Positions 1 through 64,000 of a DNA stretch of 64,000 nucleotides are shown one piece after another. The stretch is from a virus (Duplodnaviria > Caudoviricetes), in the IMG/VR virus record IMGVR_UViG_3300042465_005116, positions 96,001 to 160,000 of that record. The stretch is one strand, 5' to 3'. Numbering within the stretch: the first letter of the stretch is position 1; every line of letters starts with the position of its first letter. The position numbers were made by a program, and so were the translations under genes. Under the pieces are notes generated by a model that saw only the letters and a list, made by a program, of their open reading frames with translations, was not told the DNA's origin and ran no database searches.

Positions 1-636
1 TTCTATTGAACTTGCTTGTCTTGTATCAATTTCCTTTTGTGTTTTATCAATATATTCTCTAGCACCATCACGTTGTTCTTCCGTTGCACCGGAATTATTA
101 ATTGTGTTAGAGGCCTTTTTAATTTCTTCTTTTTTCACCTCAATATCTTCATCTGATAATTCATATGGGTCTTCAAATACTTTGTTAGATGAAGTAGCAG
201 TAACATCCTCTATTGGGGTTATTAATACCGGTTCTAAACTTTGTATATCAGTTGGTTGCCAAGTTCCTGGATTTGTAATCATACTACTAACTGTCGCAAT
301 ATTCACAACCGCACCGGGAGATGGTATTATTGGAGGTGGGACTGCAGACATTGTAGCACCAGTCCAATATGATATAAACGCAGGGCCCATATTGGTAATG
401 ATAGGATGTTCACCCGATGGTTGTTGAAATGCGGTTGCAAGAATTCCATTTAAGGTTGCTTCCATTAATTCAGTATTACCCTTTGCAACTGTAATACTAT
501 TGACAGTATCAAATCCTCTTTTAACTGCCATATCATATTCTAATGTAAGTTTTTTTGCAAAATCACCATAGGAACTAATTCCTGCTTGGTTTTGCATATA
601 ACTCAACATATTTTGTTTGAATATTTCTAATGACAT
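1..636 (-). CDS. hypothetical, probably virion-associated protein (C-terminal part lies outside the window)
   Basis: ATG at 636 (MSLEIFKQNMLSYMQNQAG...), frame open to position 1; starts 1 nt after the baseplate gene stop; missed by the ORF track. Confidence 0.75.
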   Translation of the reverse strand, partial: MSLEIFKQNMLSYMQNQAGISSYGDFAKKLTLEYDMAVKRGFDTVNSITVAKGNTELMEATLNGILATAFQQPSGEHPIITNMGPAFISYWTGATMSAVPPPIIPSPGAVVNIATVSSMITNPGTWQPTDIQSLEPVLITPIEDVTATSSNKVFEDPYELSDEDIEVKKEEIKKASNTINNSGATEEQRDGAREYIDKTQKEIDTRQASSIE

Positions 637-637
637 C

Positions 638-1906
638 TTATTCAGTAAAATTTAAAGTTGATTTGAATTTTTCCAATCTACCTTTAATATCGTTAAATGT
701 ACCTCTATTTTCAGGACCAGTTGCAGTTGGGCCAGATGGGGTTTTAAATATTTGTGCATTAATAGCATCAATAAGTTCCTCTAATAATCCTTGAAGAGTA
801 TCACCTCTCACTAATGGTTCAGCATCACTTTCGGTATTAAGATATATTTGTCCTTTACCACCTAAGATGTAAGTGTTGTTATCATTTGTTGTAATTCTAA
901 CATCACCATTAAAATCTAAATCTGCACCAGCCTTACCATTATCAATTGACATTTTACCATCTGATATAAATCCGTAATTTCCTTTTGAATAGAAAATCAT
1001 TTCTTTAGATTTAGCAGATAGTATAATTCTTTCAGAATTTACTAATAATTGGTCACTACCTTTTAATTCCGATGGATATGCTTCAAAATGAGTTGGTTTG
1101 GTTTCAAAATTTGAAGAACCACCATCATCTATAATACCTGGTTGAAAATTTAATTTGTAATCACCTGATGTAATTGCAATAATTGTACCGTCTTTATTTA
1201 CATCTTCTTCCGTTAAGGACCCTTTTTTTAGTTTATTAAGTGATTCACTATTTTGTCTATTTCTTAAAATAATAGTTGGTGCAAATTTTCTATCTTCACC
1301 ATCACCATTATTGTATCCACTAAAACGAATTGATTGACCAAATCGTGATTGTATCACTTTATCACCTTCATATAATTTTAAGGGATTAACTTGTTGTTCT
1401 TTAAAATATTTACCTATTTCAGTTTTTCTATCATCAGTACCACTCCCTCCACTTGGCGTACCGGTAGCACTTACAGTACTAAGTTCATTAGTACCGCTTC
1501 CAGCTGGTTGAGTATGTGGATATGTTTTAATATCTACATCTTTTCTAGCGTTACCTATATTAATATTTCCAGTGACCGTTCTTTTATAATGTAATTTACC
1601 TGCTACATCTATAAGTTGAACCGTCTCACCTACTAATGGAATACCTTCCTCTGGATTAAATGGTGGATATGCTTTGTTTTGTTTAGTAGCAGATGTAGCA
1701 TCTTTTACTGGTCTTATTGCGGCGTATCCAATAGTAGATGTATTTTTTTGTTCTACTTCACTAAAATCATATTTAAGTAATAACTCACTTGTATCATCTA
1801 ATATAATATCTACTACAATACCTACTGTGTTACTTGCACTTCCTGCTGTAGATGTTGAGTTGGGATTGAATCCACTATTTGATATACTTAATCTACTATT
1901 AGCCAT
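638..1906 (-). CDS. baseplate hub/spike protein, gp5/VgrG-like
   Basis: N-terminal OB-fold-like segment (IPLVGETVQLI), EGDKVIQSRFGQSIRFS, short beta-repeat C-terminus ending LVRGDTLQGLLEELIDAI...TPSGPT as in myovirus gp5-like proteins. Confidence 0.6.
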   Translation of the reverse strand: MANSRLSISNSGFNPNSTSTAGSASNTVGIVVDIILDDTSELLLKYDFSEVEQKNTSTIGYAAIRPVKDATSATKQNKAYPPFNPEEGIPLVGETVQLIDVAGKLHYKRTVTGNINIGNARKDVDIKTYPHTQPAGSGTNELSTVSATGTPSGGSGTDDRKTEIGKYFKEQQVNPLKLYEGDKVIQSRFGQSIRFSGYNNGDGEDRKFAPTIILRNRQNSESLNKLKKGSLTEEDVNKDGTIIAITSGDYKLNFQPGIIDDGGSSNFETKPTHFEAYPSELKGSDQLLVNSERIILSAKSKEMIFYSKGNYGFISDGKMSIDNGKAGADLDFNGDVRITTNDNNTYILGGKGQIYLNTESDAEPLVRGDTLQGLLEELIDAINAQIFKTPSGPTATGPENRGTFNDIKGRLEKFKSTLNFTE

Positions 1907-2316
1907 TACTTCTTAATTTTTTGTTTTATCTCTTCTACTTCATTTGTTAACTCATCAACCTTAGCATCTTGTTCATCTTTTACCTCTAAGACAGTTATTT
2001 CAATTTCTCTTAATAATTGCTCCTTCTCTGCATCAGATAAAAATCCAACATCTCCTTCAGATTTTGAATTCGCACTAATTATTCTTTGTGCAATTGCTGC
2101 TAATTTTATTAGAGAATCATCGTTCCTAACCGATACATCGACTAGGTCTTTTATGATTGGGCCGATAACTGCCATATCACCCGCGTGACGAATAATATTT
2201 TTCATTTCTGCTATTAACTCAGAAATTCTTTTTCTTTTGTTTTGTTGGTTATCGTAGATGTCTTTAAACAATCCACTTAAATCCTTACCAGGAAATAACT
2301 CAAAATTTATACTCAT
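1906..2316 (-). CDS. hypothetical helical protein
   Basis: likely start MSINFE at 2316; the ORF-track start at 2367 lies inside a terminator hairpin. Confidence 0.7.
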   Translation of the reverse strand: MSINFELFPGKDLSGLFKDIYDNQQNKRKRISELIAEMKNIIRHAGDMAVIGPIIKDLVDVSVRNDDSLIKLAAIAQRIISANSKSEGDVGFLSDAEKEQLLREIEITVLEVKDEQDAKVDELTNEVEEIKQKIKK

Positions 2317-2353
2317 ATTTTTATAATTAAGTTCACTATATAAATATAAGGAA

Positions 2354-2383
2354 TAAAAAAACCCCATTTTAGTGGGGTTTTTC
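2354..2383 (-). terminator. intrinsic terminator
   Basis: AAAAAACCCCA-TTTTAG-TGGGGTTTTT inverted repeat with T tracts. Confidence 0.75.
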
Positions 2384-2387
2384 TCAA

Positions 2388-2492
2388 TTATGATTTCTTT
2401 TTATAATTTCCTTTTTTCTGCTGTTCTGATACTGTCTTTTTAGCAATTTTCTTTCGGTTCTTTTCTTTTACTTCTTTTTTTGTGGTTGCCAT
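2388..2492 (-). CDS. 34-aa Lys-rich peptide
   Basis: MATTKKEVKEKNRKKIAKKTVSEQQKKGNYKKKS*, fills the gap between the Ntn hydrolase and the terminator. Confidence 0.55.
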   Translation of the reverse strand: MATTKKEVKEKNRKKIAKKTVSEQQKKGNYKKKS

Positions 2493-2496
2493 TGCA

Positions 2497-3324
2497 TTAT
2501 TCCTTTTCTAGTTTGTTTATAATAATTTTTATTTTAGGGGTATATCCTTTAGGTAGTTTATTGATAATTCCTTTAAACGATTTGATTTTATGGTCATAAT
2601 AGTTTACCTCTAATATAGTTTCGGTTAAGTTCATTATAGTTTGAGATGATGTCCACATTTTAGGAGTATCCTTTCTCATATTCAATACACTATCTTTTTT
2701 AAAGAATTGTTTTCTTAATGCAATACCTACTTGTTTCCAATTTGTGATTTTATCAATTATCTTTTCAGCACTTAATTTTCTCATTTTAGAACTTAAATAC
2801 TTTTTACCATCAGAATAACCAGTACCAACATAAACATGTCCGTGATTTGTTCTAACAACTGGACTTTCAGTATTTCGTAATTCTAATTGTGGTTTAAGGT
2901 TTGGGATATTTTCAACACTTACCATTTGTTTAGGAGTAGAAATAAATGTATGACCAGTTAATCCCTTTTTCTTGTTTCCTTTCCAAACTATTGTTGCTTT
3001 GATTGCTTCTTTAAGAGTTTTCTTTGAGAATATACTTCTCATCTTAGCACCGTCTTCACCATACCCTTTCATATTTTGAACTAACTTTCCTTCCGCCTCA
3101 TCGTATCCAACTAAAAGTGCCGAATTAACTACCCCTAATCCGTATTCATTCATCCCCTCACTCCAATCAGTTACCTCATCGTGTAGATATGCAACTTCAA
3201 CTCCATCGATTAATTCGTGGATTACTTCTAATTTAGGATGATACCCTCTATCGCGATTCTTTGCTAAAATAAATTTATCATCTATTTCTTTAGAAACTAT
3301 AATACATTCTTGTATGATATTCAT
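2497..3324 (-). CDS. Ntn-hydrolase (C45/acyltransferase-like)
   Basis: near-N-terminal Cys (CIIV), LAKNRD, WSEGMNEYGLGVVNSAL, RTNH motifs. Confidence 0.65.
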   Translation of the reverse strand: MNIIQECIIVSKEIDDKFILAKNRDRGYHPKLEVIHELIDGVEVAYLHDEVTDWSEGMNEYGLGVVNSALLVGYDEAEGKLVQNMKGYGEDGAKMRSIFSKKTLKEAIKATIVWKGNKKKGLTGHTFISTPKQMVSVENIPNLKPQLELRNTESPVVRTNHGHVYVGTGYSDGKKYLSSKMRKLSAEKIIDKITNWKQVGIALRKQFFKKDSVLNMRKDTPKMWTSSQTIMNLTETILEVNYYDHKIKSFKGIINKLPKGYTPKIKIIINKLEKE

Positions 3325-3379
3325 TTTAGGTGTTCGTATGAGTTGGTTACAAATCTCTATAATAAATATAGTTATAAAT

Positions 3380-3402
3380 AAAAAAAGGAGATAAACTCCT
3401 TT
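3380..3402 (-). terminator. intrinsic terminator
   Basis: AAAGGAG-ATAAA-CTCCTTT hairpin with A/T tract, downstream of the carbamoyltransferase. Confidence 0.6.
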
Positions 3403-3417
3403 CTTATTAATTGTATT

Positions 3418-5133
3418 CTATTTTATTTTTTTCTTAACGATGTAGTTGTTAAGAACTAACGTATCCATATCACAATCTAAAAACGTATCTATTGCATCTT
3501 TAGGGGTGTTTACAATGGTCTTATCTTTAACGTTAAATGATGTATTCAAAACAATTGGATACCCATTATCCTCTTCTAATTGTCTAAGCAAGGAATATAC
3601 TCTACGATGTTGTTTAAAATTTAAAGTTTGTATTCGTGCAGAACCATCTATATGTGTGATAGCAGGTAGATTTTTTATATGTTCTTCTTTTACCTGAACT
3701 ACCTGATTCATATAAGGAACTAATGGTTTGTAATCAAAGTATTTTAATCTGTCTTCCTCTTTTACAATTGGAGCAAATGGTCTAAATCCTTCTCTTTTCT
3801 TAATTACCTTGTTTACCCTTGCTTTCATTTGAGGGTCTCGCGGGTTAGCAAATATAGAACGATTACCGAGTGCTCTTGAACCAAATTCCATTCTACCCTC
3901 GTACCAACCGATAACGTTACCATTTGTAATTTCTCTAGAAATTGTTTTAACAATCTGCGAATGATTTTTAAATTCATACCATACTTCATTTTCATAGTTT
4001 TTTAATTCAGTTTCAATTTCATCATTAGTATTAAACGTACCTAAATACGGATTTGTATTTGGAACTCTAACGGCGGATTCGGTATGGGTATAATAGTAAT
4101 TCAGTGCACATCCAATAGCAGAACCTGCATCAGATGGAGCAGGTGGAATCCATAATTGTTTATAACCTGTATTTTTTAAAATCTTACCATTTGCAGTTCC
4201 GTTATATGCACATCCACCACTTAGACACAAATTGTTTGTGGCCCTAATAGCAAACATTTTATTTAATAATCTAAAAAATAGAAATTCGTATTGATGTTGA
4301 ATTGTTGCTGCTAAATCTTTATGTTCTTGTGTTAATTCATCCTCTGGTAATCTATTAGGAAGTTCAAACAACTCCGCTAATTTTTCATTAAACATTGAAT
4401 TATTCGAATAATCATATGTAAAATAATTCATATTGATTTCAAACCCACCATCTTCCGTTAATTTATATAATTGTTTAAATTTATTTAAATACGTTTCTGA
4501 ATTACCATATGGTGCTAAACCCATTACTTTATACTCACCTTCATTTGGTTTAAATCCTAAGAAAGCTGTCATTGTAGAATATAACATTCCTAATGAATGT
4601 GGGAATTTAATATTTTGTAATTTTGTAATATTCTTACCTTCTGCAAATGCTAAAACAGTAGTTTCCCATTCACCCACCCCATCTACTGATAATATGGTTG
4701 CTCTTTCAAACGGAGATGTGTAATAGGAATATGCTATATGTGATAGGTGATGGTCACCATATGCTAAGATTATATTTGGATTTGTAATCTCATATATTTT
4801 AGATTCAATTTCTTTAGCCTGTTCTTTATTTGAATCAATAATAGATTTTCGTTTAAAGAAATTAACTAATCCACCTCTTTTAGTAGATTCTTCAATTCGT
4901 TCTAATTTTAATTTAGGGTTTTCGTAAAAGGTAACAACTGATATATCATCACCTGTTATTTTATTATCCTTATACAACCAATTGATAGCATTAGTTGGAA
5001 ATGTGGAATCATGTTTTACTCCTGTAAAACGTTCTTCCTCCATTGCACCAATAACCAACCCATCTAATATTAATGCCGCTGAAGAATCATGATAACCACA
5101 TGCTATACCTAAAATATATTTTTTATTCATCAT
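3418..5133 (-). CDS. carbamoyltransferase, NodU/CmcH family
   Basis: HDSSAAL..EEERF, HHLSH, DGVGE, GEYKVMGLAPYG, LSGGCAYN, DAGSAIG, GSRALGNRSI, LNTSFN. Confidence 0.95.
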   Translation of the reverse strand: MMNKKYILGIACGYHDSSAALILDGLVIGAMEEERFTGVKHDSTFPTNAINWLYKDNKITGDDISVVTFYENPKLKLERIEESTKRGGLVNFFKRKSIIDSNKEQAKEIESKIYEITNPNIILAYGDHHLSHIAYSYYTSPFERATILSVDGVGEWETTVLAFAEGKNITKLQNIKFPHSLGMLYSTMTAFLGFKPNEGEYKVMGLAPYGNSETYLNKFKQLYKLTEDGGFEINMNYFTYDYSNNSMFNEKLAELFELPNRLPEDELTQEHKDLAATIQHQYEFLFFRLLNKMFAIRATNNLCLSGGCAYNGTANGKILKNTGYKQLWIPPAPSDAGSAIGCALNYYYTHTESAVRVPNTNPYLGTFNTNDEIETELKNYENEVWYEFKNHSQIVKTISREITNGNVIGWYEGRMEFGSRALGNRSIFANPRDPQMKARVNKVIKKREGFRPFAPIVKEEDRLKYFDYKPLVPYMNQVVQVKEEHIKNLPAITHIDGSARIQTLNFKQHRRVYSLLRQLEEDNGYPIVLNTSFNVKDKTIVNTPKDAIDTFLDCDMDTLVLNNYIVKKKIK

Positions 5134-5884
5134 CTATATCATCTTCGGTTAAATCAATTTTTGAAATATCAACCCAAAATGGTTCGCTTTTAACTGTAAA
5201 ATCTCCGGTTTCTAAATAATCATTTAACATTTTTTTCTGATGTTGTTTCATTATATTTACCACCTTTGTAATATAATGAGTTTTACAATCAGTCATTTCT
5301 CTTATAAGTAGATATAAATGTTTCTTATTAAAATTTTCTATAAACTCACTTCTACGGAATAATTCTAATACTGCATCTGCAATTTGTATATCTCTTTTTT
5401 TATTAAAAATAGTAGTAAGATGTTTATCCCAATACAATAACATTAGGTCTTTAAATTCTCTAAACTCACTACCTTCCTCTACTTCATAAAAATCATTCTC
5501 CGGATTCCAACTTTCTGGCATATCGGATATTAATGCATTTTGCTTCCAACGTTTGTAGTTACCATTATTTTTTAAAATCAAATGATTCTTTGCAATAATA
5601 GTAAAATATGAAAATGCTCTTCCTTTACCTTCTTGAAACATATGCATTTTCTCTACCAATGTAGATACAACTTCGGTTTGAATATCTTTTTTAGGAACAT
5701 CAAAATATGAAAATTTAAAAGTGTTAATTACATTTTCTGCTAATTTCTCAAAAGGTGCTTTAATTTTTTCTTCGTAAAGTTTACTACGTTTTACTGGGTC
5801 TTTTAATTTATTATACTCTACAATTGCATCTTGTGCAGGTGTACCGAAATATATTTTTGATTTTGGTTTTCTTTGTTTTGCCAT
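5123..5884 (-). CDS. phage late-transcription sigma factor, T4 gp55-like
   Basis: sigma region-2-like RAFSYFTIIAKNHLI; basic N-terminus, acidic C-terminus. Confidence 0.65.
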   Translation of the reverse strand: MAKQRKPKSKIYFGTPAQDAIVEYNKLKDPVKRSKLYEEKIKAPFEKLAENVINTFKFSYFDVPKKDIQTEVVSTLVEKMHMFQEGKGRAFSYFTIIAKNHLILKNNGNYKRWKQNALISDMPESWNPENDFYEVEEGSEFREFKDLMLLYWDKHLTTIFNKKRDIQIADAVLELFRRSEFIENFNKKHLYLLIREMTDCKTHYITKVVNIMKQHQKKMLNDYLETGDFTVKSEPFWVDISKIDLTEDDIDDE

Positions 5885-5892
5885 TTTGGTAA

Positions 5893-6156
5893 TTATAATA
5901 TTTCGTTTAGGTTTTCAACAATTGTTTTTAATTCGGTAAAAGTTGCACCTACTTCATCATCGGATTCAAATGAACCACGAGTATCGATGTTCCTTAAATT
6001 CTCTAATGCTTTAGATACTTTAAATTTAACTTCTAATGTAGTTTCTACAAGAGTGTCTTCCAATTCTTCATTTTGTCTCAGTAAATTGAATATACCGATA
6101 GTAAATGTTATATTTAACACTACTGAAATCAGTAAAATGATGTAAATGTATGTCAT
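5893..6156 (-). CDS. membrane-anchored coiled-coil protein
   Basis: N-terminal TM helix; in gene run. Confidence 0.6.
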   Translation of the reverse strand: MTYIYIILLISVVLNITFTIGIFNLLRQNEELEDTLVETTLEVKFKVSKALENLRNIDTRGSFESDDEVGATFTELKTIVENLNEIL

Positions 6157-6165
6157 AGTTTGTTT

Positions 6166-6640
6166 TTATGCTTCACCCATCGGTCCATAATATATTCCTA
6201 ATTTAGAATCATCATCGGATGGTTGAGTATTTGTTTTTTTTATATTATCTTCTATTTGTTTTACTTTTGATTCAACTTTTTTATACCATTCTTTTTCTGA
6301 TATTATACCTTTATCTATTAAAAGATTTACGAGAGAATCTATTACAATACTATGATTTAAAGTATGTTGTTCTATCTGTTGAAGAATCAGTTTCTTCTGC
6401 TCCTTTTTTGTTAATTTCATTTATTAAATCTTTTATAGTAAAATTATTAGTTTCATCTAAGTTACCAAATGCTTTTTTGATTGATTCTTCATGATAACCC
6501 AATGCAGCTGCTAATCTTGCACATATGGTTTTAAATTCAAAGATATTCAATTCATCTGGTATTACAAACTCTATTTCGGATGCTTCTCTTGCATGTTCAA
6601 TGTAATCATTATCGGTGTACTTAAATATTAATCTTGCCAT
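6166..6640 (-). CDS. two overlapping hypothetical ORFs (6166-6420, 6350-6640)
   Basis: ORF track; protein-like composition; 71-nt overlap makes the first start uncertain. Confidence 0.5.
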
Positions 6641-6643
6641 AAT

Positions 6644-7261
6644 TTATAATATTTTTCCTCCTTGTTCAATTAAACTTTGTGCTTTTTTATACTTCACAAA
6701 TTCAGTAGTACCATCTTTTAATTGTACCATTACCATCTCATTTCTACCATAAGTTTTTGGTGCAATATAAGTTGTTGAATATCTACGATTTGGATTTGTA
6801 ATTAGAATTCCATTTAAGTGGTCTATTTCATGTTGTGCAACAACACATTCCATTAATCCTAAATCATTAAAAAATTCTTCGGAATCTTTCCAATCACCCA
6901 ATTCATTATCAGGTGAAAATACAACTGTCCCTAAGTTATCACATTCGACCGTAATCTTCTTTGCACGGATAGTTTTAACGGGACTCTTCATTGTTTTATC
7001 AATTGACAAACATTGTTCTACATACGCAACTGAATCCTGTGAGTATTCTACAATCTTTGGATTGATTAATACTAATGGGTCTTTTACATTAATTATACAT
7101 GCTCTAACATCTAATCCTAATTGATTAGCGGATAACCCAATACCACCGAACTTAACTAATCCACTTGCTAATATTGTAGAAATAGATTCTATATCAGCAG
7201 GTGTGAATTTAGTTTCACTAATTGATTTTGATAATTTTAATTTGTCTTTTACTATGTTCAT
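6644..7261 (-). CDS. def: peptide deformylase
   Basis: GIGLSANQLG, EQCLS (variant of EGCLS), QHEIDHLNG. Confidence 0.92.
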   Translation of the reverse strand: MNIVKDKLKLSKSISETKFTPADIESISTILASGLVKFGGIGLSANQLGLDVRACIINVKDPLVLINPKIVEYSQDSVAYVEQCLSIDKTMKSPVKTIRAKKITVECDNLGTVVFSPDNELGDWKDSEEFFNDLGLMECVVAQHEIDHLNGILITNPNRRYSTTYIAPKTYGRNEMVMVQLKDGTTEFVKYKKAQSLIEQGGKIL

Positions 7262-7266
7262 TTTAA

Positions 7267-7795
7267 TTATTTTCTTAATGGATGATATGGATTTATATAA
7301 TTTGGTTTAAAATATTCATCAGTATATTCTAACTCCTCTGGAAATATGGATAATTGTTTACCATATTCATTTTTAGGTTCTACTAATTTGTTTGCTAACT
7401 TTCTAACTTGCTCACCCAATTCATAATTGTTTGGTGTTTCGTTTATTAAAGAAAGTGGAATTTCAATTGTTAATTTATTCATACTATTTAATTTAAAATA
7501 TTATCTTACAAAGATACAACATTTTTTTGATAAAACCAAATGTTTTTTATTATTTGAATTTAGATAATGTTTTTTCATTACTTTTTGTTTTTGCTTTCTT
7601 TGCCTCTTTGGTTTGAGTTTCTATTAATTTCATTCGTTGTGTCCAAGCAGGTTTGTATTTAAATTCAACTGATATTGGGCCGTTGGCAAATTTAGTTTTA
7701 TCATATTTCCAAATAGAAATACAATCATCATCTTCATAGATGTGTTCAAATTTTAATGGTTTATCTTTTACGGATGGTTCTGGTTTCTTTGCCAT
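7267..7795 (-). CDS. two small hypothetical ORFs (7267-7482, 7550-7795)
   Basis: ORF track; co-directional. Confidence 0.55.
7509..7540 (-). promoter_or_regulatory. Bacteroidota sigma-A-type promoter
   Basis: minus strand TTTGG-N-TATCTTTG (-33 TTTG / -7 TAnnTTTG). Confidence 0.7.
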
Positions 7796-7804
7796 ATAGT
7801 AAAT

Positions 7805-8137
7805 TTAAAATATAAAAAATTTATTTATCAATCCCAATAGTATATACGATAGTTTATAACCAACAAACGCACCTATTGCTGATGGGAATGGGAATATTAT
7901 TAATTTTCCAAAATCAGTTACATATTTAGGTCTATTTACAATTCTACCCATAAAGGTATAATACGTTATGTATCCTATTAGTACTGCAATATCTGCTCGA
8001 GTTGCAATGAATACAACTAACATTGCACCTAAAAATCCAAAAATGAAATTATCTCTTACACCTTCCCATATTTCTTGCGTGGTGCAATCTTTCCATTCTT
8101 TAATTATCTTATCTATTTTAGCCCTTTGCTTTCCCAT
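7805..8137 (-). CDS. membrane protein
   Basis: three hydrophobic segments. Confidence 0.65.
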   Translation of the reverse strand: MGKQRAKIDKIIKEWKDCTTQEIWEGVRDNFIFGFLGAMLVVFIATRADIAVLIGYITYYTFMGRIVNRPKYVTDFGKLIIFPFPSAIGAFVGYKLSYILLGLINKFFIF

Positions 8138-8142
8138 TCTAT

Positions 8143-9300
8143 TTAATTACTTAGGGGTGCTTTAATTTTTGGATGAGATTCATATCCTATTAATTCAAAA
8201 CAATCAGGTCTATAACTTTTAAGTTTTTCATCTAAAGTTTTTTCACCTAATCTTTCTTTAACCAACTGATGTTGATACCAATTCCTTTCCGTTATTTGAA
8301 TTTTTGGTAAGTTATACGGGGTTCTACTGATTTGTTCTTTTGCCTGTTCAATATGGTTTTTATATAAATGAACATCTCCTAAGTTTCCAATCAATTCATC
8401 AGGTATCATATTCACTTCCTTTGCAATAATCTCTAATAGTAATCCATAAGAAGCAATGTTAAATGGTAATCCTAAAAATGTATCCACACTTCTTTGATTC
8501 CACATTAGGGATAGTGTCCTCTTTGGTGTTGGAGTATAATATGAATTATCAAAATCAGGTAAATTATTAGGGTCAAAGAATCGTTCCATACCTGTTTCAT
8601 AATTGTTATTGAACCAAATATTATATCGTCTCTCATCACTTAACTCATGTGTATACAATTGAAATCCATAATGACAAGGTGGTAATACCATTTGGTCTAA
8701 TTCACCTACATTCCAAGCATTAACCATTAATCTTCTACTATCTGGATTTGTTTTAAGTTCGTTGATTAGGTTTTCAATTTGGTCTATTGGTTCTTGTCTT
8801 ATACTTGTTTGATTATCTACATAAGAATCCCATCTTAAATATTCCCATTTTGAACCTAATTTGCAAGGTTCTATTTGTATTCTACCACCCCACTGTCTCC
8901 ATTGTTTACCATAGATAGGTCCTAAATCTCCCCATTGTTTAGCAAACTCATTATTGGTTTTGACCTCTTTGATAAATTCTTCTTTTGTAAGTTGTCCATC
9001 TACATCCATTGATGTTTTGGCTGCATAGTTTTTATACGCATCACCATCCCAAATATGGCAATCATAATCCAATAGGAATTTGATGTTAGTATCACCTCTT
9101 AAAAACCATAGGAGTTCGGTTACGATAGAGTTCCAATGCATCTTCTTTGTAGTAAGTAAAGGAAATCCTTCACTCATCTTATGACGTATCTGATGACCAA
9201 ATTCTGATATAGTACCAGTTCCGGTTCTATCTTTTTTCTCTACACCAAACGCAATGATATCACTAAGTAATTGTTGATACTTTTTATCTAAGGTATTCAT
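8143..9300 (-). CDS. thyA: thymidylate synthase with insertions
   Basis: DRTGTGT, GPIYGKQWR, PDSRR, LPPCHY, QRSVD.FLGLPFN, GDVHLY.NH. Confidence 0.97.
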   Translation of the reverse strand: MNTLDKKYQQLLSDIIAFGVEKKDRTGTGTISEFGHQIRHKMSEGFPLLTTKKMHWNSIVTELLWFLRGDTNIKFLLDYDCHIWDGDAYKNYAAKTSMDVDGQLTKEEFIKEVKTNNEFAKQWGDLGPIYGKQWRQWGGRIQIEPCKLGSKWEYLRWDSYVDNQTSIRQEPIDQIENLINELKTNPDSRRLMVNAWNVGELDQMVLPPCHYGFQLYTHELSDERRYNIWFNNNYETGMERFFDPNNLPDFDNSYYTPTPKRTLSLMWNQRSVDTFLGLPFNIASYGLLLEIIAKEVNMIPDELIGNLGDVHLYKNHIEQAKEQISRTPYNLPKIQITERNWYQHQLVKERLGEKTLDEKLKSYRPDCFELIGYESHPKIKAPLSN

Positions 9301-9572
9301 TAAGCAATTGCTTTTACTTTTGTAAAATTAAAACTTCTCCAACCTGTTTTTTCTACATCAAATACGGTAATCAAATCTGATTCAACTACATTTCCACTTT
9401 CATCTAATCTAACAACCTTATCAGTTTTAGGATGAAACTCTTGTGGAATTTTACTAATTAGTTTTGTACATAACATTGTTCTATCCGTACCATCTGCTTT
9501 TGTAAATGTTACTGATACAACTTCAGTTTGTAATTTCTCTACTAATTCTTGTTTTGTGATAATTAATTCCAT
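9300..9572 (-). CDS. WYL_2/Sm-like beta-barrel protein
   Basis: VTFTKADGTDRTMLCT...VFDVEKTGWRSF. Confidence 0.75.
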   Translation of the reverse strand: MELIITKQELVEKLQTEVVSVTFTKADGTDRTMLCTKLISKIPQEFHPKTDKVVRLDESGNVVESDLITVFDVEKTGWRSFNFTKVKAIA

Positions 9573-9579
9573 TTTTCGT

Positions 9580-10228
9580 TTATTTTATTGCTTTTAAATT
9601 GTTTCTTTCTCTAAATTCTCTTTCAGTATTTCTATCATAGCGTTCTTTAAATTGTGAAATTCTAACAAACTCTTCATATGCTTCTCTATGATAATGTTTG
9701 ATATGTTCTATTCCTAGTTCATATCTGAATATGGTTTCTTCATATCTTAATTCTTTATAATCGAACCCATCTCCTTGAACTTTTATTTCAAGTTGTAATG
9801 AATCAATTGTACGTTGTAATGAATCTATATTATTATAACTAATTGTAGTAATTTGCTTTTCCGATGAATTTCTACTCAATCCATATGCAATTATTATAAT
9901 TATTATTACTAATATTATAGCTAATATATTTGTAGTTCTCATATTATTTTATTTGTATATATTCTGAACGTTTATACTCTTTTTTCAGTTGGTAATCCAA
10001 TTTCCAATTTTTAATAATTTCTTCTGCTTGAAATTTATTTTGAAATGGATAATCACCTGATACCCATACTTTAAATGGTAGTGTACCCATGCTTGTTCTA
10101 AACCACACTTTTTGTTGTGGTTGATACATTCGGGTTCCGTTGACAACAAAAGTTTCGATTCGATACTTTGGTTTTGCTTCTAACGTTATTACTCCCAATA
10201 ACATTAGTACTATTAATAGTTTTTTCAT
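9580..10228 (-). CDS. two exported/membrane hypothetical proteins (9580-9942, 9944-10228)
   Basis: N-terminal TM or signal peptides. Confidence 0.6.
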
Positions 10229-10268
10229 ATCAAAAGCTAAGATACGAAAAAAATCTTAGAATACCAAA

Positions 10269-11654
10269 TTATTTCCTAAGATTTTCTAAACGAAGAATTT
10301 CATCTTTAATTTTCTGATTGTATGGATTCCATTTTATGTTATCCAATAACCATTTACGATAGTAGGGTGGAATGGATGCTACTGGTTTGTTTGCATACTT
10401 ACCAAACGTCATATAAATCTTTTGTATCTCCCCCTCTTCGTTTCGTTGTTCTGATAAATTGATACCACCCTCTAAGTGGATTCCAATTTCATGCATTGGG
10501 ATACCTGTAAGTTTCTTTTTATTTTCACCATACAATTCCCATATACCATCCTCATCTTCTTTATAGTAAAGAGATTCTACCTTACCGAACTTATCAACTG
10601 CTCCAACAAAATCCACAACTAAACAATTTTGTTTATTATCGTGAATACGAGTTCCTCTCCCCACAAACTGATACCACCACGAAATTGATGCAGTAGGTCG
10701 ACCTGTGATTAAACAATCTAATTCTGGATAATCAAATCCAACGGTCAATACATTTACTTGAACGATAACTCTAATTTTTTGATTACGAAATTCTTCAATG
10801 ATTCGATTACGTTCTCCGGTTGGAGTTTCTCCATGTACTACTGCGGCAGATGGAATTTTTCCTGCTAATTGGGTTGCTTGTTCAATGGTTGGTACTGCAA
10901 TTAATATTGATTTTCTATCTTGTAGTTCTCTAACTTTCTTTACAATTTTATCTTGTAAATTTTGATTCTCATATGCACGTGCAATGGAATCATTTGTATA
11001 TTCAGCACCAGATGAATTATATACTAATGCTCCGGTATCGAAATCATACGATTGATATTCTAATGGAGTCCAAAATCCCATCTTTACAATTTCTTCAATT
11101 TGAGAAACGTGAATGATGTGTTTAAAAAATGTTCCATGTTTAGAACGATTGGTTAACATTACTAATTTAGAATATGGGCCAGTCTCTCCCATATTAGTTT
11201 GTAGTTTAAGTGGAGTTGCAGTTAAACCCAATACATGAGTTGCCTTCATTCCATCTATAAATTTTCTTAGTTGGCCATTCTTATCTCTTGGATATCTATC
11301 ACACTCATCTATGATAACTTTGGTAATTCCTAATTCTCTGAACTTCCAAGCAATGTTTATGATAGAACCGATTGTTGCATAAGTAATATCACCAATCTCC
11401 TTCTCACCCATTGATGCAGAATAGATTGATGCCTTACCACCTAAGTTAATAAGTTTATTGTAGTTTTGTTCTAATAATTCTTTTGAAGGTTGGATTACTA
11501 ATACCTTTTCATTAATACCCTTTGCGATATAGGCAATAACAATCGACTTACCGAATGCAGTGGGTGCAACGATAATTGATGGTGCCATTTTTGGTGTATT
11601 AAAAAACTCAATACCAATAGCAACTGGTTCTAACTGATAATCTCTTAATTTCAT
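10269..11654 (-). CDS. SF2 helicase (UvsW/RadD-like) with short C-terminal FGKY domain
   Basis: LRDYQ, APTAFGKS, DECD, LGLTATP, LTVGFDYP, QFVGRGTR, MTFGKY...Y..WLL. Confidence 0.9.
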   Translation of the reverse strand: MKLRDYQLEPVAIGIEFFNTPKMAPSIIVAPTAFGKSIVIAYIAKGINEKVLVIQPSKELLEQNYNKLINLGGKASIYSASMGEKEIGDITYATIGSIINIAWKFRELGITKVIIDECDRYPRDKNGQLRKFIDGMKATHVLGLTATPLKLQTNMGETGPYSKLVMLTNRSKHGTFFKHIIHVSQIEEIVKMGFWTPLEYQSYDFDTGALVYNSSGAEYTNDSIARAYENQNLQDKIVKKVRELQDRKSILIAVPTIEQATQLAGKIPSAAVVHGETPTGERNRIIEEFRNQKIRVIVQVNVLTVGFDYPELDCLITGRPTASISWWYQFVGRGTRIHDNKQNCLVVDFVGAVDKFGKVESLYYKEDEDGIWELYGENKKKLTGIPMHEIGIHLEGGINLSEQRNEEGEIQKIYMTFGKYANKPVASIPPYYRKWLLDNIKWNPYNQKIKDEILRLENLRK

Positions 11655-11774
11655 CTAAAAAAATAATTCAGTCAAAATTATACCCAATAGAGTAAGGATT
11701 CCTCCAACTACTGCTATTGATGTGAAATTTTCTGAATCTTCAACCTGTTGTTTTGTTTTTCCTTGATTTTCCAT
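11655..11774 (-). CDS. 39-aa membrane peptide
   Basis: MENQGKTKQQVEDSENFTSIAVVGGILTLLGIILTELFF*, abuts both neighbours. Confidence 0.5.
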   Translation of the reverse strand: MENQGKTKQQVEDSENFTSIAVVGGILTLLGIILTELFF

Positions 11775-11775
11775 A

Positions 11776-12669
11776 TTATTTTATAAAAGGTAATATTGCT
11801 AATTCTTTTGCTTTGGCCTCAACCATAATATCTACATTGTTACCATATGTGTTAGGTAATGAATTGATATAAAGTGAATGGGCTTGTGGTTTTTCTTTTG
11901 GATTATTTTCGTGTAATGCTTTTGATTCCGAATAGTGAACTACTGGCGTAATATCCTTTGGCCAAGTTGTGATTGCTAACTCTAACGCTTGTTGTTCTGA
12001 TAAATCACCAGTACAAAATTGGTGGTGGTGATAATCAAAAACAATAGGAATACCGATTGCATTATGGACATACATAAGGTCTTTAACCGAATACATAGAT
12101 GCCTTGTCATCATTCTCAATTGTTAACCGCTTACGAACCGATGGGGAGAGTCTTTTGAAGTTAGTGATAAATCTATCTAATGCGGATTTTTTATCTCCGT
12201 AAACACCATTACAATGAATATTAATTTTATTGTAAGGAGTTTTAGATAATCCCATCATATCGAATATTTTACCATGCAATTCTAAATCAGCAAGTGTTTT
12301 TAATACAACTGATTCGTTAGGTGAAACTAATACGTTGAATGGGCCGGGATGTGATGTAATACGCATATTATGGAATTTAGCAAACAAACCGGCTTTTTTT
12401 AATTCCCATTTAATCTCTTTGTAATCTTTGAGTTGTGTAATATCGATATGGTCACCCCACGGGATAAGAGCAGATGATAAACGAAATAATTTAATTCCGT
12501 TCATTCTATTCCATTCTAAAATCTTAATAATATCTTTGGAGTTAAGTAGAGCTAGTTCGGAAACATAATCCATACCTTTGGCTTGGAATGTCCGGTTAAC
12601 CATACTTCGGTTAGTGGTTACTTTCTTACCCATACTCATATTAATACAAGCATATCCTAAATTCATCAT
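11776..12669 (-). CDS. uvsE: UV-damage endonuclease
   Basis: LGYACIN, FRLSS, HPGPF, IENDD, VFDYHHH, HYSES, MVEAKAKE. Confidence 0.93.
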   Translation of the reverse strand: MMNLGYACINMSMGKKVTTNRSMVNRTFQAKGMDYVSELALLNSKDIIKILEWNRMNGIKLFRLSSALIPWGDHIDITQLKDYKEIKWELKKAGLFAKFHNMRITSHPGPFNVLVSPNESVVLKTLADLELHGKIFDMMGLSKTPYNKINIHCNGVYGDKKSALDRFITNFKRLSPSVRKRLTIENDDKASMYSVKDLMYVHNAIGIPIVFDYHHHQFCTGDLSEQQALELAITTWPKDITPVVHYSESKALHENNPKEKPQAHSLYINSLPNTYGNNVDIMVEAKAKELAILPFIK

Positions 12670-12734
12670 TCTAATACAATTTGTTGTTATACAAATATAC
12701 GAAATATATCTGATAATACCAAATATTAATGGGG

Positions 12735-13388
12735 TTATTTTATATCTAAAAAATCGTATATGTGATTAGCCAATATTATATTAGAATTATTACCAATATG
12801 ATTATCATTCCATACGCCATTGGTTTCATCATTTAAGCTAGGTAAGTTTAAAGGAGTTACAAAATTTTTACCATTTATTTTTATATTTCTAGCATCATCA
12901 ATTATCTTTATAATAAAGGGGGGTGTCCAATATAATGCATAGCATTTTATACCATAGTTTTCTAAAAAATTAAATAGAGAATAAACTTTTTTCATTTCAT
13001 ACCAACTTCTACGTTCTTCAAATTTTTCAAAATAAGTTAAAATTGCAACACGGTCTTCTAATGGGATATCAATAGTATCTAATACATCATGGGTATGTAC
13101 AGCTAAATCTTTCCAACCCACATTATTTTCATCAAACCTTAAATACGCATTTTGAAAAAATTGAAATTGAAAAATAACTATCTTACCATTATTAATAATG
13201 GATTGTAAATTATCAATAAAAATTTGAATATTGTTTACAAGATTACTACCCGGTATACCTAAATTTGTATACTCTGAATTTAATAGGTTAGATAAATAAT
13301 GAGGATATGGGTTATACTCATATTTTTCTTTGATTGGATTTGAATGTGATATTCCGGCGGTGTGAGAATCACCTATATAATAAATCAT
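12735..13388 (-). CDS. SGNH-like hydrolase/acyltransferase
   Basis: IGDSHTAG, LGIPGSN, C-terminal DNH. Confidence 0.6.
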   Translation of the reverse strand: MIYYIGDSHTAGISHSNPIKEKYEYNPYPHYLSNLLNSEYTNLGIPGSNLVNNIQIFIDNLQSIINNGKIVIFQFQFFQNAYLRFDENNVGWKDLAVHTHDVLDTIDIPLEDRVAILTYFEKFEERRSWYEMKKVYSLFNFLENYGIKCYALYWTPPFIIKIIDDARNIKINGKNFVTPLNLPSLNDETNGVWNDNHIGNNSNIILANHIYDFLDIK

Positions 13389-13399
13389 TAAGTTAAAAA

Positions 13400-13798
13400 T
13401 TATCTATTGTATAATTTATTTATTATATGAGTTGAACTAAAGCCTTCCATCTTAGGGAAATATACGATTTCACCTACATATTCACTCCCTACAATTCGTT
13501 TACCCCTATATTCTTCTCCAATAACCATAATGGCCGGTCTCATTGTTTTAATGTGGGTTTCCAATTGTTCATCCGAATCAAATATTACAACTCTATCAAC
13601 ATATTTGATAGCTTCTAATAAGGTGATTCTACTTACAATATTATTTATAGGTCGTTGTTCTCCTTTTAATTCGGTAACCCTCTTGTCACCATCAACTCCA
13701 ACAATTAGGAAATCCCCTAACTCTGCTGCCCTCTTTAATAATTGAATGTGTCCTAAATGAACAATATCAAATGTACCATTTACCCAAACTTTTATCAT
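13400..13798 (-). CDS. cytidylyl/adenylyltransferase (HldE/RfaE domain II-like)
   Basis: NGTFDIVHLGH, KGEQRPIN, FSSTHII. Confidence 0.88.
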   Translation of the reverse strand: MIKVWVNGTFDIVHLGHIQLLKRAAELGDFLIVGVDGDKRVTELKGEQRPINNIVSRITLLEAIKYVDRVVIFDSDEQLETHIKTMRPAIMVIGEEYRGKRIVGSEYVGEIVYFPKMEGFSSTHIINKLYNR

Positions 13799-14169
13799 AA
13801 CAAATCATTTGGCGTTTTTCTATAAATTCTGTATGAATCCGAATCAAAATGTTCAGTACTTACCTCATATACAACTCCCCTTTCTTGTAAAGAAGTAAGT
13901 TGGTGTGGTGTACCTTTTTCAATATAAACTGAATCGCCTTCGTTTAAGATTTCTTTTTTTATTATACCGATTTTAGTATCAATCCATTTGAACTCAAATT
14001 GTCCATCTTGAATATACCACGATTCGTTTTTAAGCATATGGTAATGCATTGAAAACTTATCACCCTTTTCTGCGAAAACTAAAAGTTTACCACAATATTG
14101 TGCATCGTTATGAACCCATAGTTCATATCCCCACGACTTTTGTACTTTTGTTGGTCTTGTTATTATCAT
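13795..14169 (-). CDS. cupin (sugar isomerase-like)
   Basis: KSWGYE, FSMHYH..K.ESW, PHQL, EVSTEHFDSDSYR; likely start MIITRP at 14169. Confidence 0.75.
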   Translation of the reverse strand: MIITRPTKVQKSWGYELWVHNDAQYCGKLLVFAEKGDKFSMHYHMLKNESWYIQDGQFEFKWIDTKIGIIKKEILNEGDSVYIEKGTPHQLTSLQERGVVYEVSTEHFDSDSYRIYRKTPNDLL

Positions 14170-14489
14170 ACTGCGAAAGATTCTCCACACCCACATGTAC
14201 GGGATGCATTTGGGTTTATAAATTCAAATCCCTTACCATTCAATCCATCTGAGAAATTTAATTCTGTTCCGTAAAGATATAATAATGATTTGTTGTCTAC
14301 TAAAATTTTTACTCCTTTATCTTCTGCAAGATTATCTCCTGCACGTTGGTCGGTATCAAATGAAAGGTCGTATGACAATCCACTACATCCACCACCTTTA
14401 ATTGAAACTCTAACAAACGGAGTTTTAAATCCACTTTCTTCAATGAGTGAACTTAATTTTTTAGCTGCGGTTTCTGATACTGTTACCAT
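14166..14489 (-). CDS. iscA: Fe-S cluster assembly A-type carrier
   Basis: GGGCSGLSY and NPNA..TCGCGESF. Confidence 0.95.
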   Translation of the reverse strand: MVTVSETAAKKLSSLIEESGFKTPFVRVSIKGGGCSGLSYDLSFDTDQRAGDNLAEDKGVKILVDNKSLLYLYGTELNFSDGLNGKGFEFINPNASRTCGCGESFAV

Positions 14490-14491
14490 TG

Positions 14492-15694
14492 TTAATAAGT
14501 TTTAGTTTCAAAATCAGTCGGATATTGAGATGGTTTTATATATCTAATCCAATAATTAACTGCGTTTTGGTCATTTATCCATTTTGCTTTATCACTCCAA
14601 TCAAATCCAGATAATGCGTAATAGGGTTTATAATCTCTAATTATCTGAGCTCTATTTGGATGTGCGGTTACTTCATTTATTAATCCATCACCATCAGTAT
14701 CATAACCATCAATAGAACCATCTCTATCATAATCAATCGGTCTGACTGTATAATCAGGTTTGAGGTTTAATAAATCTTCATCCGGTTCATCTATTAATGG
14801 ATTTTCAAATGGTGGCTCGTATAATCCTGTTTGTTGATTAGTTTCCACCATATCACCTAAAATATCTTCCTTTGTAGAATTTTTTCCACTATCTTTGTAT
14901 ATTTGATAATTTTTTTCCATTAAGGGTTCTTTTTCACCATACATATTTTTCTTACCAATCAATCCATTGAATGCAATGATAAGTGCAACTGCAAGTGGGT
15001 CAAACACAAATACTATAATGAATATAAAAAATTTAACAACGGAGTTAAGTGGTACGTTAAAAGCTTCTGCCACAAAACGAAACCCACCAACTTCTTTTTC
15101 TAATTCGATATTGTTATTTTTAATAACATTTATAGAATCTAACGCTGCATTATTTTTTATAGTTAATTCATCAATTCGTTTTGATATAGAAGTAATTTCC
15201 TTATCTGCAGAACGAATCATCTGAGATACTCTAGATGTAGATTTATCCTTATCAATTTGTTTAGATAAGTTACTCTCTTGTGAATTACGAATATTTTGTT
15301 GGTTAGTTAGTTGAGTAGTGTATCTTACTATCTCCCCATCATTCTTAGTGATTTGAGTTTGATACACTGCAATATCTCTATCTATCTTTTGTAATCCTAA
15401 ATTTTGTTGTTGGAACGCATTAGAAAGATATCCAAAAATACCGGCAGAGGTAATCAACATAAGTATACCTACGGCACTTGTTAGATACCATTTATTAAAC
15501 CCACCAATATCTTCCCACTTTTGTTTTAGATAAGTAGCGGCAACTAATTTAGCAAATTCTAACGAACTCGCCATTACCATTACTGCCGTTGATGCTCCGG
15601 CGAATAAAACACCCAATCCCGTTACTGAAAAGTACGCAGCACATCCGGCAACGATTACCGCTGATAATCCGACTAAATACTTTAACCAATTCAT
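14492..15694 (-). CDS. membrane coiled-coil protein with DxDxDG motifs
   Basis: N-terminal TMs, coiled coil, VFDPLAVAL TM, DYDRDGSIDGYDTDGDG. Confidence 0.7.
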   Translation of the reverse strand: MNWLKYLVGLSAVIVAGCAAYFSVTGLGVLFAGASTAVMVMASSLEFAKLVAATYLKQKWEDIGGFNKWYLTSAVGILMLITSAGIFGYLSNAFQQQNLGLQKIDRDIAVYQTQITKNDGEIVRYTTQLTNQQNIRNSQESNLSKQIDKDKSTSRVSQMIRSADKEITSISKRIDELTIKNNAALDSINVIKNNNIELEKEVGGFRFVAEAFNVPLNSVVKFFIFIIVFVFDPLAVALIIAFNGLIGKKNMYGEKEPLMEKNYQIYKDSGKNSTKEDILGDMVETNQQTGLYEPPFENPLIDEPDEDLLNLKPDYTVRPIDYDRDGSIDGYDTDGDGLINEVTAHPNRAQIIRDYKPYYALSGFDWSDKAKWINDQNAVNYWIRYIKPSQYPTDFETKTY

Positions 15695-15695
15695 T

Positions 15696-15875
15696 TTACG
15701 ATAAATCTACGATGTTTGTTGTTAGTTCTACTAATTTTTCAATTTCATTTGATAACTTAACAGCTTCTGCTTGATTAGCAGGGCGTTCACCCTTTAACAT
15801 TTCTGCGATAACTTTAGCTCTTTTAGTAATTGCTTCTAAATTTTCCTGAGCTCTCATTTTGTATTCTGGTTTCAT
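15696..15875 (-). CDS. 59-aa helical protein
   Basis: MKPEYKMRAQENLEAIT...; downstream of a TATTTATA motif; not in ORF track. Confidence 0.6.
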   Translation of the reverse strand: MKPEYKMRAQENLEAITKRAKVIAEMLKGERPANQAEAVKLSNEIEKLVELTTNIVDLS

Positions 15876-15948
15876 AATTTGTATTTAAATGTACATCTAT
15901 AAATATGTCGGATATAAAAAAGAGGTAATTTTATATATTTATATATTG

Positions 15949-16605
15949 TTAAATAAGTTTTGATTTAGTAATCAATTCTGAATAAGGTTTCCAATTATCT
16001 CCTTTTCTAATTATTGAATAGGGTTTCCAATTCACTCCCATTTGAATATATTGTAACTCTGCATTACATCTATTTGTAATATCAACATTACTTATGTCTA
16101 TTGTTTTAGCGTATTGTCCAGTCATCCACCAAAAATTACCAGAGTACATTATATTTGTAGGGTTACTTGCTACTTCTAATAAAAAACCATATGTGTTAAA
16201 AACTTCATTATCCAAAATTCCAAATACGTTATCAATATATTGAATATTATGTAATTGCATTACATTTCTCCATCGGATAGATTCAGAATCGGTTTGTTTA
16301 GATGCCCCCTTTGTGTGTAGATAAAAAATATAATCATTATTATTAAATGATGATTTATCTCTTTCTATTAAATTTAAAGTTACAAACTCATTATTCATTA
16401 ATTTAGTATCACCAATTATAATTTTTGAATCATACTCATACATTAATTTGATTATATCGTCTACTGAATTATTATTTTCTGATATTGAGATGCCAATAGT
16501 TAATGAGTATGGTTGATTAATATATTTTTTTATTAATGCAAGTTGTTCATGTATTATAGATTCAACCCCCTCTATTGCATAGATGTGATAATATATCCGT
16601 ATCAT
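15949..16605 (-). CDS. glycosyltransferase-like protein
   Basis: IYYHIY, YIFYLHTKG, YSGNFWW pattern; family assignment tentative. Confidence 0.45.
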   Translation of the reverse strand: MIRIYYHIYAIEGVESIIHEQLALIKKYINQPYSLTIGISISENNNSVDDIIKLMYEYDSKIIIGDTKLMNNEFVTLNLIERDKSSFNNNDYIFYLHTKGASKQTDSESIRWRNVMQLHNIQYIDNVFGILDNEVFNTYGFLLEVASNPTNIMYSGNFWWMTGQYAKTIDISNVDITNRCNAELQYIQMGVNWKPYSIIRKGDNWKPYSELITKSKLI

Positions 16606-17648
16606 ATTAAATTCGTATGGGTAGTATCAATAAATTCGTATAGGTTATGAAATAGATTTGTATTTCTACCTATCTTATTAAATTCTTTTTTAAATAATTC
16701 ATGTTCTGGGTGATTAGAATCCCAAACTTGTTTTAATTTAAATTCCGCTTCAGAAAATGTTCCCCAATTAGTTATTTTACCAAAAAAAACATTTACCTTT
16801 TTGCCAAAAATAGAATACATTATATTATAAAAGGTTTCCATTTCCATATAGTTACTATCTTGAACAACAAACGAAGTCTTTACCGATTTTAATGTTTTTA
16901 TTGTAGAAATAAAATTTAAATTATTTATTAAAGTATCCCATTTACCACCTAATCTGGTTTTATTTTCATAGGTGTCACGTGTTCCGGCATCTATTGATAT
17001 CTCACAAGATGTTACATACTTATGCACATTTGGCATACTATCCCACATTTCTTTTGTCCACATTGATGCGTTTGTGTGGAAATGTATTCTTGTTAATTTT
17101 GGATATTTTTTTGGATTAAAATTTCTTAAATAATTTCTAAAACTAACCGAAACAAATGGGTCGCCTGTCCCCGTGATGTACAAAGTTTTAACGTTTGCTG
17201 AATAGTAGGTATCAATTTCATCTATTGTTTTTTCTATTCGTTCTATTCCTTTACTGCTTTCAACAATTAAATCTACTCTGCACGATGGACATTTATAATT
17301 ACAAGTCCTATCAAAATTCATTATAACATTAGTCGGTGTATTTGGTTCAACGATTGGAGTTGTATACTTTGAATTTGATTTTAAAGTAATTGGACCAGAT
17401 ACTACACTATCTGATAATAATTTACTTAAATATGGACATAATTCTTTGTTACAATATTTAAATGAACCATCTAATATAGAATTTCTAATATCAATGATTG
17501 GTTCACTATTATATACATCTTTTAAAGGATACTCACTAAGTTCTATTTTATTTGGCAACCAGGATGGACAACAAACAAACCCAACATTATTATGTATTTC
17601 TAAAGTAGTAAATGGAGTACTACAGGTGTATTGTTTTAAATCTATCAT
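16602..17648 (-). CDS. radical SAM protein with N-terminal SPASM/twitch-like domain
   Basis: C..PF...CC...YC....CP, then CNYKCPSC, TGTGDPF, ISIDAG. Confidence 0.88.
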   Translation of the reverse strand: MIDLKQYTCSTPFTTLEIHNNVGFVCCPSWLPNKIELSEYPLKDVYNSEPIIDIRNSILDGSFKYCNKELCPYLSKLLSDSVVSGPITLKSNSKYTTPIVEPNTPTNVIMNFDRTCNYKCPSCRVDLIVESSKGIERIEKTIDEIDTYYSANVKTLYITGTGDPFVSVSFRNYLRNFNPKKYPKLTRIHFHTNASMWTKEMWDSMPNVHKYVTSCEISIDAGTRDTYENKTRLGGKWDTLINNLNFISTIKTLKSVKTSFVVQDSNYMEMETFYNIMYSIFGKKVNVFFGKITNWGTFSEAEFKLKQVWDSNHPEHELFKKEFNKIGRNTNLFHNLYEFIDTTHTNLI

Positions 17649-18139
17649 AATAATTTTTCGATATTACTTCTACTTCCCTTGCGTAATCTATCTGAATGGG
17701 TTCTATCATATATATCTTCGTAATAAGTAATTGGTATATTAAGTTTAAATGCCAATTCGTTCAAATCATTATTCCATTTTAAAATATCATTATAACATAA
17801 TTCAAATATATCAGACGGAACTTCTTCGTAGTAATATGGATTATTTGAATTATAGTTTTTTGTTTTTGAAAAATAAGTTTGGTATGCATGAGATTCTGCA
17901 CATTCTAATATATTTTTTCTAGATAATAATATTACTCTATCGAACTCCTTACTTAATTGAAAATTGTTTGGATGATGACATATTATTGTTTTGAGGATTA
18001 CATTCTTTTCACCATTATATTGAACTCTACCACTTCCATCAAATGGTTCAAATAACGGAGTTAATCCATTTTCTTTTGCTAATTTATGTAACAAAGAAGT
18101 CGAACCGGTTCTGGGTAATGCAATTATTAATATACTCAT
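17645..18139 (-). CDS. sulfotransferase-like P-loop protein
   Basis: IALPRTGSTSL (PAPS 5'-PSB-like), FEPF, LSRKN, TYYEDI. Confidence 0.65.
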   Translation of the reverse strand: MSILIIALPRTGSTSLLHKLAKENGLTPLFEPFDGSGRVQYNGEKNVILKTIICHHPNNFQLSKEFDRVILLSRKNILECAESHAYQTYFSKTKNYNSNNPYYYEEVPSDIFELCYNDILKWNNDLNELAFKLNIPITYYEDIYDRTHSDRLRKGSRSNIEKLL

Positions 18140-18654
18140 ATGATATTAAATTTTGCTTTCTTTTTAGAAAACCATATTATCAATACATCTCGTTCCCCAC
18201 TAATTATCTTTTTTACCTCGTGGGATTCACTACCGCCGTTAAACACAACATAATCTCCTTCATTTTTTAATGATACGTTTTTATCATTTATATACATTTC
18301 ACCACCTGTAAAATCAGATGATAATAGGATACTAATCGTCTTATGTGTTGTAAATCTATCTTTATGTTTTTTAGCATAACCATTTTCACCATATATCAAT
18401 CTATGCATTATATATAAGTTATCAATTGGTTCTTCAAATTTATTACAAATAAATTCATTTAAATTTTTATTTTCTAAAGTATATACCCAACTATTATTTG
18501 GAAAAAGAGAAACACCTTCATCTTTTTTAAGATGGGTTGCAAAATACAATTGAGGGTGGGATGCTTTTATGTATGCTAAGTCTTCCTCATTCATTATTCT
18601 AGTAGTACTTAATTCTGATTTTAAAAAAAGTAAATCTTCTGTTGATAATTTCAT
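18136..18654 (-). CDS. 2OG-Fe(II) oxygenase
   Basis: HKD, FTGGE, HEVKKI..GER. Confidence 0.8.
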   Translation of the reverse strand: MKLSTEDLLFLKSELSTTRIMNEEDLAYIKASHPQLYFATHLKKDEGVSLFPNNSWVYTLENKNLNEFICNKFEEPIDNLYIMHRLIYGENGYAKKHKDRFTTHKTISILLSSDFTGGEMYINDKNVSLKNEGDYVVFNGGSESHEVKKIISGERDVLIIWFSKKKAKFNII

Positions 18655-19283
18655 ATAAGTTTATTTTTTTTATTTTCAAATTCTACAACCAATTCGTCTA
18701 TATTTAAAAATTGGTGGAGTTTAAGATAAAAATCATAACAACCTTTTGAACCGGGATGCCAATCTATCGGGTCACCACCTTCATCTGCTATAGAAGTTAC
18801 TTTTATTAATTCTACAAACTCCTTTGTCTTTTCATAAAAATCATCGTTCCATGTTACAAAGATTGGTTCATATTTTTTATAAAAATATTTTAATTTTTTA
18901 ATAAATAATATTTCAGAATCCCTATCCCCATTATGCCAATGTTCAGTTTCTTTGACCCTTAGTTCTAATAGTTTTTTAGCAAACGATTTATCACTATACC
19001 ATTCCCAATTTAAATATTTTAAGTTGTGATTTGTATCTCTTTCCCCAAAATATCTTCGTGGGAATCTGCCGGGTGCGGTAAATACTATAACTAATCTATC
19101 GCCTTCTACATAATTTGGTATATTTCCAGTTTGATATAATATAGAATTATTGTCAGACCCAAATTTTCCCAATTTAATAACATTATAATGATTAGATAAA
19201 TAATCTGTCCAATGTATTTCTGGTAAATCCCAATCTACAAAACTATCACCACAAATGTATATGTTATTTTTTTTATTTGACAC
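18651..19283 (-). CDS. SGNH-like protein
   Basis: ICGDSF, LGKFGSDN, DWHP. Confidence 0.65.
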   Translation of the reverse strand: MSNKKNNIYICGDSFVDWDLPEIHWTDYLSNHYNVIKLGKFGSDNNSILYQTGNIPNYVEGDRLVIVFTAPGRFPRRYFGERDTNHNLKYLNWEWYSDKSFAKKLLELRVKETEHWHNGDRDSEILFIKKLKYFYKKYEPIFVTWNDDFYEKTKEFVELIKVTSIADEGGDPIDWHPGSKGCYDFYLKLHQFLNIDELVVEFENKKNKLI

Positions 19284-19813
19284 TATATAATAGTTTTATT
19301 TGTTGGGCTATTTCCTTTTCTTAATCGGCCGGGCCCATTTAAATCAAATATATCTTCGTAATATGTTATAGGTATATTAATACTTTTAGAAATAAATTCT
19401 AAATCAGTATGATACGAAAGAACTTGTTCATATCTCCATTGGTCATGTGGAGTAGTCTTCCAAAGATAATTTTCATAAAACATAAATTTTTTCATATCAT
19501 GATAATAATTTAAATAAGCCCAACTTTCTCCACACGCTTTTAAATCTTTTCTTGATAATAAAATAACTTCATCAAATTCTTTTGTTAAATTTATTAACCA
19601 CTCAATCCTATCTTCTTGTTTAATTTCATCCAAACTTTGAAAAACAAGTGTTTTAACTACAATATTATTTTCGTTAGAATTATATCTTTCAATACCAATG
19701 CTTAGTGGATTAAATGGTTCAAATAAATATTTTTTTATATTGTATTTTTTTCTCATCGTTTCCCCTAAACTCGTAGAACCTGTTCTCGGTAATGCAATTA
19801 TTAAAATTTTCAT
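19283..19813 (-). CDS. sulfotransferase-like P-loop protein (paralog of 17645-18139)
   Basis: IALPRTGSTSL, FEPF, LSRKD, TYYEDI. Confidence 0.65.
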   Translation of the reverse strand: MKILIIALPRTGSTSLGETMRKKYNIKKYLFEPFNPLSIGIERYNSNENNIVVKTLVFQSLDEIKQEDRIEWLINLTKEFDEVILLSRKDLKACGESWAYLNYYHDMKKFMFYENYLWKTTPHDQWRYEQVLSYHTDLEFISKSINIPITYYEDIFDLNGPGRLRKGNSPTNKTII

Positions 19814-20376
19814 AACAATGTTTTATTAGATTTTAATTTAGGATAATCAAAATCAGTTTCCGTCATCCAAATATTTAATGCGTAACGCGTACCACTTACA
19901 ACTGGTAGTACTCCATGATAAGTAGTCGAACCATTAAATGATATGGAATCTCCTAATTTCAAATCGGATAGTGTTAATCCATTTAATGTTTCAAAATGAT
20001 AAGGAGGATTCACATCTTCGGTTAAAGCAAATTGACCCCCTTCAAAATTATCAGAAAGAACAATTACTGTGGTTAATTCACTTGATTTATCCTTATGTAG
20101 ATTAAGATATCTACCATCATAATATGAAGTTAGACTGATATTAAAATTCTTTAAATTAAATGATAGGTAATCAAACCATAATTTAAAGTTTCCGTTTTTA
20201 TAATTATCGGTTAATAAATTAATTATTCTTTTTTTAAATTCTTCATCATACATTCTTCTACAATCCCAATGTTCGGTTGGACTATATGAAAAGGGTTCAC
20301 CAAATTTAAGACAAAAATCAATTATATCATTGGCAGTTTCTCTATTACAAAAATTATTATTTATGGTATAATTCAT
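19810..20376 (-). CDS. 2OG-Fe(II) oxygenase
   Basis: LHKD, FEGG, HGVLPV.SGTRY. Confidence 0.82.
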   Translation of the reverse strand: MNYTINNNFCNRETANDIIDFCLKFGEPFSYSPTEHWDCRRMYDEEFKKRIINLLTDNYKNGNFKLWFDYLSFNLKNFNISLTSYYDGRYLNLHKDKSSELTTVIVLSDNFEGGQFALTEDVNPPYHFETLNGLTLSDLKLGDSISFNGSTTYHGVLPVVSGTRYALNIWMTETDFDYPKLKSNKTLL

Positions 20377-21194
20377 AATAGATGCGAATTTTTTGGTTTA
20401 GTATGTGTTAATAAATTACCTTCACTTATAAATTTATATAATTCATCGGCAATTAATTTATATCCATTATTACTTGGATGTTTACCTGCGGTAGTACTTA
20501 TCCAATTATTACCATCCTCCCATACATCTTTTCTATTGGTATCAATTAATAAATTTGCCATTGTTTTAGTTTGATAACCCCAATATTTATCACTCTCGAT
20601 TAAATTGGTTTTATCAACTAACTTATGAATATTTTTATTAATCATTATATCAAACGCGTCACAAAAAAGATATCTGATTCCTAATTCTTTAAATATAAAT
20701 TGAAGATGTAAAATATAGTTTTGATTCACTATATCATAGTAAGTATCATTGAATAAATTACCTATGTAATAATCTCTAAAATTTTTTTCCGCCCTATTAT
20801 AGTTTATATTATCACTATTAACTCCATCAAAAATATACTTTAAAAGGTGTTCTTTACTTTTATATCGTTTGCCCCATATAAAAAAATCATCTTTGGTTGG
20901 GAAAAAAGGTAACGGGTCTCTTAGAGAAGATGACCACATAATAACAACAAAATCATCTTGAGTGATGATTTCATTTTTTAACTGATAAGATACTGCGTTA
21001 AATATTGCATTATTTGAGAATGCACCAACTCCATTATTTTTAACTTCACATTTTAATAGTTCTGATAAGTGTTTCGGCCAACAATATTTTTGTCTTATTA
21101 TTGTCCTTTGTTCTGGATTATCAGTAGTATATTCATCTTCAATATTTCCACCAACCCCCTCAGTCCAACTATCCCCAAAGGTAAACAATTTCAT
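20373..21194 (-). CDS. SGNH-like protein
   Basis: FGDSWTEG, NGVGAFSN, HPSNNGY. Confidence 0.68.
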   Translation of the reverse strand: MKLFTFGDSWTEGVGGNIEDEYTTDNPEQRTIIRQKYCWPKHLSELLKCEVKNNGVGAFSNNAIFNAVSYQLKNEIITQDDFVVIMWSSSLRDPLPFFPTKDDFFIWGKRYKSKEHLLKYIFDGVNSDNINYNRAEKNFRDYYIGNLFNDTYYDIVNQNYILHLQFIFKELGIRYLFCDAFDIMINKNIHKLVDKTNLIESDKYWGYQTKTMANLLIDTNRKDVWEDGNNWISTTAGKHPSNNGYKLIADELYKFISEGNLLTHTKPKNSHLL

Positions 21195-21205
21195 AATGCA
21201 TAATA

Positions 21206-21349
21206 TTAAAGATGTGTTTCTTTAATTTTAGCTACAACTGCTTGAAATGCAGATGCTATTTTTGTTTTAACATCGGTTGATAAAGAACCAATAACCGGTT
21301 TAATAACGGTAAGTGGTCTTTCTTCTTTAATTTTTGGTGTCTTTGCCAT
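21206..21349 (-). CDS. 47-aa basic peptide
   Basis: MAKTPKIKEERPLTVIKPVIGSLSTDVKTKIASAFQAVVAKIKETHL*; not in ORF track. Confidence 0.55.
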   Translation of the reverse strand: MAKTPKIKEERPLTVIKPVIGSLSTDVKTKIASAFQAVVAKIKETHL

Positions 21350-21379
21350 AATATTTTTTTATTTTAATTTTTATTTTAA

Positions 21380-22867
21380 TTAAAGTTTAGGTGGGAGCCC
21401 TTGATTACAAACCGGACACCAGCTACTACAAGGACCAGACCCGCAATAATAACTACCACATCCCCAACAACCATTATGCATCACACTAAATACTCCATCT
21501 CCTATATCCGCTAAAAATAAATCACCTGGTTCAAAGTCTAATGAATATATTGTTTTATATTCAAACACCATTTCTAATCCAGTAATTTCAATGGTTGTTA
21601 ATTCATTTGTATTTATATCGGTTACAACTAATTTATCGCCAATATATAAACTATTTACTTTTTCAAATCTAGTTGCGGTTGAATCTTTTTCTTCAATATA
21701 ATACACACATGATGGAGTATCACTCCAAGTTTTACCATCTGCAAGTGTTATCTGTATCATTACCGTTTCAACTGATGCAGATACCATTGCCGTTAATTCG
21801 GATTGTAATGATGTTAAGGTATCGTTTGATTGCTGTAGTGTACTATCCCATCCATATGTCACTATTTCATTTGTAAAAGCTTTAGCTTCATTTTCATTTG
21901 AATCTATAAAATTTATAGAACGAACATGGTCACCTAATTGTATAGTACTAACATTTGTTAATGAACCATCATAGTTTAGGATATTTGAATCATCATCGGT
22001 ATGGTAATCGTTCTCAGTTTTACCTATTTCCTTTGTAATATATTTATATCTTGTTTTTTGATTTAATTTTTTGGTGCCAGTAACAAATTCATCAGCGGTA
22101 AACGAAACTGGTATTATTGAAGATTGAGTGTATCCACCCATATTAATAATATCTAAATTTGAACCATATATAATATCAATTCCTCTTATAATTGAGTATC
22201 TACCGTCTACCAAATTATCCTCTGAAAATATGAATTCTTGTATTAAATAATTACTTTCCGTTAAATTTATGGTATCAACTAATTCAGTATTATTTGAAAC
22301 TGTATATAATGCAGGATATTGTGTTTTATCGTACTGAGGATAACGATATTTTATTAATATGTTTGGATTTGTGGTAGTAGTATAATCTACTTCATCTAAT
22401 GTATTTAAATTTAATGTATCAGATGTATAATTCGTTTTTGGAATATACCCCGAATCTTTCATTAAATTAAAAAATTCAAATTTATCAGCACAATACGTTT
22501 CATCCACTAATGCGGTTGTATCAAACGCCTGTCTTAAAATAAATTTAGTATCAGTATCTTCTATAAATGGTACAGTAACCGAACCTTGCGGTACAGCATG
22601 GTCAATATATGTTATATTATTTTCTACACATTTTTCTTGTAATATTTTTTTAAATCTATTTGGTTGATTTAAGGGTTTGTGTGAATCGCCTTCTGTCCAT
22701 ATATAATGGAACTCAGTAATATTATTACTACTTAACATATTGAATAACGTAGTATAATCTAATAAATCTGCACCATCATTATAAATTGTGGTATTTGTGT
22801 TTATTTCTAAAAACTTAACCGAATTATTTTTTTGTAGATAATCACTACCAATTATTGTTGCTTTCAT
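21380..22867 (-). CDS. circularly permuted ATP-grasp-like domain + Hint domain + Cys-rich C-terminal peptide
   Basis: N-terminal D..KFLEINTN, ILIK, YLIQEFI; Hint-like DGSLTNVSTIQLGDHV...IYSLDFE...VMHN; tail with six Cys. Confidence 0.65.
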   Translation of the reverse strand: MKATIIGSDYLQKNNSVKFLEINTNTTIYNDGADLLDYTTLFNMLSSNNITEFHYIWTEGDSHKPLNQPNRFKKILQEKCVENNITYIDHAVPQGSVTVPFIEDTDTKFILRQAFDTTALVDETYCADKFEFFNLMKDSGYIPKTNYTSDTLNLNTLDEVDYTTTTNPNILIKYRYPQYDKTQYPALYTVSNNTELVDTINLTESNYLIQEFIFSEDNLVDGRYSIIRGIDIIYGSNLDIINMGGYTQSSIIPVSFTADEFVTGTKKLNQKTRYKYITKEIGKTENDYHTDDDSNILNYDGSLTNVSTIQLGDHVRSINFIDSNENEAKAFTNEIVTYGWDSTLQQSNDTLTSLQSELTAMVSASVETVMIQITLADGKTWSDTPSCVYYIEEKDSTATRFEKVNSLYIGDKLVVTDINTNELTTIEITGLEMVFEYKTIYSLDFEPGDLFLADIGDGVFSVMHNGCWGCGSYYCGSGPCSSWCPVCNQGLPPKL

Positions 22868-22931
22868 AAATATTTTATTTATTTCTTCTGAATGTATCTA
22901 TAAATATATTAAAATTGAATTTAAGACCATT

Positions 22932-23234
22932 TTAAATGATGGTGGGATTTTTTTTAATTTCTAGAGGTTCTAAATAGTTAGAATCAACTTCATTCCATTT
23001 TTTTAATCCACATGCATTATAAGTTGTTGAAAATACTTTTTTATTCAATGGACACCCACATTCACCACAATATGCACTCCATTTTATTCCCTTTATTACT
23101 TCCTTTCTATAATCACATCCTAAACAAACATCAAGTCTTAATTTAGCTAATTCCTCTTGTTGAATATTTGGGTTGTATGAAATTTTCCAAGCTTCAAATA
23201 TTTCTTTATAATTAATCTTAGGTATAAGGGGCAT
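22932..23234 (-). CDS. small Cys-rich metal-binding protein
   Basis: CLGC, CGECGC, C..KKW. Confidence 0.65.
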   Translation of the reverse strand: MPLIPKINYKEIFEAWKISYNPNIQQEELAKLRLDVCLGCDYRKEVIKGIKWSAYCGECGCPLNKKVFSTTYNACGLKKWNEVDSNYLEPLEIKKNPTII

Positions 23235-23235
23235 A

Positions 23236-23973
23236 TTATATTAATGTTTTATTATTTTTTTGAATATCGTAATAATCATAAATATCGTTATATTTTTTTA
23301 TAAACTCATCATTTAATTTTAATTCACATTCAAAGTGTTGACTTCCGTTTGATTTTTCCATTTTAAATGGTTTACCGGTTTTATTAGATACCCATTCCTC
23401 TAATTCTCCAAAATTTCCAAATTCAAACCATTTTATTCTTTTGTTATTATTATGCCAATATGATACCGGCCGGAATAAAATTAATAAAATATTTTCCATA
23501 TAATCATCAACATACTTTTCTATTCCATTTCTTTTTGTAAATTCTTTAATTACTAACATTTGAGAAGTTGGTGAGATTAAATCTAAATCTTTAAAAAATA
23601 ATATATCATCTATATTTAATTTTTTAAGTACATTTACTAATTCGGTTGGATATTTTATACGTTCCATTTCGACCAAATCAATTATATGTTTCCACAATGA
23701 AATGAATCGTTCATATCTATTTCTTTTAATTGTTATAATGTCATATTCATTTCCAAATTTGGTAATCAAACCATTTAATGATTCATGACTATGTACCATA
23801 TAATCGGCCAACTCCTCATTACTCATAGATAAATCTATTCTACTCTTCCATTTATTAATGAATTTTTGGTCAAGATATTTTATATCAAATTCACTTCTTA
23901 AACATGATATATAAAAAGAAGTTGATGCACATCTTGGTAATGAAATAAATAAAAATTTATTCTCTACTAACAC
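23236..23973 (-). CDS. sulfotransferase-family-like protein
   Basis: LFISLPRCASTS, RNRYERFISLW. Confidence 0.6.
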   Translation of the reverse strand: MLVENKFLFISLPRCASTSFYISCLRSEFDIKYLDQKFINKWKSRIDLSMSNEELADYMVHSHESLNGLITKFGNEYDIITIKRNRYERFISLWKHIIDLVEMERIKYPTELVNVLKKLNIDDILFFKDLDLISPTSQMLVIKEFTKRNGIEKYVDDYMENILLILFRPVSYWHNNNKRIKWFEFGNFGELEEWVSNKTGKPFKMEKSNGSQHFECELKLNDEFIKKYNDIYDYYDIQKNNKTLI

Positions 23974-24611
23974 TATATTAACGATTTTTGGTTTTTAATA
24001 AAATCAAATCCAACATTACCTGCCATAACAATTCTATCTAACGTTGAATTTGATGCAGCATTTGGAGAATGTGGAACATCTGCCTTCATTATAATTAAAT
24101 CATCTTCTTCTGGTCTTATCCAATATTCCTTATCTTCTTTTGATTTAAAATATAAAACACCGTCATCACCATTCATTATATCTGGCATTTGAATGTAATA
24201 AACGTATGTATAGTGTGGAATAAAGTCTTTATTTTTTTTATTAATTTCGGTATGTATATGATATTTTTCATCAGTATAAAAATTTTCTTGTACAGGATTT
24301 TTAGAACGAACTACATTTACCCAAGCATCTGTATTAATCTTATTATAATTTATACCGATTTCATTATAAATTTCTTTACATTTATTAATACCAATTTGAA
24401 CAATTTCATCCAATTTTGTTTCTACCTTAATATCACCAATAAAATTTAAATGTTCATTCCATTCTTTTTTATAACCAAACCCATCAGTTTTAACATTAGG
24501 CTGGGATTCTATAATAGAATATGCCTCTTTTAAAAACAATTGTTTATCACTTATTCGATTTAATTTTACTTTCCAAATATAAGTTGTCTCATCAAAAAAT
24601 ATCTTTTCCAT
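23973..24611 (-). CDS. 2OG-Fe(II) oxygenase-like
   Basis: WVNV, HIH, YVYY, PHSP...RIV.AGN. Confidence 0.7.
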   Translation of the reverse strand: MEKIFFDETTYIWKVKLNRISDKQLFLKEAYSIIESQPNVKTDGFGYKKEWNEHLNFIGDIKVETKLDEIVQIGINKCKEIYNEIGINYNKINTDAWVNVVRSKNPVQENFYTDEKYHIHTEINKKNKDFIPHYTYVYYIQMPDIMNGDDGVLYFKSKEDKEYWIRPEEDDLIIMKADVPHSPNAASNSTLDRIVMAGNVGFDFIKNQKSLI

Positions 24612-24617
24612 ATTATA

Positions 24618-25253
24618 TTAATTTAGTTTTTTATAAAATATATCAGCTAATTCTTTATGACCTACTTCAGAAAAATGGGCATCGTTAATTACGCCATTAG
24701 TTTCATCTTGTAATCTATTTAATAAAGTTCCCACATACCAATCTGTTGGTAGTAATTGTTTTTTAAGATGAACATCAGTACATAAAGCAAAGGGTGACCA
24801 AAAAATAACTTTAATGCCTTTTAATTTAAATATAGTACTAAGTAATTTAGACCAATTAACTATTTCATCCCAATATAACCTACTCATCCTATTAATCCGA
24901 ATTTGCTCTAATGTATTTGTATCAATAAATTTATGTAATTCTAATTCAGATTGTACATGTCGAATAGTAACCCATTTGTTATTTTTTTCTAATCGAAATC
25001 GGGAAGGATGTGACCAACCTATTATAACAATATCACCACTATTTATCGTGTCCATTTTAGTAATAATAGTGTCAAATATAGTATTATTATCTGCACCTCC
25101 AACACCTAGTTGAATAACATCAGTATTTAACATGATTGCTAAATGGTCTGAAAATATTTTTGGGGTATAACCTTTCCATTCACTATATTGTTTACCCAAC
25201 CCACCTTGTTTTTCCCATGTTGTGGAAAATGAATCACCAAATACCCAAATCAT
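24618..25253 (-). CDS. SGNH-like protein
   Basis: VFGDSFS, GVGGADN, DAHFSEVGH. Confidence 0.68.
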   Translation of the reverse strand: MIWVFGDSFSTTWEKQGGLGKQYSEWKGYTPKIFSDHLAIMLNTDVIQLGVGGADNNTIFDTIITKMDTINSGDIVIIGWSHPSRFRLEKNNKWVTIRHVQSELELHKFIDTNTLEQIRINRMSRLYWDEIVNWSKLLSTIFKLKGIKVIFWSPFALCTDVHLKKQLLPTDWYVGTLLNRLQDETNGVINDAHFSEVGHKELADIFYKKLN

Positions 25254-25813
25254 AAAAGATTTTGTTTTGTTGAATTAGTTTTAACTAATGATATCCAATT
25301 TACTAATGAATATCTAATGCCGGCTCTGATGGGAGTTACCCTATGTGTTAATCTCGAATTAAAAATATATAATGTTCCAATTTTATTTTCTATTGGTACT
25401 AACTCACCTTTAAGGTTTTTAATTTCTAATACACCACCTTCATATGAATTATTTAATTGAATTACTATCGATGTAAATCTATCTCTATATATAGTATCGG
25501 TACTATCGACATGCCAATCAAAATATTCACCTTCTTTATATTCAGTAAATTGAAAATCTCCCAAACCAGTAACTTCCATTCCATTTATATTGAAAGTTTC
25601 TCTTAATTTATTTGTTAATCTTTCATTTAAAAATCCTAAATCAGATATCCAAGCAACCGATGATTTTCTAGTTTTTTTAGTAGGTATGGTATTAGAATCA
25701 CCGGTATATACTTCTGCATCTGATAATGTTAATTCTTTTTTGCAATTATTTAAAATGAAATCACACTCTTCGGGTGATAGAAAGTTTTCAAATATGTCTA
25801 TATTGTCAATCAT
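25250..25813 (-). CDS. 2OG-Fe(II) oxygenase (prolyl-4-hydroxylase-like)
   Basis: WHVD, YEGG.L, HRVTPI..G.RYSLVNW. Confidence 0.88.
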   Translation of the reverse strand: MIDNIDIFENFLSPEECDFILNNCKKELTLSDAEVYTGDSNTIPTKKTRKSSVAWISDLGFLNERLTNKLRETFNINGMEVTGLGDFQFTEYKEGEYFDWHVDSTDTIYRDRFTSIVIQLNNSYEGGVLEIKNLKGELVPIENKIGTLYIFNSRLTHRVTPIRAGIRYSLVNWISLVKTNSTKQNLL

Positions 25814-25835
25814 ATATATAAATATATAAATAATA

Positions 25836-25866
25836 AAAAAAGGGTCACCTTTTGATGATGACCCTT
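25836..25866 (-). terminator. intrinsic terminator
   Basis: AAGGGTCA...TGACCCTT hairpin with T tract, after Hsp20. Confidence 0.7.
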
Positions 25867-25884
25867 ATCAGTTTTTTAATTAGA

Positions 25885-26265
25885 TTATCCGATTTTGATT
25901 TGAACTTTCTTTGGTTTTGCTTCGTCTTTTTTATCGGTTGTAATGATTAATAAACCATTATCAAATTTAGCATCTGATTTAGTTCCATCATAATCTTTAC
26001 CCAATGCAAAAGTTAAATCAATATCCGAAACCAATGAAGAACTACCTTCTTCTTTTTTTGATTTAATTAGAATTTGAGTTTCAGTAACTTCTAATTTAAT
26101 GTTCTTTGGATTGTGACCTAATACATTTAGAGTTAATTGATACTTACCATCTTCTAATACCTTACCCTCATATCTACTGAAAGTAGAATAGGTTGATGTT
26201 GATTTCCAAGTCGGTAATTCGGATTCAAATAAATCCAATAAGTTTGTAATGTTTGCTGTGTACAT
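25885..26265 (-). CDS. small heat-shock protein Hsp20
   Basis: alpha-crystallin pattern, AKFDNGLLII, PKKVQI tail. Confidence 0.85.
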   Translation of the reverse strand: MYTANITNLLDLFESELPTWKSTSTYSTFSRYEGKVLEDGKYQLTLNVLGHNPKNIKLEVTETQILIKSKKEEGSSSLVSDIDLTFALGKDYDGTKSDAKFDNGLLIITTDKKDEAKPKKVQIKIG

Positions 26266-26374
26266 AATTTTTTTATTTTAGTTAAACAATATCTCTAATA
26301 CTACAATTGGTATACCAAATGGTACTTTATGACATATTGTCAGTATTTTAAAATTCCATTTGACAACTTGTCAG

Positions 26375-27034
26375 TTAGAAAGGTTTTGAATCTTCCCATT
26401 GTTTATTCTCCTGTCTACAACTCATATGGTCAGCCCAATGTAGAATGTATGGTAGGTCGGTTTTTAACCTCATCTCGGGACGGAAACTGATATAGTAAGG
26501 TTTAGTACCTTCGTTGTATAATCCGTCTGCTAACATAATCCCAATCATCTCCTTTTCGGAATAGGTAATACCATATTGGTTAAGTAACCACAATGCCCTA
26601 TGTGTTACATCCATATAATGATTCTCTCCATTAATCTTAAACAATGCACCTTGATTCTTTTTATGCCAATCAGAACCCTCCTCTACATAATGAGGCTGAC
26701 CCTTCACTCCTAACTTACCCAAATCATGATGAAAGGCTGCAAAGAATAATTCCTCATCGGTAAAATCTACTTTGATTCCACCCTCCTCATAAATCTTTTT
26801 CATCTTATATGCATTTCGGGCAACGTTCATCACGTGGTCTAAATATCCACCAACATATGCAGAGTGATAATGTTCTTTACTACTTGCAGGGGCAAGAACT
26901 AATTCAGTTCCCAATTCCTCCTGTGAATACATGAACTTTAATTTTTCTAAACGTTCACCACTAAATACTTTACTTAATGCCTCAATGAATTTATCATAAT
27001 TCTTTTGTAGGTCTTCTGCTGAATAGTTTTTCAT
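26375..27034 (-). CDS. HD-domain phosphohydrolase
   Basis: YH..Y.GGYLDH, HHDLGK, H.AD. Confidence 0.85.
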   Translation of the reverse strand: MKNYSAEDLQKNYDKFIEALSKVFSGERLEKLKFMYSQEELGTELVLAPASSKEHYHSAYVGGYLDHVMNVARNAYKMKKIYEEGGIKVDFTDEELFFAAFHHDLGKLGVKGQPHYVEEGSDWHKKNQGALFKINGENHYMDVTHRALWLLNQYGITYSEKEMIGIMLADGLYNEGTKPYYISFRPEMRLKTDLPYILHWADHMSCRQENKQWEDSKPF

Positions 27035-27044
27035 AATTTATATT

Positions 27045-27392
27045 TTAATCTTCAATTTCTTGTCCTGTCAATGCCCTATATAGAATTTCTAATTGTTCTT
27101 CACTCTCACAATATCCCAACCCAACCGCATCACCAATCTCAACTATATAACTTCCCTTTGGTAATTCCATATGTTTCCATTCATCGTTTATAGATGATAT
27201 TAAACAAGGTGCATCTTCAGATGGATTATCCTTTGGTAATGGTAATACATAATAGTACATTCCACTTGGAGCAGATTCCTCGTCATCACCCTCTTCTGTC
27301 ATTTCATCTACCTTTTCCCATCCCTGTCTTTCAAATGTATCTTCGGTTATAGGTGTTTCTGGAAATTCTATTGGGGTTTCTTCTATACTCAT
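27045..27392 (-). CDS. acidic hypothetical protein
   Basis: ORF track; ATGA overlap with neighbour. Confidence 0.65.
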   Translation of the reverse strand: MSIEETPIEFPETPITEDTFERQGWEKVDEMTEEGDDEESAPSGMYYYVLPLPKDNPSEDAPCLISSINDEWKHMELPKGSYIVEIGDAVGLGYCESEEQLEILYRALTGQEIED

Positions 27393-27985
27393 TCTAAAAC
27401 TATATTGATTTGTTTAGTAATTTTTGCTTCAATCATTGTACATTTTAAACGTAGGGTATCCCCTCTCATTTTATTAACCGGTGCAATCATTGTGTTTATC
27501 TCACCATTCGTTCCACTATATGATGCTGGATTGCAAGTAGGTATTAGTACATCTCTCCAATTCGTAAGTGGTGGTAAGTTTACATAAGTAAGTTGACCGG
27601 TAAATTCATTGATGTAGGTTTTAGTAATCTTTGCTACAACATCATCTTTCCATAACCACCAATATAAATTACTTTCCCATTCAACTTTAATTGGTTCTTT
27701 GGTATTTTTGAGAGTACCAGTAACCCTATGTGTTGTTTGGTTTGTATTTGGATTTAATTGTAAATGATAATACCCATTCGCATCTTGTGGTAATCGACCA
27801 TCTAATGTAAAATCATTCGGATTATAAGTAACCTTTGTGGGTGTGGTATTTGTTTTTGTTTGAACATCCGGTCCCCATTTTGAAATAGGAGTGGGTATAT
27901 CATCTTTACTGCAAGCAGTAAATAATAAAGAACTTAATACTAACCATTTGATTCTCATAACAATTTGTTTAAGATTGATTCCCAA
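27389..27985 (-). CDS. lipoprotein
   Basis: LLFTAC-SKDD lipobox-like signal; start probably MRIKWL. Confidence 0.6.
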   Translation of the reverse strand: MGINLKQIVMRIKWLVLSSLLFTACSKDDIPTPISKWGPDVQTKTNTTPTKVTYNPNDFTLDGRLPQDANGYYHLQLNPNTNQTTHRVTGTLKNTKEPIKVEWESNLYWWLWKDDVVAKITKTYINEFTGQLTYVNLPPLTNWRDVLIPTCNPASYSGTNGEINTMIAPVNKMRGDTLRLKCTMIEAKITKQINIVLE

Positions 27986-28440
27986 GTCGGATATTCATTC
28001 CATTCTTTTGTTTCATATGCCCAACCAAATTTAAGTAACTCACCTTTGAACTCTCCTGCCCCATTCTTAATTCGGTCATCAATTAGATAATCACCTGCCA
28101 AAAGGTCTTTTCGGTGAGTAACAACCATTTTTTTGTGAAAGAGATTTCCAAAGTGATTCTCAATCCAATATCGTTTGTCAGTTGAAGCATCAGGGTTTCC
28201 CCACGGTGCTGCAGTTGCGATAAACATTTCATACTTACCACTTTCGGCCAACTTCTTAACAGCCTCAATAGCTCCTTCATATGGAGGTGGGTTTCGGAAT
28301 ATACCGGGAATATGGTCAGGACATTTTTTGTATTTATCAACTAAGTGTGGGTGGAGTTCAAACCACTTGTCAAACTCGGCTTTTAAATCTACTAAAACGC
28401 CATCCATGTCAATGTAAAGTATCTTTTTATTTTCAGTCAT
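27955..28440 (-). CDS. 5'(3')-deoxyribonucleotidase (HAD)
   Basis: IDMDGVL, IATAAPW, DYLIDD. Confidence 0.9.
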   Translation of the reverse strand: MTENKKILYIDMDGVLVDLKAEFDKWFELHPHLVDKYKKCPDHIPGIFRNPPPYEGAIEAVKKLAESGKYEMFIATAAPWGNPDASTDKRYWIENHFGNLFHKKMVVTHRKDLLAGDYLIDDRIKNGAGEFKGELLKFGWAYETKEWNEYPTWESILNKLL

Positions 28441-28579
28441 AATGTTAATTGTTGTTATTATCTCTCTTTCTTATACAATAAAGATACGAAGAATAATTGA
28501 ATTTTCCAAATCTTTTGTAATTTATTTGCAAACTAATTTTAAGTATATTGGATATCTGATTGAGTATCAATGAATTAGC

Positions 28580-28604
28580 TAACTCGTTGATTATCAATAA
28601 GTTA
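28580..28604. promoter_or_regulatory. palindromic twin IHF-consensus site
   Basis: TAA-N4-TTGATTATCAA-N4-TTA; WATCAA-N4-TTR on both strands; copies at 46782 and 52645. Confidence 0.5.
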
Positions 28605-29873
28605 AAATTTATATTGATAAAATTTACCATTTGTGTTTAATTTAAATGAGTTAAAATTAGGTTCTACCCATCCCCCATTTTCTTTCTTATGGTTTTTACC
28701 CTCTATAAGAATTTCTATTACACCATCTTTATCATAATCACATACTTTAATCCAATCAATTGCGTAATGATTTAATACTTTATATGAATTACTTTCAAAT
28801 ATAAGTTTAGTTTTATTTTCAAATTGGTTACCTCCTTTATTTTCAAAGTACTGAATATAGTATTCATCTTCATAATTAAAATTACTATTTGAAAAAATAT
28901 CAATATCACCATCCTTATCAAAATCGTAAAAAGCAAAATCTAATGTTATATTTGAATTCGGTTCAATCGTTTCCAAATATTGTTTATCACCAAAATATGG
29001 ATAACCTGCTTTACCAAAATTAATAACCATTGATTTTCCAAATAAGTTTCCGGGTTGGTCATATGGATTATTATGAAACCCTCTAACTAAATCCAAATAT
29101 CCATCTTTATTTAAATCTATTAAATCCATACAGGTTGACCCAAAATAATCACCCATTTGAATTGGGCCTTTTTCTAAAAGATTGGTTGGCCAGTTTGTTT
29201 TTGTAAATGTAAAATCACCATTACCCATTAAAAAATAGGTAGGACCTGATATTACAATATCCGGTTTACCATCTTTATTTATATCACCAGTAGTAATACC
29301 ATGATAAAATTCATTACTATTGTTTGAGTATTTGATTAAATCGAATCCATCTTTATCTCCCTTTAAAAAATATAATCCTCGCTGAGTGGTATCGTTATCA
29401 TCTGCTAATGCTAATACAAAATCTACATACTTATCATTATTAATATCAGTTGCAACAATTCTACGAGTTCCTTTTAATTGAATCGATTTACCTTTAGTGT
29501 AATCTTCTTTAGTATATCCATTACCAGATTTTATCCAAAACTCAAATACTCCTGTATTTTCATTCTTTAGTAAAAAATCTATTTGTGAATCTCCGTTGAA
29601 ATCAAAATACACAATACCAACTGCTACATCTTTGGTAGGGGTGTTTGTTAAATGACTACTATACCATCCAATATTATTTTCTTGATTTATAACACTTTCT
29701 GTTGAAATAGTTAAATTTTGTTTTAACTTATCAGTATTTACAATAGGGGGTTCTATTGGTTTTGGTTGGGGGAGTGGTATATCCTCTTTACTACAACTAG
29801 CTAAAAGTAGGAGGGGTAGTAGTAAAATAGGTAAGTAGTGCTTCAGATTTTTCTTTTTCAAATTGTTTTTCAT
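28602..29873 (-). CDS. FG-GAP/VCBS-repeat lipoprotein
   Basis: LLLASC lipobox; repeated DxNxDGxxD motifs. Confidence 0.8.
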   Translation of the reverse strand: MKNNLKKKNLKHYLPILLLPLLLLASCSKEDIPLPQPKPIEPPIVNTDKLKQNLTISTESVINQENNIGWYSSHLTNTPTKDVAVGIVYFDFNGDSQIDFLLKNENTGVFEFWIKSGNGYTKEDYTKGKSIQLKGTRRIVATDINNDKYVDFVLALADDNDTTQRGLYFLKGDKDGFDLIKYSNNSNEFYHGITTGDINKDGKPDIVISGPTYFLMGNGDFTFTKTNWPTNLLEKGPIQMGDYFGSTCMDLIDLNKDGYLDLVRGFHNNPYDQPGNLFGKSMVINFGKAGYPYFGDKQYLETIEPNSNITLDFAFYDFDKDGDIDIFSNSNFNYEDEYYIQYFENKGGNQFENKTKLIFESNSYKVLNHYAIDWIKVCDYDKDGVIEILIEGKNHKKENGGWVEPNFNSFKLNTNGKFYQYKF

Positions 29874-30231
29874 TTATTTTAAGGTTTAATTTTTTAGCTA
29901 TTTCCATTCCGCGATTCCACGCATCTAATTCGTTTAAGAACTGACCCATCATAAATTCTTTTGGGTGGTCGGTATCATCAATGTTTTTATATGCATTACA
30001 TCCAATATTAGTTGCAGGTTGTAGGACGTGGCCGCATTCATGCAATAGGGCATATAACCCGTTATTATTTAAATCATAATTATGATGTATCGTTATACGA
30101 CGTGTAAAGTGTCCCATAAACAAAGTGGAATCACTCAATATAACATCAACTCCTTTTGTATCAGAAATCCAATCAACTACTTTTTGAAATTGAATTGGAA
30201 ACTTACGATTTTTAAATTTATATTTACCCAT
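29797..30231 (-). CDS. zincin-like HExxH protein
   Basis: LLHECGH...ELDAW. Confidence 0.65.
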   Translation of the reverse strand: MGKYKFKNRKFPIQFQKVVDWISDTKGVDVILSDSTLFMGHFTRRITIHHNYDLNNNGLYALLHECGHVLQPATNIGCNAYKNIDDTDHPKEFMMGQFLNELDAWNRGMEIAKKLNLKINEKQFEKEKSEALLTYFTTTPPTFS

Positions 30232-30239
30232 AGTATATT

Positions 30240-30683
30240 TTAATATTTTATTCCGTGTCTTTCTTCAAACTTATCTTTAACCATTTGTGCAGATTTGGTA
30301 TAACCTTTATCATCTAACATTTGGTATGCTAATCTATCTGCCTCAATCTCTTCTTCTGCCGAATTATTCTTTGTTAATCCATGTCCTAATATGAAGTGTG
30401 CAACTTCATGTGCTTCAATCCATTTTAGAATATGTTTATTTAATTTTTGTTCACCATCAATTAACATCAATTTTTCAGATATGTTAGCGGGTATCATAAA
30501 CCCAAATCCATATGATTCAAATAATGGTTTAACAACTGAATAACGGAAATCATCAGAGCCAATTATATTGACAATGATATCATTACCAAATTCACTTCTA
30601 AATTGTTTCGTTTTCATAAAATAAGTTATATTCGTTTTCCTTTGCATAAGCAATAACTTCATATGGGTGAGTGTGATAATCAC
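30240..30683 (-). CDS. zincin-like HExxH protein (ImmA/IrrE-like)
   Basis: AHEVAH...EIEAD; true start probably MKTKQF. Confidence 0.65.
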   Translation of the reverse strand: MIITLTHMKLLLMQRKTNITYFMKTKQFRSEFGNDIIVNIIGSDDFRYSVVKPLFESYGFGFMIPANISEKLMLIDGEQKLNKHILKWIEAHEVAHFILGHGLTKNNSAEEEIEADRLAYQMLDDKGYTKSAQMVKDKFEERHGIKY

Positions 30684-30975
30684 ATCCCATATTATAGTAT
30701 CGTGTCATCCAAGCAGGAGATTGTAAATAATGTTGATATTCGTGAATAAGAGTACGAACTAAATCCTCGATAGATTTGATATTTTTCCAATATACAATCA
30801 ATTCATTTTCATCAGAACAATACTCACCGATTAAATCAGGTTCGTCTGCATCTGAGTATGGGGAATCCTCAATTGATAAGTACGGAAATGATTCTTGATA
30901 TTTAGAATATCCATAGTGTTTGCATATCTTATCATAGTAAACATTAACTATATTTGTAATATCTTTCTTAGTCAT
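30598..30975 (-). CDS. zincin-like HExxH protein
   Basis: LIHEYQH...HPYE; paralog at 55204-55614. Confidence 0.65.
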   Translation of the reverse strand: MTKKDITNIVNVYYDKICKHYGYSKYQESFPYLSIEDSPYSDADEPDLIGEYCSDENELIVYWKNIKSIEDLVRTLIHEYQHYLQSPAWMTRYYNMGCDYHTHPYEVIAYAKENEYNLFYENETI

Positions 30976-31054
30976 ATAAAGCTAATATACGAACAATTAT
31001 TGGTATTACCAAATATTTTTTGATGTTTTTTCGAACCAATTGATAACCAATTAG

Positions 31055-31777
31055 TTAGCGAGTAGGGTTACTTTTTTCCTTAAATTCTTCGTATGCATCT
31101 AATAGGGCATCTACGACTGGGTGGCGGTGATTTGTAAGTAGAGTCTGAGAATCCATATCCTTAATTTTCTTTGCTGCGGTTACTAAGAATTTGAATCCAC
31201 TATCTCCTCTATACTTTAAATCCACTTGTTGTGAATCGCCACATACTACCATCTTGCTCCTCAATCCCAAGCGAGATGTAATCATTTCCATTTGGTCATT
31301 AGTGCAGTTTTGTGCTTCATCTACAATAATGAATGCATCTAAGAAAGTTCTACCTCTCATAAATGCAAGGGGTACGATTTCAACTTCACCACTTTCTAAT
31401 ATTTTATCAATCTTTTCTTTATTGTATAATTGATAAAAATTGGAATAGATTGGTTGCATCCACGGCTCCATCTTTTCTCTAAGGTCACCGGGTAAGAAAC
31501 CGATTTCCTCCTTACTAACTGTCGGACGAGTAATGATAATTTTGTTTATGGATTTTTTAAAAAGTAAATCTAAAGCTACCTGGCATGCCAAAAGTGTCTT
31601 ACCACTTCCAGCCTTACCACTTAAAATGGTAATTGCATTATTTAGGATTTTATCTTTAGCTTCTTTTTGTTCTTCGTTAAGAGTTAATTGAAATTTTATT
31701 GGACTCTTAGGTCTTTGTTTTAGGTCTTTGATATTTTCTGTAATCTCTTTATGCTTTGATGATGAATTATCCGCCAT
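31055..31777 (-). CDS. phoH: PhoH-like ATPase
   Basis: GKAGSGKT, GFLPGD..EK, FMRGRT, DEAQN, GD..Q.D, RH. Confidence 0.95.
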   Translation of the reverse strand: MADNSSSKHKEITENIKDLKQRPKSPIKFQLTLNEEQKEAKDKILNNAITILSGKAGSGKTLLACQVALDLLFKKSINKIIITRPTVSKEEIGFLPGDLREKMEPWMQPIYSNFYQLYNKEKIDKILESGEVEIVPLAFMRGRTFLDAFIIVDEAQNCTNDQMEMITSRLGLRSKMVVCGDSQQVDLKYRGDSGFKFLVTAAKKIKDMDSQTLLTNHRHPVVDALLDAYEEFKEKSNPTR

Positions 31778-31796
31778 AAGTTTTTTGTTATAAAAG

Positions 31797-32156
31797 TTAA
31801 ATTAATTTTCTTACCTCTTTTTTTTTCTGAATAGGTTTTCTTGTATTTTGGATGTCTTCTTTATATTTGACTATCTTTGCACATATTTCATATTCTTCCT
31901 TTTCTTGAAACCAATTTTTACAATGGTCTAATGCTTCAATGAAATCACTCTTAGGTACGATTGAAATTGCACTAGCATTTGGATGAACTAATATAGCAAC
32001 TTCACTCAATCCTTTTTTTGCTGCCCTATAAATGTTTGTTGAAACTTGATTCATTACTTCGAACCCACGTTTTTCTAAAAAACGAGCAACCCTTATATTG
32101 TTATTAGGGTCTAAATATTTTTTCCAATCAAGTGTAGTAAAAGTTCTGCTTTTCAT
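31797..32156 (-). CDS. hypothetical protein with UvrB/C-like motif
   Basis: EEYEICAKI. Confidence 0.55.
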   Translation of the reverse strand: MKSRTFTTLDWKKYLDPNNNIRVARFLEKRGFEVMNQVSTNIYRAAKKGLSEVAILVHPNASAISIVPKSDFIEALDHCKNWFQEKEEYEICAKIVKYKEDIQNTRKPIQKKKEVRKLI

Positions 32157-32205
32157 GATGAAATTATTAGATTACTATTAAATATCAGTTACTAAAAGTT
32201 TTAGA

Positions 32206-33132
32206 TTATCGTATGTTATAATAATCATTTCGAAATTGTATTTGTGAATTATGTCCATCGTTATAATATCCTGGCCCATAGTAATCAGTTGGGTAATATA
32301 CTCCACCATTTCTATATCCGCCATATGAATAATCGGGTGTATAGTTAGAAGGGGTATATGGAGGCGATGGTGGTTCTGGTGGAGACGGTTCTGATTGGGG
32401 TGTTTGTGTGATATTCAAACTCTTATCTGATGGTCTTGTTATAATTATTTCTTTAGGTTTAAGAGTATCAGATGTTATTGCAATTGCAAATTCTTTATCA
32501 TTAAGTGTTTGTTTTAGATAATCACTCCATCCCATTCCAAATGTTCCTTGTGGGTCATGAGTAGTTATCCAAGTACCAATTCCATCAATTGGATATATAG
32601 GGTCACTAATTATTTTACCGGATTCAGTATTTCTAAATCCATCAGTAAAGACTACTAACCATTGAATATGTAATAACATTTCTTCAATTGTAGCAATCGT
32701 TTTAGTAACTTTAGTTTCTGAGTAAAGTTCTCCTATTGATAATTTATTTATCCTGTGATGGTTTTTTAATTCACCATAATCCATTGGTATTATTGGAACT
32801 GTAAATTTATTAAAATATGGGTTACCATCTTCTTTTGCTTTTAATAATTTTTCTTTAAAAGGGTCGGATGTCCATTCTTCTACAAACCCTTCTTCCTCAT
32901 CGTAAAATTGAACAATAAAATTAAAATCAACATATGGATATAGATTAGGGTCTAATACATTTAATTTATCAAGTGGATATGTTTTAAAATCAAGATAATT
33001 GGTTGTTCTATCTTTTCCATATTTACGCACGTATCCTTCCTCCTTTGAATAAAATGTTTTTATATTATTCAAATCGGTAGTTGTTTGTGCCGGATAAGTG
33101 TTTCGTAAATTTTCTAATCGAGTATAATCCAT
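32206..33132 (-). CDS. hypothetical late protein with Pro/Tyr/Gly-rich tail
   Basis: TATTTATA 3 nt upstream of ATG. Confidence 0.7.
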   Translation of the reverse strand: MDYTRLENLRNTYPAQTTTDLNNIKTFYSKEEGYVRKYGKDRTTNYLDFKTYPLDKLNVLDPNLYPYVDFNFIVQFYDEEEGFVEEWTSDPFKEKLLKAKEDGNPYFNKFTVPIIPMDYGELKNHHRINKLSIGELYSETKVTKTIATIEEMLLHIQWLVVFTDGFRNTESGKIISDPIYPIDGIGTWITTHDPQGTFGMGWSDYLKQTLNDKEFAIAITSDTLKPKEIIITRPSDKSLNITQTPQSEPSPPEPPSPPYTPSNYTPDYSYGGYRNGGVYYPTDYYGPGYYNDGHNSQIQFRNDYYNIR

Positions 33133-33160
33133 ATCTATAAATATGGATAACTGAAAAATA

Positions 33161-33370
33161 TTATTGTGGAGGGTCTTCTACTATTTCTGCTTCTTCAATT
33201 GTTCTACAAAAAATATAGGTAGCATTTTTTGTTCTAAACGCACAATCACAATTTAACCATTCCTTTATTGTAGCTACATCAGGTACTCGCTCGGTTGGGT
33301 ATTCCGCTACAACTTGATATAGATTATCATTTATTTTTTGTATGGGAAATGGTATTCCTGAGTTACGCAT
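33161..33370 (-). CDS. hypothetical protein
   Basis: ORF track. Confidence 0.55.
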   Translation of the reverse strand: MRNSGIPFPIQKINDNLYQVVAEYPTERVPDVATIKEWLNCDCAFRTKNATYIFCRTIEEAEIVEDPPQ

Positions 33371-33560
33371 TATTTATTGTATTCTTTGAATCCAACGATA
33401 ACAACCATTACCAACATCAATGCACCAAATATTTCTAGTAGAGATGATTGATTAGTTGGGTGGAGGTGTCCATCATATACATATACTGCTAGGGTTATCA
33501 ATAGTATCGTAAGGATTCCTTTTAAGTAATTTGAAAATGATTCGTTCATAATTTATAATT

Positions 33561-34676
33561 TTAATGTGAATCTTCTACATTATGTTTTTCTGCAAAGATT
33601 AAATAATCTGGGTTAATAACTTTTGCAATCTTTTGTCTTTCGCCGGTTTGGTGTTTGATTACAATTCCTTCCTCTGGTACTTTTGTATTTGGAATAAAAT
33701 TATTGAATGTGTATTTATCTTGTACTTCTTGTGACCAACTTCCGTAGTGTAAAATTTCTACATAAGGTAATTCCAAAATATCTTTAATCAGTAACCTAGC
33801 ATTAATAACACTTAAATACTCACTATTCTCTTTTACATCGAATCCTACGAACTTAATCTCCGTTAACCCATAATCATATCCCTTTTGGATTCCCGCTCCG
33901 TAAATCTCACCATATAAGGTAATACCATCACCAATCTCCGGCTCCATTGTATTACTCTTAACATAATCCCACAACTTATTTTTGATATCGTATTTCCTTT
34001 CAATATCATACCAAACATTGGTATCATAGAATCCTTGAGAATCAGAGCCTTTCTCTACATTATGTGAACCAACTACAAATTCATATTCAGTCCATTTGTT
34101 ACCAAACAACTTTTTAATTCTATCTAATATAGATAATTTAGTTTTCTTAACAATACCATAACGAGCATTTGTTCCGTGAATCTTACGAGTAATTTCCACA
34201 GTGTCATCTTCAGTAAACATTCCCGGTACATTTTTTAAGTTAGGAAACTTATAGTAGACATGAAAGTGTGGGTTATCTTGATAACGAATCTTTCTACCAC
34301 TTGCTAATTGAACCATTTTAACTGGTGGTTCATATTTGTAAATACCTAAATAATCCATCATATCATCACCTTCACTAACGATTGGTGTTAACGTATATGG
34401 AATAATTAAAGACTCACTATAAACTCCTCTTAACTTAACAGTTCTAACCCTACCACCATTACGAAGATAATTGGTTACTCCTAATTTTTCGGATAAATCA
34501 AATGGAATTACCGCATCGGTTGTTGCACATATTACTAACTCACCAACATTATGAGCATCTTTTTTTACTATACAATTCCAACCACCAACTACTGCTAATT
34601 CAATATTATCAGCACCATCAATAGGTTTAATTTCATTTATTTTTGCCACATAGCAAACTGAATTATTATTTTCCAT
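33561..34676 (-). CDS. RNA ligase, DRB0094/Rnl-like
   Basis: N-terminal OB domain (IDGADNIE), motif I TRKIHGTN, YGEIYG, FDV, EEGIVIK; true start MENNN at 34676. Confidence 0.85.
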   Translation of the reverse strand: MENNNSVCYVAKINEIKPIDGADNIELAVVGGWNCIVKKDAHNVGELVICATTDAVIPFDLSEKLGVTNYLRNGGRVRTVKLRGVYSESLIIPYTLTPIVSEGDDMMDYLGIYKYEPPVKMVQLASGRKIRYQDNPHFHVYYKFPNLKNVPGMFTEDDTVEITRKIHGTNARYGIVKKTKLSILDRIKKLFGNKWTEYEFVVGSHNVEKGSDSQGFYDTNVWYDIERKYDIKNKLWDYVKSNTMEPEIGDGITLYGEIYGAGIQKGYDYGLTEIKFVGFDVKENSEYLSVINARLLIKDILELPYVEILHYGSWSQEVQDKYTFNNFIPNTKVPEEGIVIKHQTGERQKIAKVINPDYLIFAEKHNVEDSH

Positions 34677-34677
34677 A

Positions 34678-34974
34678 TTATTTATTTTTAAATTGTTCAA
34701 ACCATTCTTTAAATGATAATTTACATTCAATTCCATCAGATACATTTGCTTTCCAGCAAGCCATAAATGATTCTGCCATATCTTCCTCACTATACATTCT
34801 TTCTTTAGATTTAACACCCACTCTAAATCCACTCCAAAAAATATTGGCTTCACGATTTAAATCTGATAGATTAGATTCTTTTTCAGTATCCTCAACCCAA
34901 TTTTCATACAATCCCAAATTCTCATCATATCTCATCATGTCAATGAGGTGTTGTTTTTGTTCTTCTTTTTTCAT
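34678..34974 (-). CDS. hypothetical protein
   Basis: ORF track; abuts ligase. Confidence 0.55.
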   Translation of the reverse strand: MKKEEQKQHLIDMMRYDENLGLYENWVEDTEKESNLSDLNREANIFWSGFRVGVKSKERMYSEEDMAESFMACWKANVSDGIECKLSFKEWFEQFKNK

Positions 34975-35018
34975 AACTTTTCTATTTCTTAAAGGTTTCG
35001 TCGTAGTATTGTGTTCCT

Positions 35019-35531
35019 TTATAATTTAATCTCAAAACGATTTTTCATTTGTTCTAACTTATCAGCAGGAACTCCATGTTGATTTACTCCACCATGTCTA
35101 TTCTCTACTATAATAGTGAATACCATATAACCATACTTTTCAGCTAACTTAAAATATTCTTCCATCTCCCATTCTTGAGTAAATGTATTTGATACTACAA
35201 TCTCTGGATAGAATTGTGGATTGACTTCGTTATCTTTCATACGAATTTCGACTTGTTCTTTACACCACTTATGTGCATCTTTTATTTTAGAACCATCAAA
35301 ATTATAGTTTCCTTCTTTATCATAAAAGAATTTATCTGCTTCACAAATTGCGTAATCATTCCAAATGAATCCGGCTAATGTTGATTTACCACTTCCTGGT
35401 AATCCCCTTACTAATGTTAATACTTTTGGTATCATATATTTTATTTCTTGTTTATCAATAAACTCTTTTATAGCTTGTCGTTTTTCATCATTGAATACAT
35501 CTTCCAATTTAATTTCTTGTTTAGTTTCCAT
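35019..35531 (-). CDS. P-loop kinase (AAA_33/polynucleotide kinase-like)
   Basis: RGLPGSGKST, EAD.FF, VSNTF, NRHG..N.HGVP. Confidence 0.8.
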   Translation of the reverse strand: METKQEIKLEDVFNDEKRQAIKEFIDKQEIKYMIPKVLTLVRGLPGSGKSTLAGFIWNDYAICEADKFFYDKEGNYNFDGSKIKDAHKWCKEQVEIRMKDNEVNPQFYPEIVVSNTFTQEWEMEEYFKLAEKYGYMVFTIIVENRHGGVNQHGVPADKLEQMKNRFEIKL

Positions 35532-35537
35532 ACCATT

Positions 35538-36191
35538 TTATCTATAATTTTCAACTATTTCGTGGTGGTCAAACACAAACATACTTTTGATTGGTTGTTT
35601 ATTCATCAATCTTAATATCTCACTCATTTCAATTGGATACAATTCGTTTCCATCACATCCCACATCCATCATTTTACCCGAACCAATTCGTTTATCAGCC
35701 GGAAAGTGAACGTGTCCATGCAAATGGATAGCTCCCCTAGCCATATTATCCCAACTTGCTATTGGAAAGTGCATTAGAGCGAATCTTTGTTCTCCCATTA
35801 AAGGAGTCCCTACATTCCACTTAACAACTAAGTTTAAGTATTTGTTTACGGAACTAAATAACTTTTGACAACCTTCTTTATCACTTTCAATGTGATGGTC
35901 GTGGTTACCGGTAATGATGTGAACATTTTTACAAAAAATGCTATCTCTGAATTTTTGTATTTGTTCGAATCCTCCAAAACTCCAATCACCTAAATGGAAA
36001 AGGATATCATCCTGTTCAACCTTTTCGTTGATGTTAGCAATAAGGTGTGAGTTCATTTGTTCCAATGATATGAATTCTCTACACGTTACGGGGTCTGACC
36101 ATTGGGTTGTAGATGAACATATATTAGCATGGTTGTAGTGGGTATCACTTGTGAACCATAACCTTTGTCCTTTGTTTAGATTTAATTTCAT
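35538..36191 (-). CDS. calcineurin-like phosphoesterase
   Basis: SDTH, HLGDW, GNHD, HLHGHVH, DVGCD. Confidence 0.88.
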   Translation of the reverse strand: MKLNLNKGQRLWFTSDTHYNHANICSSTTQWSDPVTCREFISLEQMNSHLIANINEKVEQDDILFHLGDWSFGGFEQIQKFRDSIFCKNVHIITGNHDHHIESDKEGCQKLFSSVNKYLNLVVKWNVGTPLMGEQRFALMHFPIASWDNMARGAIHLHGHVHFPADKRIGSGKMMDVGCDGNELYPIEMSEILRLMNKQPIKSMFVFDHHEIVENYR

Positions 36192-36217
36192 AACCTTTTC
36201 TTATAACCAAATATACA

Positions 36218-36258
36218 AAAAAAACCTCACATTACCAAATAATTTATGAGGTTTTTTT
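36218..36258 (-). terminator. terminator at end of tRNA array, overlapping a host-type promoter (36208-36240)
   Basis: AAAAAACCTCA...TGAGGTTTTTT. Confidence 0.6.
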
Positions 36259-36262
36259 ATAG

Positions 36263-36336
36263 TGGACCAGATAGGATTCGAACCTATGACCTCAACATTA
36301 TGAGTGTTTTGCTCTAACCAACTGAGCTACAAGTCC
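36263..36336 (-). tRNA. tRNA with CAT anticodon (Met elongator or Ile2)
   Basis: cloverleaf, loop CTCATAA, GGTTCGAATCC. Confidence 0.88.
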
Positions 36337-36474
36337 ATTATCGTTTAATCTAACGATAAAATCTGATATCGTTTCTTTCAACGATAAAAAATAAGCAGGT
36401 GTGGAATCACCTACTTATATAGTGAATGAGAAACATATGAATCTCTTGCGGCTATATCACCAAAGCCCATTAGG

Positions 36475-36588
36475 TGCCGGAGGAAGGATTGGTTACCTAC
36501 ACGATTTCCTTACGGAGTAATCAACTTTTTACAAAGTCACGTCTCAAGGTTTACTACCCAAAGGGAATGCTCTTTCCGCCACTCCGGC
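36475..36588 (-). ncRNA. expanded tRNA-like RNA (114 nt)
   Basis: acceptor-like stem GCCGGAG/CTCCGGC+A; type-II-like 5' end; degenerate T arm. Confidence 0.6.
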
Positions 36589-36604
36589 ATATATCTTTTT
36601 TTTG

Positions 36605-36678
36605 TGGAGGTGATAGGAGTCGAACCTACTACCCTCTGCGTGCAAGGCAGATGCTCTAGCCAAATGAGCTACACCCCC
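36605..36678 (-). tRNA. tRNA-Ala(TGC)
   Basis: cloverleaf GGGGGTG...CACCTCCA. Confidence 0.95.
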
Positions 36679-36792
36679 CCAATTAATGTAATGTCTGTAC
36701 GGTTTGTATCTTATCCACACTTTTATTGTGTTTCATTAGTTTCCATTTCATACTTAGCGTCCGTTCCGTCATTCTTTCGAATCATTACATCG

Positions 36793-36878
36793 TACCAGAG
36801 GTGGGAGTCGAACCCACACGAGCGATTTATGCTCAACAGATTTTAAGTCTGTCATGTCTACCATTCCATCACTCCGGC
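36793..36878 (-). tRNA. tRNA-Leu(TAA)
   Basis: type II cloverleaf, loop CTTAAAA. Confidence 0.95.
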
Positions 36879-36894
36879 ATTTATTCTAATTATC

Positions 36895-37329
36895 CTAATT
36901 TAGTTTACTTAATATTACCCCATTAAGTTTAGTATGATTATCATCTGGATTTATTAATATATCGATTTTATTTTTCCATCGCGGATTCATTAAATCCCTA
37001 ACGTAGTAAACTCCATTGTATTTTCCAGCATTTGACACTCTTACTTTTTCACCAAATTTAAATTTCTTTTTTATATCTCTACTTACTGCAATCACTCTAT
37101 GTTTTTTAGGATTATCCTCATCTAATTCAAAGCCACTCGCCGTTTCTAACGGAGTATCATCAGTTTGTAAAGGGTCAATTGTATATGTAGTCATCGTAAC
37201 AACAAATTTCTTAATTTCCTTAACAACCTCTTCCTTTACCATAGTTTCGATTTTGAATGGATTGGGTGGGGTTACATTTGATGGTAGGATTACCGCAGTA
37301 ATTAATAATATCAATATTAATCTTTTCAT
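36895..37329 (-). CDS. 3D-domain (DPBB) cell-wall-binding/lytic protein
   Basis: signal peptide; TASG, VIAVSRD, VRD, KIDIL. Confidence 0.8.
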   Translation of the reverse strand: MKRLILILLITAVILPSNVTPPNPFKIETMVKEEVVKEIKKFVVTMTTYTIDPLQTDDTPLETASGFELDEDNPKKHRVIAVSRDIKKKFKFGEKVRVSNAGKYNGVYYVRDLMNPRWKNKIDILINPDDNHTKLNGVILSKLN

Positions 37330-37368
37330 AATTTACATTTATGGTTAATAATAACTATTACACTTTTG

Positions 37369-37442
37369 TGATTCGGAAAGGATTCGAACCTTTGGCCTAT
37401 TCATTAGAAGTGAATTGCTCTATCCAACTGAGCTACCGAACC
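37369..37442 (-). tRNA. tRNA-Arg(TCT)
   Basis: cloverleaf, loop CTTCTAA. Confidence 0.95.
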
Positions 37443-37615
37443 AAATCGTTGTTTCAACTTGCAAGTTTACTCTTAACATCTCTTTCTCTACAACGTCTGA
37501 ATTTAATCAACATTTGTAGTCCGAATGTAGCTTCTGGGTAATTACTCCAATGCTTCTATGTAACTCTATATAACTTACTTTGTTACTAAGTGTGTTAAGT
37601 GTATGAAACAACTTG

Positions 37616-37689
37616 CGGAATGTATGGGACTCGAACCCATGACCTCATCCGTGACAGGGATGCATTCTAACCAACTGAACTAACACTCC
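37616..37689 (-). tRNA. tRNA-Asp(GTC)
   Basis: cloverleaf, loop CTGTCAC, G73. Confidence 0.95.
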
Positions 37690-37694
37690 AAATG

Positions 37695-37767
37695 AGCCTC
37701 CTGTCGGATTCGAACCAACGACCCCTTCATTACAAGTGAAGTGCTCTACCAACTGAGCTAAGGAGGC
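37695..37767 (-). tRNA. tRNA-Thr(TGT)
   Basis: cloverleaf, loop CTTGTAA. Confidence 0.95.
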
Positions 37768-37855
37768 GTTTGATAGGTGACCCTCCTATCGTGAAACTAT
37801 ACATCGTTTCTTTTCTTTATAGAACTCTATTCAGAGAACTGCTGGAACATTTTTG

Positions 37856-37927
37856 TACTCCCAACGGGATTCGAACCCGTATTACTACCGTGAAAGGGTA
37901 GTGACCTAACCATTAGTCGATAGGAGC
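37856..37927 (-). tRNA. tRNA-Glu(TTC)
   Basis: cloverleaf, loop CTTTCAC. Confidence 0.95.
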
Positions 37928-37945
37928 ATATAATTTTATAACAAT

Positions 37946-37979
37946 GTAAAGATACGAAGAATATTCCACATATCCAAAT
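37946..37979 (-). promoter_or_regulatory. Bacteroidota-type promoter inside tRNA array
   Basis: TTTGGA...TTCGTATCTTTAC. Confidence 0.65.
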
Positions 37980-38441
37980 TTAATTGTGTATTTTTACTAA
38001 GTGGTCAGCAGCATAAGTTGCTATTGGCCCTAATGATTTATATCTTACTGAATACCCCATACCTTCAACCATACCCACTGCTTGTCTAAACACTTCGTTA
38101 GATTTAAAGCGTGGGTCTGGGTTCAAGTCAATATCAATCCACTTAGGTTTTGGAATACCAGCCTCGCGTAATTCTTCGGCAGTTTCAATTGCAAACCAAA
38201 CTTCTTGTAATAATCTAACTGAACGGATTCTTTCTCTTTCACTATTCCATCTTCTATACAATACATGTGCACCCTTTCCTTTTCTATATAAGGCAACTAC
38301 GATTGCATAAATAGTTTTGTTACCTGAATTTTGTGAATCACAACCAATTAAGATTTCTGCATCGGTATTCGTAATCATATATTCTTTGATATATGAAATC
38401 AATTCCACTTCTTCTGCCGTATACAATTTTTTATAAACCAT
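37980..38441 (-). CDS. RNase H-like YkuK (DUF458) family protein
   Basis: IGCDSQ, RLLQEV, IDID.N, ATYAAD. Confidence 0.8.
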   Translation of the reverse strand: MVYKKLYTAEEVELISYIKEYMITNTDAEILIGCDSQNSGNKTIYAIVVALYRKGKGAHVLYRRWNSERERIRSVRLLQEVWFAIETAEELREAGIPKPKWIDIDLNPDPRFKSNEVFRQAVGMVEGMGYSVRYKSLGPIATYAADHLVKIHN

Positions 38442-38461
38442 AATTTTACCTTTTTATTTTG

Positions 38462-38536
38462 TACCCATAGTAGGACTCGAACCTACAATTGTGTGGTGTC
38501 TAAAGCCACTGCGTATTCCAATTCCGCCATACGGGT
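38462..38536 (-). tRNA. tRNA-Leu(TAG), short variable region
   Basis: 75 nt, loop TTTAGAC, Leu-type D arm. Confidence 0.8.
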
Positions 38537-38545
38537 ATATTTCAG

Positions 38546-38631
38546 CAGAGAGTGAGGGGCTCGAACCCTCGCGGCTTTAACACCCTAACGATTTAGCAAA
38601 CCGTCCCCTTCACCAACTTGGGTAACTCTCT
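38546..38631 (-). tRNA. tRNA-Ser(GCT)
   Basis: type II cloverleaf, G73. Confidence 0.93.
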
Positions 38632-38633
38632 AT

Positions 38634-38710
38634 TGGGGTGATTAATGGGATTCGAACCCATACTATCAGTACCACAAACTGACGTGCTAACCATTAACAC
38701 TATAAACACC
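38634..38710 (-). tRNA. tRNA-His(GTG), with G-1 and encoded CCA
   Basis: loop TTGTGGT, C73-CCA. Confidence 0.93.
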
Positions 38711-38715
38711 ATATG

Positions 38716-38785
38716 TTGCGTGTTTGAGGTTTGAACTCAATTGGTCATCCTTATGAGAGATAACTCTTTTCCACTAAGCCACGCA
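38716..38785 (-). tRNA. degenerate 70-nt tRNA(CAT), possibly pseudogene
   Basis: T arm and CTCATAA loop intact; about 3 nt short between acceptor and D stem. Confidence 0.55.
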
Positions 38786-38790
38786 ATGTG

Positions 38791-38862
38791 AGGCGGGTAT
38801 TGGATTCGAACCAATGTTAAAGGTTTTGCAGACCTCCTCCTAACCACTCGAGACAACTCGCC
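38791..38862 (-). tRNA. tRNA-Cys(GCA)
   Basis: cloverleaf, U73. Confidence 0.93.
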
Positions 38863-38927
38863 ATTATTTGTTGTTCACTTTTTTTGTTTGTTCACCGATA
38901 GTGAACACTCTAAATTTGTGAACATTG

Positions 38928-39000
38928 TAGTTCCATAAGGACTCGAACCCTAACTTTTTCATCCGTAGTGAAAGGTGCTATCCAATTACACCATAGAACT
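38928..39000 (-). tRNA. tRNA-Arg(ACG)
   Basis: loop CTACGGA. Confidence 0.93.
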
Positions 39001-39006
39001 ATTTTG

Positions 39007-39077
39007 CACCCCCTGAAAGATTCGAACTTTCATCTGCGGTTTTGGAGACCGATATGCTACCATTGCACCAAAGAGAT
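39007..39077 (-). tRNA. tRNA-Trp(CCA)
   Basis: loop CTCCAAA; G-U-rich acceptor. Confidence 0.88.
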
Positions 39078-39139
39078 GTATTATTAGTGTTCCAAAACTC
39101 TATTTTTTTGTTAGATTTGGAACACCAATAACCAAATTG

Positions 39140-39213
39140 TTGGTAATGCGGGATTCGAACCTGCCACCTTCTCGGTATCAGCGAGATGCTCTAACCAAAT
39201 GAGCTAATTACCA
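39140..39213 (-). tRNA. tRNA-Ile(GAT)
   Basis: loop CTGATAC. Confidence 0.93.
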
Positions 39214-39219
39214 ATGTTG

Positions 39220-39295
39220 TCGGATAAGCAGGATTCGAACCTGCGTGCTCCACATCCCAAATGTGGCGAGATAGACCTGACTCCTCTACTATCCG
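39220..39295 (-). tRNA. tRNA-Pro(TGG)
   Basis: C1-G72, loop TTTGGGA. Confidence 0.93.
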
Positions 39296-39301
39296 TTATT
39301 G

Positions 39302-39375
39302 TGAACCCGAATGGACTCGAACCATTGACTCCCTCATTAAAAGTGAGGTGCTCTAACCAACTGAGCTACGAGTTC
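39302..39375 (-). tRNA. tRNA-Lys(TTT)
   Basis: loop CTTTTAA. Confidence 0.95.
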
Positions 39376-39381
39376 ATTCTG

Positions 39382-39454
39382 TGGAGAAAGTTGGTTACGC
39401 TCCAACTCCTGTGGATTTTCAGTCCACTGCTTCTACTAAGTTAGCTTCTTCTCC
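39382..39454 (-). tRNA. tRNA-Phe(GAA), non-canonical T loop
   Basis: loop CTGAAAA; T arm GTTGG-AGCGTAA-CCAAC. Confidence 0.85.
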
Positions 39455-39461
39455 TATTAAG

Positions 39462-39543
39462 TGCCTGCAGATGGACTCGAACCACCGAACTCCGAAGAGA
39501 GGAGATTTACAGTCTCCAGCAATTGCCACTATGCGATACAGGC
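39462..39543 (-). tRNA. tRNA-Tyr(GTA)
   Basis: type II cloverleaf, loop CTGTAAA. Confidence 0.95.
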
Positions 39544-39589
39544 TAATTGAGTTGTATTCCAAATTCGAATTTGGAATAATTTCAAATTG

Positions 39590-39663
39590 TAGAAGATATA
39601 GGATTCGAACCTATGACCCTTTGGATGTAAACCAAATGCTCTAACCAACTGAGCTAATCTTCT
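39590..39663 (-). tRNA. tRNA-Val(TAC)
   Basis: loop TTTACAT. Confidence 0.93.
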
Positions 39664-39669
39664 ATGTTG

Positions 39670-39741
39670 TTACTCGAATAGGATTCGAACCTATACTACA
39701 TCAGTCAAAGTGAGGTATGCTAACCATTACACCATCGAGCA
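39670..39741 (-). tRNA. tRNA-Gln(TTG)
   Basis: loop CTTTGAC. Confidence 0.9.
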
Positions 39742-39748
39742 ATTTATG

Positions 39749-39820
39749 AGCGGATGATAGGAATCGAACCTACGTCTCCTACTTGGAAGGAAGGAGTAAT
39801 AACCATTATACGACATCCGC
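39749..39820 (-). tRNA. tRNA-Gly(TCC)
   Basis: loop CTTCCAA, U73. Confidence 0.95.
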
Positions 39821-39838
39821 ATGTCAAAGAACCAATTG

Positions 39839-39910
39839 AGGGAAGGGAGAATTTCGAAATCTCGACCTGATGATTAACAGTCATCTGCTCTGCCTCTGAG
39901 CTACCATCCC
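39839..39910 (-). tRNA. tRNA-Asn(GTT)
   Basis: loop CTGTTAA. Confidence 0.9.
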
Positions 39911-39916
39911 ATAAAC

Positions 39917-39952
39917 GAAAAAACCCTTAACTTTTTTATCAGTTAAGGGTTC
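39917..39952 (-). terminator. attenuator-type intrinsic terminator directly upstream of tRNA array
   Basis: minus strand AACCCTTAACT-GATAAAA-AGTTAAGGGTT followed by T tract. Confidence 0.85.
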
Positions 39953-39981
39953 TTAAAATATTGTTATAAAATTTTTACATT

Positions 39982-40104
39982 CTATCCACGTTTTACATCC
40001 CTTAACTTACTTCTATCCTCAATCATATTGAAGACACGATTGCCACCCCAAGCACATTTCTGTGTCGGTAGATAACTAAGCGTATGTATTGTTAAAGTTG
40101 CCAT
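39982..40104 (-). CDS. 40-aa leader peptide (putative attenuator uORF)
   Basis: MATLTIHTLSYLPTQKCAWGGNRVFNMIEDRSKLRDVKRG*; contains copy of terminator 3' arm at 39999-40008. Confidence 0.75.
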   Translation of the reverse strand: MATLTIHTLSYLPTQKCAWGGNRVFNMIEDRSKLRDVKRG

Positions 40105-40159
40105 TGTGTATAAGTATATTAAAAACTAATTTATGTTTGTTTTTGTGTTAATAAAATAA

Positions 40160-41095
40160 AAAAAAGTAACTCATCTTCAATATGCACCATCCATGTCATG
40201 CACTGGTTGACAAAAGCCTCGATAAATTACTTAGTATTTTTTAAAAAAATCTGGATGAGAATACTCCATCTTATGAACCAGCTTTATAAGGGTTATTGGT
40301 TACCTTAATTTCCACTACCTTTTGAGTAGTACCGATTCAATGTGGGTAAGTAATGCCTACCAATCATAAAGTTACAACCTACTCTCTTTTTACTCCGCCA
40401 CTTCGAATCTGCCGACCCGATTCACATCTCGCGATGCTAGAAGTTTTTCGAAAGAATCACATTTACCTTGAGAGTATTTGTGGCAGTGAACGACTCACTA
40501 CTATGTACACACCTTTCACTTGCAACTGGTAACCACTTTTTCTTTTATTTTTATTTGATTTTCACCATTGAAAGTAAAAGTTTTGGTTTGTAGAAGAATT
40601 CAAGTAGTGGATTACCACTAGCTCCGTTCCATTTTGAAGAACGGAATACTATACTACTCGATACGATATCCCTATCGTCATATTTTAAGTCTACTTCATA
40701 TCTAAACCTTTGGTAAAGTAAAGATAAGGATAATAACAACACCACTTGTACATCATCATACCTTTCGATTTTAAGTAAACTTTCATATTGAATCACGCAA
40801 TGATATGGAGAGATTAAGTCCGTACTTCTTGCAATAACTCTATGGATTATTCTTATTGGTGTCCCCACCTCAACTGAACTTCTACCTAGCCCAGTCATTA
40901 AACCATTTCACTACGGAGTTACCCTCACTAATCAGGTCTAATGATATTCCACTTGCATACTCAAGCTCCATTCCTTTCGGTCTGAAACCGCAAATTAATT
41001 AACCAACTAATTCACTTTATCCTACTTTCGTAGTTTATTTAACCACCATATGCGGCGGGTATGTACTATGTACCACAAGGATACTATGTACAATA
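40160..41095 (-). ncRNA. ~900 nt large structured ncRNA, GOLLD-like candidate
   Basis: no credible ORF, many GNRA-capped hairpins, tandem promoters upstream, T tract at 3' end, tRNA-cluster context; boundaries approximate. Confidence 0.6.
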
Positions 41096-41131
41096 TGTTT
41101 CGATAATTTAAAGAACTTTTTTTTGTTAAGT

Positions 41132-41270
41132 CAAAGATACGAAATCTTTTTCACTTTTCCAAATTTATTTTAAACTTTTTTTTGTTATGTCTAATACCGA
41201 GTATCTTTCATCGCCTATAAGTTTAGAACTAACTTTGTAAAGATACGAAAACATTTTCACATTTCCAAAT
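41132..41270 (-). promoter_or_regulatory. two tandem Bacteroidota-type promoters (41132-41163, 41238-41270)
   Basis: TTTGGAAA...TTCGTATCTTT(G/A). Confidence 0.75.
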
Positions 41271-41341
41271 CTTTTTTTAATTATTTTTTGTGATATTATA
41301 TATAAGTATATAAAAATATACCAAACGTAAAATAATCATTG

Positions 41342-41413
41342 TAGCGGGTGAAGGATTCGAACCTCCGACCTATAGGTTATGAGCCTACCGAGCTACCACT
41401 GCTCTAACCCGCA
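41342..41413 (-). tRNA. initiator tRNA-fMet(CAT)
   Basis: unpaired 1:72 (U/U), AGAGCAG..GGTAGCTCG D arm; only two G-C pairs at anticodon stem base. Confidence 0.85.
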
Positions 41414-41543
41414 ATATAATTTTAAAGAACATAAAACAAAGTAAGATAATGATATCCGGCGTTATAGTTTACCACTTATGGTTGGACTTCACACATTCGG
41501 TTTTATTAGATGTTGGCTTCAACCACTATCTTATTTTGTTAAG

Positions 41544-41577
41544 TCAAAGATACGAAAACATTTTCATATTTCCAAAT
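41544..41577 (-). promoter_or_regulatory. Bacteroidota-type promoter
   Basis: TTTGGAAA...TTCGTATCTTTG; flanks duplicate those at 41123-41277. Confidence 0.75.
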
Positions 41578-41589
41578 CTTTTTTAATAT

Positions 41590-42036
41590 TTATTTTACTT
41601 TGTAAGATAATCCCAATCCTAATGTAAAATCATCACCAATTAAATTACCAATTCCCCATAAATTTATAACACTACTTGGTCTTAGTGGATTGTACATTAT
41701 AAGAAAATTTGGTTTATTACCATTAAGTGTAGGTTGTAATCCAAACCCAATAATCGCCTTATCCTCTTTTACTTGTCTAAGAACACCAAACTTCATATTA
41801 TCAGATACATTTCCTGTTTTGGTATTAACTCCCGGAGGAATTACTATTCCACCATTTTGTCCACCATATTCATCATACGGAAGTCCCGCATAAAATCCCC
41901 ATCCTTTTTTCATAAATCCACCTGTAATGTATCCATCAGATGGTCCACCCTTGCGGGTAGCGGTTATAAACCACTCTTGCCCTTTTGCATTAATACTTAT
42001 TCCGAGTATCAAAGCCATCACTAATAATTTTTTCAT
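41590..42036 (-). CDS. secreted outer-membrane beta-barrel-like protein
   Basis: signal peptide, amphipathic strands, terminal LGLGLSY. Confidence 0.55.
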   Translation of the reverse strand: MKKLLVMALILGISINAKGQEWFITATRKGGPSDGYITGGFMKKGWGFYAGLPYDEYGGQNGGIVIPPGVNTKTGNVSDNMKFGVLRQVKEDKAIIGFGLQPTLNGNKPNFLIMYNPLRPSSVINLWGIGNLIGDDFTLGLGLSYKVK

Positions 42037-42347
42037 AGTGCCTTTATGCTCTTTGTTTTTTCAAGAGAATCCTCTCTTATCCATTTTTGTTTTAACTTAT
42101 CTATTTTTTCAATTTTTAGGATTTTACCTTTAAGTGAGACAATCTCCTTCGTAACCTTTTCGGTACGAACCGTACGTGCAGCGAAATCTTCTTCGGTGAT
42201 TTCAATCAATTCTTTTTTTCGATTAAGAACTGATATTTCTTTTTGGATTTTTTCTATCGCTTTACCATCATTAATCAATGAGGGGTCGATAGAATTACCA
42301 ATACTATTAAAAAATAATAATATGGGTAAGGTAAGTTTTTCTAACAT
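42033..42347 (-). CDS. coiled-coil protein with signal-like N-terminus
   Basis: ORF track; TATTTATA upstream. Confidence 0.6.
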   Translation of the reverse strand: MLEKLTLPILLFFNSIGNSIDPSLINDGKAIEKIQKEISVLNRKKELIEITEEDFAARTVRTEKVTKEIVSLKGKILKIEKIDKLKQKWIREDSLEKTKSIKAL

Positions 42348-42430
42348 TTGTAATCAATAGTTAAAAGTGTAACACATATAAATACATTATTATATATTTT
42401 TAATTAAATATATAACAATAATTTATTAAG

Positions 42431-42806
42431 TGGTGGAGGTGGAGGGAGTCGAACCCTCGTCCAAATACGGATTCAATAAACATCATTCACAAGCTTAGTT
42501 AGTTTTTCTTAACTAACAAAATATTCGGTTGGTTCTTCACCATCGGCAACCGATAAACAATGGGTGATTCGATTTTGGGTTCAATCACTTTTCCACCTTT
42601 GTACACATTCTTTTTAAAGTCCCACGATGTGTGCGGGAGGGATTAGGCTGCTATAGCGTAATCAGCACCTACGAAAGACATTACATCTTCGAAGGTCATT
42701 GTAGATAATTCTACGTCGTTTATTGTTCGATAGGTATTTACGGATTTCCATCTAACCCGGCTTGCAACTTACCAACTCATCGTACCTGTCAAAACCAGGC
42801 ACCCCC
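42431..42806 (-). ncRNA. ssrA: tmRNA
   Basis: 5' GGGGGTGCCTGGTTTTGAC, 3' GGGTTCGACTCCCTCCACCTCCACCA, tag ORF ending YAIAA*. Confidence 0.95.
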
Positions 42807-42808
42807 AT

Positions 42809-43495
42809 TTATTTTTTATTCAAAGAACGTTTAATTAAATTCTGAACCTTTTCATTTCTCAAATCAATGTACAACATTATAGTTGCTCTATATTCATTTG
42901 AGTAATTATACACATTATGATAATGATAAGAATTAAAATAATATGCTTTACCTACTTCTAATCTTTTTCTAAATATATTCGTAAACCAATCAGGTCTATG
43001 AAATCGCTTCCACCATTTAAATTCAGCCGAATCTACTACACAATATTCAAACTTTTCTGGTACTATAATTGGAATTTGAATAGTTAGTTCCCATTCTTCT
43101 TGTCCATGTTCCAATACGTGCGAGTGCCAAACTAAAGATTGTTTAGGTGCAATTCGCATCACCCTAGCTCTACTATCTAATTGGTTACCACTAATGTTTG
43201 CACATATCTCATACATATAAGGTATTGTGGATTCCAATTCGGTTTTCTGAAAGTTATATTGCTCAGTACCATCTTCGTACATATCTTTATACAAACTTCC
43301 ATCAGAACTAATCAATGAAATACCACTCCATGCTTTACGATACTTTCTTCGTACTTGCCAAAAGTTAGTTCTATAATCTTTGAATTTGTATTTGTTTTTT
43401 AACAATCCATATTCATCAATTAGTTTATCTAAATCAATATCAATGTCCAATTCTAAAAATGGAATACTTTTTAGTTGTTGTATAAGTTCATTCAT
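42809..43495 (-). CDS. Asp/Asn beta-hydroxylase-like 2OG oxygenase
   Basis: RARVMRI, WHSH, YYFN..HYHNVYN....R; true start MNELIQ at 43495. Confidence 0.7.
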   Translation of the reverse strand: MNELIQQLKSIPFLELDIDIDLDKLIDEYGLLKNKYKFKDYRTNFWQVRRKYRKAWSGISLISSDGSLYKDMYEDGTEQYNFQKTELESTIPYMYEICANISGNQLDSRARVMRIAPKQSLVWHSHVLEHGQEEWELTIQIPIIVPEKFEYCVVDSAEFKWWKRFHRPDWFTNIFRKRLEVGKAYYFNSYHYHNVYNYSNEYRATIMLYIDLRNEKVQNLIKRSLNKK

Positions 43496-43507
43496 ATTAA
43501 TTAATTG

Positions 43508-43676
43508 CTGTAAGAGGAGGATTCGAACCATCCACGATGCGATTCAGTAAGTAACACTTTCTCCGGCCGGATGGTGGTCTACCCCATATTACTTACCTAT
43601 TTCGTTCTCACCACCCCCGAGACAGGAGGGCTTGTCTACCCGGTCATACTGAGACAACCTTTTCCAACACCTTACA
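43508..43676 (-). ncRNA. giant (169 nt) tRNA-like RNA with GTC anticodon loop
   Basis: acceptor TGTAAGG/TCTTACA+G73; arm CCCTC-CTGTCTC-GGGGG; TTCGAAT loop; large D and variable insertions. Confidence 0.7.
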
Positions 43677-43772
43677 ATATATGAACTAACTCACTGGAAA
43701 CCTTATAATTGAATTCAATCAACTTATGGGTTAAGTACTCCGTTTATGTTAGTTCCTCGTACTCCAAGTTTG

Positions 43773-43857
43773 CAGAGAGTTAGGGATTCGAACCCCAGAT
43801 ACCTTTCAGTATGCCAGTTTTCAAGACTGGTGCCATCAACCACTCGGCCAACTCTCT
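43773..43857 (-). tRNA. tRNA-Ser(TGA)
   Basis: type II cloverleaf, loop CTTGAAA. Confidence 0.95.
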
Positions 43858-43865
43858 GTTTAATA

Positions 43866-44350
43866 TTATTGAATATGAGTTTCTTCGTTTCGAAGTGCTC
43901 TCACATCTAATGTAATATTTGATTGTCTTCTTCTTGCTTCTTCAGCTTCTTTATACCAACGAATCCAAGTTAAGGAAACATCAATTGGTGCAAGAACCCA
44001 TGCCATTACCACTACCATAATAGTATCCAATTCAGGAGAACCACCGATGGGGTCATTGCTGTATCTTTTATCTAAATTTTTAAATAATTGATAGAAACAA
44101 TAAAGAACACAAATAATGTAATACGTTAAAAACATATATTAAATTTTAATTAAACGCCTGAAGTTTTTACATCAACTAAAAAGTTTTTTAATCTTTCTAA
44201 TTTTTCAATCGTTGTAGTTGTTCCTGTAATTGGATTCAGTTCTAAAATAATATCATCTAATGATGCTGCAGTTACTAATAACGCATCGTCTTTAGAATTT
44301 AAATAGTTGTCTGAAATTCTGTACTTTTTGCAAATCTCTTGTAAGTTCAT
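43866..44350 (-). CDS. two small ORFs: membrane protein 43866-44135, hypothetical 44150-44350
   Basis: ORF track; second start trimmed to MNLQEI. Confidence 0.55.
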
Positions 44351-44367
44351 ATTATTGTTTTTTTGTT

Positions 44368-45510
44368 TTAAATTAAAGCCCTTGTTTGTTTTGATTCTAA
44401 ATGCCAAAAATTATGTATTATATGTTGTCTATTACCAATCATTTTTAATTGTTTTAATAATACATTATATAGTGGATGTGATTCTTCTTGAACTGAACGG
44501 TCTTTTAACCATTCTTTTGTTTGATGATTCCAATCTTGTATTGCTCTAAATGTAATTGTATATCCATTTTCAGGACTCCACTTTCCATATATATCCTCAA
44601 TCATATTTACAAAATCATTCATTTCACGTACATTATGGTCTTGAACTACGAATGAAAAATTTCTATTATTAAATTTTAAGGTAGAATGATATTTTAAATT
44701 AGCCATTAAAGTATCCCAATTCCCATTTAACCTTACTTTATTTTCATATGTTTCTTTAGTTGCTGCATCAATTGATATTTCATATTCACGAACATATGGA
44801 TGAATTGGTTTAACCGATTCCCACATTTCCTGTGTCCACATATTTCCGTTTGAAACTATATAAATTTGTTTCAATTTTGGATATCGTTTGTAATCAAATG
44901 TTTGCATAAACTTTCTAAATACATTTGAATAAAATGGGTCACCACTACCTGTAATATGAATCATCTCAACCTCATTACTAAATTGTTCATTAATATCTTT
45001 TAAAATATTATCAACAAATTTATCTTTACGATTTGGTATAGTATCTAATCTACAAGATGGACATTTCAAATTACATGCGTAATCAAAATTAAAATAAATT
45101 AATTTTGGAAATAATTTCCATTCACTATCAGTTTCAGAAAGATTATATTTTTTAAAAAATTCTTCTCTCTTATAAAAGTATCCAAAATATACTGATTGTC
45201 CATAGTCCGATTCAAACTCATTTAATAATACCTTTTCATCAGTATTAATAAGTTTAGATAAAAATGGGCACTTAGTTTTTGAACAATATTTATATGAACC
45301 ATCTAAGATTCCTTCTCTTACCTTTGTATTAATATCATTAAACCAAACATCTTTTAATTCTTTAGTTTCACCGGGATTTAAATGAGACCAATCTTCAAAT
45401 GGAATATCCATCCAATCTGGACAACAACTCCAAGTCGAATTATGGAATACCATAAAATCTTCAAATGGTGCTCTACAAATATAGTTTTTTAAATTAACCT
45501 TCTCACTCAT
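44368..45510 (-). CDS. radical SAM protein with SPASM-like domain (paralog of 16602-17648)
   Basis: CRAPF..CCP..YC..KCP; CNLKCPSC; ITGSGDPF; ISIDAA. Confidence 0.88.
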   Translation of the reverse strand: MSEKVNLKNYICRAPFEDFMVFHNSTWSCCPDWMDIPFEDWSHLNPGETKELKDVWFNDINTKVREGILDGSYKYCSKTKCPFLSKLINTDEKVLLNEFESDYGQSVYFGYFYKREEFFKKYNLSETDSEWKLFPKLIYFNFDYACNLKCPSCRLDTIPNRKDKFVDNILKDINEQFSNEVEMIHITGSGDPFYSNVFRKFMQTFDYKRYPKLKQIYIVSNGNMWTQEMWESVKPIHPYVREYEISIDAATKETYENKVRLNGNWDTLMANLKYHSTLKFNNRNFSFVVQDHNVREMNDFVNMIEDIYGKWSPENGYTITFRAIQDWNHQTKEWLKDRSVQEESHPLYNVLLKQLKMIGNRQHIIHNFWHLESKQTRALI

Positions 45511-45533
45511 ATATGTATATATATTAAGTTATT

Positions 45534-46205
45534 TTATTTTGAGTATTCTTCTAATTCTTCTTCGTACCAACCATTATACATTTCTCTAATTTCTAATGGA
45601 ACTCCTTTTCCAAAGTCATTACTTTCCCAACCATATTGTAAGTATGCTTGAATCTCATCTTTAATAACCATTTCAGTATATCCCATTTCTAATAAATTCT
45701 TTTCGAATATATTATAATTTTCTATGTGTATTAATGCAGTAACTGCATCTGCAGTTGCTTTATAGTTGGGATTAGTGTAATATAATCCATGACAAACTTC
45801 GTGTTTAAAGGTATCCCCTTCAGTATTACCTGCCCCAATAATATAACCATCGGCATCATCACCATTCAATTCGTATAACGTATGAATAATACTTTCCATT
45901 ACATCATCGTAATCAGTATACCTATCAGTTAGGGTATCATAACAAGTGTAGGCAATTTCTAATGGAACATTAAATCCACTCCAATCACTTCCATATGTAA
46001 ACCCTTTACCATATTCATTGGTATACCATTTCATATATTCAGAAAAACTAAAATCCTTATTACCTCTAAATGCTGGATTTGGGGATTCGTAGAATTCTTG
46101 TATTCTTAAAAAGGTCATTGCCCTATCATATGAATCTTCAATGATAACTGCAAAGATTTTTGGTTTAACCTTTTCTATTTTATAATTTATATTTATCATC
46201 CGCAA
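45534..46205 (-). CDS. HExxH-containing hypothetical protein
   Basis: HEVCH...DEIQAY. Confidence 0.6.
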   Translation of the reverse strand: MRMININYKIEKVKPKIFAVIIEDSYDRAMTFLRIQEFYESPNPAFRGNKDFSFSEYMKWYTNEYGKGFTYGSDWSGFNVPLEIAYTCYDTLTDRYTDYDDVMESIIHTLYELNGDDADGYIIGAGNTEGDTFKHEVCHGLYYTNPNYKATADAVTALIHIENYNIFEKNLLEMGYTEMVIKDEIQAYLQYGWESNDFGKGVPLEIREMYNGWYEEELEEYSK

Positions 46206-46713
46206 TCTACTTTGGTGCTTGAAACTTTGAATTTAGTGATTATAGAATCACCCTTATATAGAAGATACGATTGTTCGTGCATGAAACATGCTTTCATTTC
46301 ATTATCATCTATATGAACCGATACTATTGGAACTTCGTTAGCAAATAAAGTATCATCCTCTGAATCATAGTATTCTCTATGGGTTATAGTGTACTCATCA
46401 AATTCAGATGAGATATCACTTATCCACTTTTTTAAATCCTTTATTTTCATATTCTATCTTTTAAATTTTAATTATGTTTCATTCCTTTACAAACACCATA
46501 GCCTTGTCGTTGTGATAAACGAATAAGATTTTCTGCGATATGTTTGGGAACAATTTGAATACTGTTACCTGTCTTATGGTTGGTAATAGGAACTCCCCCA
46601 ACTCTTTCAGTAGTGGAACAATTAGTGCAAGACCTATATCCATACTTTGTAAATCGTAAAAGTGGCATATCGCCTCCACATTTAATACAAGGTGTTAATT
46701 CTAATACGTTCAT
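46196..46713 (-). CDS. hypothetical (46196-46450) and Zn-ribbon protein (46468-46713)
   Basis: CIKC...CTNC in the second. Confidence 0.6.
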
Positions 46714-46940
46714 ATTTTAAATTTTATAAAGCTAAATTACGATAAATTAGTGAGATTTCCAAATTTATTTTATTGTATTTCTAAGGGATTGATTATCAAG
46801 ATATTATGAATATTTAAAATGTTAATAACTTTTTTAAAAAAACCTTGCTAATTTTTCTGAAAAGCTTATAATTATAAAAGAGCTTTAAACTAGAAGCTGA
46901 TATAGTTAAGAAAAAAGTATAAGTAAGAGCTTATAGCTAA

Positions 46941-47746
46941 TTAGCTCTTCCACTTACCACCATCCTTAATCCATTCGTTTCTTAATTCTTTTAAGAGTCC
47001 TTGTTCTTCACTCCCTTCTCTATACCACCCCTTTTCATGTAGATGTGTTAAAAAAGTTCTAGCCGCTATTATAGTATCGGTGTTCATTAATGATGTTGTA
47101 GTTTCCATCATCTCATCTCTTAACCATTCATCAATTAAATTAATTAATTTTAATTGGTCTTTATCTAAATAGATTATATTACCCTTCATAACGATTCTGA
47201 GCGGGCAAGGTTAATGAGAAAATGGGTTTCCATATATTGAGGTGTAAATACCTACAATACCCACAATTAACCAAAAGAAATTCAATAGGATATATGGTTT
47301 ATTATTACGTTGCCATGCAGCGTAAGTTAAGATAACGGCATCAACTGAATTCCATATCCACATCCAAAGAAAGGGAGTATCTGGGCCCATTATAGACAGA
47401 GTTCCAAATGCTATGATTCGCATGATAACACCAATACCCTCTAATAACTCAATCCGCTTTTCGTTCTTTATTGCTTTCATATTCTTTACCATTTACCGAT
47501 TGGACATTGAGAACCACGCGAAAGGGTTTTTGCTGATATGTTACATCCACATCCATATTTCCGTTCACCTGTTGTTATATGGATTCCCCATTTATTTGGG
47601 TCACACGAATTACCTGTTCTAATTAAACATTTATCACAATGCAATAACCGATTTGATGCTAAGTCTTGAGTATCAGAATCTAATATATCAAATTGTTGTC
47701 TGACGTAATTACCCCAACCCTCTAATATGTGTATGATATTAGCCAT
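46941..47746 (-). CDS. three small ORFs: hypothetical 46941-47189, membrane 47211-47492, Cys-rich 47486-47746
   Basis: third has CDKC..C..GCGC...CP..KW, like 22932-23234. Confidence 0.6.
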
Positions 47747-48195
47747 TTACTTTTTTATTCTTTTTTTAGTTAAATCTTTTTTTGCTATTCTAGCTAACCA
47801 TACAGCAAATGCACCTGCTATGAATGCACCTCCTGCGTTTACTATTTGATTTATATCCATATAATTTTATTTTATCCAATCATCGTATGCGTATTGATAT
47901 GAATCAACAGCTGAGTGACCCTCTGATAAATATCCTTCCGCGGAAATTTCCACTTCAGCCCTAAGACCCCATGCAGATGCTTCTAATAAAATCATTTCGA
48001 TTTCTTGCAAATCACCAATTGTAAGGTTTTCTTTTTCAGTTTTCATTTATGTTTATTTTTTGTAATCAAATCGTTTATAATCCTTATAGACCAATAAAGC
48101 CATAATTCCCATTATACCAAATAAGGCTATTAATTCAATAGTTGCTAGGGTGTAATCTACCCACGTATATATATGTTCCATAAATATTTATATGT

Positions 48196-48675
48196 TTAAA
48201 TAAAACAATTTGCTTTACACATTGTCAATAAGAAAATGTTATTTTTACAATCGGTATCTGCCCTACTCATAGCAAGGTATAAATTGTTAGCAACTACGGC
48301 CTCAACAAACCCTCCACCTGCGTAAGATGATTTATCACGAGTACACATAATCGATACCATAATATCTAAGATGTGTTCACTTACGTTATCACAATTCCAC
48401 TCTTTAGCGAATTGAATCGCACGTTCTTTACATTGTTCTCTGATGTCCATATTTTATATTTTAAAGTTTACTAATTAATTATCCCACGATTCTATTCCGC
48501 GTGATGCCAATTCAACAATAGCCTCGGAGTATCTCTCCTCCGAACTAACCCCATGCCAAAAGGTGTAATCCCAATTGACCTTATGAGGGTCGTTGTGACC
48601 ATTCATCTCGGCCATACTGATAAGTAAATCAGTATACTCACTCACACTCATCGCAACAATCTCTTCATTTGTCAT
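48196..48675 (-). CDS. two hypothetical ORFs (48196-48450, 48475-48675)
   Basis: ORF track; host-type promoter at 48697-48730. Confidence 0.55.
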
Positions 48676-48767
48676 ATCTCTTATTTCTTATTACATAGCT
48701 AAACTACGAAATAAAGCTCACATTTCCAAATTTTTTATCATTTATTTTTAACTAAATATTTATAGGT

Positions 48768-49094
48768 ATGATAAAGTTAAGAAATATATTAAACGAAGAA
48801 TTAGTACAAGATACTGATTTTTTAAATTTCGCAGGTAACCGGTTGGGTGGGGCTACAAAGATAGCACAAACTGCAAAAGAAAAGGGTGGGGATGCTTTAT
48901 TAACTTACCATCACTTTGCTGTGAAACTACCTTACTATGAAAAGGCTAAAAAGGGTGAATTAGATACTGATACGGTTAAAAAAGAATTCATAGAAACATT
49001 AGGTAAAATATCATTGGATATGGACCAGACTACATTTCAAATTGAAGTGGGTAGATTGGAAGTATTAGGTGAGCTATTTATAAAAAATAAATGA
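48768..49094 (+). CDS. putative internal virion protein
   Basis: N-terminus MIKLRNILNE; TATTTATA at 48757-48764. Confidence 0.65.
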   Translation: MIKLRNILNEELVQDTDFLNFAGNRLGGATKIAQTAKEKGGDALLTYHHFAVKLPYYEKAKKGELDTDTVKKEFIETLGKISLDMDQTTFQIEVGRLEVLGELFIKNK

Positions 49095-49522
49095 TTAAGT
49101 TAAACGATATATTAAAAGAAGTAGGCAGAACTATAAATACAAAAACTGCCCCATTAAAAGATTATCCAAAGGATGTACAAAATCAGTACAACGATTTGTT
49201 AAAAAATTATGGTAAAGCTTTTGCAGATAGATATTTGGAACGATATGATGAAGATAATGAACCATCAGACACTGGATTAAAAAAACAAATATACGATAAA
49301 TTAATAATTGCTAAACAAGATACTACCAAAGAAATTAAGCAGAAAAATTACGGGTCTGATAAGTATCCTATTATATTGATTAAACATTTTGGTATTCAAT
49401 TACGCAAATTAGGAAAAATTACAGATGCTCAACTCTCTCAATTGATAAATAAAGAAAGTTTAAAAACAATTTGGAATGAGACTGATTTTGTATTTAAGAT
49501 ATTAAATAAACAAAATAAATGA
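49091..49522 (+). CDS. putative internal virion protein
   Basis: N-terminus MIKLNDILKE; ATGA overlap. Confidence 0.65.
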   Translation: MIKLNDILKEVGRTINTKTAPLKDYPKDVQNQYNDLLKNYGKAFADRYLERYDEDNEPSDTGLKKQIYDKLIIAKQDTTKEIKQKNYGSDKYPIILIKHFGIQLRKLGKITDAQLSQLINKESLKTIWNETDFVFKILNKQNK

Positions 49523-50067
49523 TTAAGTTACTAGAAATATTACAAGAATTTGAAATACCATCCGGTGAGTGGATTAACTACGATTTACATAAGGTAGATA
49601 AAGATGGTATGGATATTATTTGGGATATGTATAAATCATCGTACCTTAAACAAGGAATGGATTTATCTGCTAACTCAGCAGGGGAGATGCAATCAAAATA
49701 TAAGGCAGTTCGTTTAAAGGATATTGATAACGATAATGTACCCGATGAGTTTATTATATATAAGGTAACTAAGTTTGGTAATAAGATTGCACTACTTGCA
49801 ACTAATGGCAAACCAGAAGCAAAAAGAGATTTAGTTAAACAAACTATTAAGTTAACTAAAACTGCCGGATGGTTTATTGAGGCTAGTTTAAAGATGGAGG
49901 AAATTCTATCTTCAGCTGGTGCACCATTTGTTACTGATGAGAATAAAATAATTGATATCATAGGTAAGGATAAAGAACCACAGTTTATTGGTAATGGATA
50001 TTATACTCGCTCACTATCTAAGGTGAGTAAAAGAATTACAAAAAGAATATACGGCAAACCTCGCTAA
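49519..50067 (+). CDS. putative internal virion protein
   Basis: N-terminus MIKLLEILQE; ATGA overlap. Confidence 0.65.
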   Translation: MIKLLEILQEFEIPSGEWINYDLHKVDKDGMDIIWDMYKSSYLKQGMDLSANSAGEMQSKYKAVRLKDIDNDNVPDEFIIYKVTKFGNKIALLATNGKPEAKRDLVKQTIKLTKTAGWFIEASLKMEEILSSAGAPFVTDENKIIDIIGKDKEPQFIGNGYYTRSLSKVSKRITKRIYGKPR

Positions 50068-50071
50068 ATAC

Positions 50072-50095
50072 AAAAAACCCCAATTGGGGTTCTTT
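50072..50095. terminator. bidirectional terminator between convergent units
   Basis: AAAAACCCC-AATT-GGGGTTCTTT. Confidence 0.7.
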
Positions 50096-50114
50096 GGCAC
50101 GGCATGCAAGATTT

Positions 50115-51245
50115 TTAAATAGCTCCTTCGGTATGAGCCTTATTATCATCCCAATCATCCCAACCATCACGGCCAGTTAGATTATTGATGACAGATTCAT
50201 TAAGTGATTTGTTAACCGGTCTTGTGTAACGATTCTCTCTATCGTGTAACCAAGTCTCTAATTCAAAATCGATATCACATAATGTGATATCATTTCTTTT
50301 TTTGGAAAACAAACCAGATTTACCTTTGGATGCTAAACTTGTCTTTAGAAGTTTGAACAACATGGTAGGTGGAATTGGGTTTAGGTAAAAGTATATATTC
50401 GTATATAAATATAAATATTATTTCCAAAAAAGCTGTATTGATAATATACTAAGTGCTAACATTAAACAAACCAAAGTTTTTAATGAAACTGGCTCTTTAA
50501 ATAGTATGACACTAAGTGCTATAAATACCACTATACCAATCCCAAACCCAATCAATCTACTCGGCCATAATTGACCATTAAATAACAATACTAATGCTTC
50601 TACCGATTTTAAATAAAACCACGATGCCGGAATTGATGCTAATAGGGTTAGCATTGGGTAATCTTTATACCATCCATATTTTACACTCCCTTGCAATTGC
50701 ATGAAAGATAATATCTGTCCCATAATTCCATATAGGATTCCGTAGAATAGATTAGGATTCATTATTCCGTTTCGTGATTTAAATAATCATCAAACTCTTT
50801 TGCAGCTGATGGGTTTACTTCATATAGATGTTCTAACGCTAGTTCATATCTACCATTAGTAGATTGTAAATTAAATAATTCACTATTCAATGAATCAATG
50901 ATATTTGCTTTTTGTATATCACCACCTTGTATAAATTGTTGATTCTTCAATTCCTTAATCTGAGAGCGTTGTTGTGCTGTTAATAATAGTAATATACACG
51001 CTCCACCGATTGTAAAATACTTTTGATTGTTTTTAATAAAGTTAATCATTTTCATTTTCATTTTCTTTTTTTATTTCGTTATCAAATATTCCAAATAAAT
51101 CATCACCAGTATAATCCGGATGATTCTCTTTCATGTAATCTATACCAACTACCCATCTCCAACAGATAAATCCAATTACCAATATCATTAGGCCAAAAAT
51201 CGGTATATATTCCATATTATATTTTTTTATTATTATAAATAACAA
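50115..51245 (-). CDS. four small ORFs (50115-50363; SMR/EamA-like membrane protein 50418-50762; 50762-51061; 51042-51245)
   Basis: ORF track; four TM helices in 50418-50762. Confidence 0.55.
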
Positions 51246-51741
51246 GTGGTGTAGTAATTAATCTACCATACCCACGAATCATTTGTTTATATCGTGGTTC
51301 TTCTATACTACTAATCTTTACACCTTCGTATTTATTTGCTGCGTGTATAAAATAACTATTACCAATATATGTACCAGTATGCCAACCAGATGGTGATGCT
51401 TTACTTCTGAAAAATACTAAATCACCTACCATCAAACTATCTTTTTTTAAACGTTGAGTTTGCTCCCATTGTTTATATGCTACTTCACCTAATACTTTAT
51501 TATAAACATCTTTATATAAACGTTTATTGAATTGTGAACAATCAATTCCTCGTTCACTATTCCCTCCCAATTTATATGGTTTACCTATCCAATATAACAT
51601 GAACTTATTTAGTATGGAATCAGGTGTTAGGATTTCATCACTTATTGCCGGTAATTTAAATTCAGTATATTTGTTTTTTACTTGTGACATTGAAGTCATA
51701 CCCAGTATGACTAAAATAGTTGTAATTATAATTTGTTTCAT
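51217..51741 (-). CDS. NlpC/P60 (C40) cell-wall peptidase
   Basis: signal peptide; PY.LGG..GIDCS, GDLVFF, WHTG.Y, FIHA. Confidence 0.92.
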   Translation of the reverse strand: MKQIIITTILVILGMTSMSQVKNKYTEFKLPAISDEILTPDSILNKFMLYWIGKPYKLGGNSERGIDCSQFNKRLYKDVYNKVLGEVAYKQWEQTQRLKKDSLMVGDLVFFRSKASPSGWHTGTYIGNSYFIHAANKYEGVKISSIEEPRYKQMIRGYGRLITTPLVIYNNKKI

Positions 51742-51745
51742 TTTA

Positions 51746-52390
51746 TCAATCCCACCATGTTCTCATATCTGAACCATCTGACCATTTCCATTGTGCTTCA
51801 AATTTTCCTTCAGTATTTAATTTAGTATAATCTTCAGTTTTAATATAATCTTTCCAATGTTCATCCGTCTGAAGTCCACTAATGATTGCCCACATTTCTA
51901 CCCATTCTTGTTTCTCTACTTTACGAGCATGGGCAAAAACTTTTTTCATATGTTTTTTTTCTGCTGGGGTATCGGTATCTACCAATCGATGTAAATCAGT
52001 TCCTTCTATATCCTCCCATTCAAGTCTTTTCCACGGGATTTCACCTAATATCTTTTCTGCCCTCTCTACATAATCATCATCTAATTTAGATTTAAGTAAT
52101 TCTAATACCCTACGAATCTTCTCTACTTTTTTATTTCTACTTTCAGGTACTTCCATACCATCTTTAGACAATCCCTTTTCTAAAATAGTTAGGGAACGAT
52201 ATAATATTTCTAAGGTATATCGATAATCCCACCATTGGTGTGAATATAATTCTTTACGGAAACGCCATATATTCTTAAAGAACAATGGAATATCAATAGT
52301 AATAGTTTCCCATACTTTCCAAAGTTTAGTATCATACCAAACCATTTTTTCTACACTCTCAAAGAATGAGTCTTTAAATTCTACTTTCAT
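51746..52390 (-). CDS. hypothetical phage protein
   Basis: ORF track; WWDYRY and WWD motifs. Confidence 0.65.
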   Translation of the reverse strand: MKVEFKDSFFESVEKMVWYDTKLWKVWETITIDIPLFFKNIWRFRKELYSHQWWDYRYTLEILYRSLTILEKGLSKDGMEVPESRNKKVEKIRRVLELLKSKLDDDYVERAEKILGEIPWKRLEWEDIEGTDLHRLVDTDTPAEKKHMKKVFAHARKVEKQEWVEMWAIISGLQTDEHWKDYIKTEDYTKLNTEGKFEAQWKWSDGSDMRTWWD

Positions 52391-52662
52391 AATATTAATA
52401 GGTGGTTATCTTCCATACCCCATAGATTCGGCGTATTTTGCTAATTGGATGCGTTCAATTAAATTCCGTTTTTCCGGTGTATCTGCAAACCACATACTTG
52501 AAACTCTATATTTCTTAGCCCAATGATTAAATTCTAACTTAGATACGTTAATTGTTGATTGTGTTTTTGCGTGTGTTTTCATTTTTTATCTTATTGTTTA
52601 TACTCAAATATACGAATAAAAATCGGTATTTCCAAATTTAAAATTAACTGATTGATTATCAA

Positions 52663-53064
52663 TTACTTAACGAATCCATGAGGAGTAGGTTTACCATCCT
52701 TATCCACTACTACGAATACTATCTTGTCTACCTTAACAATTGTTTGTTGTGTGTTCTTATTACGAACCTCACATGCAAAGGTGATTGAGGTTGTACCAAA
52801 TCCGATTAACCCACACCCGATTTCGATTATATCACCCTGTTTGGCAGTATTAACAAAATCAATTTCTGATATAATCTTTGTTACTATACTATTGGTATGT
52901 GGTGTATTTGCCGAGGTTGTTAATTGACATATAGCAAAGATTGCTGCCTCCTCATCTATCCACTTCAATAATTGTCCACCAAATAAAGTACCTCTTGCGT
53001 TTAGGTCTACCGGTTTAATTAATTTTCTAGTTTTATATTTTATTTCCATATTATTCAGAACCAC
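52663..53064 (-). CDS. HotDog acyl-CoA thioesterase (YciA-like)
   Basis: DLNARGTLFGGQLLKWIDEEA, FVVVD..GKP. Confidence 0.88.
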   Translation of the reverse strand: MVLNNMEIKYKTRKLIKPVDLNARGTLFGGQLLKWIDEEAAIFAICQLTTSANTPHTNSIVTKIISEIDFVNTAKQGDIIEIGCGLIGFGTTSITFACEVRNKNTQQTIVKVDKIVFVVVDKDGKPTPHGFVK

Positions 53065-53665
53065 CTAATTCAAATTCGGCTTCGTTTTGTTTTACACTTT
53101 TTGGTTTTCTTTTTTTAGAAATGACTGGGGTGTGTTCCCTTACATAATCAGTTTGTGTTTTTGGTTTAGTACCAATTGAACCCATAATCTCATTAGAGAT
53201 AGTTTCAGTATTAATTCGGATATCCTCTCTTGCAATATCTGCCATCTTTTGTTTACCCTCATTGGATACTCTACTTAATGGAATTTGTGCTAGTGGGTCA
53301 TTATCGTTGCCAAAGTTTGTATTGATTGTAGTTATCTTTGTGGTCTTCACTGGTATTGATTGGTCTGGTTCAGGAAACCCATCCTTACTCCACTTATCTG
53401 CCAACTCTTTTAATAAATCAGTATTAGTAGTATCTGCAGATTTTGGTATTCCAATTCCTGCTAATTTTTTAAATGCATCCTTATCAACAAACACATCTTC
53501 GTTTTTTGTTGGTGTTTGTTTTTTAAACAAATCACTAAATTTCTTTTGTGGTCGTAGAGTTGTCCAACTACCATCTTCATTTTCTCTCATAAGAGGTGCG
53601 GCCCAACCTGAGTATCCCATCCATAATACAAATACGATACCTGCGATAATACATAATGTTATCAT
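53051..53665 (-). CDS. membrane-anchored low-complexity protein
   Basis: N-terminal TM. Confidence 0.6.
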   Translation of the reverse strand: MITLCIIAGIVFVLWMGYSGWAAPLMRENEDGSWTTLRPQKKFSDLFKKQTPTKNEDVFVDKDAFKKLAGIGIPKSADTTNTDLLKELADKWSKDGFPEPDQSIPVKTTKITTINTNFGNDNDPLAQIPLSRVSNEGKQKMADIAREDIRINTETISNEIMGSIGTKPKTQTDYVREHTPVISKKRKPKSVKQNEAEFELGGSE

Positions 53666-53678
53666 AACTTTCTTTTTT

Positions 53679-54101
53679 TTAAATTATATGTTCAATTTTA
53701 ACTCTGATACAAGTTTGTGGTAATCTACAATTTTTTAAATAGTTGTTTACATACCCCATAATATTTGCAGAACCAATTGGATTGGCTGAATGGGTGTATA
53801 TTTGTGGTAATGGTATTTTACTATTCATACTTTCAGCCACCAACCATTTAGCACAATCTAATCCAGTTTTTTCCAATATGTTATTGTAATCCAATTGGTA
53901 ATTAGGTGATACATTATTAAAATATTCCTTTTGTGCTGTATCTCCTAAATCGTGGTCTAAACTGATTACTTCATATTTATCTAATCCATTTAATCTGATG
54001 TGTGATACTAACTCATCATAATTTCTTACTACATGCCAATCATCACTATTTGGTGTTCTTATATCATCCAAATATAATTGTATTTTATTAGTTATCATCA
54101 T
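53679..54101 (-). CDS. cyclic-phosphate-processing receiver-like domain protein
   Basis: LYLDD.R.P, ISLDHDLG, TGLDCAKWL, HSANPIG. Confidence 0.75.
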   Translation of the reverse strand: MMITNKIQLYLDDIRTPNSDDWHVVRNYDELVSHIRLNGLDKYEVISLDHDLGDTAQKEYFNNVSPNYQLDYNNILEKTGLDCAKWLVAESMNSKIPLPQIYTHSANPIGSANIMGYVNNYLKNCRLPQTCIRVKIEHII

Positions 54102-54858
54102 CTATAAAATCTATTTCTCTTGTTGTAAAATTGTAATCAAATGTTATTGGATTGTTAATGGGGTCATATGTTAAATCACAAGTAGACCCATTAAACGTAT
54201 ACCCCCAATTGGTTTCTTTATATCCATACCCCTCGTGGATATGACCTGCAAAATGTAGATATGGATTTATTTCATTTAATCTATGATATAATTGTTCACA
54301 CCCTACGTTTTCGTTAGTTCTATATGTTCTATCACAATACCCGTGAATCGGACTATGAGTAATAACAATATCAGTATCATTTGGTATCCCATTCCATACT
54401 TTATTTATCTCATGCCCTCTATCTATATTAAACCCCCAACCATAACCAAATGTAGGACTGGTCGGTGAACCCCATATTTTAATATTATCCAATTCCACAA
54501 AACTATTCTCTAAATAAAATACATTTGGATTTAATCCAGATATAAGTAAATTATCTAACCAATCGGGTTTACCTTCTGCACATTCGGTATCATATTCAGT
54601 TCTACCTTCAAAGTGTGCCAATTTATTCCTCAATAGAATTTCTCTATCAAATGTCATATCGTGATTACCGGCAATAAAGATTTTATTAGTATAGTTGTCT
54701 ATACCATTAAACCATTTAACAAATCTTACAACCTCATCCTTTCTACCTAATGACGTAATATCGCCACTATGAATAAGCAAATCGCCACCTGGTAACTTAC
54801 CATTCAGTTGTTTGTGTTTGTTGTGTGTGTCACTAATGTGTGTTATTCTCATCTTCAT
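54088..54858 (-). CDS. metallophosphoesterase (MPPED-like)
   Basis: ISDTH, HSGD, IAGNHD, ITHSP, HFAGHIHEGYG. Confidence 0.9.
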   Translation of the reverse strand: MKMRITHISDTHNKHKQLNGKLPGGDLLIHSGDITSLGRKDEVVRFVKWFNGIDNYTNKIFIAGNHDMTFDREILLRNKLAHFEGRTEYDTECAEGKPDWLDNLLISGLNPNVFYLENSFVELDNIKIWGSPTSPTFGYGWGFNIDRGHEINKVWNGIPNDTDIVITHSPIHGYCDRTYRTNENVGCEQLYHRLNEINPYLHFAGHIHEGYGYKETNWGYTFNGSTCDLTYDPINNPITFDYNFTTREIDFIDDDN

Positions 54859-55111
54859 AACTATCTTCTTTATTTCCTACTAATTGATACGCATCCCATA
54901 ATTGTCCTACTGCATATTCTATTTGAAACTTTATATCTTTATCTGATTGTGTTAATGGGTGGTCTATACAATGGTCATTAAGTGTACACATTACAATATG
55001 TAATCTATCCATTAATTCAAGGTAATGACCTTTATTTATCGAATTCTTTTTTTGTTTCTTTGATGACATCTGATACTGATTTAGTTGGGTTAGCCTGTGC
55101 GTTTCTAGCAA
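54833..55111 (-). CDS. hypothetical protein
   Basis: ORF track; start probably MSSKKQ. Confidence 0.5.
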   Translation of the reverse strand: MLETHRLTQLNQYQMSSKKQKKNSINKGHYLELMDRLHIVMCTLNDHCIDHPLTQSDKDIKFQIEYAVGQLWDAYQLVGNKEDSYEDENNTH

Positions 55112-55203
55112 CTCTAATAATGAATTCTGCCAATAGATGTTTCTTATCTATTTTTTTAATTAGGTCGATAAGGGTTTCTAAATCTTCGTAAAACTTTCCC
55201 ATA

Positions 55204-55614
55204 TTATTTTATTATAAATCTCTTATATTGTTTCTCAGCCCGTTTAGATGCTAATTCATATGGATGTGTTTTATAAGTATGACCCATCTTATAATATCGT
55301 GTCATCCATTTAGGTGATTGTAGATAATGTTGATATTCATGTAATAAAGTTTTTATAAAATCTATTTTTGAATCTATATTATCAACAACTAATACAATAA
55401 TATTGAGTTCGGGGTCGAACCACCCCTCCATATTTTTAATATCCTTTTTCTTCAATGGTCCGTCTGCAAACTCTTGTTTAATTATATTCTTTGATTTAAT
55501 AAATTGAAGTTTAGGAGTACGGGTATAGTGGCTACTTTTACCATATCGTTTTTTAATTAACTCAAAACTGCTCTTTACCTCTTTTATTAATTTTTTAGTT
55601 TTACCCATATTCAT
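55204..55614 (-). CDS. zincin-like HExxH protein
   Basis: LLHEYQHYLQSP.WMTRYY.MG..Y.THPYE shared with 30598-30975. Confidence 0.7.
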   Translation of the reverse strand: MNMGKTKKLIKEVKSSFELIKKRYGKSSHYTRTPKLQFIKSKNIIKQEFADGPLKKKDIKNMEGWFDPELNIIVLVVDNIDSKIDFIKTLLHEYQHYLQSPKWMTRYYKMGHTYKTHPYELASKRAEKQYKRFIIK

Positions 55615-55662
55615 TTACTTTATAAGTAAAGATACGAAATAACTTTGGTAATACCAAATTTA

Positions 55663-56129
55663 TTATAGTATATTATTTTTTTTAGTTATATGTTTAACAA
55701 ACCACCATAAATGTATCAACATTATTAAACAATTTACTAATATGATTGGGGTGTCCAATTGTATGATTCCGTATGTTATCCATAGTATGCAACCAAATGT
55801 ATTCACAACCCGTAATCTGAACATATCCGTAATCAGAAACGAAGCCATTGTTACTAATGTTGCAAGGTATCCTAATATACTTACCATGTTATAAGTTCTT
55901 CATTTTTAACTTCTTTATAATATTCGACCCTTAACTCATTTAATACATCCTGTTGTGATGAATTATATTTGCCGTAGGTAAGGACATACTTTAAAATATC
56001 ACTTGAATCGGTAATATTTATTTTTGGACTGGTAGTTGTTTGTAACCACCCCAAAAGTGTCATTACTCCTTTTGTTTGTTCTGCTGTTAATTTAAACAAT
56101 TTTTCTTTCATACTATTATTATTTAACAC
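55663..56129 (-). CDS. YgjV-like small membrane protein (55663-55887) and hypothetical (55881-56129)
   Basis: LR.VN..GC..WI.YG pattern. Confidence 0.55.
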
Positions 56130-56790
56130 AAAAATTTATTAAGCAATATCTATTAAAACCTATAACTCGATTTACCATATGTTCGGGATTATGTTTAGTA
56201 AAATCTAAAATGACAACATTGCCATATATCGGTAGAACTACTACTTTATTATCAATACCAAGTCCACCACCCTTACCCTCACTCCAATCATTAGAAAGAT
56301 ATATTAATAGTGCACATGTACGATTAGTAGTTGTATCATTAGCATCTGCATGATTGCGTAAAAAACAACCATCATCATATAATGTGATAGTACTACCACA
56401 ATTTCTATCTTGCGTTTTATTATAAAATAAAGAATATACATCAGATACAAAATCTAAGGTATGGTGATTATCTACATTCTTATAGTACCATATTTGGTCT
56501 AATCCATAATCATCACTATTTAAATATCTATTAAGTATATCATCCTTAATTGTTTTTAGTTCTTCAAAGGACTTATCGGTGATATCATTTGGATATAACG
56601 GGTCTGGCTTATTTTTAGAATTAATTATACTTGCTTTTAAATTTGTAAAGTCCGAAGGTCTTAACGTTCCAATCGGAATAAGACTTTCTAATTTACTATA
56701 TAAATCTAAACTTATATCTTTTAAATTAAATGAAACATAACCAGTTTCAAATAACTCCTCTTTTAACTCAATTAATTTTTTGCCATTCAT
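56119..56790 (-). CDS. 2OG-Fe(II) oxygenase
   Basis: HAD, LLIYLS.DW...GG, HMV....R. Confidence 0.8.
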   Translation of the reverse strand: MNGKKLIELKEELFETGYVSFNLKDISLDLYSKLESLIPIGTLRPSDFTNLKASIINSKNKPDPLYPNDITDKSFEELKTIKDDILNRYLNSDDYGLDQIWYYKNVDNHHTLDFVSDVYSLFYNKTQDRNCGSTITLYDDGCFLRNHADANDTTTNRTCALLIYLSNDWSEGKGGGLGIDNKVVVLPIYGNVVILDFTKHNPEHMVNRVIGFNRYCLINFCVK

Positions 56791-57265
56791 TACTTATAAA
56801 TTTCCAATGTTGTATATGTTTAATTCCTACTTCAAATGGTATACTGATAAAGGATGCTTGAATATCGGTATAACCTTTTTTCTTTAATCCCTCCCACACC
56901 ACTCTATTGTTCTTGTAGTGTTCTATTATTCGATATGGATACCACAATAACTCAGTTGTAGAGTTATCACTAAATTGAATATAATCTACTTTCCAATCTC
57001 CGTAATCACCTGTATCATTCCAATAACGTATCTTACGTGCAGGTAATCTGAATATACCCTCTGATTTAAATTGTTCGTAGTGATTGTATTTATTCATCTC
57101 AACATCACATCCTCTTTTATATTGTGGAGCAATTAAATCTAAATCCCAATATCCACCATACTCAATACCATACCAACCCCTATCTTCTAAAAACGCCTTA
57201 GCAACAATTCTATCGTAAGTATCATCGTGATTTAAGGCAGTTGGTTTGGTTACTACATTATTCAT
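56768..57265 (-). CDS. PD-(D/E)xK-like nuclease candidate
   Basis: WDLDL...CDVEM. Confidence 0.4.
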   Translation of the reverse strand: MNNVVTKPTALNHDDTYDRIVAKAFLEDRGWYGIEYGGYWDLDLIAPQYKRGCDVEMNKYNHYEQFKSEGIFRLPARKIRYWNDTGDYGDWKVDYIQFSDNSTTELLWYPYRIIEHYKNNRVVWEGLKKKGYTDIQASFISIPFEVGIKHIQHWKFISNEWQKIN

Positions 57266-59829
57266 TAGTTAAAGTTTATACTTGATTCGAATTTACTCCT
57301 TTCAGTTGGTTCATATGAATAGGGTGATTCCTTAATTTGTTTAATCATTTTATACAATACCGCACACTCCTCATACCATTCCACCTCCGTTGCCCATTCT
57401 AACATTTCAGTTATATCTGATATCTTTTCCTCCATTGATATTGAGGTATCGGACATCAACTCAGTTCTGAATCTCGTATCCATTAACATATGAATAGAAT
57501 GTTCGAATAACTTATCGCGTAGGGAATTAAGAGCTTCAAAGTTTTTATCTCCGGTTACCCATTCATTAGTTTCGTGTTCATCTGAATTAAACATATCATC
57601 CCAAGCCATAATCTATTGTGTTTTAAGTTTCTTTTTATATTTCTTTGTTGCCTTTATTAATTCCTTATTTAGCGGTTGGGTTTCTACCGAAACCATTACT
57701 ACTGCACTTGTATCTAATTTAGATAGTTGTTCTTCGAATTCATCGGCCATTCCTTCGTAATCATAAACCTTATCACCCTTATCATCAGTATAAAAGTTTA
57801 CAGGGACCGTAAAGAATACAGCACCGGTATCTTGTTTATGGGGGTTACCATCGAACCCACCATTATTGGATTCTATATCAAACCCCTCTTCGTGTGCATT
57901 ATGTTCGGCGAATGCAGCATCATATAATCCTAACTGCTCATCATCTTCCATCATTTCTGTCAGACGAGTTCTAACCGATTCCTTTACATCTCTATGAAAG
58001 ACAACCTCGGCAACATCATCTTCCTTCCAATCATTTAATGCTTTTTTTAAATCTTCGGTATCAGTTTCCCTATACTCATCTGCCGCATCGTATACCCAAT
58101 TTTTAAATGCTGTTTGGTGATATCCCAATCCTACAATGAGGGTTTGAAAGGCCTCCATCAATTCATCTAAATCGGTATCACTATGGTCTATCTCAACCGA
58201 TACCCTTGTACCATATTGTTGTGCCGTAATGATTGTGGGCTTTATAAAGTCCGTTATACTTTTGTTATTCATATTATTTGTTTTTAATTGTTTTCATCTA
58301 AATCCCAATCGGCCTCGTTGTTATCCCCAATGGTGTTACCCATCTTTACCATCATATAGGTAAATCCTATAACTCCACTAAACCATACTACCATTATTAT
58401 TATTTCCGTTTCCATCTTCTTATATTGTTGAACAATAATTTACTCTCCATAATCCATCAGTCCCCTTTACTAAATATCTACCACATCTTCGATTTGGGTC
58501 TTGTCGCTTCAAATTATGTAGGTGATGTATAAATGAACCTCCCCTTTCTTTGTCGCTAAAACCTCTTATTTTCAATTGATAGTAGTTCTGCATATCAGTA
58601 AATCGAACCCCATTCCCCAATACGCCACCCGCATTACATTCCACAAAGTCCAGTAGCTCTTGCCCCACCCATCCCCATTCGCCCTTCACTAGTTTCTCAC
58701 CACCAGTTATCCGATAGTAATCCGCCCGAACCCTATTAAGGAAGTCCGAATAAGTGTTCCAATACTTACCGGCAGTGATTATCATATCTAATTCACGCCA
58801 GATAACGAAACGGTCTTCAGTCGTGTATCGGGTATTCCCCATAACCCAATCACGAAGCCTTAATAGACCCGTAGTATATTCCGGTGTCAGTTCAGCATAT
58901 GATATGTAATAGGGTTCTATACTCGCTAACTCCTTTCTAGTACTCCGTGCTGGGGTATAGGTAGGTGTAGGGTATTGTAGTGTACTACTTAGTATACTAT
59001 GTAGTGTAGGAGTAGTAATGCTTGTGGGGTTCATATACGCAACGTCGTTTAAGGTTTAATTTTTTTTCTTTGTTCTTCGAACCACTTATGTAGTTGTTCG
59101 TTTCTCTTACGCGGGAATCTTTTATCATCATCGGGAAAGTACTTCTCCCATAGAACTAATGCCCACATAACTAATCCAAAGGATACTAAGGTGATACCTG
59201 TTAATAAGTCTGCACGTTCCATTATTTCTTTTTTGGTTTTGGTTTGGTTACATCCCTTAACATCTCCCAATCTTCTTTGGATATGGGTTTTGCCATAAAT
59301 ATAGATTGTCTTATAAATGGGGATTGTGCTATGTGCATGAAATCCGACCTCTTCCTTTCAAATACTTCAACAAACTCGTCATACGTCTTTGTTCCTGTTA
59401 TAATATCTATTGACATAGTGGTTATTATTTAAAGCTAAGATACGAATAAAAATCCGTATTTCCAAATTTATTTTAAGTTTTTAAGTAGTTCTCATCTATT
59501 AGATGCTTAAAGTAATCCTCTATGGACTTCATAAACTCATTAGGGGTTTTCATATTTTTAGGACTAAACCCAAATGTTGGGTATGTCATAGGTGGGAATA
59601 CTGCATTAGGGCCGGTGGTATCATCCATCAATTGTAAGGTATAGAATTCACCAACGAAATTATGTTCTAATACCCTATTTAATACCAACCTCATATAATG
59701 GTTATAGGTATCCGATTTAATGGCCATATGATAGGATTCCGGTATGGGGGTAGTAACCCTCGTGATATGATAATCAGTTCCTATTATATGGGTGTTATTA
59801 ATTTTTTCTATGTTTCGTATTGTTAACAT
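57265..59829 (-). CDS. run of hypothetical ORFs (57265-57609, 57613-58272, 58420-59034, 59049-59270, 59222-59416, 59473-59829)
   Basis: ORF track; co-directional; first has UvrB/C-like EWYEECA. Confidence 0.55.
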
Positions 59830-60067
59830 ATTGTTTTATTTTATATACAACCATTACACTCAGTATTAGGATATTGAATGCGTAGTTAAAAAGGAGTGGC
59901 ATATCTCTTAATGGTATAATGTATATAAACATAAACACTTCACCCAAATACCACATCATAAGGAACGGCCAACCTAAGTGGCACCTCCCATCTTTAATTG
60001 TTCTTATCATTTCAGGGAACGCACATACTCCTAAGAATATTGCCCCTAAGTAACCCAGTATTTCCAT
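59798..60067 (-). CDS. PQ-loop/SemiSWEET-like three-TM protein
   Basis: LGYLGA...AFPEMIRTIK; three TMs; FN motif. Confidence 0.65.
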   Translation of the reverse strand: MEILGYLGAIFLGVCAFPEMIRTIKDGRCHLGWPFLMMWYLGEVFMFIYIIPLRDMPLLFNYAFNILILSVMVVYKIKQYVNNTKHRKN

Positions 60068-60088
60068 ATTATCGTTTTTGTAGTTCTT

Positions 60089-60493
60089 CTATTTCCTCAT
60101 CCAGTGAGGTAGGCTGTTTATCATATTATATAGTTGTGCTGATATAGAGAATGATGATGATATTGGTGCCGATAGGTTTTCTAAATCTATCAATCTATCT
60201 ACCAATAATTCCCAATTTTGTCTGAACCCAGTTATTGTCCGAATCGCATCGGTTTGGACTTGTATTTGAGTATGTAGTTTATTTTTAGGATTGCCCAACC
60301 AAATGATATGCTCATGTGGGTTTGGATTGTTGATATGTAAGGATAATTCCCACTTTGGTTTTTGTGGTAAGTTTAGATTCAATACATCCGCAAGGTATTC
60401 CGTTTCATACGCATTGTGTATTGGGTTAACTATACAATAACCTCTATATGTAATACCACTCAATTTCTCCCACCCTTTTATTTTTACTCCCAT
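60089..60493 (-). CDS. hypothetical protein
   Basis: ORF track. Confidence 0.55.
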   Translation of the reverse strand: MGVKIKGWEKLSGITYRGYCIVNPIHNAYETEYLADVLNLNLPQKPKWELSLHINNPNPHEHIIWLGNPKNKLHTQIQVQTDAIRTITGFRQNWELLVDRLIDLENLSAPISSSFSISAQLYNMINSLPHWMRK

Positions 60494-61659
60494 TAGATTA
60501 AACTTTTAGGTTTAGTTATATTACCAATCTCATAAAGCCTATCTATGAAAAGGTCTTTACATATTTGTTTACGATACTCTGAATTAAAGTATAACTCCTG
60601 ATTATGTCTGCAGATGGATACCACCTCCGGTGAATCCCACACTCTTGCTAATTCTACGGCACTATCTATAATTTTAGTTATTTTATCTCCACCACTCATA
60701 TCATCATAATCCTCATTGATTATGGAATCGAATGTTTTGAACCCCATCTCCCTTAGGGCTTTGAGGTGTCCTTTAGATGCTGATATAACAAATGGTCTTC
60801 CTAAGTATATTGCCTTAAATGTTTTTTCCGTTAGGTGTATTGCATCTTCATCTAATATCGTTTCCGTTACGATATCTACTTTACTTCGGTAATACCATTC
60901 TGGGTTTATGGTGAATAGGAATTCATCGTGGTATGATAACTTACTACCATACATTACATCCCCTTCCAATTGGATACCATCAAACTCATCTATGTTTATA
61001 TTCAGTTCTGATATTAGTTTCTTACTTATCTTATTAGGGGGTACAAAGTTATCTACCCACGTGAAACGAGTATCTCCCAACAATCCCCTATTAAACAACT
61101 CTTCTATGATTCGGTATTTGTGATGATACATCCTTCGGTTTAAACATAAGAACTCCTTATCCGGTTGGATGGTAGTGTTAATACCAACCTCTCCAATATA
61201 CTCCTTCATATGATTATAGGTTGATAAGAAAAAATGTGGGAAAAAGAAAGTATTCAATGCGTAATTATCATATCGTATTTTATGTACCCCAATTCTAGAG
61301 GAATCATTCTTTACAACAATCAAGCGATTGATATCAATTCCCTTTAATTTTAACGCATTCAAAAAGGATACACTCAATTTATCTACCCTCTGATGTGTCT
61401 CTCTAGAGAAATCCCCCATAAAGTAAAAGTTCTGATGTTGTATCCTATCCAATAGGTTTAGGAACTCATCTGATATAGTATTGGTTGTATATGGAAGCTT
61501 GGGACTGGTTTCCCATACAAAGACTAAGAAGTTTAGTTTGCTCGGGTCTATGATATCAGTATTCACATTCTTAAAACGAATACCTATATCCATTCGTTCA
61601 AGCATCTCCCTAACACCAGAACCTTCCATTATATCGGTATACCAAAAATCCATTTCCAT
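60493..61659 (-). CDS. glycosyltransferase-like phage protein
   Basis: FLCLNRR..H, IVTET, LTEKTFK....PF, GFKTFD..I.E.YD; function tentative. Confidence 0.45.
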   Translation of the reverse strand: MEMDFWYTDIMEGSGVREMLERMDIGIRFKNVNTDIIDPSKLNFLVFVWETSPKLPYTTNTISDEFLNLLDRIQHQNFYFMGDFSRETHQRVDKLSVSFLNALKLKGIDINRLIVVKNDSSRIGVHKIRYDNYALNTFFFPHFFLSTYNHMKEYIGEVGINTTIQPDKEFLCLNRRMYHHKYRIIEELFNRGLLGDTRFTWVDNFVPPNKISKKLISELNINIDEFDGIQLEGDVMYGSKLSYHDEFLFTINPEWYYRSKVDIVTETILDEDAIHLTEKTFKAIYLGRPFVISASKGHLKALREMGFKTFDSIINEDYDDMSGGDKITKIIDSAVELARVWDSPEVVSICRHNQELYFNSEYRKQICKDLFIDRLYEIGNITKPKSLI

Positions 61660-61973
61660 TATACTGCTGATTTCTGAAATGATATCATCTTACTTAATAA
61701 TTTATCCCTATCCTTTAAATTCGGAATCGTAATGAGTTGATTCGTATTTGATTTCTTCTTTCTATCCTCAAACGAAATTAGGACACCCCTTCTATTGGTG
61801 TAATCCTTATATATCATTATCTCATTGTAATCAGTACTATGTGACCACGCTATATGGTATAGGTAGTATTCAGTATTCTCACCCCTATACGCAATTTGTA
61901 CACTACTACCATCAAGTAGTATATGTCTAGCTGTTAGCTTATTGGGGTCGTCTAACCGGATTTTCCTACTCAT
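61659..61973 (-). CDS. hypothetical protein
   Basis: ORF track. Confidence 0.55.
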   Translation of the reverse strand: MSRKIRLDDPNKLTARHILLDGSSVQIAYRGENTEYYLYHIAWSHSTDYNEIMIYKDYTNRRGVLISFEDRKKKSNTNQLITIPNLKDRDKLLSKMISFQKSAV

Positions 61974-62242
61974 TATTCAATCGTTACATTTAATCCCCTC
62001 AATACTAAGGCATCTTTGTATTTAACCAAATCCTCATATGAACCCCTCTTTACGGAACACTTGCCGGTATTGTGAATAATCATTGCACATTGTTCCGCTT
62101 GTGTCGCCTCATGTCCTAATAACTTAATAAGACACAGGATAACCCATTCAAAGGTATTATAATCATCGTTCCAAATAATGAGGTTAGATTCTAATCCCGT
62201 ACCAACTACTTCATCTAATTCTATTTCATCTAATTCAATCAT
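61973..62242 (-). CDS. clpS: Clp protease adaptor ClpS
   Basis: NDDYNTFEWVI..L...QAEQCAMIIH..GKC.VK.G. Confidence 0.88.
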   Translation of the reverse strand: MIELDEIELDEVVGTGLESNLIIWNDDYNTFEWVILCLIKLLGHEATQAEQCAMIIHNTGKCSVKRGSYEDLVKYKDALVLRGLNVTIE

Positions 62243-63940
62243 ATTACATTTGCTTTATCCCATTCCTTTTTAAGATACCATCGATGTTTAACTTGTGAAT
62301 CCTCATTAAACTCTTCTAAGATATAAGTAAGAAGCCCTTTGGTGGATGCATCATATACTCCCGACGTATAAGTCCAAGCTAATTGTTGGCGATGGTTACT
62401 CGCCTGAACCTTAGTTCGAATCATCCAATCCCATTCATCTTTTATCAACCAACCCAACCATTCCTTTTGTATTGGTTTTAATACTTCATGTTTCATACCA
62501 ATTCGTTTTGCGTAACACTAATGATACTAATGACTCACTTACCCATAGTAGTAAGGATAAGAACTAAGTAATTACTCAATCCCCATAAGACAAAGAGTAT
62601 ACCTAAGACAACCCCTATAAGGAAACCTATAATACTAATACTCCTCTCTACCCACTTACTCACCTACCAACTCCAACATATCCCTCCAAGCAAGAGAACA
62701 CTCATTACTCTCCGAACCACCCTCCTCAATCTCAGATACAGCAAGGTGATATAAATCCCTTAACTCATCTGCCTGTTTGGGATACATATCTATTAATCTC
62801 AGTACCTCCAATCTCAACTCTCTTAAACCTATCATATCGTATTCCTATTTATTGTTTCGTTTGTCGGTAATACATAATGGATATCTAATTCACTTAGGAC
62901 ACTTTGTATCATTGAATCACCTATTCCACTATTGGTTTTTGTATGTTCTAAGTAGTGGTCTACATACATTTGTGCCGTTACTACTTTACCATCCTTTGTG
63001 ACTTCTATCTTAATGATACCACTTTCATTTGTTATTTCGTTACTCATATTATTAATTATTTATACCAAAGATACGAAAAGTATTCCATATTTCCAAATCT
63101 AAAAAAGAAGTACCCACCCTTAACTTCCCATTTGAAGCCTATCATTGGAATAACACTCCCGAATCCCATTAAGGATATCCCTACCATCTTCCCCATAGAC
63201 CTCGAAATCTAAGACTCCCCCTAAATGTTTGACAATCGCTGAACCATTTAGGGTAATCAAATGGGGTGTATGACCATCTTCTCGAAACCCAATATGGACT
63301 TCGAACGCCTTGCCAAAGTTATGTAAGGAATCAAAATGCCAAATCATCTTTTCAATACCTGCCTTATGGCGTTCGGTTAATCGGTAGTTTCCGTTTGGAG
63401 TACGTGTTCCGGTTGGACCACTAGTAACTGTTACTATTGGTATTGTATTTCCACTACTCATTACCTTTTTAATAATTCCTAATGTATTTGCTGTATTCAT
63501 ACTCATATTGACTCATTTATTCTTTGATATACTATATCACCCCATAGGGGTAACCAGCCTATTTTTTCCTAGAGTGAAAAAGCTCGCCTCGATAAAAAAA
63601 CGTATCCGAGCCCCTTCGGGCCTCTTCGCCTTTTCTTGAGTTACAAGAAACCTCAAGGGGCGGGGTAAGCTACAGCTCCCCTCCCTCCTAGTGCAGTGTG
63701 ATACATATTGTTACATACTTAGCCTAAGAGGTCTACTTGTGGATTCTCCGCTACTTCCTCCGGAGTCATAGAACTTGAGAGACCTAACTCTTCCAGTTCG
63801 CGAATCGCTTCCCTCTTTCCTCCTCTTATCAGATTCTCTGCTCCTTGCACATCTACTGCGATGATTGCTTTCTCTAAGGTGATGTATCTCCTATCTATAA
63901 TAGATTTCATTTTTGCTGGTCCCTTCTCGATGTAGACCAT
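62239..63940 (-). CDS. run of hypothetical ORFs (62239-62496, 62832-63047, 63120-63506, 63719-63940)
   Basis: ORF track; host-type promoter at 63066-63097. Confidence 0.5.
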
Positions 63941-64000
63941 ATCGGGGTACTTCTCTGATGGTGTATAGAGTATCTTTACGTTCTTATACTTCCATATACC

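Follow-up and report, generated by a model that had tools for sequence, protein, structure and literature searches.

A phage gene island of tailoring-enzyme cassettes, exchanged at gene junctions and predicted to modify the putatively Hint-released tail of a conserved protein

Synechococcus phage Syn9 carries ten adjacent dioxygenases in a tandem array, and for bacterial neighbourhoods of 2OG oxygenases, Trp halogenases and sulfotransferases a role in peptide or secondary-metabolite modification has been predicted (Iyer et al. 2010, PMC2938197). The block described here, about 10 kb of a large uncultured phage within an analysed stretch of 64,000 nt (the window), is like these systems in its divergent 2OG array, in its association with Trp halogenase and sulfotransferase genes, and in a tailoring role inferred from context alone; unlike them, it is centred on a conserved Hint protein with a Cys-rich tail, and SGNH-like genes and a minimal sulfotransferase-like family are among its members. 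The block also resembles RiPP clusters with large protein-like leaders (NHLP-type, PMC12537861), as its anchor protein has a hypervariable C-terminal core on a conserved large N-terminal part and is adjoined by tailoring enzymes (oxygenase, halogenase, radical SAM). In contrast to RiPP clusters, the 'leader' would be an enzyme-like domain with a self-cleaving Hint domain, there is no separate protease, and no RRE was recognised. Our main reading, given a probability of about 0.5, is that the block is an island of enzyme cassettes around three fixed genes, shuffled at gene junctions and predicted to tailor the Hint-released tail of the anchor protein.

Layout and enzyme families of the island

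Genes are designated S (SGNH-like), O (2OG oxygenase), T or ST (sulfotransferase-like), R (radical SAM), B (anchor protein) and C (Cys protein). The transcription order is a 2OG gene, one S-O-T triplet, C, B, a 47-aa ORF, two more S-O-T triplets, R and a 218-aa protein (Table 1); all 14 ORFs of the original prediction are present on the minus strand, in the order and at the positions proposed. Junctions are mostly start-to-stop overlaps of 1-4 nt, and the sole strong terminator lies upstream of the island. In a family of large uncultured phages, whose host phylum is probably Bacteroidota, this block represents an island that is coupled in translation and hypervariable in content. The phage has 24 tRNA genes, and a carbamoyltransferase is encoded elsewhere in the window.

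Table 1. Features of the island and its surroundings
Feature	Position	Strand	Evidence
Terminator-like hairpin between hsp20 and island	25840..25866	-	10-bp stem, then T run
Oa, 2OG-Fe(II) oxygenase, P4H-like, first gene of island	25250..25813	-	PF13640 E 4.5e-14, 53.6 bits; HVD...H...R in sequence
S1, SGNH-like	24618..25253	-	Lipase_GDSL E 0.05 alone; FGDS, GGxDNN, DAH motifs
O1, divergent 2OG-like oxygenase, HxE variant	23973..24611	-	PF13640 E 1.8e-4, 22.8 bits, just under cut-off 27
T1 (ST1), Sulfotransfer_2-like	23236..23973	-	family profile vs heparan sulfate 2-O-sulfotransferase; Atlas
C, 100-aa Cys-rich protein, always immediately upstream of B	22932..23234	-	phrog_13558 E 3e-7
B, anchor protein: ATP-grasp-like N-domain, Hint domain, six-Cys tail	21380..22867	-	AF2 model; Foldseek, VIA searches
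Hint domain of B, residues 289-465	21473..22003	-	VIA Z 15.8 to hedgehog Hint (6tyy)
Tail of B, 30 aa, hypervariable: six Cys, one Lys near C-terminus	21383..21472	-	alignment, tail survey; pLDDT <50
47-aa ORF, conserved, directly 3' of B	21206..21349	-	consensus ERPxxTIK...PLS..K.K...AFQ.VV..IK.KHL
S2, SGNH-like	20373..21194	-	DUF6071 E 2e-4; Lipase_GDSL E 3e-3
O2, 2OG-Fe(II) oxygenase	19810..20376	-	PF13640 E 1.8e-8, 35.7 bits, above cut-off
T2 (ST2), minimal sulfotransferase-like	19283..19813	-	structure model pLDDT 88; Stf0 Z 9.3 over 148 residues
S3, SGNH-like	18651..19283	-	profile-profile (hhalign) to S family: 98.6%, E 8e-16, 184 columns
O3, 2OG-Fe(II) oxygenase	18136..18654	-	PF13640 E 1.6e-6, 29.4 bits, above cut-off
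T3 (ST3), minimal sulfotransferase-like	17645..18139	-	41% identical to T2
R, radical SAM, N-terminal Cys motif, no SPASM cysteines	16602..17648	-	PF04055 E 2.4e-6; N_Twi_rSAM (NCBIfam) E 1.8e-15; CNYKCPSC
218-aa DUF8361-like protein	15949..16605	-	Atlas 0.99 to viral DUF8361 clusters
Fourth SGNH-like gene, outside the block	12735..13388	-	S-family HMM 2.5e-11; Lipase_GDSL_2 E 1.5e-3

The HMM check sustained most of the proposed families, namely the 2OG oxygenases for the most part, the SGNH-like genes at family level, the sulfotransferase-like genes and the radical SAM protein; the exception is the gene labelled 'GT-like', a label that was dropped, as its 218-aa product has no match in Pfam, PHROG or NCBIfam. 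In particular, the family call is well supported for four of the five 2OG genes, HxD/E...H is kept in all four aligned copies, and an AlkB model is absent from the Pfam matches of O3. Individually, the window's SGNH copies match weakly (Lipase_GDSL E values of 0.003-0.05, and no Lipase_GDSL match for S3), with an acetyl xylan esterase among the weak matches. Across the family, 8-10 of 19 members match GDSL or DUF6071 models (best 1e-7), conserved blocks contain GDS, Gly, Asn and His (GDS, G42, N45 and D174xH176 are invariant in S3), and S1 reaches 9e-35 against an SGNH family HMM from which window members had been left out. At that level, sequence profiles support the assignment of all three genes as SGNH-like.

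The sulfotransferase-like genes belong to two unrelated families, and T1 shares with ST2 and ST3 just the 15-residue P-loop. The T1 family profile aligns with that of heparan sulfate 2-O-sulfotransferase (E 2e-3) at the motifs PKxASTS (PSB loop), HGH and RDxxER..S (3'-PB), and T1 scores 0.96 in Atlas against viral Sulfotransfer_2 (PF03567) clusters; none of the 17 family members has a Pfam match. Sulfotransfer_2 enzymes are mainly carbohydrate sulfotransferases. The T2 model is closest to the Stf0 sulfotransferase, tied with shikimate kinase (Z 8.9), and ST2 and ST3 make up a minimal sulfotransferase/P-loop-kinase-fold family apart from ST1. As in its fold neighbours Stf0, TPST and the CurM/olefin-synthase ST domain, ST2 has a P-loop-like PSB motif (PRTGSTS) in which the Walker lysine is missing, a 3'-PB-like Arg...Ser pair (R88 and S97, both invariant) and, as a candidate base, the invariant Glu32. 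However, members of the minimal family are 164-176 aa long, about two-thirds of known sulfotransferases, the ST2 Z score is tied with that of small P-loop kinases, and only 1 of 28 members reaches a Pfam sulfotransferase model (E ~1e-3).

Cassette exchange at gene junctions

The original interpretation, a three-times repeated S-O-T triplet acting as a module, is partly supported. The three copies are indeed divergent, without DNA-level duplication in the block beyond two patches of 38-42 nt, at conserved motifs, in which ST2 and ST3 are 86-89% identical. The predicted non-random order also holds among relatives, where O directly follows S in 55 of 84 cases and directly precedes T in 74 of 98 (expectation about 28 in either case; none of 5000 shuffles as high), and shuffling the 13 island genes yields three S-O-T triplets in 1.2e-4 of cases. 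Because related loci enter these adjacency counts, they reflect few independent events, in essence the pairs S2-O2, S3-O3, O-T1 and O-T.

As a repeated unit of function or descent, the triplet does not survive the comparison with relatives. In a survey of 163 related loci with about 150 related architectures, one S-O-T triplet was found in 60 architectures, two in none and three in the window only. The dominant core is O-T1-C-B-(47-aa ORF)-S-O-T; O, T1 and C stand before B in 63 architectures and the S2-O2 pair after B in 41+12, while some lineages arrange the enzymes as R-T-S or R-O-S-T. O1 orthologues sit before T1 in most relatives, and O3 follows S3 in most loci with S3. Moreover, the trees place each tested S and T member in its own old clade: S1, S2, S3 and the fourth SGNH-like gene form four separate clades (SH-aLRT 98-100), with S1 orthologues in other contexts, and T2 and T3 fall into sub-lineages of their own, orthologues of either being carried by other phages. 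For B, T2 and S2, tblastn found no match in 50,697 GenBank phage records.

In seven loci, an S3-O3 pair with overlapping starts, without T or B, lies between genes for an Rnl1-type RNA ligase and a cREC_REC protein (cyclic-phosphate-processing receiver), downstream of an AAA_33 kinase and a ClpB-like ATPase, all translationally coupled. This RNA-repair operon, which belongs to one other phage lineage, is 140 kb from the B island on one shared 333-kb contig, so that at least this pair needs no adjoining B; at the other S3 loci with resolved flanks, S3-O3 is always in the B island.

The sibling phage L057, whose flanking proteins are 92-99.8% identical, has the order S-O-S-O-T'. It lacks T2 and has a different T of 217 aa in the T3 slot. 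Relative to L057, the window has a whole-gene ST2 insertion, with the crossover within a repeated gene-junction motif (AATAAAAC.TT.TTATA), an exact gene-for-gene T3 swap bounded by the ATG and the start of R, and a precise insertion of the fourth SGNH-like gene, 3 kb from the block and missing from the sibling. Similarly, when L050 is compared with L008, the S3-O3 insertion in L050 is bounded exactly by the O2 stop and the T ATG. These comparisons suggest that single genes are gained, lost and swapped as cassettes exactly at gene junctions, where the shared A-rich/T-rich motif ahead of the ATG may supply the microhomology. C, B and the 47-aa ORF would form the fixed core, and P4H-like 2OG, SGNH-like, sulfotransferase-like (two unrelated families) and radical SAM genes the variable shell of four cassette kinds. 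The window's three triplets would then be the current state of shuffling, reached from S-O-S-O-T by the recent insertion of ST2 and the exchange of one ST. Overall, the triplet order is real and recently assembled, and the triplet is no repeated ancestral unit.

Large phages have hyperplastic regions and 'moron' cassettes in which whole genes turn over between conserved flanks, and in the window, too, whole genes are gained, lost and replaced at strain level; it is unlike them in its in-register exchange at coupled junctions with a shared motif of about 20 nt and in its restricted enzyme families. The enzymes might have no common substrate, the island gathering independent accessory genes whose S-O-T order stems from insertion at coupled junctions and a few old inherited pairs. 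The strain-level turnover, the confinement of the triple triplet to the window, the R-first orders, the RNA-repair S3-O3 insertion and the displaced fourth SGNH-like gene are all expected under such a scheme. We consider it unlikely, however: the three enzyme kinds stay beside B although B proteins are only 28-80% identical, and an oxygenase in front of each of two unrelated ST-like families is hard to account for without functional coupling.

The conserved centre and the predicted substrate of the enzymes

B, C and the 47-aa ORF, which follows B in nearly all relatives, are the invariant island centre in more than 90 architectures. In the protein library, the B family falls into 272 clusters when grouped at 50% identity. 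Its ATP-grasp call comes from weak Foldseek matches (7uk6 at 2.5e-6, TM ~0.3), and the N-domain profile has no match against the PDB. In contrast, the Hint domain matches the fold of the Hint superfamily (hedgehog autoprocessing, inteins, BIL domains) at Z 15-16 along its entire length, model residues 289..465 aligning to intein residues 1..last and the invariant H464-N465 to the terminal His-Asn of inteins. Unlike these homologues, B has His rather than Cys, Ser or Thr at position 1, and a variable residue follows the Asn, with Cys at +2; splicing and N-terminal cleavage are therefore unlikely. C-terminal cleavage via Asn cyclisation is plausible as the sole cleavage that fits established intein chemistry. 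More widely in the B family, additional self-cleaving modules enclose the Cys-rich segment, either a second Hint domain or a domain resembling, by sequence motif alone, the Peptidase_S74 intramolecular chaperone.

A protein or peptide substrate common to the island enzymes is plausible. It is indicated by the match of the oxygenases to the P4H-like PF13640 model, by relatives whose corresponding slots hold genes for a Trp halogenase (E 2.6e-86) and a SET domain, and by tails in which W, Y, P and S are abundant and Lys occurs exactly once. In the original interpretation, each triplet would work at its own site on such a substrate. No link is visible between tail composition and cassette set. 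The Sulfotransfer_2 kinship of T1 speaks against a peptide, as do GT4-FkbM genes (GT4 glycosyltransferase fused to FkbM methyltransferase) adjoining the island in several relatives. Together with the acetyl xylan esterase match and the carbamoyltransferase, these features would suit enzymes that tailor a carbohydrate or other non-peptide polymer (a virion or cell-surface glycan, or capsule), with the SGNH-like proteins serving as esterases or transferases for O-acyl groups, the ST-like proteins sulfating carbohydrates, and B unrelated. That explanation is doubtful, given the invariant centre, the P4H-like oxygenases, and the halogenase and SET-domain genes; further, no sugar-nucleotide synthesis or glycosyltransferase gene was found within the window's block.

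That the SGNH-2OG pairs instead act on RNA (e.g., tRNA repair or modification), leaving the ST-like and other genes to serve B, is very unlikely: the coupled RNA-repair S3-O3 loci and the phage's tRNA genes would fit, but the arrangement is confined to a single lineage, O3 matches a P4H-like model and has no AlkB model among its Pfam matches, and the same gene arrangement would arise if cassettes inserted at any coupled junction.

A combinatorial enzyme set predicted to work on the Hint-released six-Cys tail of B is the most likely function of the island. Asn465 cyclisation would free the tail, the oxygenases would hydroxylate it, the ST-like enzymes would sulfate hydroxyl groups, and the SGNH-like enzymes would transfer or remove acyl groups. 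If this mechanism is true, differing cassette sets would lead to differently decorated peptides.

Predicted enzyme families of the island

The island lies on the minus strand of the window at positions 15949 to 25813. All of the originally predicted open reading frames are real, with their predicted strand and coordinates, and most overlap a neighbour by 1–4 nt; the sole convincing terminator is between hsp20 and the first 2OG oxygenase gene (Oa). Three of the four predicted oxygenases exceed the Pfam gathering score of 27 bits for the P4H-like family PF13640 (Oa, 53.6; O2, 35.7; O3, 29.4 bits), and O1 falls just under it (22.8 bits). All four retain the iron triad HxD/E...H and the 2OG-binding basic residue (Oa, HVD..H..R; O2 and O3, HKD..H..R; O1, HTE..H..R), bearing out their assignment.

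The three SGNH-like proteins (S1, S2 and S3) carry a block I GDS motif near the N-terminus (FGDS, FGDS and CGDS), all three residues of which are invariant among 18–19 SGNH family members and 12 of S3 type. Likewise, the block III Asn (N61 or N45) and the block V His (H239 or H176) are invariant or nearly so. The usual SGNH block V pattern is DxxH; S1 and S3 have an Asp two residues before the block V His (DxH), and S2 has no such Asp. The window copies score under the Pfam cut-offs (E 0.003–0.05, with no match at all for S3), the family profile has no significant match in the PDB, and 8–10 of 19 relatives match Lipase_GDSL, GDSL_2 or DUF6071 (best 1e-7). Moreover, S3, the most divergent copy, matches the remaining S family in a profile-profile alignment (hhalign, E 8e-16). 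Judged by the conserved Gly, Asn, His and GDS blocks of these predicted proteins, the SGNH-like call is sound for the family, as originally predicted, and weak for single copies.

The sulfotransferase-like proteins fall into two unrelated families, whose common part is a 15-residue phosphosulfate-binding loop only. In T1, the motifs PRCASTSF, HxH (consensus HGH) and RxxxERFxS align with PKTASTSF, HGH and RDPIERLVS of HS2ST, supplying the 5′-PSB loop, the catalytic His and the 3′-PB motif. None of the 17 members of the T1 family matched Pfam, and the family profile reached E 2e-3 against the PDB; in Atlas, T1 scored 0.96, with PF03567 clusters making up 23 of 30 matches. By these sequence motifs, T1 is a Sulfotransfer_2/HS2ST-like protein.

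T2 and T3 are 41% identical to each other and only 164–176 aa long. The predicted structure of T2 (pLDDT 88) aligned with Stf0 at Z 9.3 (rmsd 3.9, 148 aligned), which is statistically tied with shikimate kinase at Z 8.9, and with TPST at Z 7.4–7.5; Foldseek with the same model returned nothing at E < 1e-3. The fold alone is therefore non-discriminating. In the loop LPRTGSTSL and beyond it, R10, G12, R88 and S97 are invariant across 28 members and GK[ST] is absent; a role as ATP-dependent P-loop kinases is unlikely, the Walker lysine being missing in 28 of 28. T2 and T3 are better read as sulfotransferase-like, given the invariant, lysine-free PRTGSTS loop and the Arg88/Ser97 pair. No candidate cellular relative was confirmed when one genome for each prokaryote species was scanned with a single peptide pattern, a search of low sensitivity. 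Of the three sulfotransferase-like calls, that of T1 stands as Sulfotransfer_2-like; T2 and T3 form a separate minimal family with the tied fold.

The radical SAM protein (R) has its CxxxCxxC cluster motif as CNYKCPSC and scored 28.3 bits against PF04055 (cut-off 29.5) and E 1.8e-15 against the NCBIfam family N_Twi_rSAM, upholding its prediction. R does not look like a SPASM-type thioether maturase: it has no C-terminal Cys cluster, and SPASM families gave weak partial matches. A second radical SAM protein in the window is 36% identical to R (E 3e-74), has an N-terminal twitch-like match and lies near the tRNA array. The last gene of the island (G) had been labelled glycosyltransferase-like, a label that we drop: its product has no glycosyltransferase match, or any other, in Pfam, PHROGs or NCBIfam, and Atlas groups it with viral DUF8361 clusters (0.99).

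Features of the window and of related loci (L numbers, IMG/VR loci of relatives)
Feature	Position	Strand	Remark
Thymidylate-synthase homologue	8143-9300	-	
Fourth SGNH-like gene	12735-13388	-	outside the block
Flanking gene	13795-14196		outside the island
G	15949-16605	-	
R	16602-17648	-	radical SAM
T3	17645-18139	-	sulfotransferase-like
O3	18136-18654	-	2OG oxygenase
S3	18651-19283	-	SGNH-like
T2	19283-19813	-	sulfotransferase-like
O2	19810-20376	-	2OG oxygenase
S2	20373-21194	-	SGNH-like
47-aa ORF	21206-21349	-	directly after B; conserved in nearly all relatives; no family match
B	21380-22867	-	anchor protein
C	22932-23234	-	100-aa Cys-rich protein
T1	23236-23973	-	sulfotransferase-like
O1	23973-24611	-	2OG oxygenase
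S1	24618-25253	-	SGNH-like
Oa	25250-25813	-	2OG oxygenase
Flanking gene	27955-28440		outside the island; ends ...NKLL
Second radical SAM gene	44368-45510	-	
T3/T2 patch, first	17705-17742 / 19343-19380		
T3/T2 patch, second	18099-18140 / 19773-19814		
Architectural variants of B	proteins P0002-P0148 and L014:8167-9861		
Trp halogenase	L001:3498-4739		before O1-T1
SET-domain protein	L026:6910-7317		between two T genes
GT4-FkbM fusion	L008:13183-15909		adjoining island
Coupled operon	L080:4048-10022		333,612-bp contig; ClpB-like AAA ATPase, AAA_33 kinase, Rnl1-type RNA ligase, S3-type SGNH, O3-type 2OG, cREC_REC

Gene order among relatives and cassette exchange

The window has a G+C content of ~30% and encodes 24 tRNAs, a tmRNA, a thymidylate-synthase homologue, a carbamoyltransferase, UvdE and an RNA ligase, a gene content that makes it part of a large phage; related IMG/VR contigs reach 334 kb. 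With 385 aa that align along their whole length to a profile of 266 positions, the thymidylate-synthase homologue carries ~120 extra residues. The helicase has its closest matches in crAss-like, Bacteroides and Cellulophaga phages (34–38% identity), and gene starts have no Shine-Dalgarno sequence and are preceded by A-rich then T-rich stretches; this kinship and start-site context are compatible with a Bacteroidota host, and are not proof of one. Megablast of the whole island block gave no match, and tblastn of B, T2 and S2 against GenBank phages found no relative, and hence no cultured one. The survey of gene order covered 163 loci from three IMG/VR scans (seeded with T2/T3, S3 and B), using longest-ORF gene calls and family-HMM classification; the contexts of metagenomic S3 homologues were also taken from IMG/VR scans.

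The original prediction was an island built from a three-times repeated S-O-T triplet that had not arisen by recent DNA duplication. The latter part holds: recent tandem duplication is rejected, with only two short T2/T3 patches alike in DNA. These patches have 86–89% identity and fall at the P-loop and the NIPITYYED motif; either strong constraint or local gene conversion could account for them. The repeated unit itself does not survive. In particular, S1, S2, S3 and the fourth SGNH-like gene of the window form four separate, well-supported clades in the tree, each with orthologues in other phages; T2 and T3 belong to different sub-lineages; and the first triplet contains the other sulfotransferase-like family together with the divergent oxygenase O1. 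The trees and the family split rule out three paralogous copies of one triplet.

Among the relatives, the prevailing order is O-(O)-T1-C-B-(47-aa ORF)-S-O-T, in many cases with R next. In 97 distinct architectures, B has three or more genes downstream; these run S-O-T in 41 and S-O-S(-O-T) in 12, and the rest include O-T without S (~15) and a few with R-T-S or R-O-S-T. Upstream of B, O-T1-C is present in 63 architectures. One S-O-T triplet occurs in 60 architectures, two in none and three in the window only. Further, O follows S in 55 of 84 cases and precedes T or T1 in 74 of 98, where within-island shuffles give an expectation of ~28 each, and 0 of 5000 shuffles reached either value. Architecture and adjacency counts include related loci and are not phylogenetically independent; support that is truly independent comes down to a few old pairs (S2-O2, S3-O3, O-T1 and O-T) kept across deep divergence. 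Overall, the predicted regularity of gene order is retained as non-random S-to-O and O-to-T adjacency, and the triple triplet is confined to the window.

A sibling phage (L057), whose flanking proteins are 92–99.8% identical to those of the window, has the island order B-S2-O2-S3-O3-T'-R-G, and the window differs from it by three whole-gene events. First, T2 lies between O2 and S3 in the window and is absent in the sibling, with the crossover within a ~20-nt motif found at the end of O2 and of T2 (AATAAAAC.TT.TTATA, preceding the start codon). Second, T3 stands in place of a 217-aa T', the exchange running precisely from the ATG up to where R begins. Third, the fourth SGNH-like gene is inserted precisely between two flanking genes, a 132-aa gene and UvdE. 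Comparison of a second pair of relatives shows an S3-O3 insertion that fits precisely between the stop codon of O2 and the start codon of T.

Nearly all island proteins have the C-terminus K/N-x-[LI]-[LI], as do the products of flanking genes outside the island (27955-28440 and 13795-14196). In the DNA, it corresponds to a stretch, A-rich and then T-rich, ahead of the following ATG, often with ...TTATGA overlaps. The shared ending arises because the junction motif, which is the next gene's initiation region, is translated; it is therefore a translational-coupling context and not a protein tag. The same stretch doubles as microhomology at cassette indels. As the events involve whole genes and are bounded by junctions, the island evolves by in-register cassette exchange, and its three triplets are a recent and probably transient state.

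Anchor protein B and its Cys-rich tail

B is the most highly conserved gene of the island. Residues 289–465 of its structural model form a Hint domain (Z 15.8, rmsd 2.3 over 144/146 residues of 6tyy; more than 90 chains at Z ≥ 8), in which residues 289 and 465 correspond to the first residue and the terminal Asn of the intein, respectively. Position 1 is His, with no Cys, Ser or Thr nucleophile, and consequently no N-terminal acyl shift would be expected; Tyr288-His289 is nearly invariant. At the other end stands an invariant His464-Asn465 pair; the residue at +1 varies, and Cys is mostly found at +2. The tail beyond is hypervariable, has 26–41 residues with six (sometimes eight) Cys and several Trp, Tyr and Pro, and contains exactly one Lys, close to the C-terminus in most. 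Comparison of tail composition with cassette set by eye gave no pattern.

The wider B family comprises 272 clusters at 50% identity. In some members, the Cys-rich segment may be followed by a second, Cys1-bearing Hint, ending HNK(K); in others, it precedes a domain that resembles, by motif only (SDxxLKxNI...VDYxKIDVEFKKIN), the self-cleaving Peptidase_S74 chaperone; some have two or three tandem Hints in its place. Such bracketing by self-cleaving modules argues that the Cys-rich segment would be released. The N-terminal domain (residues 1–288) matched YjfC and YgiC in Foldseek (2.5e-6 and 2.3e-5), but weakly, with TM of just 0.26–0.36; its profile has no PDB match, and sequence comparison gave no support for ATP-grasp. 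Its invariant polar residues (E21-x-N23, R112, D122 and K173) suggest an enzyme. The 47-aa ORF has the consensus ERPxxTIK...PLS..K.K...AFQ.VV..IK.KHL.

Candidate substrates and implications

The best-supported reading, to which we assign a probability of about 0.5, is that the island is a combinatorial tailoring set for the B tail. The tail would be released by Asn cyclisation, hydroxylated by the P4H-like oxygenases and sulfated by the sulfotransferase-like proteins, and the SGNH-like proteins would transfer or remove acyl groups. Context supports tailoring of the tail: in relatives, the same slots hold two proteins of kinds that act on side chains of amino acids, a Trp halogenase (E 2.6e-86) and a SET-domain protein. 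Glycans appear an unlikely substrate of the island enzymes. Two points nonetheless count against the tail as substrate: Sulfotransfer_2 relatives, the kin of T1, are mostly carbohydrate enzymes, and some islands adjoin a fusion of a GT4 glycosyltransferase with an FkbM methyltransferase.

It is similarly doubtful that these are unrelated accessory genes with no common substrate; two unrelated sulfotransferase-like families, each paired with an oxygenase, are the best argument that the genes may be functionally coupled. The placement of S3-O3 apart from B does count against tailoring of the B tail. Seven loci have S3-O3 flanked by genes for an Rnl1-type RNA ligase and cREC_REC, to which it is translationally coupled; for example, one 333-kb contig has this arrangement 140 kb from its B island, in an operon that looks like an RNA-repair cluster including an S-O pair. 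That S-O pairs act on RNA is nevertheless very improbable.

Returning to the B tail as substrate, a bolder version, which we consider a long shot, is a new type of combinatorial peptide maturation in phages, with a precursor fused to a Hint 'self-protease' and an ATP-grasp-like ligase. Each oxygenase–sulfotransferase pair would first introduce hydroxyls and then activate them, with sulfate as the leaving group (the ST-TE logic of CurM and olefin synthase). The electrophilic sites would be attacked by the six tail Cys, giving thioether cross-links without a lanthipeptide dehydratase, and the common junction motif would serve as a built-in recombination joint by which the tailoring set is reshuffled at strain level.

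Iyer et al. (PMC2938197) described tandem dioxygenase arrays in cyanophage Syn9, as well as bacterial neighbourhoods of 2OG oxygenases, Trp halogenases and sulfotransferases with predicted roles in peptide or metabolite modification. The island shares this theme and adds the anchor protein, SGNH-like genes and a minimal sulfotransferase-like family; full-text literature searches turned up no account of the B family or of this cluster.

Among accessory genes of large aquatic phages that still lack an explanation, arrays of 2OG oxygenases are some of the most common. The island links one such array to a concrete candidate substrate, a hypervariable, Cys-rich tail with predicted self-release, and gives a nucleotide-resolution view of single enzyme genes swapped in register between sibling phages. 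If the tail is tailored as proposed, these phages would produce, in the course of infection, decorated peptides that form a diversifying family, with a release mechanism that is, as far as our literature search showed, apparently undescribed for ribosomal peptides. If it is not, the cassette mechanics still account for the modular look of such islands, and they warn against taking regularities of gene order for functional units.

Follow-up and report, generated by a model that had tools for sequence, protein, structure and literature searches.

Large lake and marine bacteriophages carry, on about two dozen (~27) unrelated families of protein-modifying enzymes, a four-residue C-terminal tag that is maintained by selection at the protein level and that accompanies a gene for an ATP-grasp ligase fused to a Hint domain and a Lys-bearing tail. 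Tag and co-occurring ligase point to an undescribed mode of enzyme recruitment, in which the ligase-Hint protein is the candidate to bind the tag. In the literature searched, which left most subscription journals outside reach, no description of the tag or of the ligase-Hint-Lys layout was found. The tag was studied in a window of 64,000 nucleotides (positions 96,001 to 160,000 of IMG/VR record IMGVR_UViG_3300042465_005116, Caudoviricetes) and in related phages, for which a bacterial host is implied by T4-like gp23 in relatives and by phoH, whose nearest cultured match belongs to a Flavobacterium phage. Clusters of 2OG-Fe(II) oxygenase, sulfotransferase-like, SGNH and halogenase genes are common in aquatic phages, and we know of no substrate of such clusters. 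A four-residue tag tracking one ligase-Hint-Lys gene names both a candidate hub and a candidate substrate.

The C-terminal tag

A preliminary description of this DNA had quoted twelve C-termini with a final [LI][LI] and one exception; all twelve were found at the named genes, which lie on the minus strand, and the SGNH-like gene at 24618-25253 does lack the tag (Table 1). Among the 14 cluster ORFs of at least 55 aa, the ligase gene being counted with them, 12 end with the dipeptide, versus 8/87 minus-strand ORFs in the rest of the window (Fisher p 8e-9) and 2.7% at internal positions. The dipeptide is thus real, but the motif extends further than had been proposed. In related phages the consensus reads K/N-[TSKN]-[LI]-[IL]-COOH, roughly Lys-Thr-Leu-Ile, preceded by a linker with 26.5% Lys (9% internally), and it is identical in all four ligase subfamilies. 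In 631 proteins, position -4 is K (54%) or N (14%), -3 is T (30%), S (27%), K (16%) or N (9%), -2 is L (76%) or I (17%) and -1 is I (70%) or L (25%).

Table 1. Genes and domains of the tagged cluster and distant tagged genes (positions in the window)
Feature	Positions	Strand	Remarks
Putative modifying enzyme, 218 aa, ends K-S-K-L-I	15949..16605	-	family 4/4 tagged; no Pfam match
Radical SAM enzyme, ends H-T-N-L-I	16602..17648	-	PF04055 E 2.4e-6; 73/84 homologues tagged
Sulfotransferase-like P-loop protein, ends I-E-K-L-L	17645..18139	-	PRTGST motif, inferred from sequence
2OG-Fe(II) oxygenase, ends K-F-N-I-I	18136..18654	-	PF13640
SGNH-like protein, ends K-N-K-L-I	18651..19283	-	GDS motif, inferred
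Sulfotransferase-like protein, ends N-K-T-I-I	19283..19813	-	inferred
2OG-Fe(II) oxygenase, ends N-K-T-L-L	19810..20376	-	PF13640
SGNH/GDSL-like protein, ends N-S-H-L-L	20373..21194	-	weak PF00657 and DUF6071
Conserved 47-aa ORF	21206..21349	-	strand + amphipathic helix by pattern
Ligase-Hint protein gene, ends PPKL	21380..22867	-	ATP-grasp + Hint + tail
Tail after Hint His-Asn, 30-aa Cys/aromatic peptide, single Lys K494 (21386-21388)	21380..21472	-	
Hint domain, residues 286-465, without Cys1	21473..22012	-	
Circularly permuted ATP-grasp ligase domain, residues 1-285	22013..22867	-	candidate tag reader
Zinc-ribbon-like Cys protein, ends N-P-T-I-I	22932..23234	-	
Sulfotransferase-like protein, ends N-K-T-L-I	23236..23973	-	PRCAST motif, inferred; family 73/73 tagged
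2OG-Fe(II)-like protein, ends Q-K-S-L-I	23973..24611	-	PF13640 E 1.8e-4
SGNH-like protein, untagged, ends KKLN	24618..25253	-	
2OG-Fe(II) oxygenase, ends K-Q-N-L-L	25250..25813	-	PF13640 E 4.5e-14
119-aa protein adjoining phoH, ends V-R-K-L-I	31797..32156	-	homologues tagged in several ligase-positive phages
Distant radical SAM paralogue, tagged T-R-A-L-I	44368..45510	-	
Distant 388-aa protein, tagged P-K-S-L-I	60493..61659	-	family also within ligase clusters

The motif stands at the very end of 743/2139 ligase neighbours, and only 3, 2 and 2 carry it one, two and three residues inward. Pairwise comparisons depart from aliphatic residues in only 1.6-2.2% of cases at the two final positions, while position -5 is changed in 68%. 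Every codon for Leu and Ile occurs at position -2, and synonymous substitutions are common. Selection thus maintains the tag at the protein level, and its sequence pattern supports a recognition tag, in line with the docking or targeting peptide proposed earlier; the C-degron also proposed at that time, and targeting to the virion, are less favoured. The APS kinase, DUF2061 and nucleotidyltransferase genes nearby are never tagged, and the ligase protein itself is tagged in 0/72. The length of the tail beyond the domain is not a general discriminator, SGNH excepted (18 residues versus 9.5, with models built mostly from tagged members). A single RNA run contains 0.06 of the words.

Tagged genes are also found far from the ligase. 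Three distant endings reported before, those at 44368 and 60493 and PNDLL at 13795, were found as given. The label 'GT-like' for 60493 is without Pfam support, and the cupin at 13795 is probably outside the system because its homologue in genome G005 ends DLKK and the gene lies in an ATGA overlap.

Co-occurrence of the tag with the ligase-Hint gene

Genome-wide counts were drawn from the genomes of relatives. In the ligase-positive G001, G005 and G006, 41/75 homologues are tagged, versus 0/15 in the ligase-negative G008, G009, G011 and G012, a comparison of seven genomes without phylogenetic independence. This difference exists although G005 and G006 have more gene families in common with the ligase-negative genomes than with G001 and G007. 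Only 16 families, ligase included, occur in all four ligase-positive and in no ligase-negative genomes, and the ligase is the only single-copy one of these at the centre of the tagged cluster. Moreover, 184/196 distinct ligases have at least two tagged neighbours; one ligase (L485) has none.

By co-occurrence, the ligase-Hint protein is the best-supported candidate reader of the tag. The preliminary description had already named it as a candidate scaffold, to which the tags would bind. In a complex prediction, ligase-Hint residues 1-465 with the 47-aa ORF, ATP and the 30-residue tagged tail of 23236-23973 gave a median of 0.51; one unrelated-peptide control gave 0.39 and the other controls 0.00, and we count this neither for nor against binding.

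Other readers were considered. The Cys-rich tail and the zinc-ribbon protein were rejected because the tag persists with Cys-free tails, where the tail is just K, APK or KPKQPKK, and mostly without the zinc-ribbon protein. The Hsp20 neighbour is not a positive-only family and is missing from many cluster maps. A phage PDZ reader (PF17820) was detected in 0/4 genomes at E 0.1, with controls at 14/14. The K-L end of the ligase-Hint tail was rejected as a mimic of the tag, as subfamily 2 tails end variously while the tag is unchanged. The zinc-ribbon protein has a paralogue at 47486-47746 that is untagged and ends about 19 residues earlier.

The ligase-Hint protein, its tail and the 47-aa ORF

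The ligase domain is unnamed by Pfam and PDB sequence searches, with no Pfam family at the cut-off. The ligase had no match in 50,697 deposited phage records and, with the subfamily-3 alignment as query, one among GTDB genomes, in a MAG contig of 2.8 kb. Residues D9/E21/N23/R112/D122/K173/R228 are conserved, and between subfamilies the segment R112-D116-A119-D122-Y125 shows 94-100% conservation. In structural models the domain has the permuted fold of YgiC/YjfC, GspS and eukaryotic glutathione synthetase (7uka, Z 10.0, rmsd 4.0, 200 aligned; 2io7, Z 9.2). The D and E-x-N metal ligands near the N-terminus align with those of YgiC and GspS, enzymes that transfer an acyl group to a primary alkyl amine. 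Unlike them, the domain is fused to a Hint and carries its putative amine acceptor on the same protein. The model aligns from YgiC residue 94, the first 93 residues with the N-terminal helical segment are lacking, and YgiC R100, two residues before the Asp, is replaced by Gly, Ser or Ala. RimK, LysX/ArgX and tubulin-tyrosine ligase-like ATP-grasps, which recognise protein C-termini, are weaker matches to the model (Z 6.2-6.5; Atlas TM 0.45). They differ in being unpermuted and in having one dedicated acidic substrate, no Hint and no tag common to unrelated enzymes.

The Hint model resembles BIL2 and bacterial intein-like domains (6tmm, Z 15.9; range Z 15-16), with which it shares the terminal His-Asn: His464 is kept in 97% and Asn465 in 99% of homologues. 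Columns 288-289 hold mainly Tyr/Pro and His/Gly/Lys, and the N-terminal Cys or Ser nucleophile for splicing is absent. As Cys1 is absent and His464-Asn465 are kept, the domain could at most cleave at its C-terminal end. BIL2 of Tetrahymena BUBL1 links a protein C-terminus to Lys by an isopeptide bond (PMC8616854). BIL2 works through Cys1 and without ATP, whereas here an ATP-grasp precedes a Hint that has no Cys1.

The tail after the Hint contains Lys in 190/190 short tails and exactly one Lys in 168 (68% expected). It has no conserved acid and its C-terminal residue varies. All 52 halogenase loci have Trp in the tail, and 0/30 Trp-less tails have a halogenase; two short-tail lineages with Trp (W-K and A-K-Q-L-W) have one, although on the tree just 5 changes underlie this link (sign test p 0.25). 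Tails cut to K or A-P-K still accompany several tagged 2OG, SGNH and sulfotransferase-like enzymes, which outnumber what such a tail could use, and other substrates must therefore exist.

The 47-aa ORF directly follows 159/196 ligase genes. It may supply the helix that the ligase fold lacks, a suggestion of ours that drew no hhalign signal against YgiC 1-100, no PDB match and no fused form. The preliminary description mentioned neither this tiny helix ORF nor the Lys-rich linker, the invariant tail Lys or the tag as a possible ligase substrate.

Possible functions of the tag

The reading that we prefer, with a probability of about 0.4, is that the tags are bound by the ligase-Hint protein, which thereby gathers the enzymes at its own tail. 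The tag would serve as a plug-in peptide whose terminal carboxylate is free, and its reader would be the ligase-Hint protein (21380-22867), probably in concert with the 47-aa ORF. Unrelated tailoring enzymes would dock on it in turn and modify the Lys-bearing tail, whose role as substrate is suggested by the halogenases that track Trp-bearing tails. The ligase would then load an acid onto this Lys as an acyl group, and Asn cyclisation by the Hint may free the product. Such docking would amount to a plug-and-play recruitment code, in which a captured enzyme joins the pathway by gaining a short tail.

The same reader would serve if the tag were an acyl donor, which we regard as a serious but rather doubtful alternative. 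The ATP-grasp would phosphorylate the Leu-Ile carboxylate and couple it to the epsilon-amine of the Lys in the tail, to form an isopeptide between enzyme and tail that the Hint may then release. Were this so, and we give it no better odds in this wider form, it would be a single-turnover, ATP-dependent phage protein conjugation unrelated to ubiquitin or Pup, in effect an ATP-driven trans-splicing with a four-residue ligation tag, hence a new protein-ligation chemistry with obvious tool value. The tag appears from its sequence to need a free C-terminus, Lys is the only invariant chemical handle in the tail, and the R112-Y125 segment is as conserved across subfamilies as the tag. RimK and tubulin-tyrosine ligase act on protein C-termini, and BIL2 provides a precedent for a Hint with an isopeptide. 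The acyl donor is probably external because no acid is conserved in the tails and the residue at their own C-terminus is variable. The nearest folds are moreover those of YgiC and GspS, and YgiC joins peptides to spermidine (PMC11762307); its R100, however, is missing here. Furthermore, one precursor would take only one enzyme, which is a poor fit with enzymes that appear to track tail residues, and an enzyme bearing a lone Lys has no evident purpose.

Less likely, the tag addresses enzymes to the virion, the phage assembly site or a membrane, where they would decorate structural proteins or glycans, with another phage or host reader and the ligase as a fellow client. Long fibre-like genes are frequent neighbours of the clusters, the set of enzymes is reminiscent of chemistry that decorates proteins and glycans, and tagged enzymes are found both beside minimal tails and at distant loci. 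Against it, at BLAST-level sensitivity no structural-looking family occurs in all ligase-positive yet no ligase-negative genomes, PDZ is absent from the four genomes, the ligase is itself untagged, and the 2OG cluster beside the tail fibre of cyanophage S-RSM4 has no common ending. A C-degron that clears the enzymes after use appears slightly less probable still. The ClpX C-motif 2 of MuA has basic residues 3-6 from the end and then a non-polar terminus, which the Lys-rich linker, aliphatic end and strictly terminal position recall, and ClpP is encoded in 2/4 ligase-positive genomes. Nevertheless, two complete tagged genomes are without ClpP, the same enzyme families are untagged in ligase-free relatives whose hosts should have the same proteases, and the three neighbouring families named above never carry the tag. 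Finally, ATGA overlaps end seven of the twelve tagged genes, and translation starts favour A at -3, -6 and -12, with Shine-Dalgarno sites scarce in two of three genomes, as would suit a DNA-level artefact of overlaps and of the start of the next gene. This origin can be set aside, as the preliminary description had argued: tagged families carry the tag in 93.5% of genes with an ATGA overlap, 90.7% of those that overlap by one base and 93.1% of those that do not overlap, the figures for other families being 12%, 18.5% and 6%, and the codon usage at -2 argues against it as well.

Comparison with known systems

As in RiPP pathways, a putative ribosomal precursor here has a variable C-terminal segment and a predicted built-in release step, and genes for an oxygenase, a halogenase, a radical SAM enzyme, a sulfotransferase-like protein and a methyltransferase flank it; a variable-core precursor with co-localised tailoring enzymes is found in these phages. 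Unlike in RiPP pathways, a folded 465-aa ligase-Hint takes the place of the short leader, and the core can be as small as a single Lys. If docking is correct, the recognition by leader and RRE would be inverted, with a folded receptor domain on the precursor and a short peptide on each enzyme.

PTS1, PDZ ligands, encapsulin cargo-loading peptides and ClpX C-motifs are likewise short transferable terminal labels on unrelated folds. Their consensus differs, the phage tag tracks a ligase gene and no PDZ reader was detected in the four phage genomes. No shell-like (encapsulin) family was seen in the cluster maps or the positive-only family list. The PTS1 pattern [SAC]-[KRH]-[LM]-COOH does not describe the tag, whose penultimate residue is L or I in 93% and K in 1%; PTS1 is moreover read by Pex5 in eukaryotic cells, and the host implied here is bacterial. 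For the class I PDZ ligand [ST]-x-hydrophobic-COOH, Ser or Thr occupies the relevant position in 57%, Lys in 16% and Asn in 9%. The ClpX C-motif 2 pattern does fit the tag.

Distribution of the carboxy-terminal tag

The [LI][LI] ending noted in the preliminary description is carried by 12 of the 14 ORFs in 15949-25813, compared with 8/87 elsewhere in the window (p 8e-9), and the internal frequency of the dipeptide is 2.7%. In 120 related loci, 17 families comprising 631 proteins share the motif K/N-[TSKN]-[LI]-[IL]-COOH, hereafter the tag, and 27 sequence clusters from all loci contain at least three tagged members. Tagged families include 2OG-Fe(II) oxygenases, radical SAM enzymes, flavin halogenases, SET proteins, Asp/Asn hydroxylase, methyltransferase and AMP-binding proteins, as well as sulfotransferase-like and SGNH-like proteins, both assigned by motif. 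Adjacent APS kinase, DUF2061, nucleotidyltransferase, Hsp20 and fibre genes lack it.

Sequence comparison indicates that the tag is not an artefact of gene overlap. Its frequency in tagged families was 93.5% for genes with ATGA overlap, 90.7% where the overlap is a single base and 93.1% where there is none, against 12%, 18.5% and 6% in other families; as tagged families were picked by tag frequency, the level is circular, whereas the equality across overlap classes is not. In the last two codons the DNA differs in 50-62% of pairs, the aliphatic class being left in only about 2%. Moreover, 743 of 2139 neighbours end in the four-residue motif, and only 3, 2 and 2 have it one, two and three residues short of the end. 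Because residues almost never follow it, selection appears to keep a free alpha-carboxylate.

Association with the ligase-Hint gene

Within the cluster lies a gene for a ligase-Hint protein, made of a permuted ATP-grasp, a Hint domain and a Lys-bearing tail. At least two tagged neighbours were found within 5 kb for 184/196 distinct ligases, and the tag consensus is identical across all ligase subfamilies. Related phages were also chosen independently via thyA and then sorted into ligase-positive and ligase-negative. Homologues of tagged families were tagged in 0/15 cases in four ligase-negative genomes (80-100% complete) versus 41/75 in three complete ligase-positive phages (Fisher p 3.6e-5, kinship uncorrected). 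Core relatedness alone does not account for the tag, since two ligase-positive genomes have more families in common with the ligase-negative phages than with the remaining positives. The positive-only set comprised just 16 families, of which the ligase was the single-copy one inside the cluster. The oxygenase cluster of cyanophage S-RSM4 showed no common ending.

Tags persist around ligases with the tails K-P-K-Q-P-K-K, Y-K-A or R-C-A-Y-K and throughout subfamily 3 (tagged neighbours 242/649), in which hardly any locus has the zinc-ribbon protein. On these grounds both this protein and the Cys-rich peptide were rejected as tag reader. What stays constant at tagged loci is the set of ligase, first Hint, tail Lys and a tiny helix ORF.

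Fold and tail of the ligase-Hint protein

The fold was predicted with a mean pLDDT of 93 across residues 1-465. For residues 1-282 of the model, the structural matches are permuted ATP-grasps (YgiC, Z 10.0; GspS, 9.2; glutathione synthetases, 7-8.8) as well as RimK, ArgX and TTLL11 (about 6.2-6.5); for residues 286-465 they are Hint domains, with Z reaching 16. Among 143 diverse homologues, D9, E21, N23, R112, D122, K173 and R228 are 97-100% conserved, and the Hint keeps His-Asn and lacks Cys1. Structure alignment of the model leaves YgiC residues 1-93 without counterpart, for which reason the conserved helix ORF (30-55 aa, after 159/196 ligase genes) may supply the absent helix; sequence tests of this pairing gave no signal.

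The tail after His-Asn is hypervariable; at one extreme it is a long Cys-rich peptide, at the other it has at most five residues. Lys is present in 190/190 short tails (68% expected), exactly once in 168. In subfamily 3 a second Hint directly precedes the tail Lys, and K, A-P-K or S-P-K is left if it is removed. This insert, sometimes joined by a third Hint, has Cys1 (e.g. L427, L431 and L465), and Lys at the +1 position is unusual.

Features of the window and of related loci
Location	Strand	Feature	Remark
3418-5133, 6644-7261, 13400-14489		Carbamoyltransferase, peptide deformylase, cytidylyltransferase-like, cupin, IscA-like genes	Carbamoyltransferase-, cupin- and IscA-like families among the 16 positive-only
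15949-25813	-	Cluster of tagged enzymes	
21206-21349	-	Helix ORF	47 aa
21380-22867	-	Ligase-Hint gene	
27955-28440		NT5C-type nucleotidase	N-K-L-L ending in 6/6 homologues; may be a helix end, not a true tag
31797-32156		119-aa protein beside phoH	Far from cluster; bears the tag in several ligase-positive phages
~36200-43800		Sparse coding, raised GC	Probably tRNA region
47486-47746		Zinc-ribbon paralogue	Untagged, stops at conserved K-W; family also in ligase-negative phages
48768-50067	+	Three ORFs	Each starts M-I-K-L; genes otherwise on minus strand
L059:10001-11695		Tail fused, right after its Lys, to a further domain	Also L491, L500, L503, L517; domain resembles self-cleaving S74-type tail-fibre chaperone (motif only); cleavage would put Lys at tail end
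L485:9001-10473		Ligase	Neighbours within 5 kb all untagged; system may have decayed or be an exception
L581:11233-12935		Tagged AMP-binding protein, then 76-aa DUF6356 ORF	Ligase cluster with tail R-C-A-Y-K; possible source of acyl group
L583:2653-3996, 5105-6649		Two ligase-Hint genes on one contig	One tail minimal (P-S-G-A-K-P-V), one Cys-rich; helix ORF after each

Reading of the tag

Taken together, sequence, fold and co-occurrence point to the ligase-Hint protein as the tag reader, with a probability of about 0.65. Tagged enzymes would dock reversibly on it and be brought to its tail. We place such docking somewhat below even odds, because the presence of enzymes seems to vary with tail residues and a single Lys could take only one enzyme. 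The latter point weighs against covalent ligation of the tag to the tail Lys by the same protein, which we consider rather unlikely even though the amine acceptor is invariant, the tail has no conserved acid and the closest, YgiC-like folds activate peptide C-termini (PMC11762307). That the tag targets enzymes through another protein as reader seems improbable, and that it is a degron slightly more so.

As for the tail as substrate, Trp occurs in it at 52/52 halogenase loci and a halogenase at 0/30 Trp-less tails. Two short-tail lineages have a halogenase (tails W-K and A-K-Q-L-W), and within subfamily 1 halogenase losses coincide with loss of C-P-W. This link, for which the tree shows just 5 changes (p 0.25 in a sign test), is suggestive of the tail being a substrate. 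The zinc ribbon is found at 46/48 Cys-rich tails versus 2/29 others, and one sulfotransferase-like family at 42/48 versus 0/29, both being confounded with subfamily. Minimal tails are still accompanied by several tagged enzymes, which speaks against the tail as sole substrate.

The tag behaves like an address tag or an inverted RiPP leader. It differs in defining features from PTS1 and a phage PDZ pair, as does the tag system from canonical RiPP leaders and the phage Hint from splicing inteins; the phage ligase does not have all those of YgiC/GspS. No description of the tag was found in the literature searched.

Relatives and host

Near-identical DNA is present in lake metagenomes from several studies in addition to the possible source, and relatives are phages of 250-335 kb with a T4-like gp23. 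The window has a GC content of about 30% and is coded nearly all on the minus strand. The closest cultured match of its phoH is Flavobacterium phage immuto (57%), translation starts are A-rich and Shine-Dalgarno sites are few, all of which suggests a Bacteroidota host.

Follow-up and report, generated by a model that had tools for sequence, protein, structure and literature searches.

A candidate self-releasing six-cysteine peptide fused to a permuted ATP-grasp ligase and a degenerate Hint domain in an uncultured large phage

An uncultured large phage encodes a 495-aa protein (21380..22867, minus strand, as are all features described here) in which an ATP-grasp ligase domain, a Hint domain and a tail with six cysteines are fused. 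We lean towards the reading that cyclisation of Asn465 would release the tail, a hypervariable peptide of disulfide type, from a fusion whose ligase appears intact. The Hint domain would then most likely be a single-turnover asparagine lyase. Asn465 would form a succinimide, breaking the Asn465-Gly466 bond, and the freed 30-residue C-terminal peptide with its six-Cys scaffold would end with three disulfides. Cleavage at Asn465 is itself something that we infer, from the comparison of related sequences. Neither an ATP-grasp-Hint fusion nor a Hint-released RiPP-like peptide is described in the literature searched (open-access papers and bioRxiv), and the layout of a ligase, a Hint predicted to cut at its C-terminus and a fast-changing six-Cys peptide was found nowhere in these sources.

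The open reading frame and protein reported in the initial annotation (21380-22867) hold: the minus-strand frame, taken from the open reading frame list and its translation, yields the quoted 495 aa. The full-length AF2 model of the fusion has a pLDDT of 91 and a pTM of 0.84. The three-part layout is far beyond chance, because the same order of ATP-grasp, Hint and tail is repeated in 570 close and 272 representative homologs. Homolog searches revealed a large family with members in phages only, and the ESM Atlas holds dozens of family clusters with at least 50 members each, all viral. A tblastn search with the fusion protein against 50,697 deposited phage records gave no match, and a scan of one genome per prokaryote species gave no relative. 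Searches of Pfam, PHROGs and PDB sequences with the whole 495-aa protein also returned nothing; in Pfam, up to an E-value of 1, the one exception was a spurious match to FAF1. The helicase of the phage is 34-38% identical to those of crAss-like, Bacteroides and Cellulophaga phages, and it is this identity alone that points to a host.

The N-terminal domain (residues 1-283; 22019..22867) is a circularly permuted ATP-grasp amide-ligase domain, predicted from residue conservation to be catalytically intact. The assignment draws on a domain model (pLDDT 95), on Foldseek and VIA matches and on conservation. All motifs that had been picked out previously are present, namely D9...E21-x-N23, ILIK (containing K173) and IQEFI (209-213). 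Strands one and two of the domain carry the Mg ligands D9/E21/N23, in a motif at residues 9-24. Together with R112, D122, K173 and R228 they are kept in 143-145 of 146 sequences, down to ~20% identity; R112, K173 and R228, invariant by column conservation across these sequences, are candidates for binding the ATP phosphates. The Mg-ligand strand aligns with the biotin carboxylase motif E-x11-E-x-N at identical spacing, with individual E-values of ~1 and with four ATP-grasp families matching the same motif.

Structural comparison places the domain in the permuted clade. Foldseek against the PDB gave YjfC (7uk6, E 1e-5) first, followed by yeast glutathione synthase, GspS and YgiC, and 25 chains of the permuted GspS/glutathione synthetase-like clade were matched at E 1e-5 to 7e-4. 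In VIA, YgiC scored highest (Z 9.4), and the top 11 rows (Z 9.4-7.2) all belong to the permuted clade and align over residues 1-282; AFDB clusters agree with this fold assignment. Unpermuted ATP-grasps (RimK, ArgX/LysX, TTLL, Ddl) align from ~residue 50 only. The circular permutation of GspS type that had been suggested is thus confirmed, since the permuted enzymes align over residues 1-282 with the Mg-ligand hairpin first. The same permutation, with the Mg-ligand strand leading, is found in GspS, E. coli YgiC and YjfC, and eukaryotic glutathione synthetase (2io7, 7uka, 7uk6, 1m0t). The phage domain is, however, only 9-16% identical to these enzymes. At 283 aa it is far smaller, lacks the pre-ATP-grasp and amidase domains, and is fused to a Hint domain. 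The curated Pfam HMMs GSP_synth, CP_ATPgrasp_1/2 and GSH_synth_ATP gave no match to it.

Characterised enzymes of the permuted clade work by acyl-phosphate activation, either of a small acid or of the carboxylate at the C-terminus of a short peptide. For the phage domain we infer a peptide carboxylate as the site of action. Candidate substrates are its own ...K-L C-terminus, the small protein encoded downstream, or the tagged C-termini of the neighbouring cassette enzymes. The tail need not be the substrate, because variants that lack a Cys-rich peptide show the same conservation of the ligase.

The ligase is followed by a degenerate Hint domain (residues 290-465; 21473..22000), which was delimited by Foldseek searches of the PDB and AFDB, by hhalign and by column counts. 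In the PDB the best match is Hedgehog (1at0, E 3.6e-8, TM 0.77); the Mtu RecA mini-intein and BIL2 match with TM 0.80 and 0.77, respectively, and in AFDB Hedgehog proteins align over residues 290-464. Aligned by hhalign to the canonical Hint modules found within its own family, the domain was matched with a probability of 98.6% (E 1e-15, 136 columns). Foldseek and hhalign therefore show that what had been called Hint-like is a true Hint fold, yet the core Hint reaches no Pfam Hint threshold. Of the checks proposed in the initial annotation, model comparison recovered both the ATP-grasp and the Hint fold; the Pfam CP_ATPgrasp HMMs gave no match, and the Pfam Hint HMMs stayed below threshold.

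The catalytic motifs of this domain are largely lost, as had been reported for Cys1 and the block-B His. The Cys1 position is His289, in a variable column (H 61, K 18, G 17, others) with no Cys or Ser majority. The block-B Thr-x-x-His positions correspond to T384 and C387, the His column being variable as well (S 57, A 21, T 21, C 17), and the block-F His position is Asp449, with Asp in 105 of 146 sequences. What is retained is the terminal His-Asn, followed here by Gly, again as first described: H464 is found in 139 and N465 in 144 of 145 sequences, and the +1 column is variable (A 29, S 18, G 15, P 14, V 11, Y 10). Lacking both Cys1 and a Cys/Ser/Thr nucleophile at +1, the domain cannot splice. 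With Cys1 and block B lost and the block-F His mostly replaced by Asp, the C-terminal reaction alone would be possible. The motif losses and the kept His-Asn thus agree with the earlier assignment to a kind of Hint predicted to perform C-terminal cleavage only.

Inteins are able to undergo C-terminal cleavage by Asn cyclisation without the N-terminal steps, a reaction in which the penultimate His and the block-F His have established roles (PMC4031507). The cyclisation proceeds slowly in many inteins, or is coupled to earlier steps (PMC4031507); those steps are beyond the reach of the phage Hint. BIL domains and inteins (PMC4031507; 2lwy, 6y75/6tmm) have the same fold (TM 0.77-0.80), keep the His-Asn and cleave without a +1 nucleophile, but they retain the N-terminal Cys/Ser and the block-B Thr/His, both of which the phage core Hint has lost. 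The Hedgehog C-terminal autoprocessing domain (1at0) is likewise a Hint that processes its own carrier protein without splicing. It cuts at an N-terminal Cys via a thioester and lacks the terminal His-Asn reaction; the phage Hint would be its mirror case.

The predicted scissile junction, Asn465/Gly466, is marked by the His464-Asn465 codons (21473..21478), to which conservation, the start of divergence and the pattern of His loss all point. The 30-aa payload (residues 466-495; 21383..21472) begins GCWGC and ends PPKL. With the stop codon it occupies 21380-21472, exactly where the tail had been placed. Column entropy revealed a fixed six-Cys scaffold, variable W/Y/G/S-rich loops and a penultimate Lys, so that the proposed hypervariability in homologs takes the form of fast-changing loops on a fixed Cys scaffold. 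Residues more frequent in the tail than in the core include C (30x), W (2.8x), P (2.1x) and Y (1.35x). Its pLDDT in the AF2 model is below 50, and the predicted mass of the free, reduced peptide is 3110.6 Da. Ten different payloads were compared with known Cys-rich domain families and none matched, a Fer4_3 hit (E 0.86) not being significant.

The number of cysteines is even in 71 of 72 distant tails (p 3e-20); the close tails (120 of 120) and the 15 linkers that contain cysteines follow this rule without exception. Such parity points to disulfides, whereas radical-SAM thioethers would not be expected to produce it, and it suggests that the tail cysteines would pair, forming three disulfides in the 30-aa peptide. 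A disulfide-rich peptide is an odd product for a protein that has no signal peptide and is made in the reducing cytoplasm.

What follows His-Asn was classified in 116 representatives. Cys-rich tails were found in 72, complete Hint modules straight after His-Asn in 15, a linker (Cys-rich in six) plus Hint in 8, and a segment (Cys-rich in nine) plus Peptidase_S74 in 10. In the latter two classes the Cys-rich segment lies between two self-cleaving junctions. His is lost in 3/7 short-tail members and in 3/108 long-tail members (p 0.003). Four members with tails of only 5-7 residues nevertheless keep His-Asn, so the role of this pair may go beyond payload release.

The boundary at His-Asn is also visible in the DNA. 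Between close pairs, dN in non-Cys tail codons is 0.21, compared to 0.03-0.04 in the core (~5x). In near-identical phages, nucleotide identity stays at ~100% as far as His-Asn, drops to 0.63-0.77 within the tail and returns to 0.9-1.0 in the next gene; divergence is limited to the ~90 nt coding for the tail and starts at the His-Asn codons. Strict positive selection was rejected, as the tail dN/dS (0.25-0.55) is above that of the core (0.14-0.24) yet remains below 1; taken with the inflated dS, this points to allelic or cassette replacement rather than to selection on point mutations. Targeted mutagenesis of the DGR type was rejected as well: the window (the whole 64-kb stretch of DNA analyzed) contains no template repeat in the form of a second tail-coding copy, and all substitution types occur without an A bias. 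Substitutions come in blocks. On these sequence comparisons the payload resembles a cassette that can be exchanged, with the His-Asn codons as its boundary, much as the variable C-terminal modules do that follow HINT in polymorphic toxins. Bacterial polymorphic toxins have HINT immediately ahead of their polymorphic C-terminal modules (Zhang et al., 2012, PMC3482391).

The self-release proposed in the initial annotation has therefore gained comparative support, while staying a prediction: His-Asn is near-invariant before a polymorphic C-terminus, a second self-cleaving module flanks the Cys-rich segment in relatives, His is lost preferentially with vestigial tails, and divergence starts at the His-Asn codons. 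Its companion claim, that the neighboring radical SAM and 2OG enzymes mature the tail, found no support, as set out below with the gene neighborhood.

The fusion gene lies in a tailoring-type enzyme cassette (15949..25813), defined by Pfam and NCBIfam scans and by a shared C-terminal [KN]-x-x-[LI]-[LI] tag. The tag is carried by 14/15 proteins inside the cassette and ~6/63 outside it (Fisher p 5e-10), and is conserved in five other loci and, per family, across 44 loci. The cassette contains four 2OG-Fe(II) oxygenases, one twitch-type radical SAM enzyme, three sulfotransferase-like and three GDS(L)-like proteins; the last two labels come from weak HMMs (Sulfotransfer_3 E 0.16; Lipase_GDSL E 0.003-0.05) and rest mainly on PAPS-loop-like LPRTGSTSL and GDS motifs. 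Sulfotransferase-like genes (34/37 loci) and 2OG genes (36/37) are near-universal neighbors. Directly downstream of the fusion gene is a 47-aa ORF (21206..21349) that ends K-x-x-H-L and has no Cys, Trp or Tyr. It is found in 40/44 loci, with homologs in L001, L002, L006 and L007, and also in L004, where it had not been called. Directly upstream is a 100-aa ORF (22932..23234; 38/40 loci) that is zinc-ribbon-like, with six cysteines (CxxC...CxxCxC...C), and for which Pfam and NCBIfam scans gave no family match. A scan for promoters and terminators around the gene found nothing above shuffled expectation.

This setting invites the reading of the tail as the core peptide of a RiPP-like precursor, modified by the radical SAM, 2OG and sulfotransferase-like enzymes and, in relatives, by Trp halogenases, with the fused ligase and Hint finishing maturation and release. 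Graspetides (7mgv) and SCIFF peptides, or ranthipeptides, belong to RiPP systems built on ATP-grasp or radical SAM enzymes; the resemblance lies in a Cys-rich ribosomal peptide that occurs near an ATP-grasp enzyme and, in this phage, near a twitch/SPASM-type radical SAM enzyme too. The fusion gene sits at the center of a rigid cassette, its tail is enriched in the residues that such enzymes modify (C, W, P, Y), and a Trp halogenase adjoins W-rich tails in L001 and L007. We regard this as a possible but unlikely explanation. The radical SAM gene, 3.7 kb from the fusion gene here, lies within 6 kb in only 11/28 related loci and is thus facultative, and thioether formation would leave the even Cys parity, which points to disulfides, unexplained. 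A member with a 5-residue tail still adjoins halogenase, sulfotransferase-like and GDS-type genes, and members with Hint modules straight after His-Asn keep at least the small ORF, the sulfotransferase-like gene and the 2OG oxygenase. These counts speak against maturation of the tail by the flanking enzymes. There are further differences from known RiPPs: the phage peptide is fused to its enzyme via a self-cleaving domain, whereas a RiPP leader is removed by a protease, and the phage ATP-grasp belongs to the permuted clade, the graspetide ligase 7mgv scoring only Z 4.8. The cassette may equally act on another protein or a small molecule. Cyanophage dioxygenase/halogenase arrays, which likewise combine several unrelated 2OG oxygenases with Trp halogenases and sulfotransferases on phage genomes, were read as peptide or metabolite tailoring systems (Iyer et al., 2010, PMC2938197); neither an ATP-grasp-Hint-peptide protein nor a common C-terminal tag is described there.

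It was also considered that the ligase makes a small amide or peptide which the cassette then tailors, the Hint and tail being regulatory, for instance an autoinhibitory plug that is cleaved off. Small-molecule ligases, namely glutathione synthetases and the E-64 ligase Cp1B, are indeed among its nearest folds. Both the ligase and the cassette are retained irrespective of what comes after His-Asn, and neighborhoods of ATP-grasp with dioxygenase/halogenase genes have been interpreted as metabolite pathways (PMC2938197). We nevertheless judge a metabolite ligase improbable, since neither the conserved even-Cys scaffold with its fast-changing loops nor the second self-cleaving module that flanks the tail in relatives would be explained.

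We give similarly low credence to the view that there is no cleavage at all and that an inert Hint scaffold carries the Cys-rich tail as a knob that stays in place, stabilised by metal or disulfides, on a structural or adhesive protein of virion fibre type, the alternative offered in the initial annotation. Some relatives do end in Peptidase_S74, an intramolecular-chaperone module that tail fibres and spikes typically carry; receptor-binding proteins typically have hypervariable C-terminal tips, and a metal site would be compatible with the low pLDDT of the tail. However, a fully conserved ATP-grasp site of cytoplasmic type would be hard to account for in a structural protein outside the cell, and the near-invariance of His-Asn, together with its decay upon tail loss, argues for catalysis. 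Zn(Cys)4 sites are at odds with Cys numbers of 6, 10 and 14, the gene is located among enzyme and nucleotide-metabolism genes rather than structural genes, and no PHROG structural family was matched.

More doubtful is a self-contained peptide-maturation machine, in which the Hint would free the N-terminus of the peptide and the ligase would activate its conserved ...K-[LIV] carboxylate as an acyl phosphate. Head-to-tail closure would then give a cyclotide-like, cyclic three-disulfide peptide of ~30 residues; alternatively, the peptide would be conjugated to a target-protein lysine and serve as a tag like ubiquitin or Pup. In relatives where a complete, thioester-forming Hint or S74 follows the Cys-rich segment, another route would lead to the free or activated C-terminus, and the cassette enzymes would dock via their common C-terminal tag.

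Least probable is a polymorphic toxin-like system, in which the variable peptide released by the Hint would be a toxin and the small ORF downstream would encode its immunity protein: a Hint autopeptidase does stand straight before a cassette-exchanged C-terminal module as in PT-HINT toxins (PMC3482391), relatives carry genuine PT-HINT-scoring modules, and a small gene follows directly in most loci, but the N-terminus is the Mg-ligand strand of an ATP-grasp ligase that has no counterpart in polymorphic toxins and no secretion, trafficking or filament domain, the Cys-rich payloads (30 aa in this phage) match no known toxin or Cys-rich family, the core Hint, unlike PT-HINT, lacks Cys1 and block B and falls below Pfam Hint thresholds, and the small ORF shows no covariation with the tail after correction for core divergence (partial Spearman rho -0.03, 33 distinct loci), so that its role as an immunity protein is rejected on present data.

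If the favored reading, release of the tail by cyclisation of Asn465, is true, the phage protein would represent a natural Hint reduced to a pure asparagine lyase that releases a ribosomal peptide from its fused enzyme, and small disulfide-rich peptides would be made without a leader protease. Such a minimal self-cleaving domain, cutting at its C-terminus only, may be of use as a protein-engineering tool. The tagged enzyme cassette hints at a new organisation of a modification pathway, and evolution of the payload as an exchangeable cassette is a mark of conflict or recognition molecules. The family is abundant in uncultured large phages and absent from the 50,697 deposited phage genomes, which suggests that a common phage function has been overlooked.

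The target gene is a single open reading frame of 495 codons on the minus strand (21380-22867), and its product comprises an ATP-grasp domain (residues 1-283), a Hint domain (290-465) and a six-cysteine tail (466-495). In the favoured reading, held with moderate confidence, the protein would fold, Asn465 would cyclise, a 3.1-kDa peptide would thereby be released, and three disulfides would form in it later. The family contains 570 close homologs, which hardly differ in length, and 272 representatives at 50% clustering, and its look-alike clusters in the ESM Atlas are viral without exception. Sequence searches with the protein gave no match in Pfam, PHROG or the PDB, tblastn gave none among 50,697 deposited phage records, and no description of an ATP-grasp-Hint-peptide fusion was found in the searchable literature.

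The gene lies in a low-GC stretch (about 30%) with nearly all genes on one strand, and the window also encodes phage replication and nucleotide-metabolism functions, 24 tRNAs and a tmRNA. Because the nearest relatives of the helicase in the window belong to crAss-like, Bacteroides and Cellulophaga phages (34-38% identity), the source is taken to be an uncultured phage of large size whose hosts are probably Bacteroidota. The tRNA array is dense (36262-43857, minus strand) and covers 20 amino acids, and the tag peptide of the tmRNA ends in YAIAA. A NodU/CmcH-type carbamoyltransferase is encoded at 3418-5133 (minus strand; PHROG 1601, E 2e-114), and the related viral locus L001 has a homolog of it upstream of the tailoring-type enzyme cassette that surrounds the target.

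From 146 diverse homologs AlphaFold gave a confident model (pLDDT 91, pTM 0.84; pLDDT 95 for the N-terminal domain modelled alone), in which the tail was unstructured. When the N-terminal domain was compared with the PDB using Foldseek, the top matches were exclusively circularly permuted ATP-grasp ligases, YjfC first (E 1e-5), with further matches to yeast and human glutathione synthetase, glutathionylspermidine synthetase, YgiC and trypanothione synthetase. In a second, independent aligner the permuted clade filled the first 11 rows (Z 9.4-7.2), each over residues 1-282, and AFDB fold clusters concurred. Alignments with the unpermuted ATP-grasps RimK, ArgX/LysX, TTLL and Ddl start only at about residue 50, as is expected of a permutation placing the Mg-ligand hairpin at the N-terminus. 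In the family profile, positions 9-36 pair with the E-x11-E-x-N-T strand found in biotin carboxylases and Ddl; the matches are each weak (E about 1) but mutually consistent, and they map the three metal ligands to D9, E21 and N23. Since these residues and R112, D122, K173 and R228 are kept in 143-145 of 146 sequences, at identities down to about 20%, the domain is predicted with high confidence to be an active ligase. The ATP-grasp assignment of the initial annotation therefore held at the level of fold; the domain passed no curated HMM and is for that reason treated as a novel and minimal offshoot of the permuted clade, outside any named family.

Comparison of related loci placed the target at the centre of a rigid cassette (15949-25813, minus strand). 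A zinc-ribbon-like ORF of 100 aa with six cysteines (CxxC...CxxCxC...C; 22932-23234, minus strand) lies directly upstream in 38/40 loci and matched no family. Directly downstream in 40/44 loci is a small ORF of 47 aa (35-47 aa among loci; 21206-21349, minus strand), which lacks Cys, Trp and Tyr and ends in K-x-x-H-L; in L004 an uncalled homolog of it follows a short-tail variant. A sulfotransferase-like gene and a 2OG oxygenase gene are found upstream of the target in 34/37 and 36/37 loci, respectively, and additional oxygenase, sulfotransferase-like and GDS(L)-like genes downstream. Three paralogs (17645-18139, 19283-19813 and 23236-23973, all minus strand) start with a PAPS-loop-like LPRTGSTSL/LPRCASTSF motif, with sulfotransferase HMM support of only E 0.16. 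Certain relatives add genes for Trp halogenase, Asp/Arg hydroxylase and APS-kinase-like proteins; in L001 the APS-kinase-like gene is found close to the cassette. A full RiPP reading, in which these flanking enzymes would mature the tail, was judged weaker: a twitch-type radical SAM gene lies within 6 kb of the target in only 11/28 loci, and a member with a 5-residue tail keeps the adjoining halogenase, sulfotransferase-like gene, small ORF and GDS-type gene.

Nearly all enzymes of the cassette share a C-terminal [KN]-x-x-[LI]-[LI] ending, present in 14/15 consecutive genes versus about 6/63 elsewhere in the window (Fisher p 5e-10). It also occurs across five other loci (L001, L002, L004, L006 and L007) on unrelated folds. 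Codon usage for this tag differs between genes, several of which have TAA or TAG as their stop, so the tag is under selection at the protein level; it may serve in docking or targeting, or as a mark recognised by a ligase. Its bearers include the radical SAM, 2OG oxygenase, sulfotransferase-like and GDS-like proteins, the zinc-ribbon-like ORF and, in relatives, the Trp halogenase; it is missing from the flanking Hsp20 (0/10) and 400-aa membrane protein (0/8). Tag-like ends far from the cassette occur in a second radical SAM protein (44368-45510, minus strand; TRALI) and a 388-aa protein (60493-61659, minus strand; PKSLI).

Residues 290-465 matched the Hedgehog autoprocessing domain, Tetrahymena BIL2, a Clostridium BIL and a large number of mini-inteins (E 4e-8 to 1e-5; TM by target 0.75-0.80). 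In some family members the C-terminus is extended by complete canonical Hint modules, which contain Cys1, block-B T-x-x-H, block-F NHNF and terminal HN and score as PT-HINT, Vint and Hint in Pfam; the core Hint profile matched the profile of these modules with 98.6% probability (E 1e-15). As initially annotated, Cys1 (His289) and the block-B His (C387) are missing, and the terminal His464-Asn465 followed by Gly466 is kept. Across the family, the columns for Cys1, block-B Thr (T384) and block-B His are variable, the block-F His column (Asp449) holds D in 105 and H in 25, and the terminal residues are H in 139/145 and N in 144/145, with A, S, G, P, V or Y at +1. By this motif map neither an N-S acyl shift nor splicing is possible, asparagine cyclisation being the sole step left. 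In inteins this step can proceed alone as C-terminal cleavage, assisted by the penultimate and block-F His (PMC4031507). Seven members (P0234 of L006, P0248, P0258, P0259, P0260, P0265 and P0269) have one or two motif-perfect Hint modules at their extreme C-terminus, ending in HN and K/KK alone; as a +1 nucleophile is absent, these are not inteins, and a thioester would be expected at the junction directly after the core's own His-Asn.

Segments after His-Asn were classified across 116 representatives. Cys-rich peptides of 13-60 aa were found in 54 and longer Cys-rich segments in 18, while one or two complete Hint modules followed directly in 15 and after a linker (6 Cys-rich) in 8. Ten had a segment (9 Cys-rich) before a Peptidase_S74-type self-cleaving chaperone, seven (plus one truncated sequence) a vestigial tail of 3-7 residues, and three fell elsewhere. 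In the linker-plus-Hint and S74-ended classes two self-cleaving junctions bracket the Cys-rich segment, an arrangement hard to explain unless excision is intended; the tail as a permanent structural knob is the weaker account. The penultimate His is missing in 3/7 vestigial-tail members versus only 3/108 of those that carry a true payload (Fisher p 0.003), which ties the catalytic dyad to the payload. Cysteine counts are even in 71/72 distant tails (binomial p 3e-20), 120/120 close tails and 15/15 Cys-bearing linkers. Counts of 6, 10 and 14 fit Zn(Cys)4 sites poorly and thioether formation does not constrain parity, so disulfide pairing is the simplest reading. None of ten different payloads compared matched a known Cys-rich family.

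The hypervariability expected of the tails was borne out: close homologs share a fixed scaffold, C-x(1-2)-C-x4-C-G-x(2-3)-C-x(3-4)-C-x2-C, with a penultimate Lys in 84% and variable loops. Divergence was measured in 59 related viral loci. In close pairs dN was 0.21 in non-Cys tail codons versus 0.03-0.04 in the core, and tail dS was likewise raised. Nucleotide identity in the closest pairs was about 100% across 360 nt ending at the His-Asn codons, 0.63-0.77 across the ~80-90-nt tail, and 0.9-1.0 once the following gene is reached. Loops differ by multi-nucleotide blocks, and synonymous changes occur as well, a pattern that looks like allelic or cassette replacement. A DGR was rejected as the source, since no template repeat of the tail-coding segment was found in the 64-kb window and the substitutions showed no A bias. 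HINT domains directly before polymorphic toxin modules have been described (PMC3482391), and the target shares this pattern of a Hint just ahead of a polymorphic C-terminal module. A toxin-immunity pair was also judged weaker than peptide release; the small ORF does not covary with the tail (partial rho -0.03). Nor does the zinc-ribbon ORF (0.01).

In those members of the permuted clade that have been characterised, the group activated is the C-terminal carboxylate of a peptide, or a small acid. Candidate substrates of the ligase would therefore be the conserved ...K-L terminus of the protein itself, the small protein encoded downstream or the tagged cassette C-termini; a metabolite ligase is a weaker proposal. 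As variants that lack a Cys-rich peptide conserve the ligase just as well, action on the tail is not claimed.

The superfamily of each part is already known, and polymorphic toxins offer a precedent for a Hint that precedes a polymorphic C-terminal module. What is new is a Hint fused to a permuted ATP-grasp and stripped to the asparagine-lyase step, together with even-Cys payloads of peptide size and a tagged cassette.

Follow-up and report, generated by a model that had tools for sequence, protein, structure and literature searches.

A proposed leader-peptide attenuator of phage tRNA genes, with leader codons matched to the tRNA block that follows

What decides when a phage expresses its tRNA genes? 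Such genes are usually viewed as constitutive supplements to codon usage or as decoys against anticodon nucleases, and to our knowledge their control is essentially unknown. The locus analysed here poses the question in a particular form. It lies in a window of 64,000 nucleotides, positions 96,001 to 160,000 of the IMG/VR virus record IMGVR_UViG_3300042465_005116 (all positions below are those of the window), whose minus strand carries, in order, a GOLLD RNA, a Bacteroidota-type promoter region, a 40-codon ORF, a strong terminator and 21 tRNA genes, the switch and the array both lying entirely on that strand (Table 1). The original prediction held that the ORF is the leader peptide of an attenuator which senses all 20 amino acids and gates the tRNA genes behind it. 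Our analysis leads us to the reading that a ribosome-mediated (leader-peptide) transcription attenuator controls the phage tRNA operon, to which we assign a probability of roughly 0.8; the support that it receives from comparison among phages is strong, and none of it comes from experiment.

Table 1. Positions of the features discussed, in window coordinates; columns give the feature, its position, its strand, and the basis or a remark.
GOLLD RNA	40661-40252	-	Rfam, 264 bits
Probable -7 promoter box, TAGTTTTT	40121..40128	-	7/8 matches to Bacteroidota TAnnTTTG; assignment in the window inferred
TATACTTAT motif, between -7 box and ATG; contains TACTTATA	40110..40118	-	Probable leader-transcript start region
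Leader ORF, 40 codons + stop	39982..40104	-	ATG 40104, stop 39984-39982; orthologues in relatives
Sensing part, codons 1-31	40012..40104	-	All 20 amino acids, all 22 tRNA codon boxes, no TCN Ser codon
Region 2, antiterminator strand AAGTTAAGGG, codons 33-36	39999..40008	-	Complementary to 5' arm of terminator
Region 3, terminator 5' arm	39941..39954	-	Terminator prediction, folding
Region 4, terminator 3' arm + T run	39918..39932	-	Hairpin about -17 kcal/mol
Controlled operon (putative), 21 tRNA genes (Asn to Ala) + two embedded ORFs	36604..39910	-	ARAGORN, Rfam, gene annotation
RNaseH-like (PF04308) gene inside tRNA array	37980-38441	-	Embedded ORF
ORF of unknown product inside array	36895-37329	-	Embedded ORF
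Second terminator, likely operon end	36391..36418	-	Conserved in L078 and L126
RNA ligase (PF09414 + PHA02142 OB-fold domain), AAA_33 P-loop kinase, calcineurin-like phosphoesterase	33561-36191	-	Directly after array
tmRNA, 24-residue tag ending AIAA	42806-42431	-	Rfam + ARAGORN; relatives have tmRNA too

The gap from the GOLLD RNA to tRNA-Asn is filled by an AT-rich spacer, the leader ORF and the terminator. A strong terminator a few nucleotides before tRNA-Asn, as had been proposed, is indeed present: its 14 pairs at 39954-39919 are followed by six T, and it ends 8 nt short of the tRNA, which starts at 39910. From there down to 36262 ARAGORN finds 22 tRNA genes representing all 20 amino acids, so that of the predicted array of 23 genes covering every amino acid the coverage stands and the count does not. 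Rfam additionally gives a sub-threshold tRNA-like match (22.9 bits) at 38716-38785 (-), between tRNA-His and tRNA-Cys; this match may represent a degenerate tRNA, which would account for the earlier count. The last tRNA (Met, 36262-36336) sits beyond the second terminator and may stand outside the attenuated operon. The RNaseH-like gene embedded in the array is conserved in this setting, inside tRNA arrays, on at least 80 phage contigs of IMG/VR.

The leader ORF itself is as originally described, with 20 of 20 amino acids reached by codon 30; the shortest complete span comprises 24 residues (codons 7-30), and codons 1-31 sample each of the codon boxes served by downstream tRNAs. Its Ser codons are AGT only, and the only Ser tRNA of the operon is GCT, which reads AGY. 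No leader among those compared is complete in a more compact form than this one, with 20 amino acids and 22 codon boxes within 31 codons. How surprising is such an ORF? If codons are drawn at the frequencies used by this phage, the chance that an ORF of 40 codons is complete in amino acids is P = 0.005; for all 22 tRNA codon boxes it is P = 2.6e-4, and for all 22 boxes inside 31 codons P = 3e-6. These numbers have to be set beside the possibility of coincidence, that is, of an untranslated chance ORF before an ordinary terminator that ends an upstream GOLLD or spacer transcript. Complete ORFs make up 0.45% of control small ORFs (6,390 unique ORFs in 2.1 Mb of related DNA), and the hypothesis was framed after the sequence had been inspected. 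Moreover, a second stretch with all 20 amino acids, 26 residues at 37475-37552 (-) in the spacer between tRNA-Asp and tRNA-Arg, was rejected as a candidate and attributed to chance, having no 5' start codon and only an internal ATG. Taken alone, the single window is merely suggestive, and the decision was therefore taken from relatives.

Homologous ORFs before the tRNA arrays of related phages, which the original prediction had named as a check, do exist. We assembled 37 distinct units of the same design from 32 related loci, belonging to lake phages of IMG/VR, to a 634-kb phage and to Cellulophaga phage phi40:1. The RNaseH-like protein encoded inside the array, used as a query, yielded 80 IMG/VR loci, from which units were extracted as a terminator at most 200 nt upstream of a tRNA together with an ATG ORF ending 10-45 nt before that terminator; L137:1002, L150:1079 and L186:3543 were left out as false positives, being C-terminal ends of ordinary genes or standing before single tRNAs. 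BLAST against phage records found the 634-kb uncultured phage (L001), which has the same terminator-plus-tRNA-Asn junction. The word GGGTTTTTTCGTTTA in the 3' arm of the window's terminator is also present in L001, L054, L078 and L102; a scan with the GGGTTTTTTCGTTTA pattern returned 120 loci, mostly unrelated terminators, of which only L054, L078 and L102 were useful and L118 was ambiguous. The contig of the closest relative (L078, L124, L125) stops exactly at the terminator, and its leader is absent from the comparison. Many of the 37 units are related by descent and are not independent of one another.

In these units the leader ORF has 21-53 codons and ends 20-34 nt ahead of an intrinsic terminator, which in turn precedes the tRNAs. 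Four types of leader recur, besides several single cases. Type A is the window's own and, like type D, stands before complete arrays; type B precedes the block Leu-Arg-Pro-Asn-Leu-Tyr-Met-Val-Gly-Thr-Gly-Gln-Ser, and type C the block Ile-Phe-Lys-Trp-Arg-Cys-His-Met-Ser-Glu. The family A orthologues in L127, L129, L132, L133 and L136 are 33-45% identical to the window leader, with L4, H7, P13, T14, W19, G21 and F25 invariant. Orthologous leaders before complete arrays are complete as well, and this completeness is kept by way of differing residues: in the orthologues a GKVDYIS segment, absent from the window, provides Tyr, Asp and Val, and the window has the same three residues at codons 11, 30 and 24 instead. 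In two short family A variants of 22-24 codons (L138:443-511 and L139:4600-4674) the stop codon overlaps region 2, and the leader covers no more than the tRNAs at the start of a long, gapped array.

Leaders ahead of partial arrays are informative in another way, as they hold just the amino acids of those arrays. The L001 array has 19 tRNAs serving only Asn, Arg, Leu, Val, Ile, Thr and Met, and 24 of the first 25 codons of its 38-codon leader are drawn from these seven amino acids. The 37-codon leader of L102, found by the pattern scan, precedes 17 tRNAs; leader and array have an identical set of 16 amino acids, with A, D, E and G missing from both. In phi40:1 the leader (L205:1571-1648, from an internal ATG at 1571) lies within gp066 (L205:1541-1648), annotated as a 35-aa hypothetical protein, and precedes a terminator and Lys-Ile-Gly-Asp-Thr-Val-Arg tRNAs; all seven amino acids (7/7) are present in it. 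Small ORFs annotated ahead of phage tRNA arrays may often be such leaders.

Over the whole collection, 35 of 37 leaders lack no amino acid that their own block serves, where length-matched control ORFs lead us to expect 2.8. Each of 13 representative units exceeds its controls (p between 2e-4 and 0.013, limited by the number of controls), and for eight of these, of different types, the combined p is about 5e-15. Could the composition of the genome alone produce such a match? Phages with two tRNA blocks carry two leaders, each fitting its own block only, and in a swap test on the five phages with both B and C units, the fraction of residues belonging to the leader's own block was 0.67-0.95 as against 0.05-0.52 for the other block. 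Since the test separates the blocks within one genome, composition is ruled out as the cause. A particularly clear case is L141, where the Asp and Glu tRNAs are in the other block and Gln is in this one: the C-type leader reads WASQR instead of WADER, while the B-type leader gains Glu and Asp.

The match extends from amino acids to codon boxes. For Leu, Arg and Ser, in blocks that have only one of the two box tRNAs, 84 leader codons lie in the matching box versus 23 in the other; in L132 and L133 Ser-TGA is also in the block and a TCN codon is also in the leader. The correspondence stops at the box: exact matching of the third base to the phage anticodons was considered and rejected, half of the leader codons in four-fold boxes ending in U or C whereas the phage tRNAs have U34. 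Leader codons are also decoded by host tRNAs, and residues from outside the leader's own block do occur, for instance Lys at codon 2 and in the last 8 codons. The match also depends on position along the ORF. Around 0.9 of residues belong to the block's set at 13-24 codons before the stop (0.57 expected), and the fraction falls to a background value of 0.5 in the last four codons. Only stalls well upstream would leave region 2 free, and the footprint of the ribosome therefore predicts the gradient that is observed.

With these comparisons in hand, coincidence can be judged again. The ORF is kept at orthologous positions, leader and array match far beyond the controls, own and other blocks are told apart by the swap test, codon boxes agree with anticodons, and the copy of the terminator arm inside the ORF covaries with the terminator (see below). 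On these comparative data the coincidence reading appears close to refuted, and we regard it as very improbable.

The codon boxes bear equally on a second alternative, in which the switch is the same and the signal is not phage tRNA output: the leader would respond to amino-acid starvation, to a general slowing of host translation (charging, ppGpp-type stress) or to tRNA cleavage by an anticodon nuclease. A stalled ribosome is blind to the cause of a missing charged tRNA, and leader codons in four-fold boxes are not limited to those that the phage tRNAs read best. RNA-repair genes (phosphoesterase, kinase and RNA ligase) lie directly downstream of the array, which would fit a conflict over tRNA cleavage. 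A pure amino-acid sensor, however, would have no reason to track the Leu, Arg and Ser boxes of the tRNAs that are present, nor to omit amino acids whose tRNAs occupy the phage's other block, and we consider this alternative quite unlikely. A leader matched to the tRNA supply of its own block remains our preferred reading.

Attenuation requires, besides a suitable ORF, an RNA that can fold in two ways. Region 2, at codons 33-36, is, as claimed at the outset, an exact copy of the terminator 3' arm and can pair with the 5' arm; in the window the duplex of region 2 with the 5' arm amounts to -12.9 kcal/mol (z = -2.7). When the duplex between leader and 5' arm is compared with dinucleotide shuffles across the units, z averages -2.6 and is below -2 in 26 of 37 units, the terminators comprising at least nine unrelated sequences; in three family C leaders the antiterminator is weak, with z about 0. 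The median distance from the end of region 2 to the stop codon is about 11 nt. The expectation that the stems would covary was borne out. In L001 the terminator sequence differs and the copy within the ORF, CTGAGGGTT, matches that differing 3' arm. Across six sequences of family A the 2:3 helix consists of standard pairs throughout (36/36 cells), including two compensatory changes, one from GC to AU and one from AU to GC, and the terminator helix is likewise preserved. The core of the family B helix, GTTCGG/CCGAAC, is invariant; the base flanking it varies and agrees in about 10 of 14 cases, which on its own can be called only suggestive of covariation.

Folding of the window's RNA is consistent with a choice between these helices that depends on where the ribosome stands. 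Nascent RNA folded to the end of the 5' arm pairs region 2 with that arm. With a ribosome placed at codons 5-28 the 2:3 pairing persists, and with a ribosome at codons 30-36 it is lost. The full-length RNA favours the terminator, and the nascent fold without a ribosome favours read-through. In the full-length minimum free energy fold codons 2-5 pair with region 2 (a 1:2 helix), whereas the nascent fold prefers 2:3; a conserved 1:2, or anti-antiterminator, helix is not established. If we assume a footprint of 15 nt on the 5' side, a ribosome parked at the stop codon in the window covers only the last base of region 2. Since the parked ribosome barely touches region 2, termination would have to depend on timing or on steric hindrance. 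A T-box would be another way of sensing tRNA, and a search of 35000-45000 gave no Rfam match to the T-box family (RF00230), even at E <= 1.

It is also conceivable that the ORF is translated and conserved and has some other role, either timing tRNA expression in the course of infection through the coupling of transcription and translation or encoding a functional micro-protein. The invariant positions of family A would be expected for such a peptide, no experiment ties read-through to tRNA levels, and the nascent fold suggests that read-through is the default state. The composition of a functional peptide would not, on the other hand, be expected to follow the tRNA block, or to be entirely different in front of the two blocks of a single phage. 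Moreover, the last codons appear to be constrained by RNA pairing rather than by the peptide, with CSD versus SSD tracking TGTTCGG versus AGTTCGG. We thus hold this possibility to be unlikely, without dismissing it, and continue with leader-peptide attenuation.

Is there a promoter from which a leader transcript could start? A perfect TAnnTTTG precedes the start codon in 21 of 37 leaders, at a distance that is mostly 25-38 nt, with 0.08 expected per region. The window has an imperfect version, TAGTTTTT, 24 nt ahead of the ATG, and it is followed there by the word ATACTTAT, which precedes the ATG in many family A and B leaders. The original prediction had placed a promoter-like element at 40109-40116, and this assignment has to be given up: as a sigma-70 -10 box TACTTATA is rejected, being part of the recurrent TATACTTAT motif between the -7 box and the ATG. 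Across the window TATACTTAT is not enriched, with 3 matches against 2.8 expected. No Shine-Dalgarno sequence was found before the leader ORF, and the genes of the window are without one in 45 of 47 cases (long ORFs). Lake-water metagenomes from at least 14 studies contain the stretch. Because of the TAnnTTTG boxes, the scarcity of Shine-Dalgarno words and the lake origin, we infer that the host is probably a freshwater member of Bacteroidota.

Evidence for RNA from the leader region consists of one 175-nt metatranscriptome contig of depth 3 on 40000-40174. Contigs from four lake runs pile up instead on about 40240-41100 (~860 nt), the full GOLLD RNA, with very high contig depth. These data are assembled contigs, and they show neither the strand nor the transcript ends nor translation over the leader. 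The covariance match to GOLLD (RF02032) does not reach the switch, ending at 40252, 148 nt upstream of the ATG; GOLLD is a neighbour of the switch and not part of it. In relatives GOLLD adjoins the tRNA/tmRNA island as well, upstream of the leader in L127, L129, L132, L136 and L139 and downstream of the arrays in L141 and L156.

How might the observed anatomy, its conservation, the match of leader to tRNAs and the covarying alternative pairing work together? Apart from a conserved 1:2 helix, the structural features that define leader-peptide attenuators are present: a positioned ORF, matched control codons, an intrinsic terminator and an alternative antiterminator pairing. We propose that a short transcript would start from the promoter just upstream, and that the first 31 codons would query every tRNA encoded downstream once or a few times. 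Where a charged tRNA is scarce, the ribosome would slow at the matching codon and leave codons 33-36, that is region 2, free to base-pair with the newly made 5' arm of the terminator; no terminator would then form, and RNA polymerase would continue into the tRNA genes. Where decoding is fast, the ribosome would cross region 2 and come to rest at the stop codon, which lies past region 2 and short of the terminator; the hairpin would form, and transcription would end 8 nt before tRNA-Asn. The net effect would be a demand-driven negative feedback on the supply of the tRNAs that the block encodes. In the absence of functional data it is an inference that the ORF is translated and that the hairpin terminates transcription, and the same holds for the direction of the response and for its physiological trigger.

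A broader conjecture follows the same lines, and we put it forward with only slightly more belief than doubt. In many large phages each tRNA block would be gated by a translated 'codon test strip' that measures decoding speed for each codon box and opens when any one is slow; the window leader would then be a universal sensor of decoding capacity. The genes directly after the array look like a tRNA healing-and-sealing set. Together with these RNA-repair genes, the tmRNA and GOLLD, the sensor could form a module that senses and repairs attacks on translation, for example by anticodon nucleases, although the link to anticodon nucleases is speculation.

Attenuation, if confirmed, would mean that the phage gauges how fast codons are read and provides tRNAs according to need, and it would extend the classical mechanism from amino-acid synthesis to the tRNA pool. 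It would also provide a natural sensor for 20 amino acids in about 190 nt, and account for many of the small "hypothetical proteins" annotated before phage tRNA arrays. The unit of phi40:1, in a cultured Cellulophaga phage, makes the idea directly testable, and defined transcription-translation systems would also suit the sensor. A full-text search, which did not cover most papers in subscription journals, found no published description of leader-peptide control of phage or cellular tRNA genes.

Among known systems, the trpL, hisL, leuL, thrL and ilvGMEDA leaders are multivalent leader-peptide attenuators of enterobacterial amino-acid operons, in which a stalled ribosome leads to read-through. 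The phage element shares with the trpL/hisL type a short leader ORF with control codons ahead of the strand that forms the antiterminator; in both, the 2:3 and 3:4 hairpins exclude each other and the genes are preceded by an intrinsic terminator. Unlike that type, it appears to control tRNAs rather than biosynthetic enzymes, and its leaders have no run of a single codon, containing instead 7 to 20 amino acids with one to a few codons each, matched to the block. Further differences are that region 2 is part of the ORF and precedes its stop codon, that no conserved 1:2 helix was found in the phage element, and that the phage host is Bacteroidota-like, without Shine-Dalgarno sequences. Another such system is pheST with its pheM leader, an attenuator of phenylalanyl-tRNA synthetase, where leader-peptide attenuation likewise acts on a component of the translation apparatus and gives feedback on the supply of charged tRNA; pheST, however, senses one amino acid and controls a synthetase protein rather than tRNA genes. 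T-box riboswitches resemble the proposed phage switch in sensing tRNA status and in placing a terminator/antiterminator pair upstream of translation-related genes, but they bind uncharged tRNA directly and have no ORF. On the reading preferred here, the phage element is attenuation of the trp/his type applied to tRNA genes.
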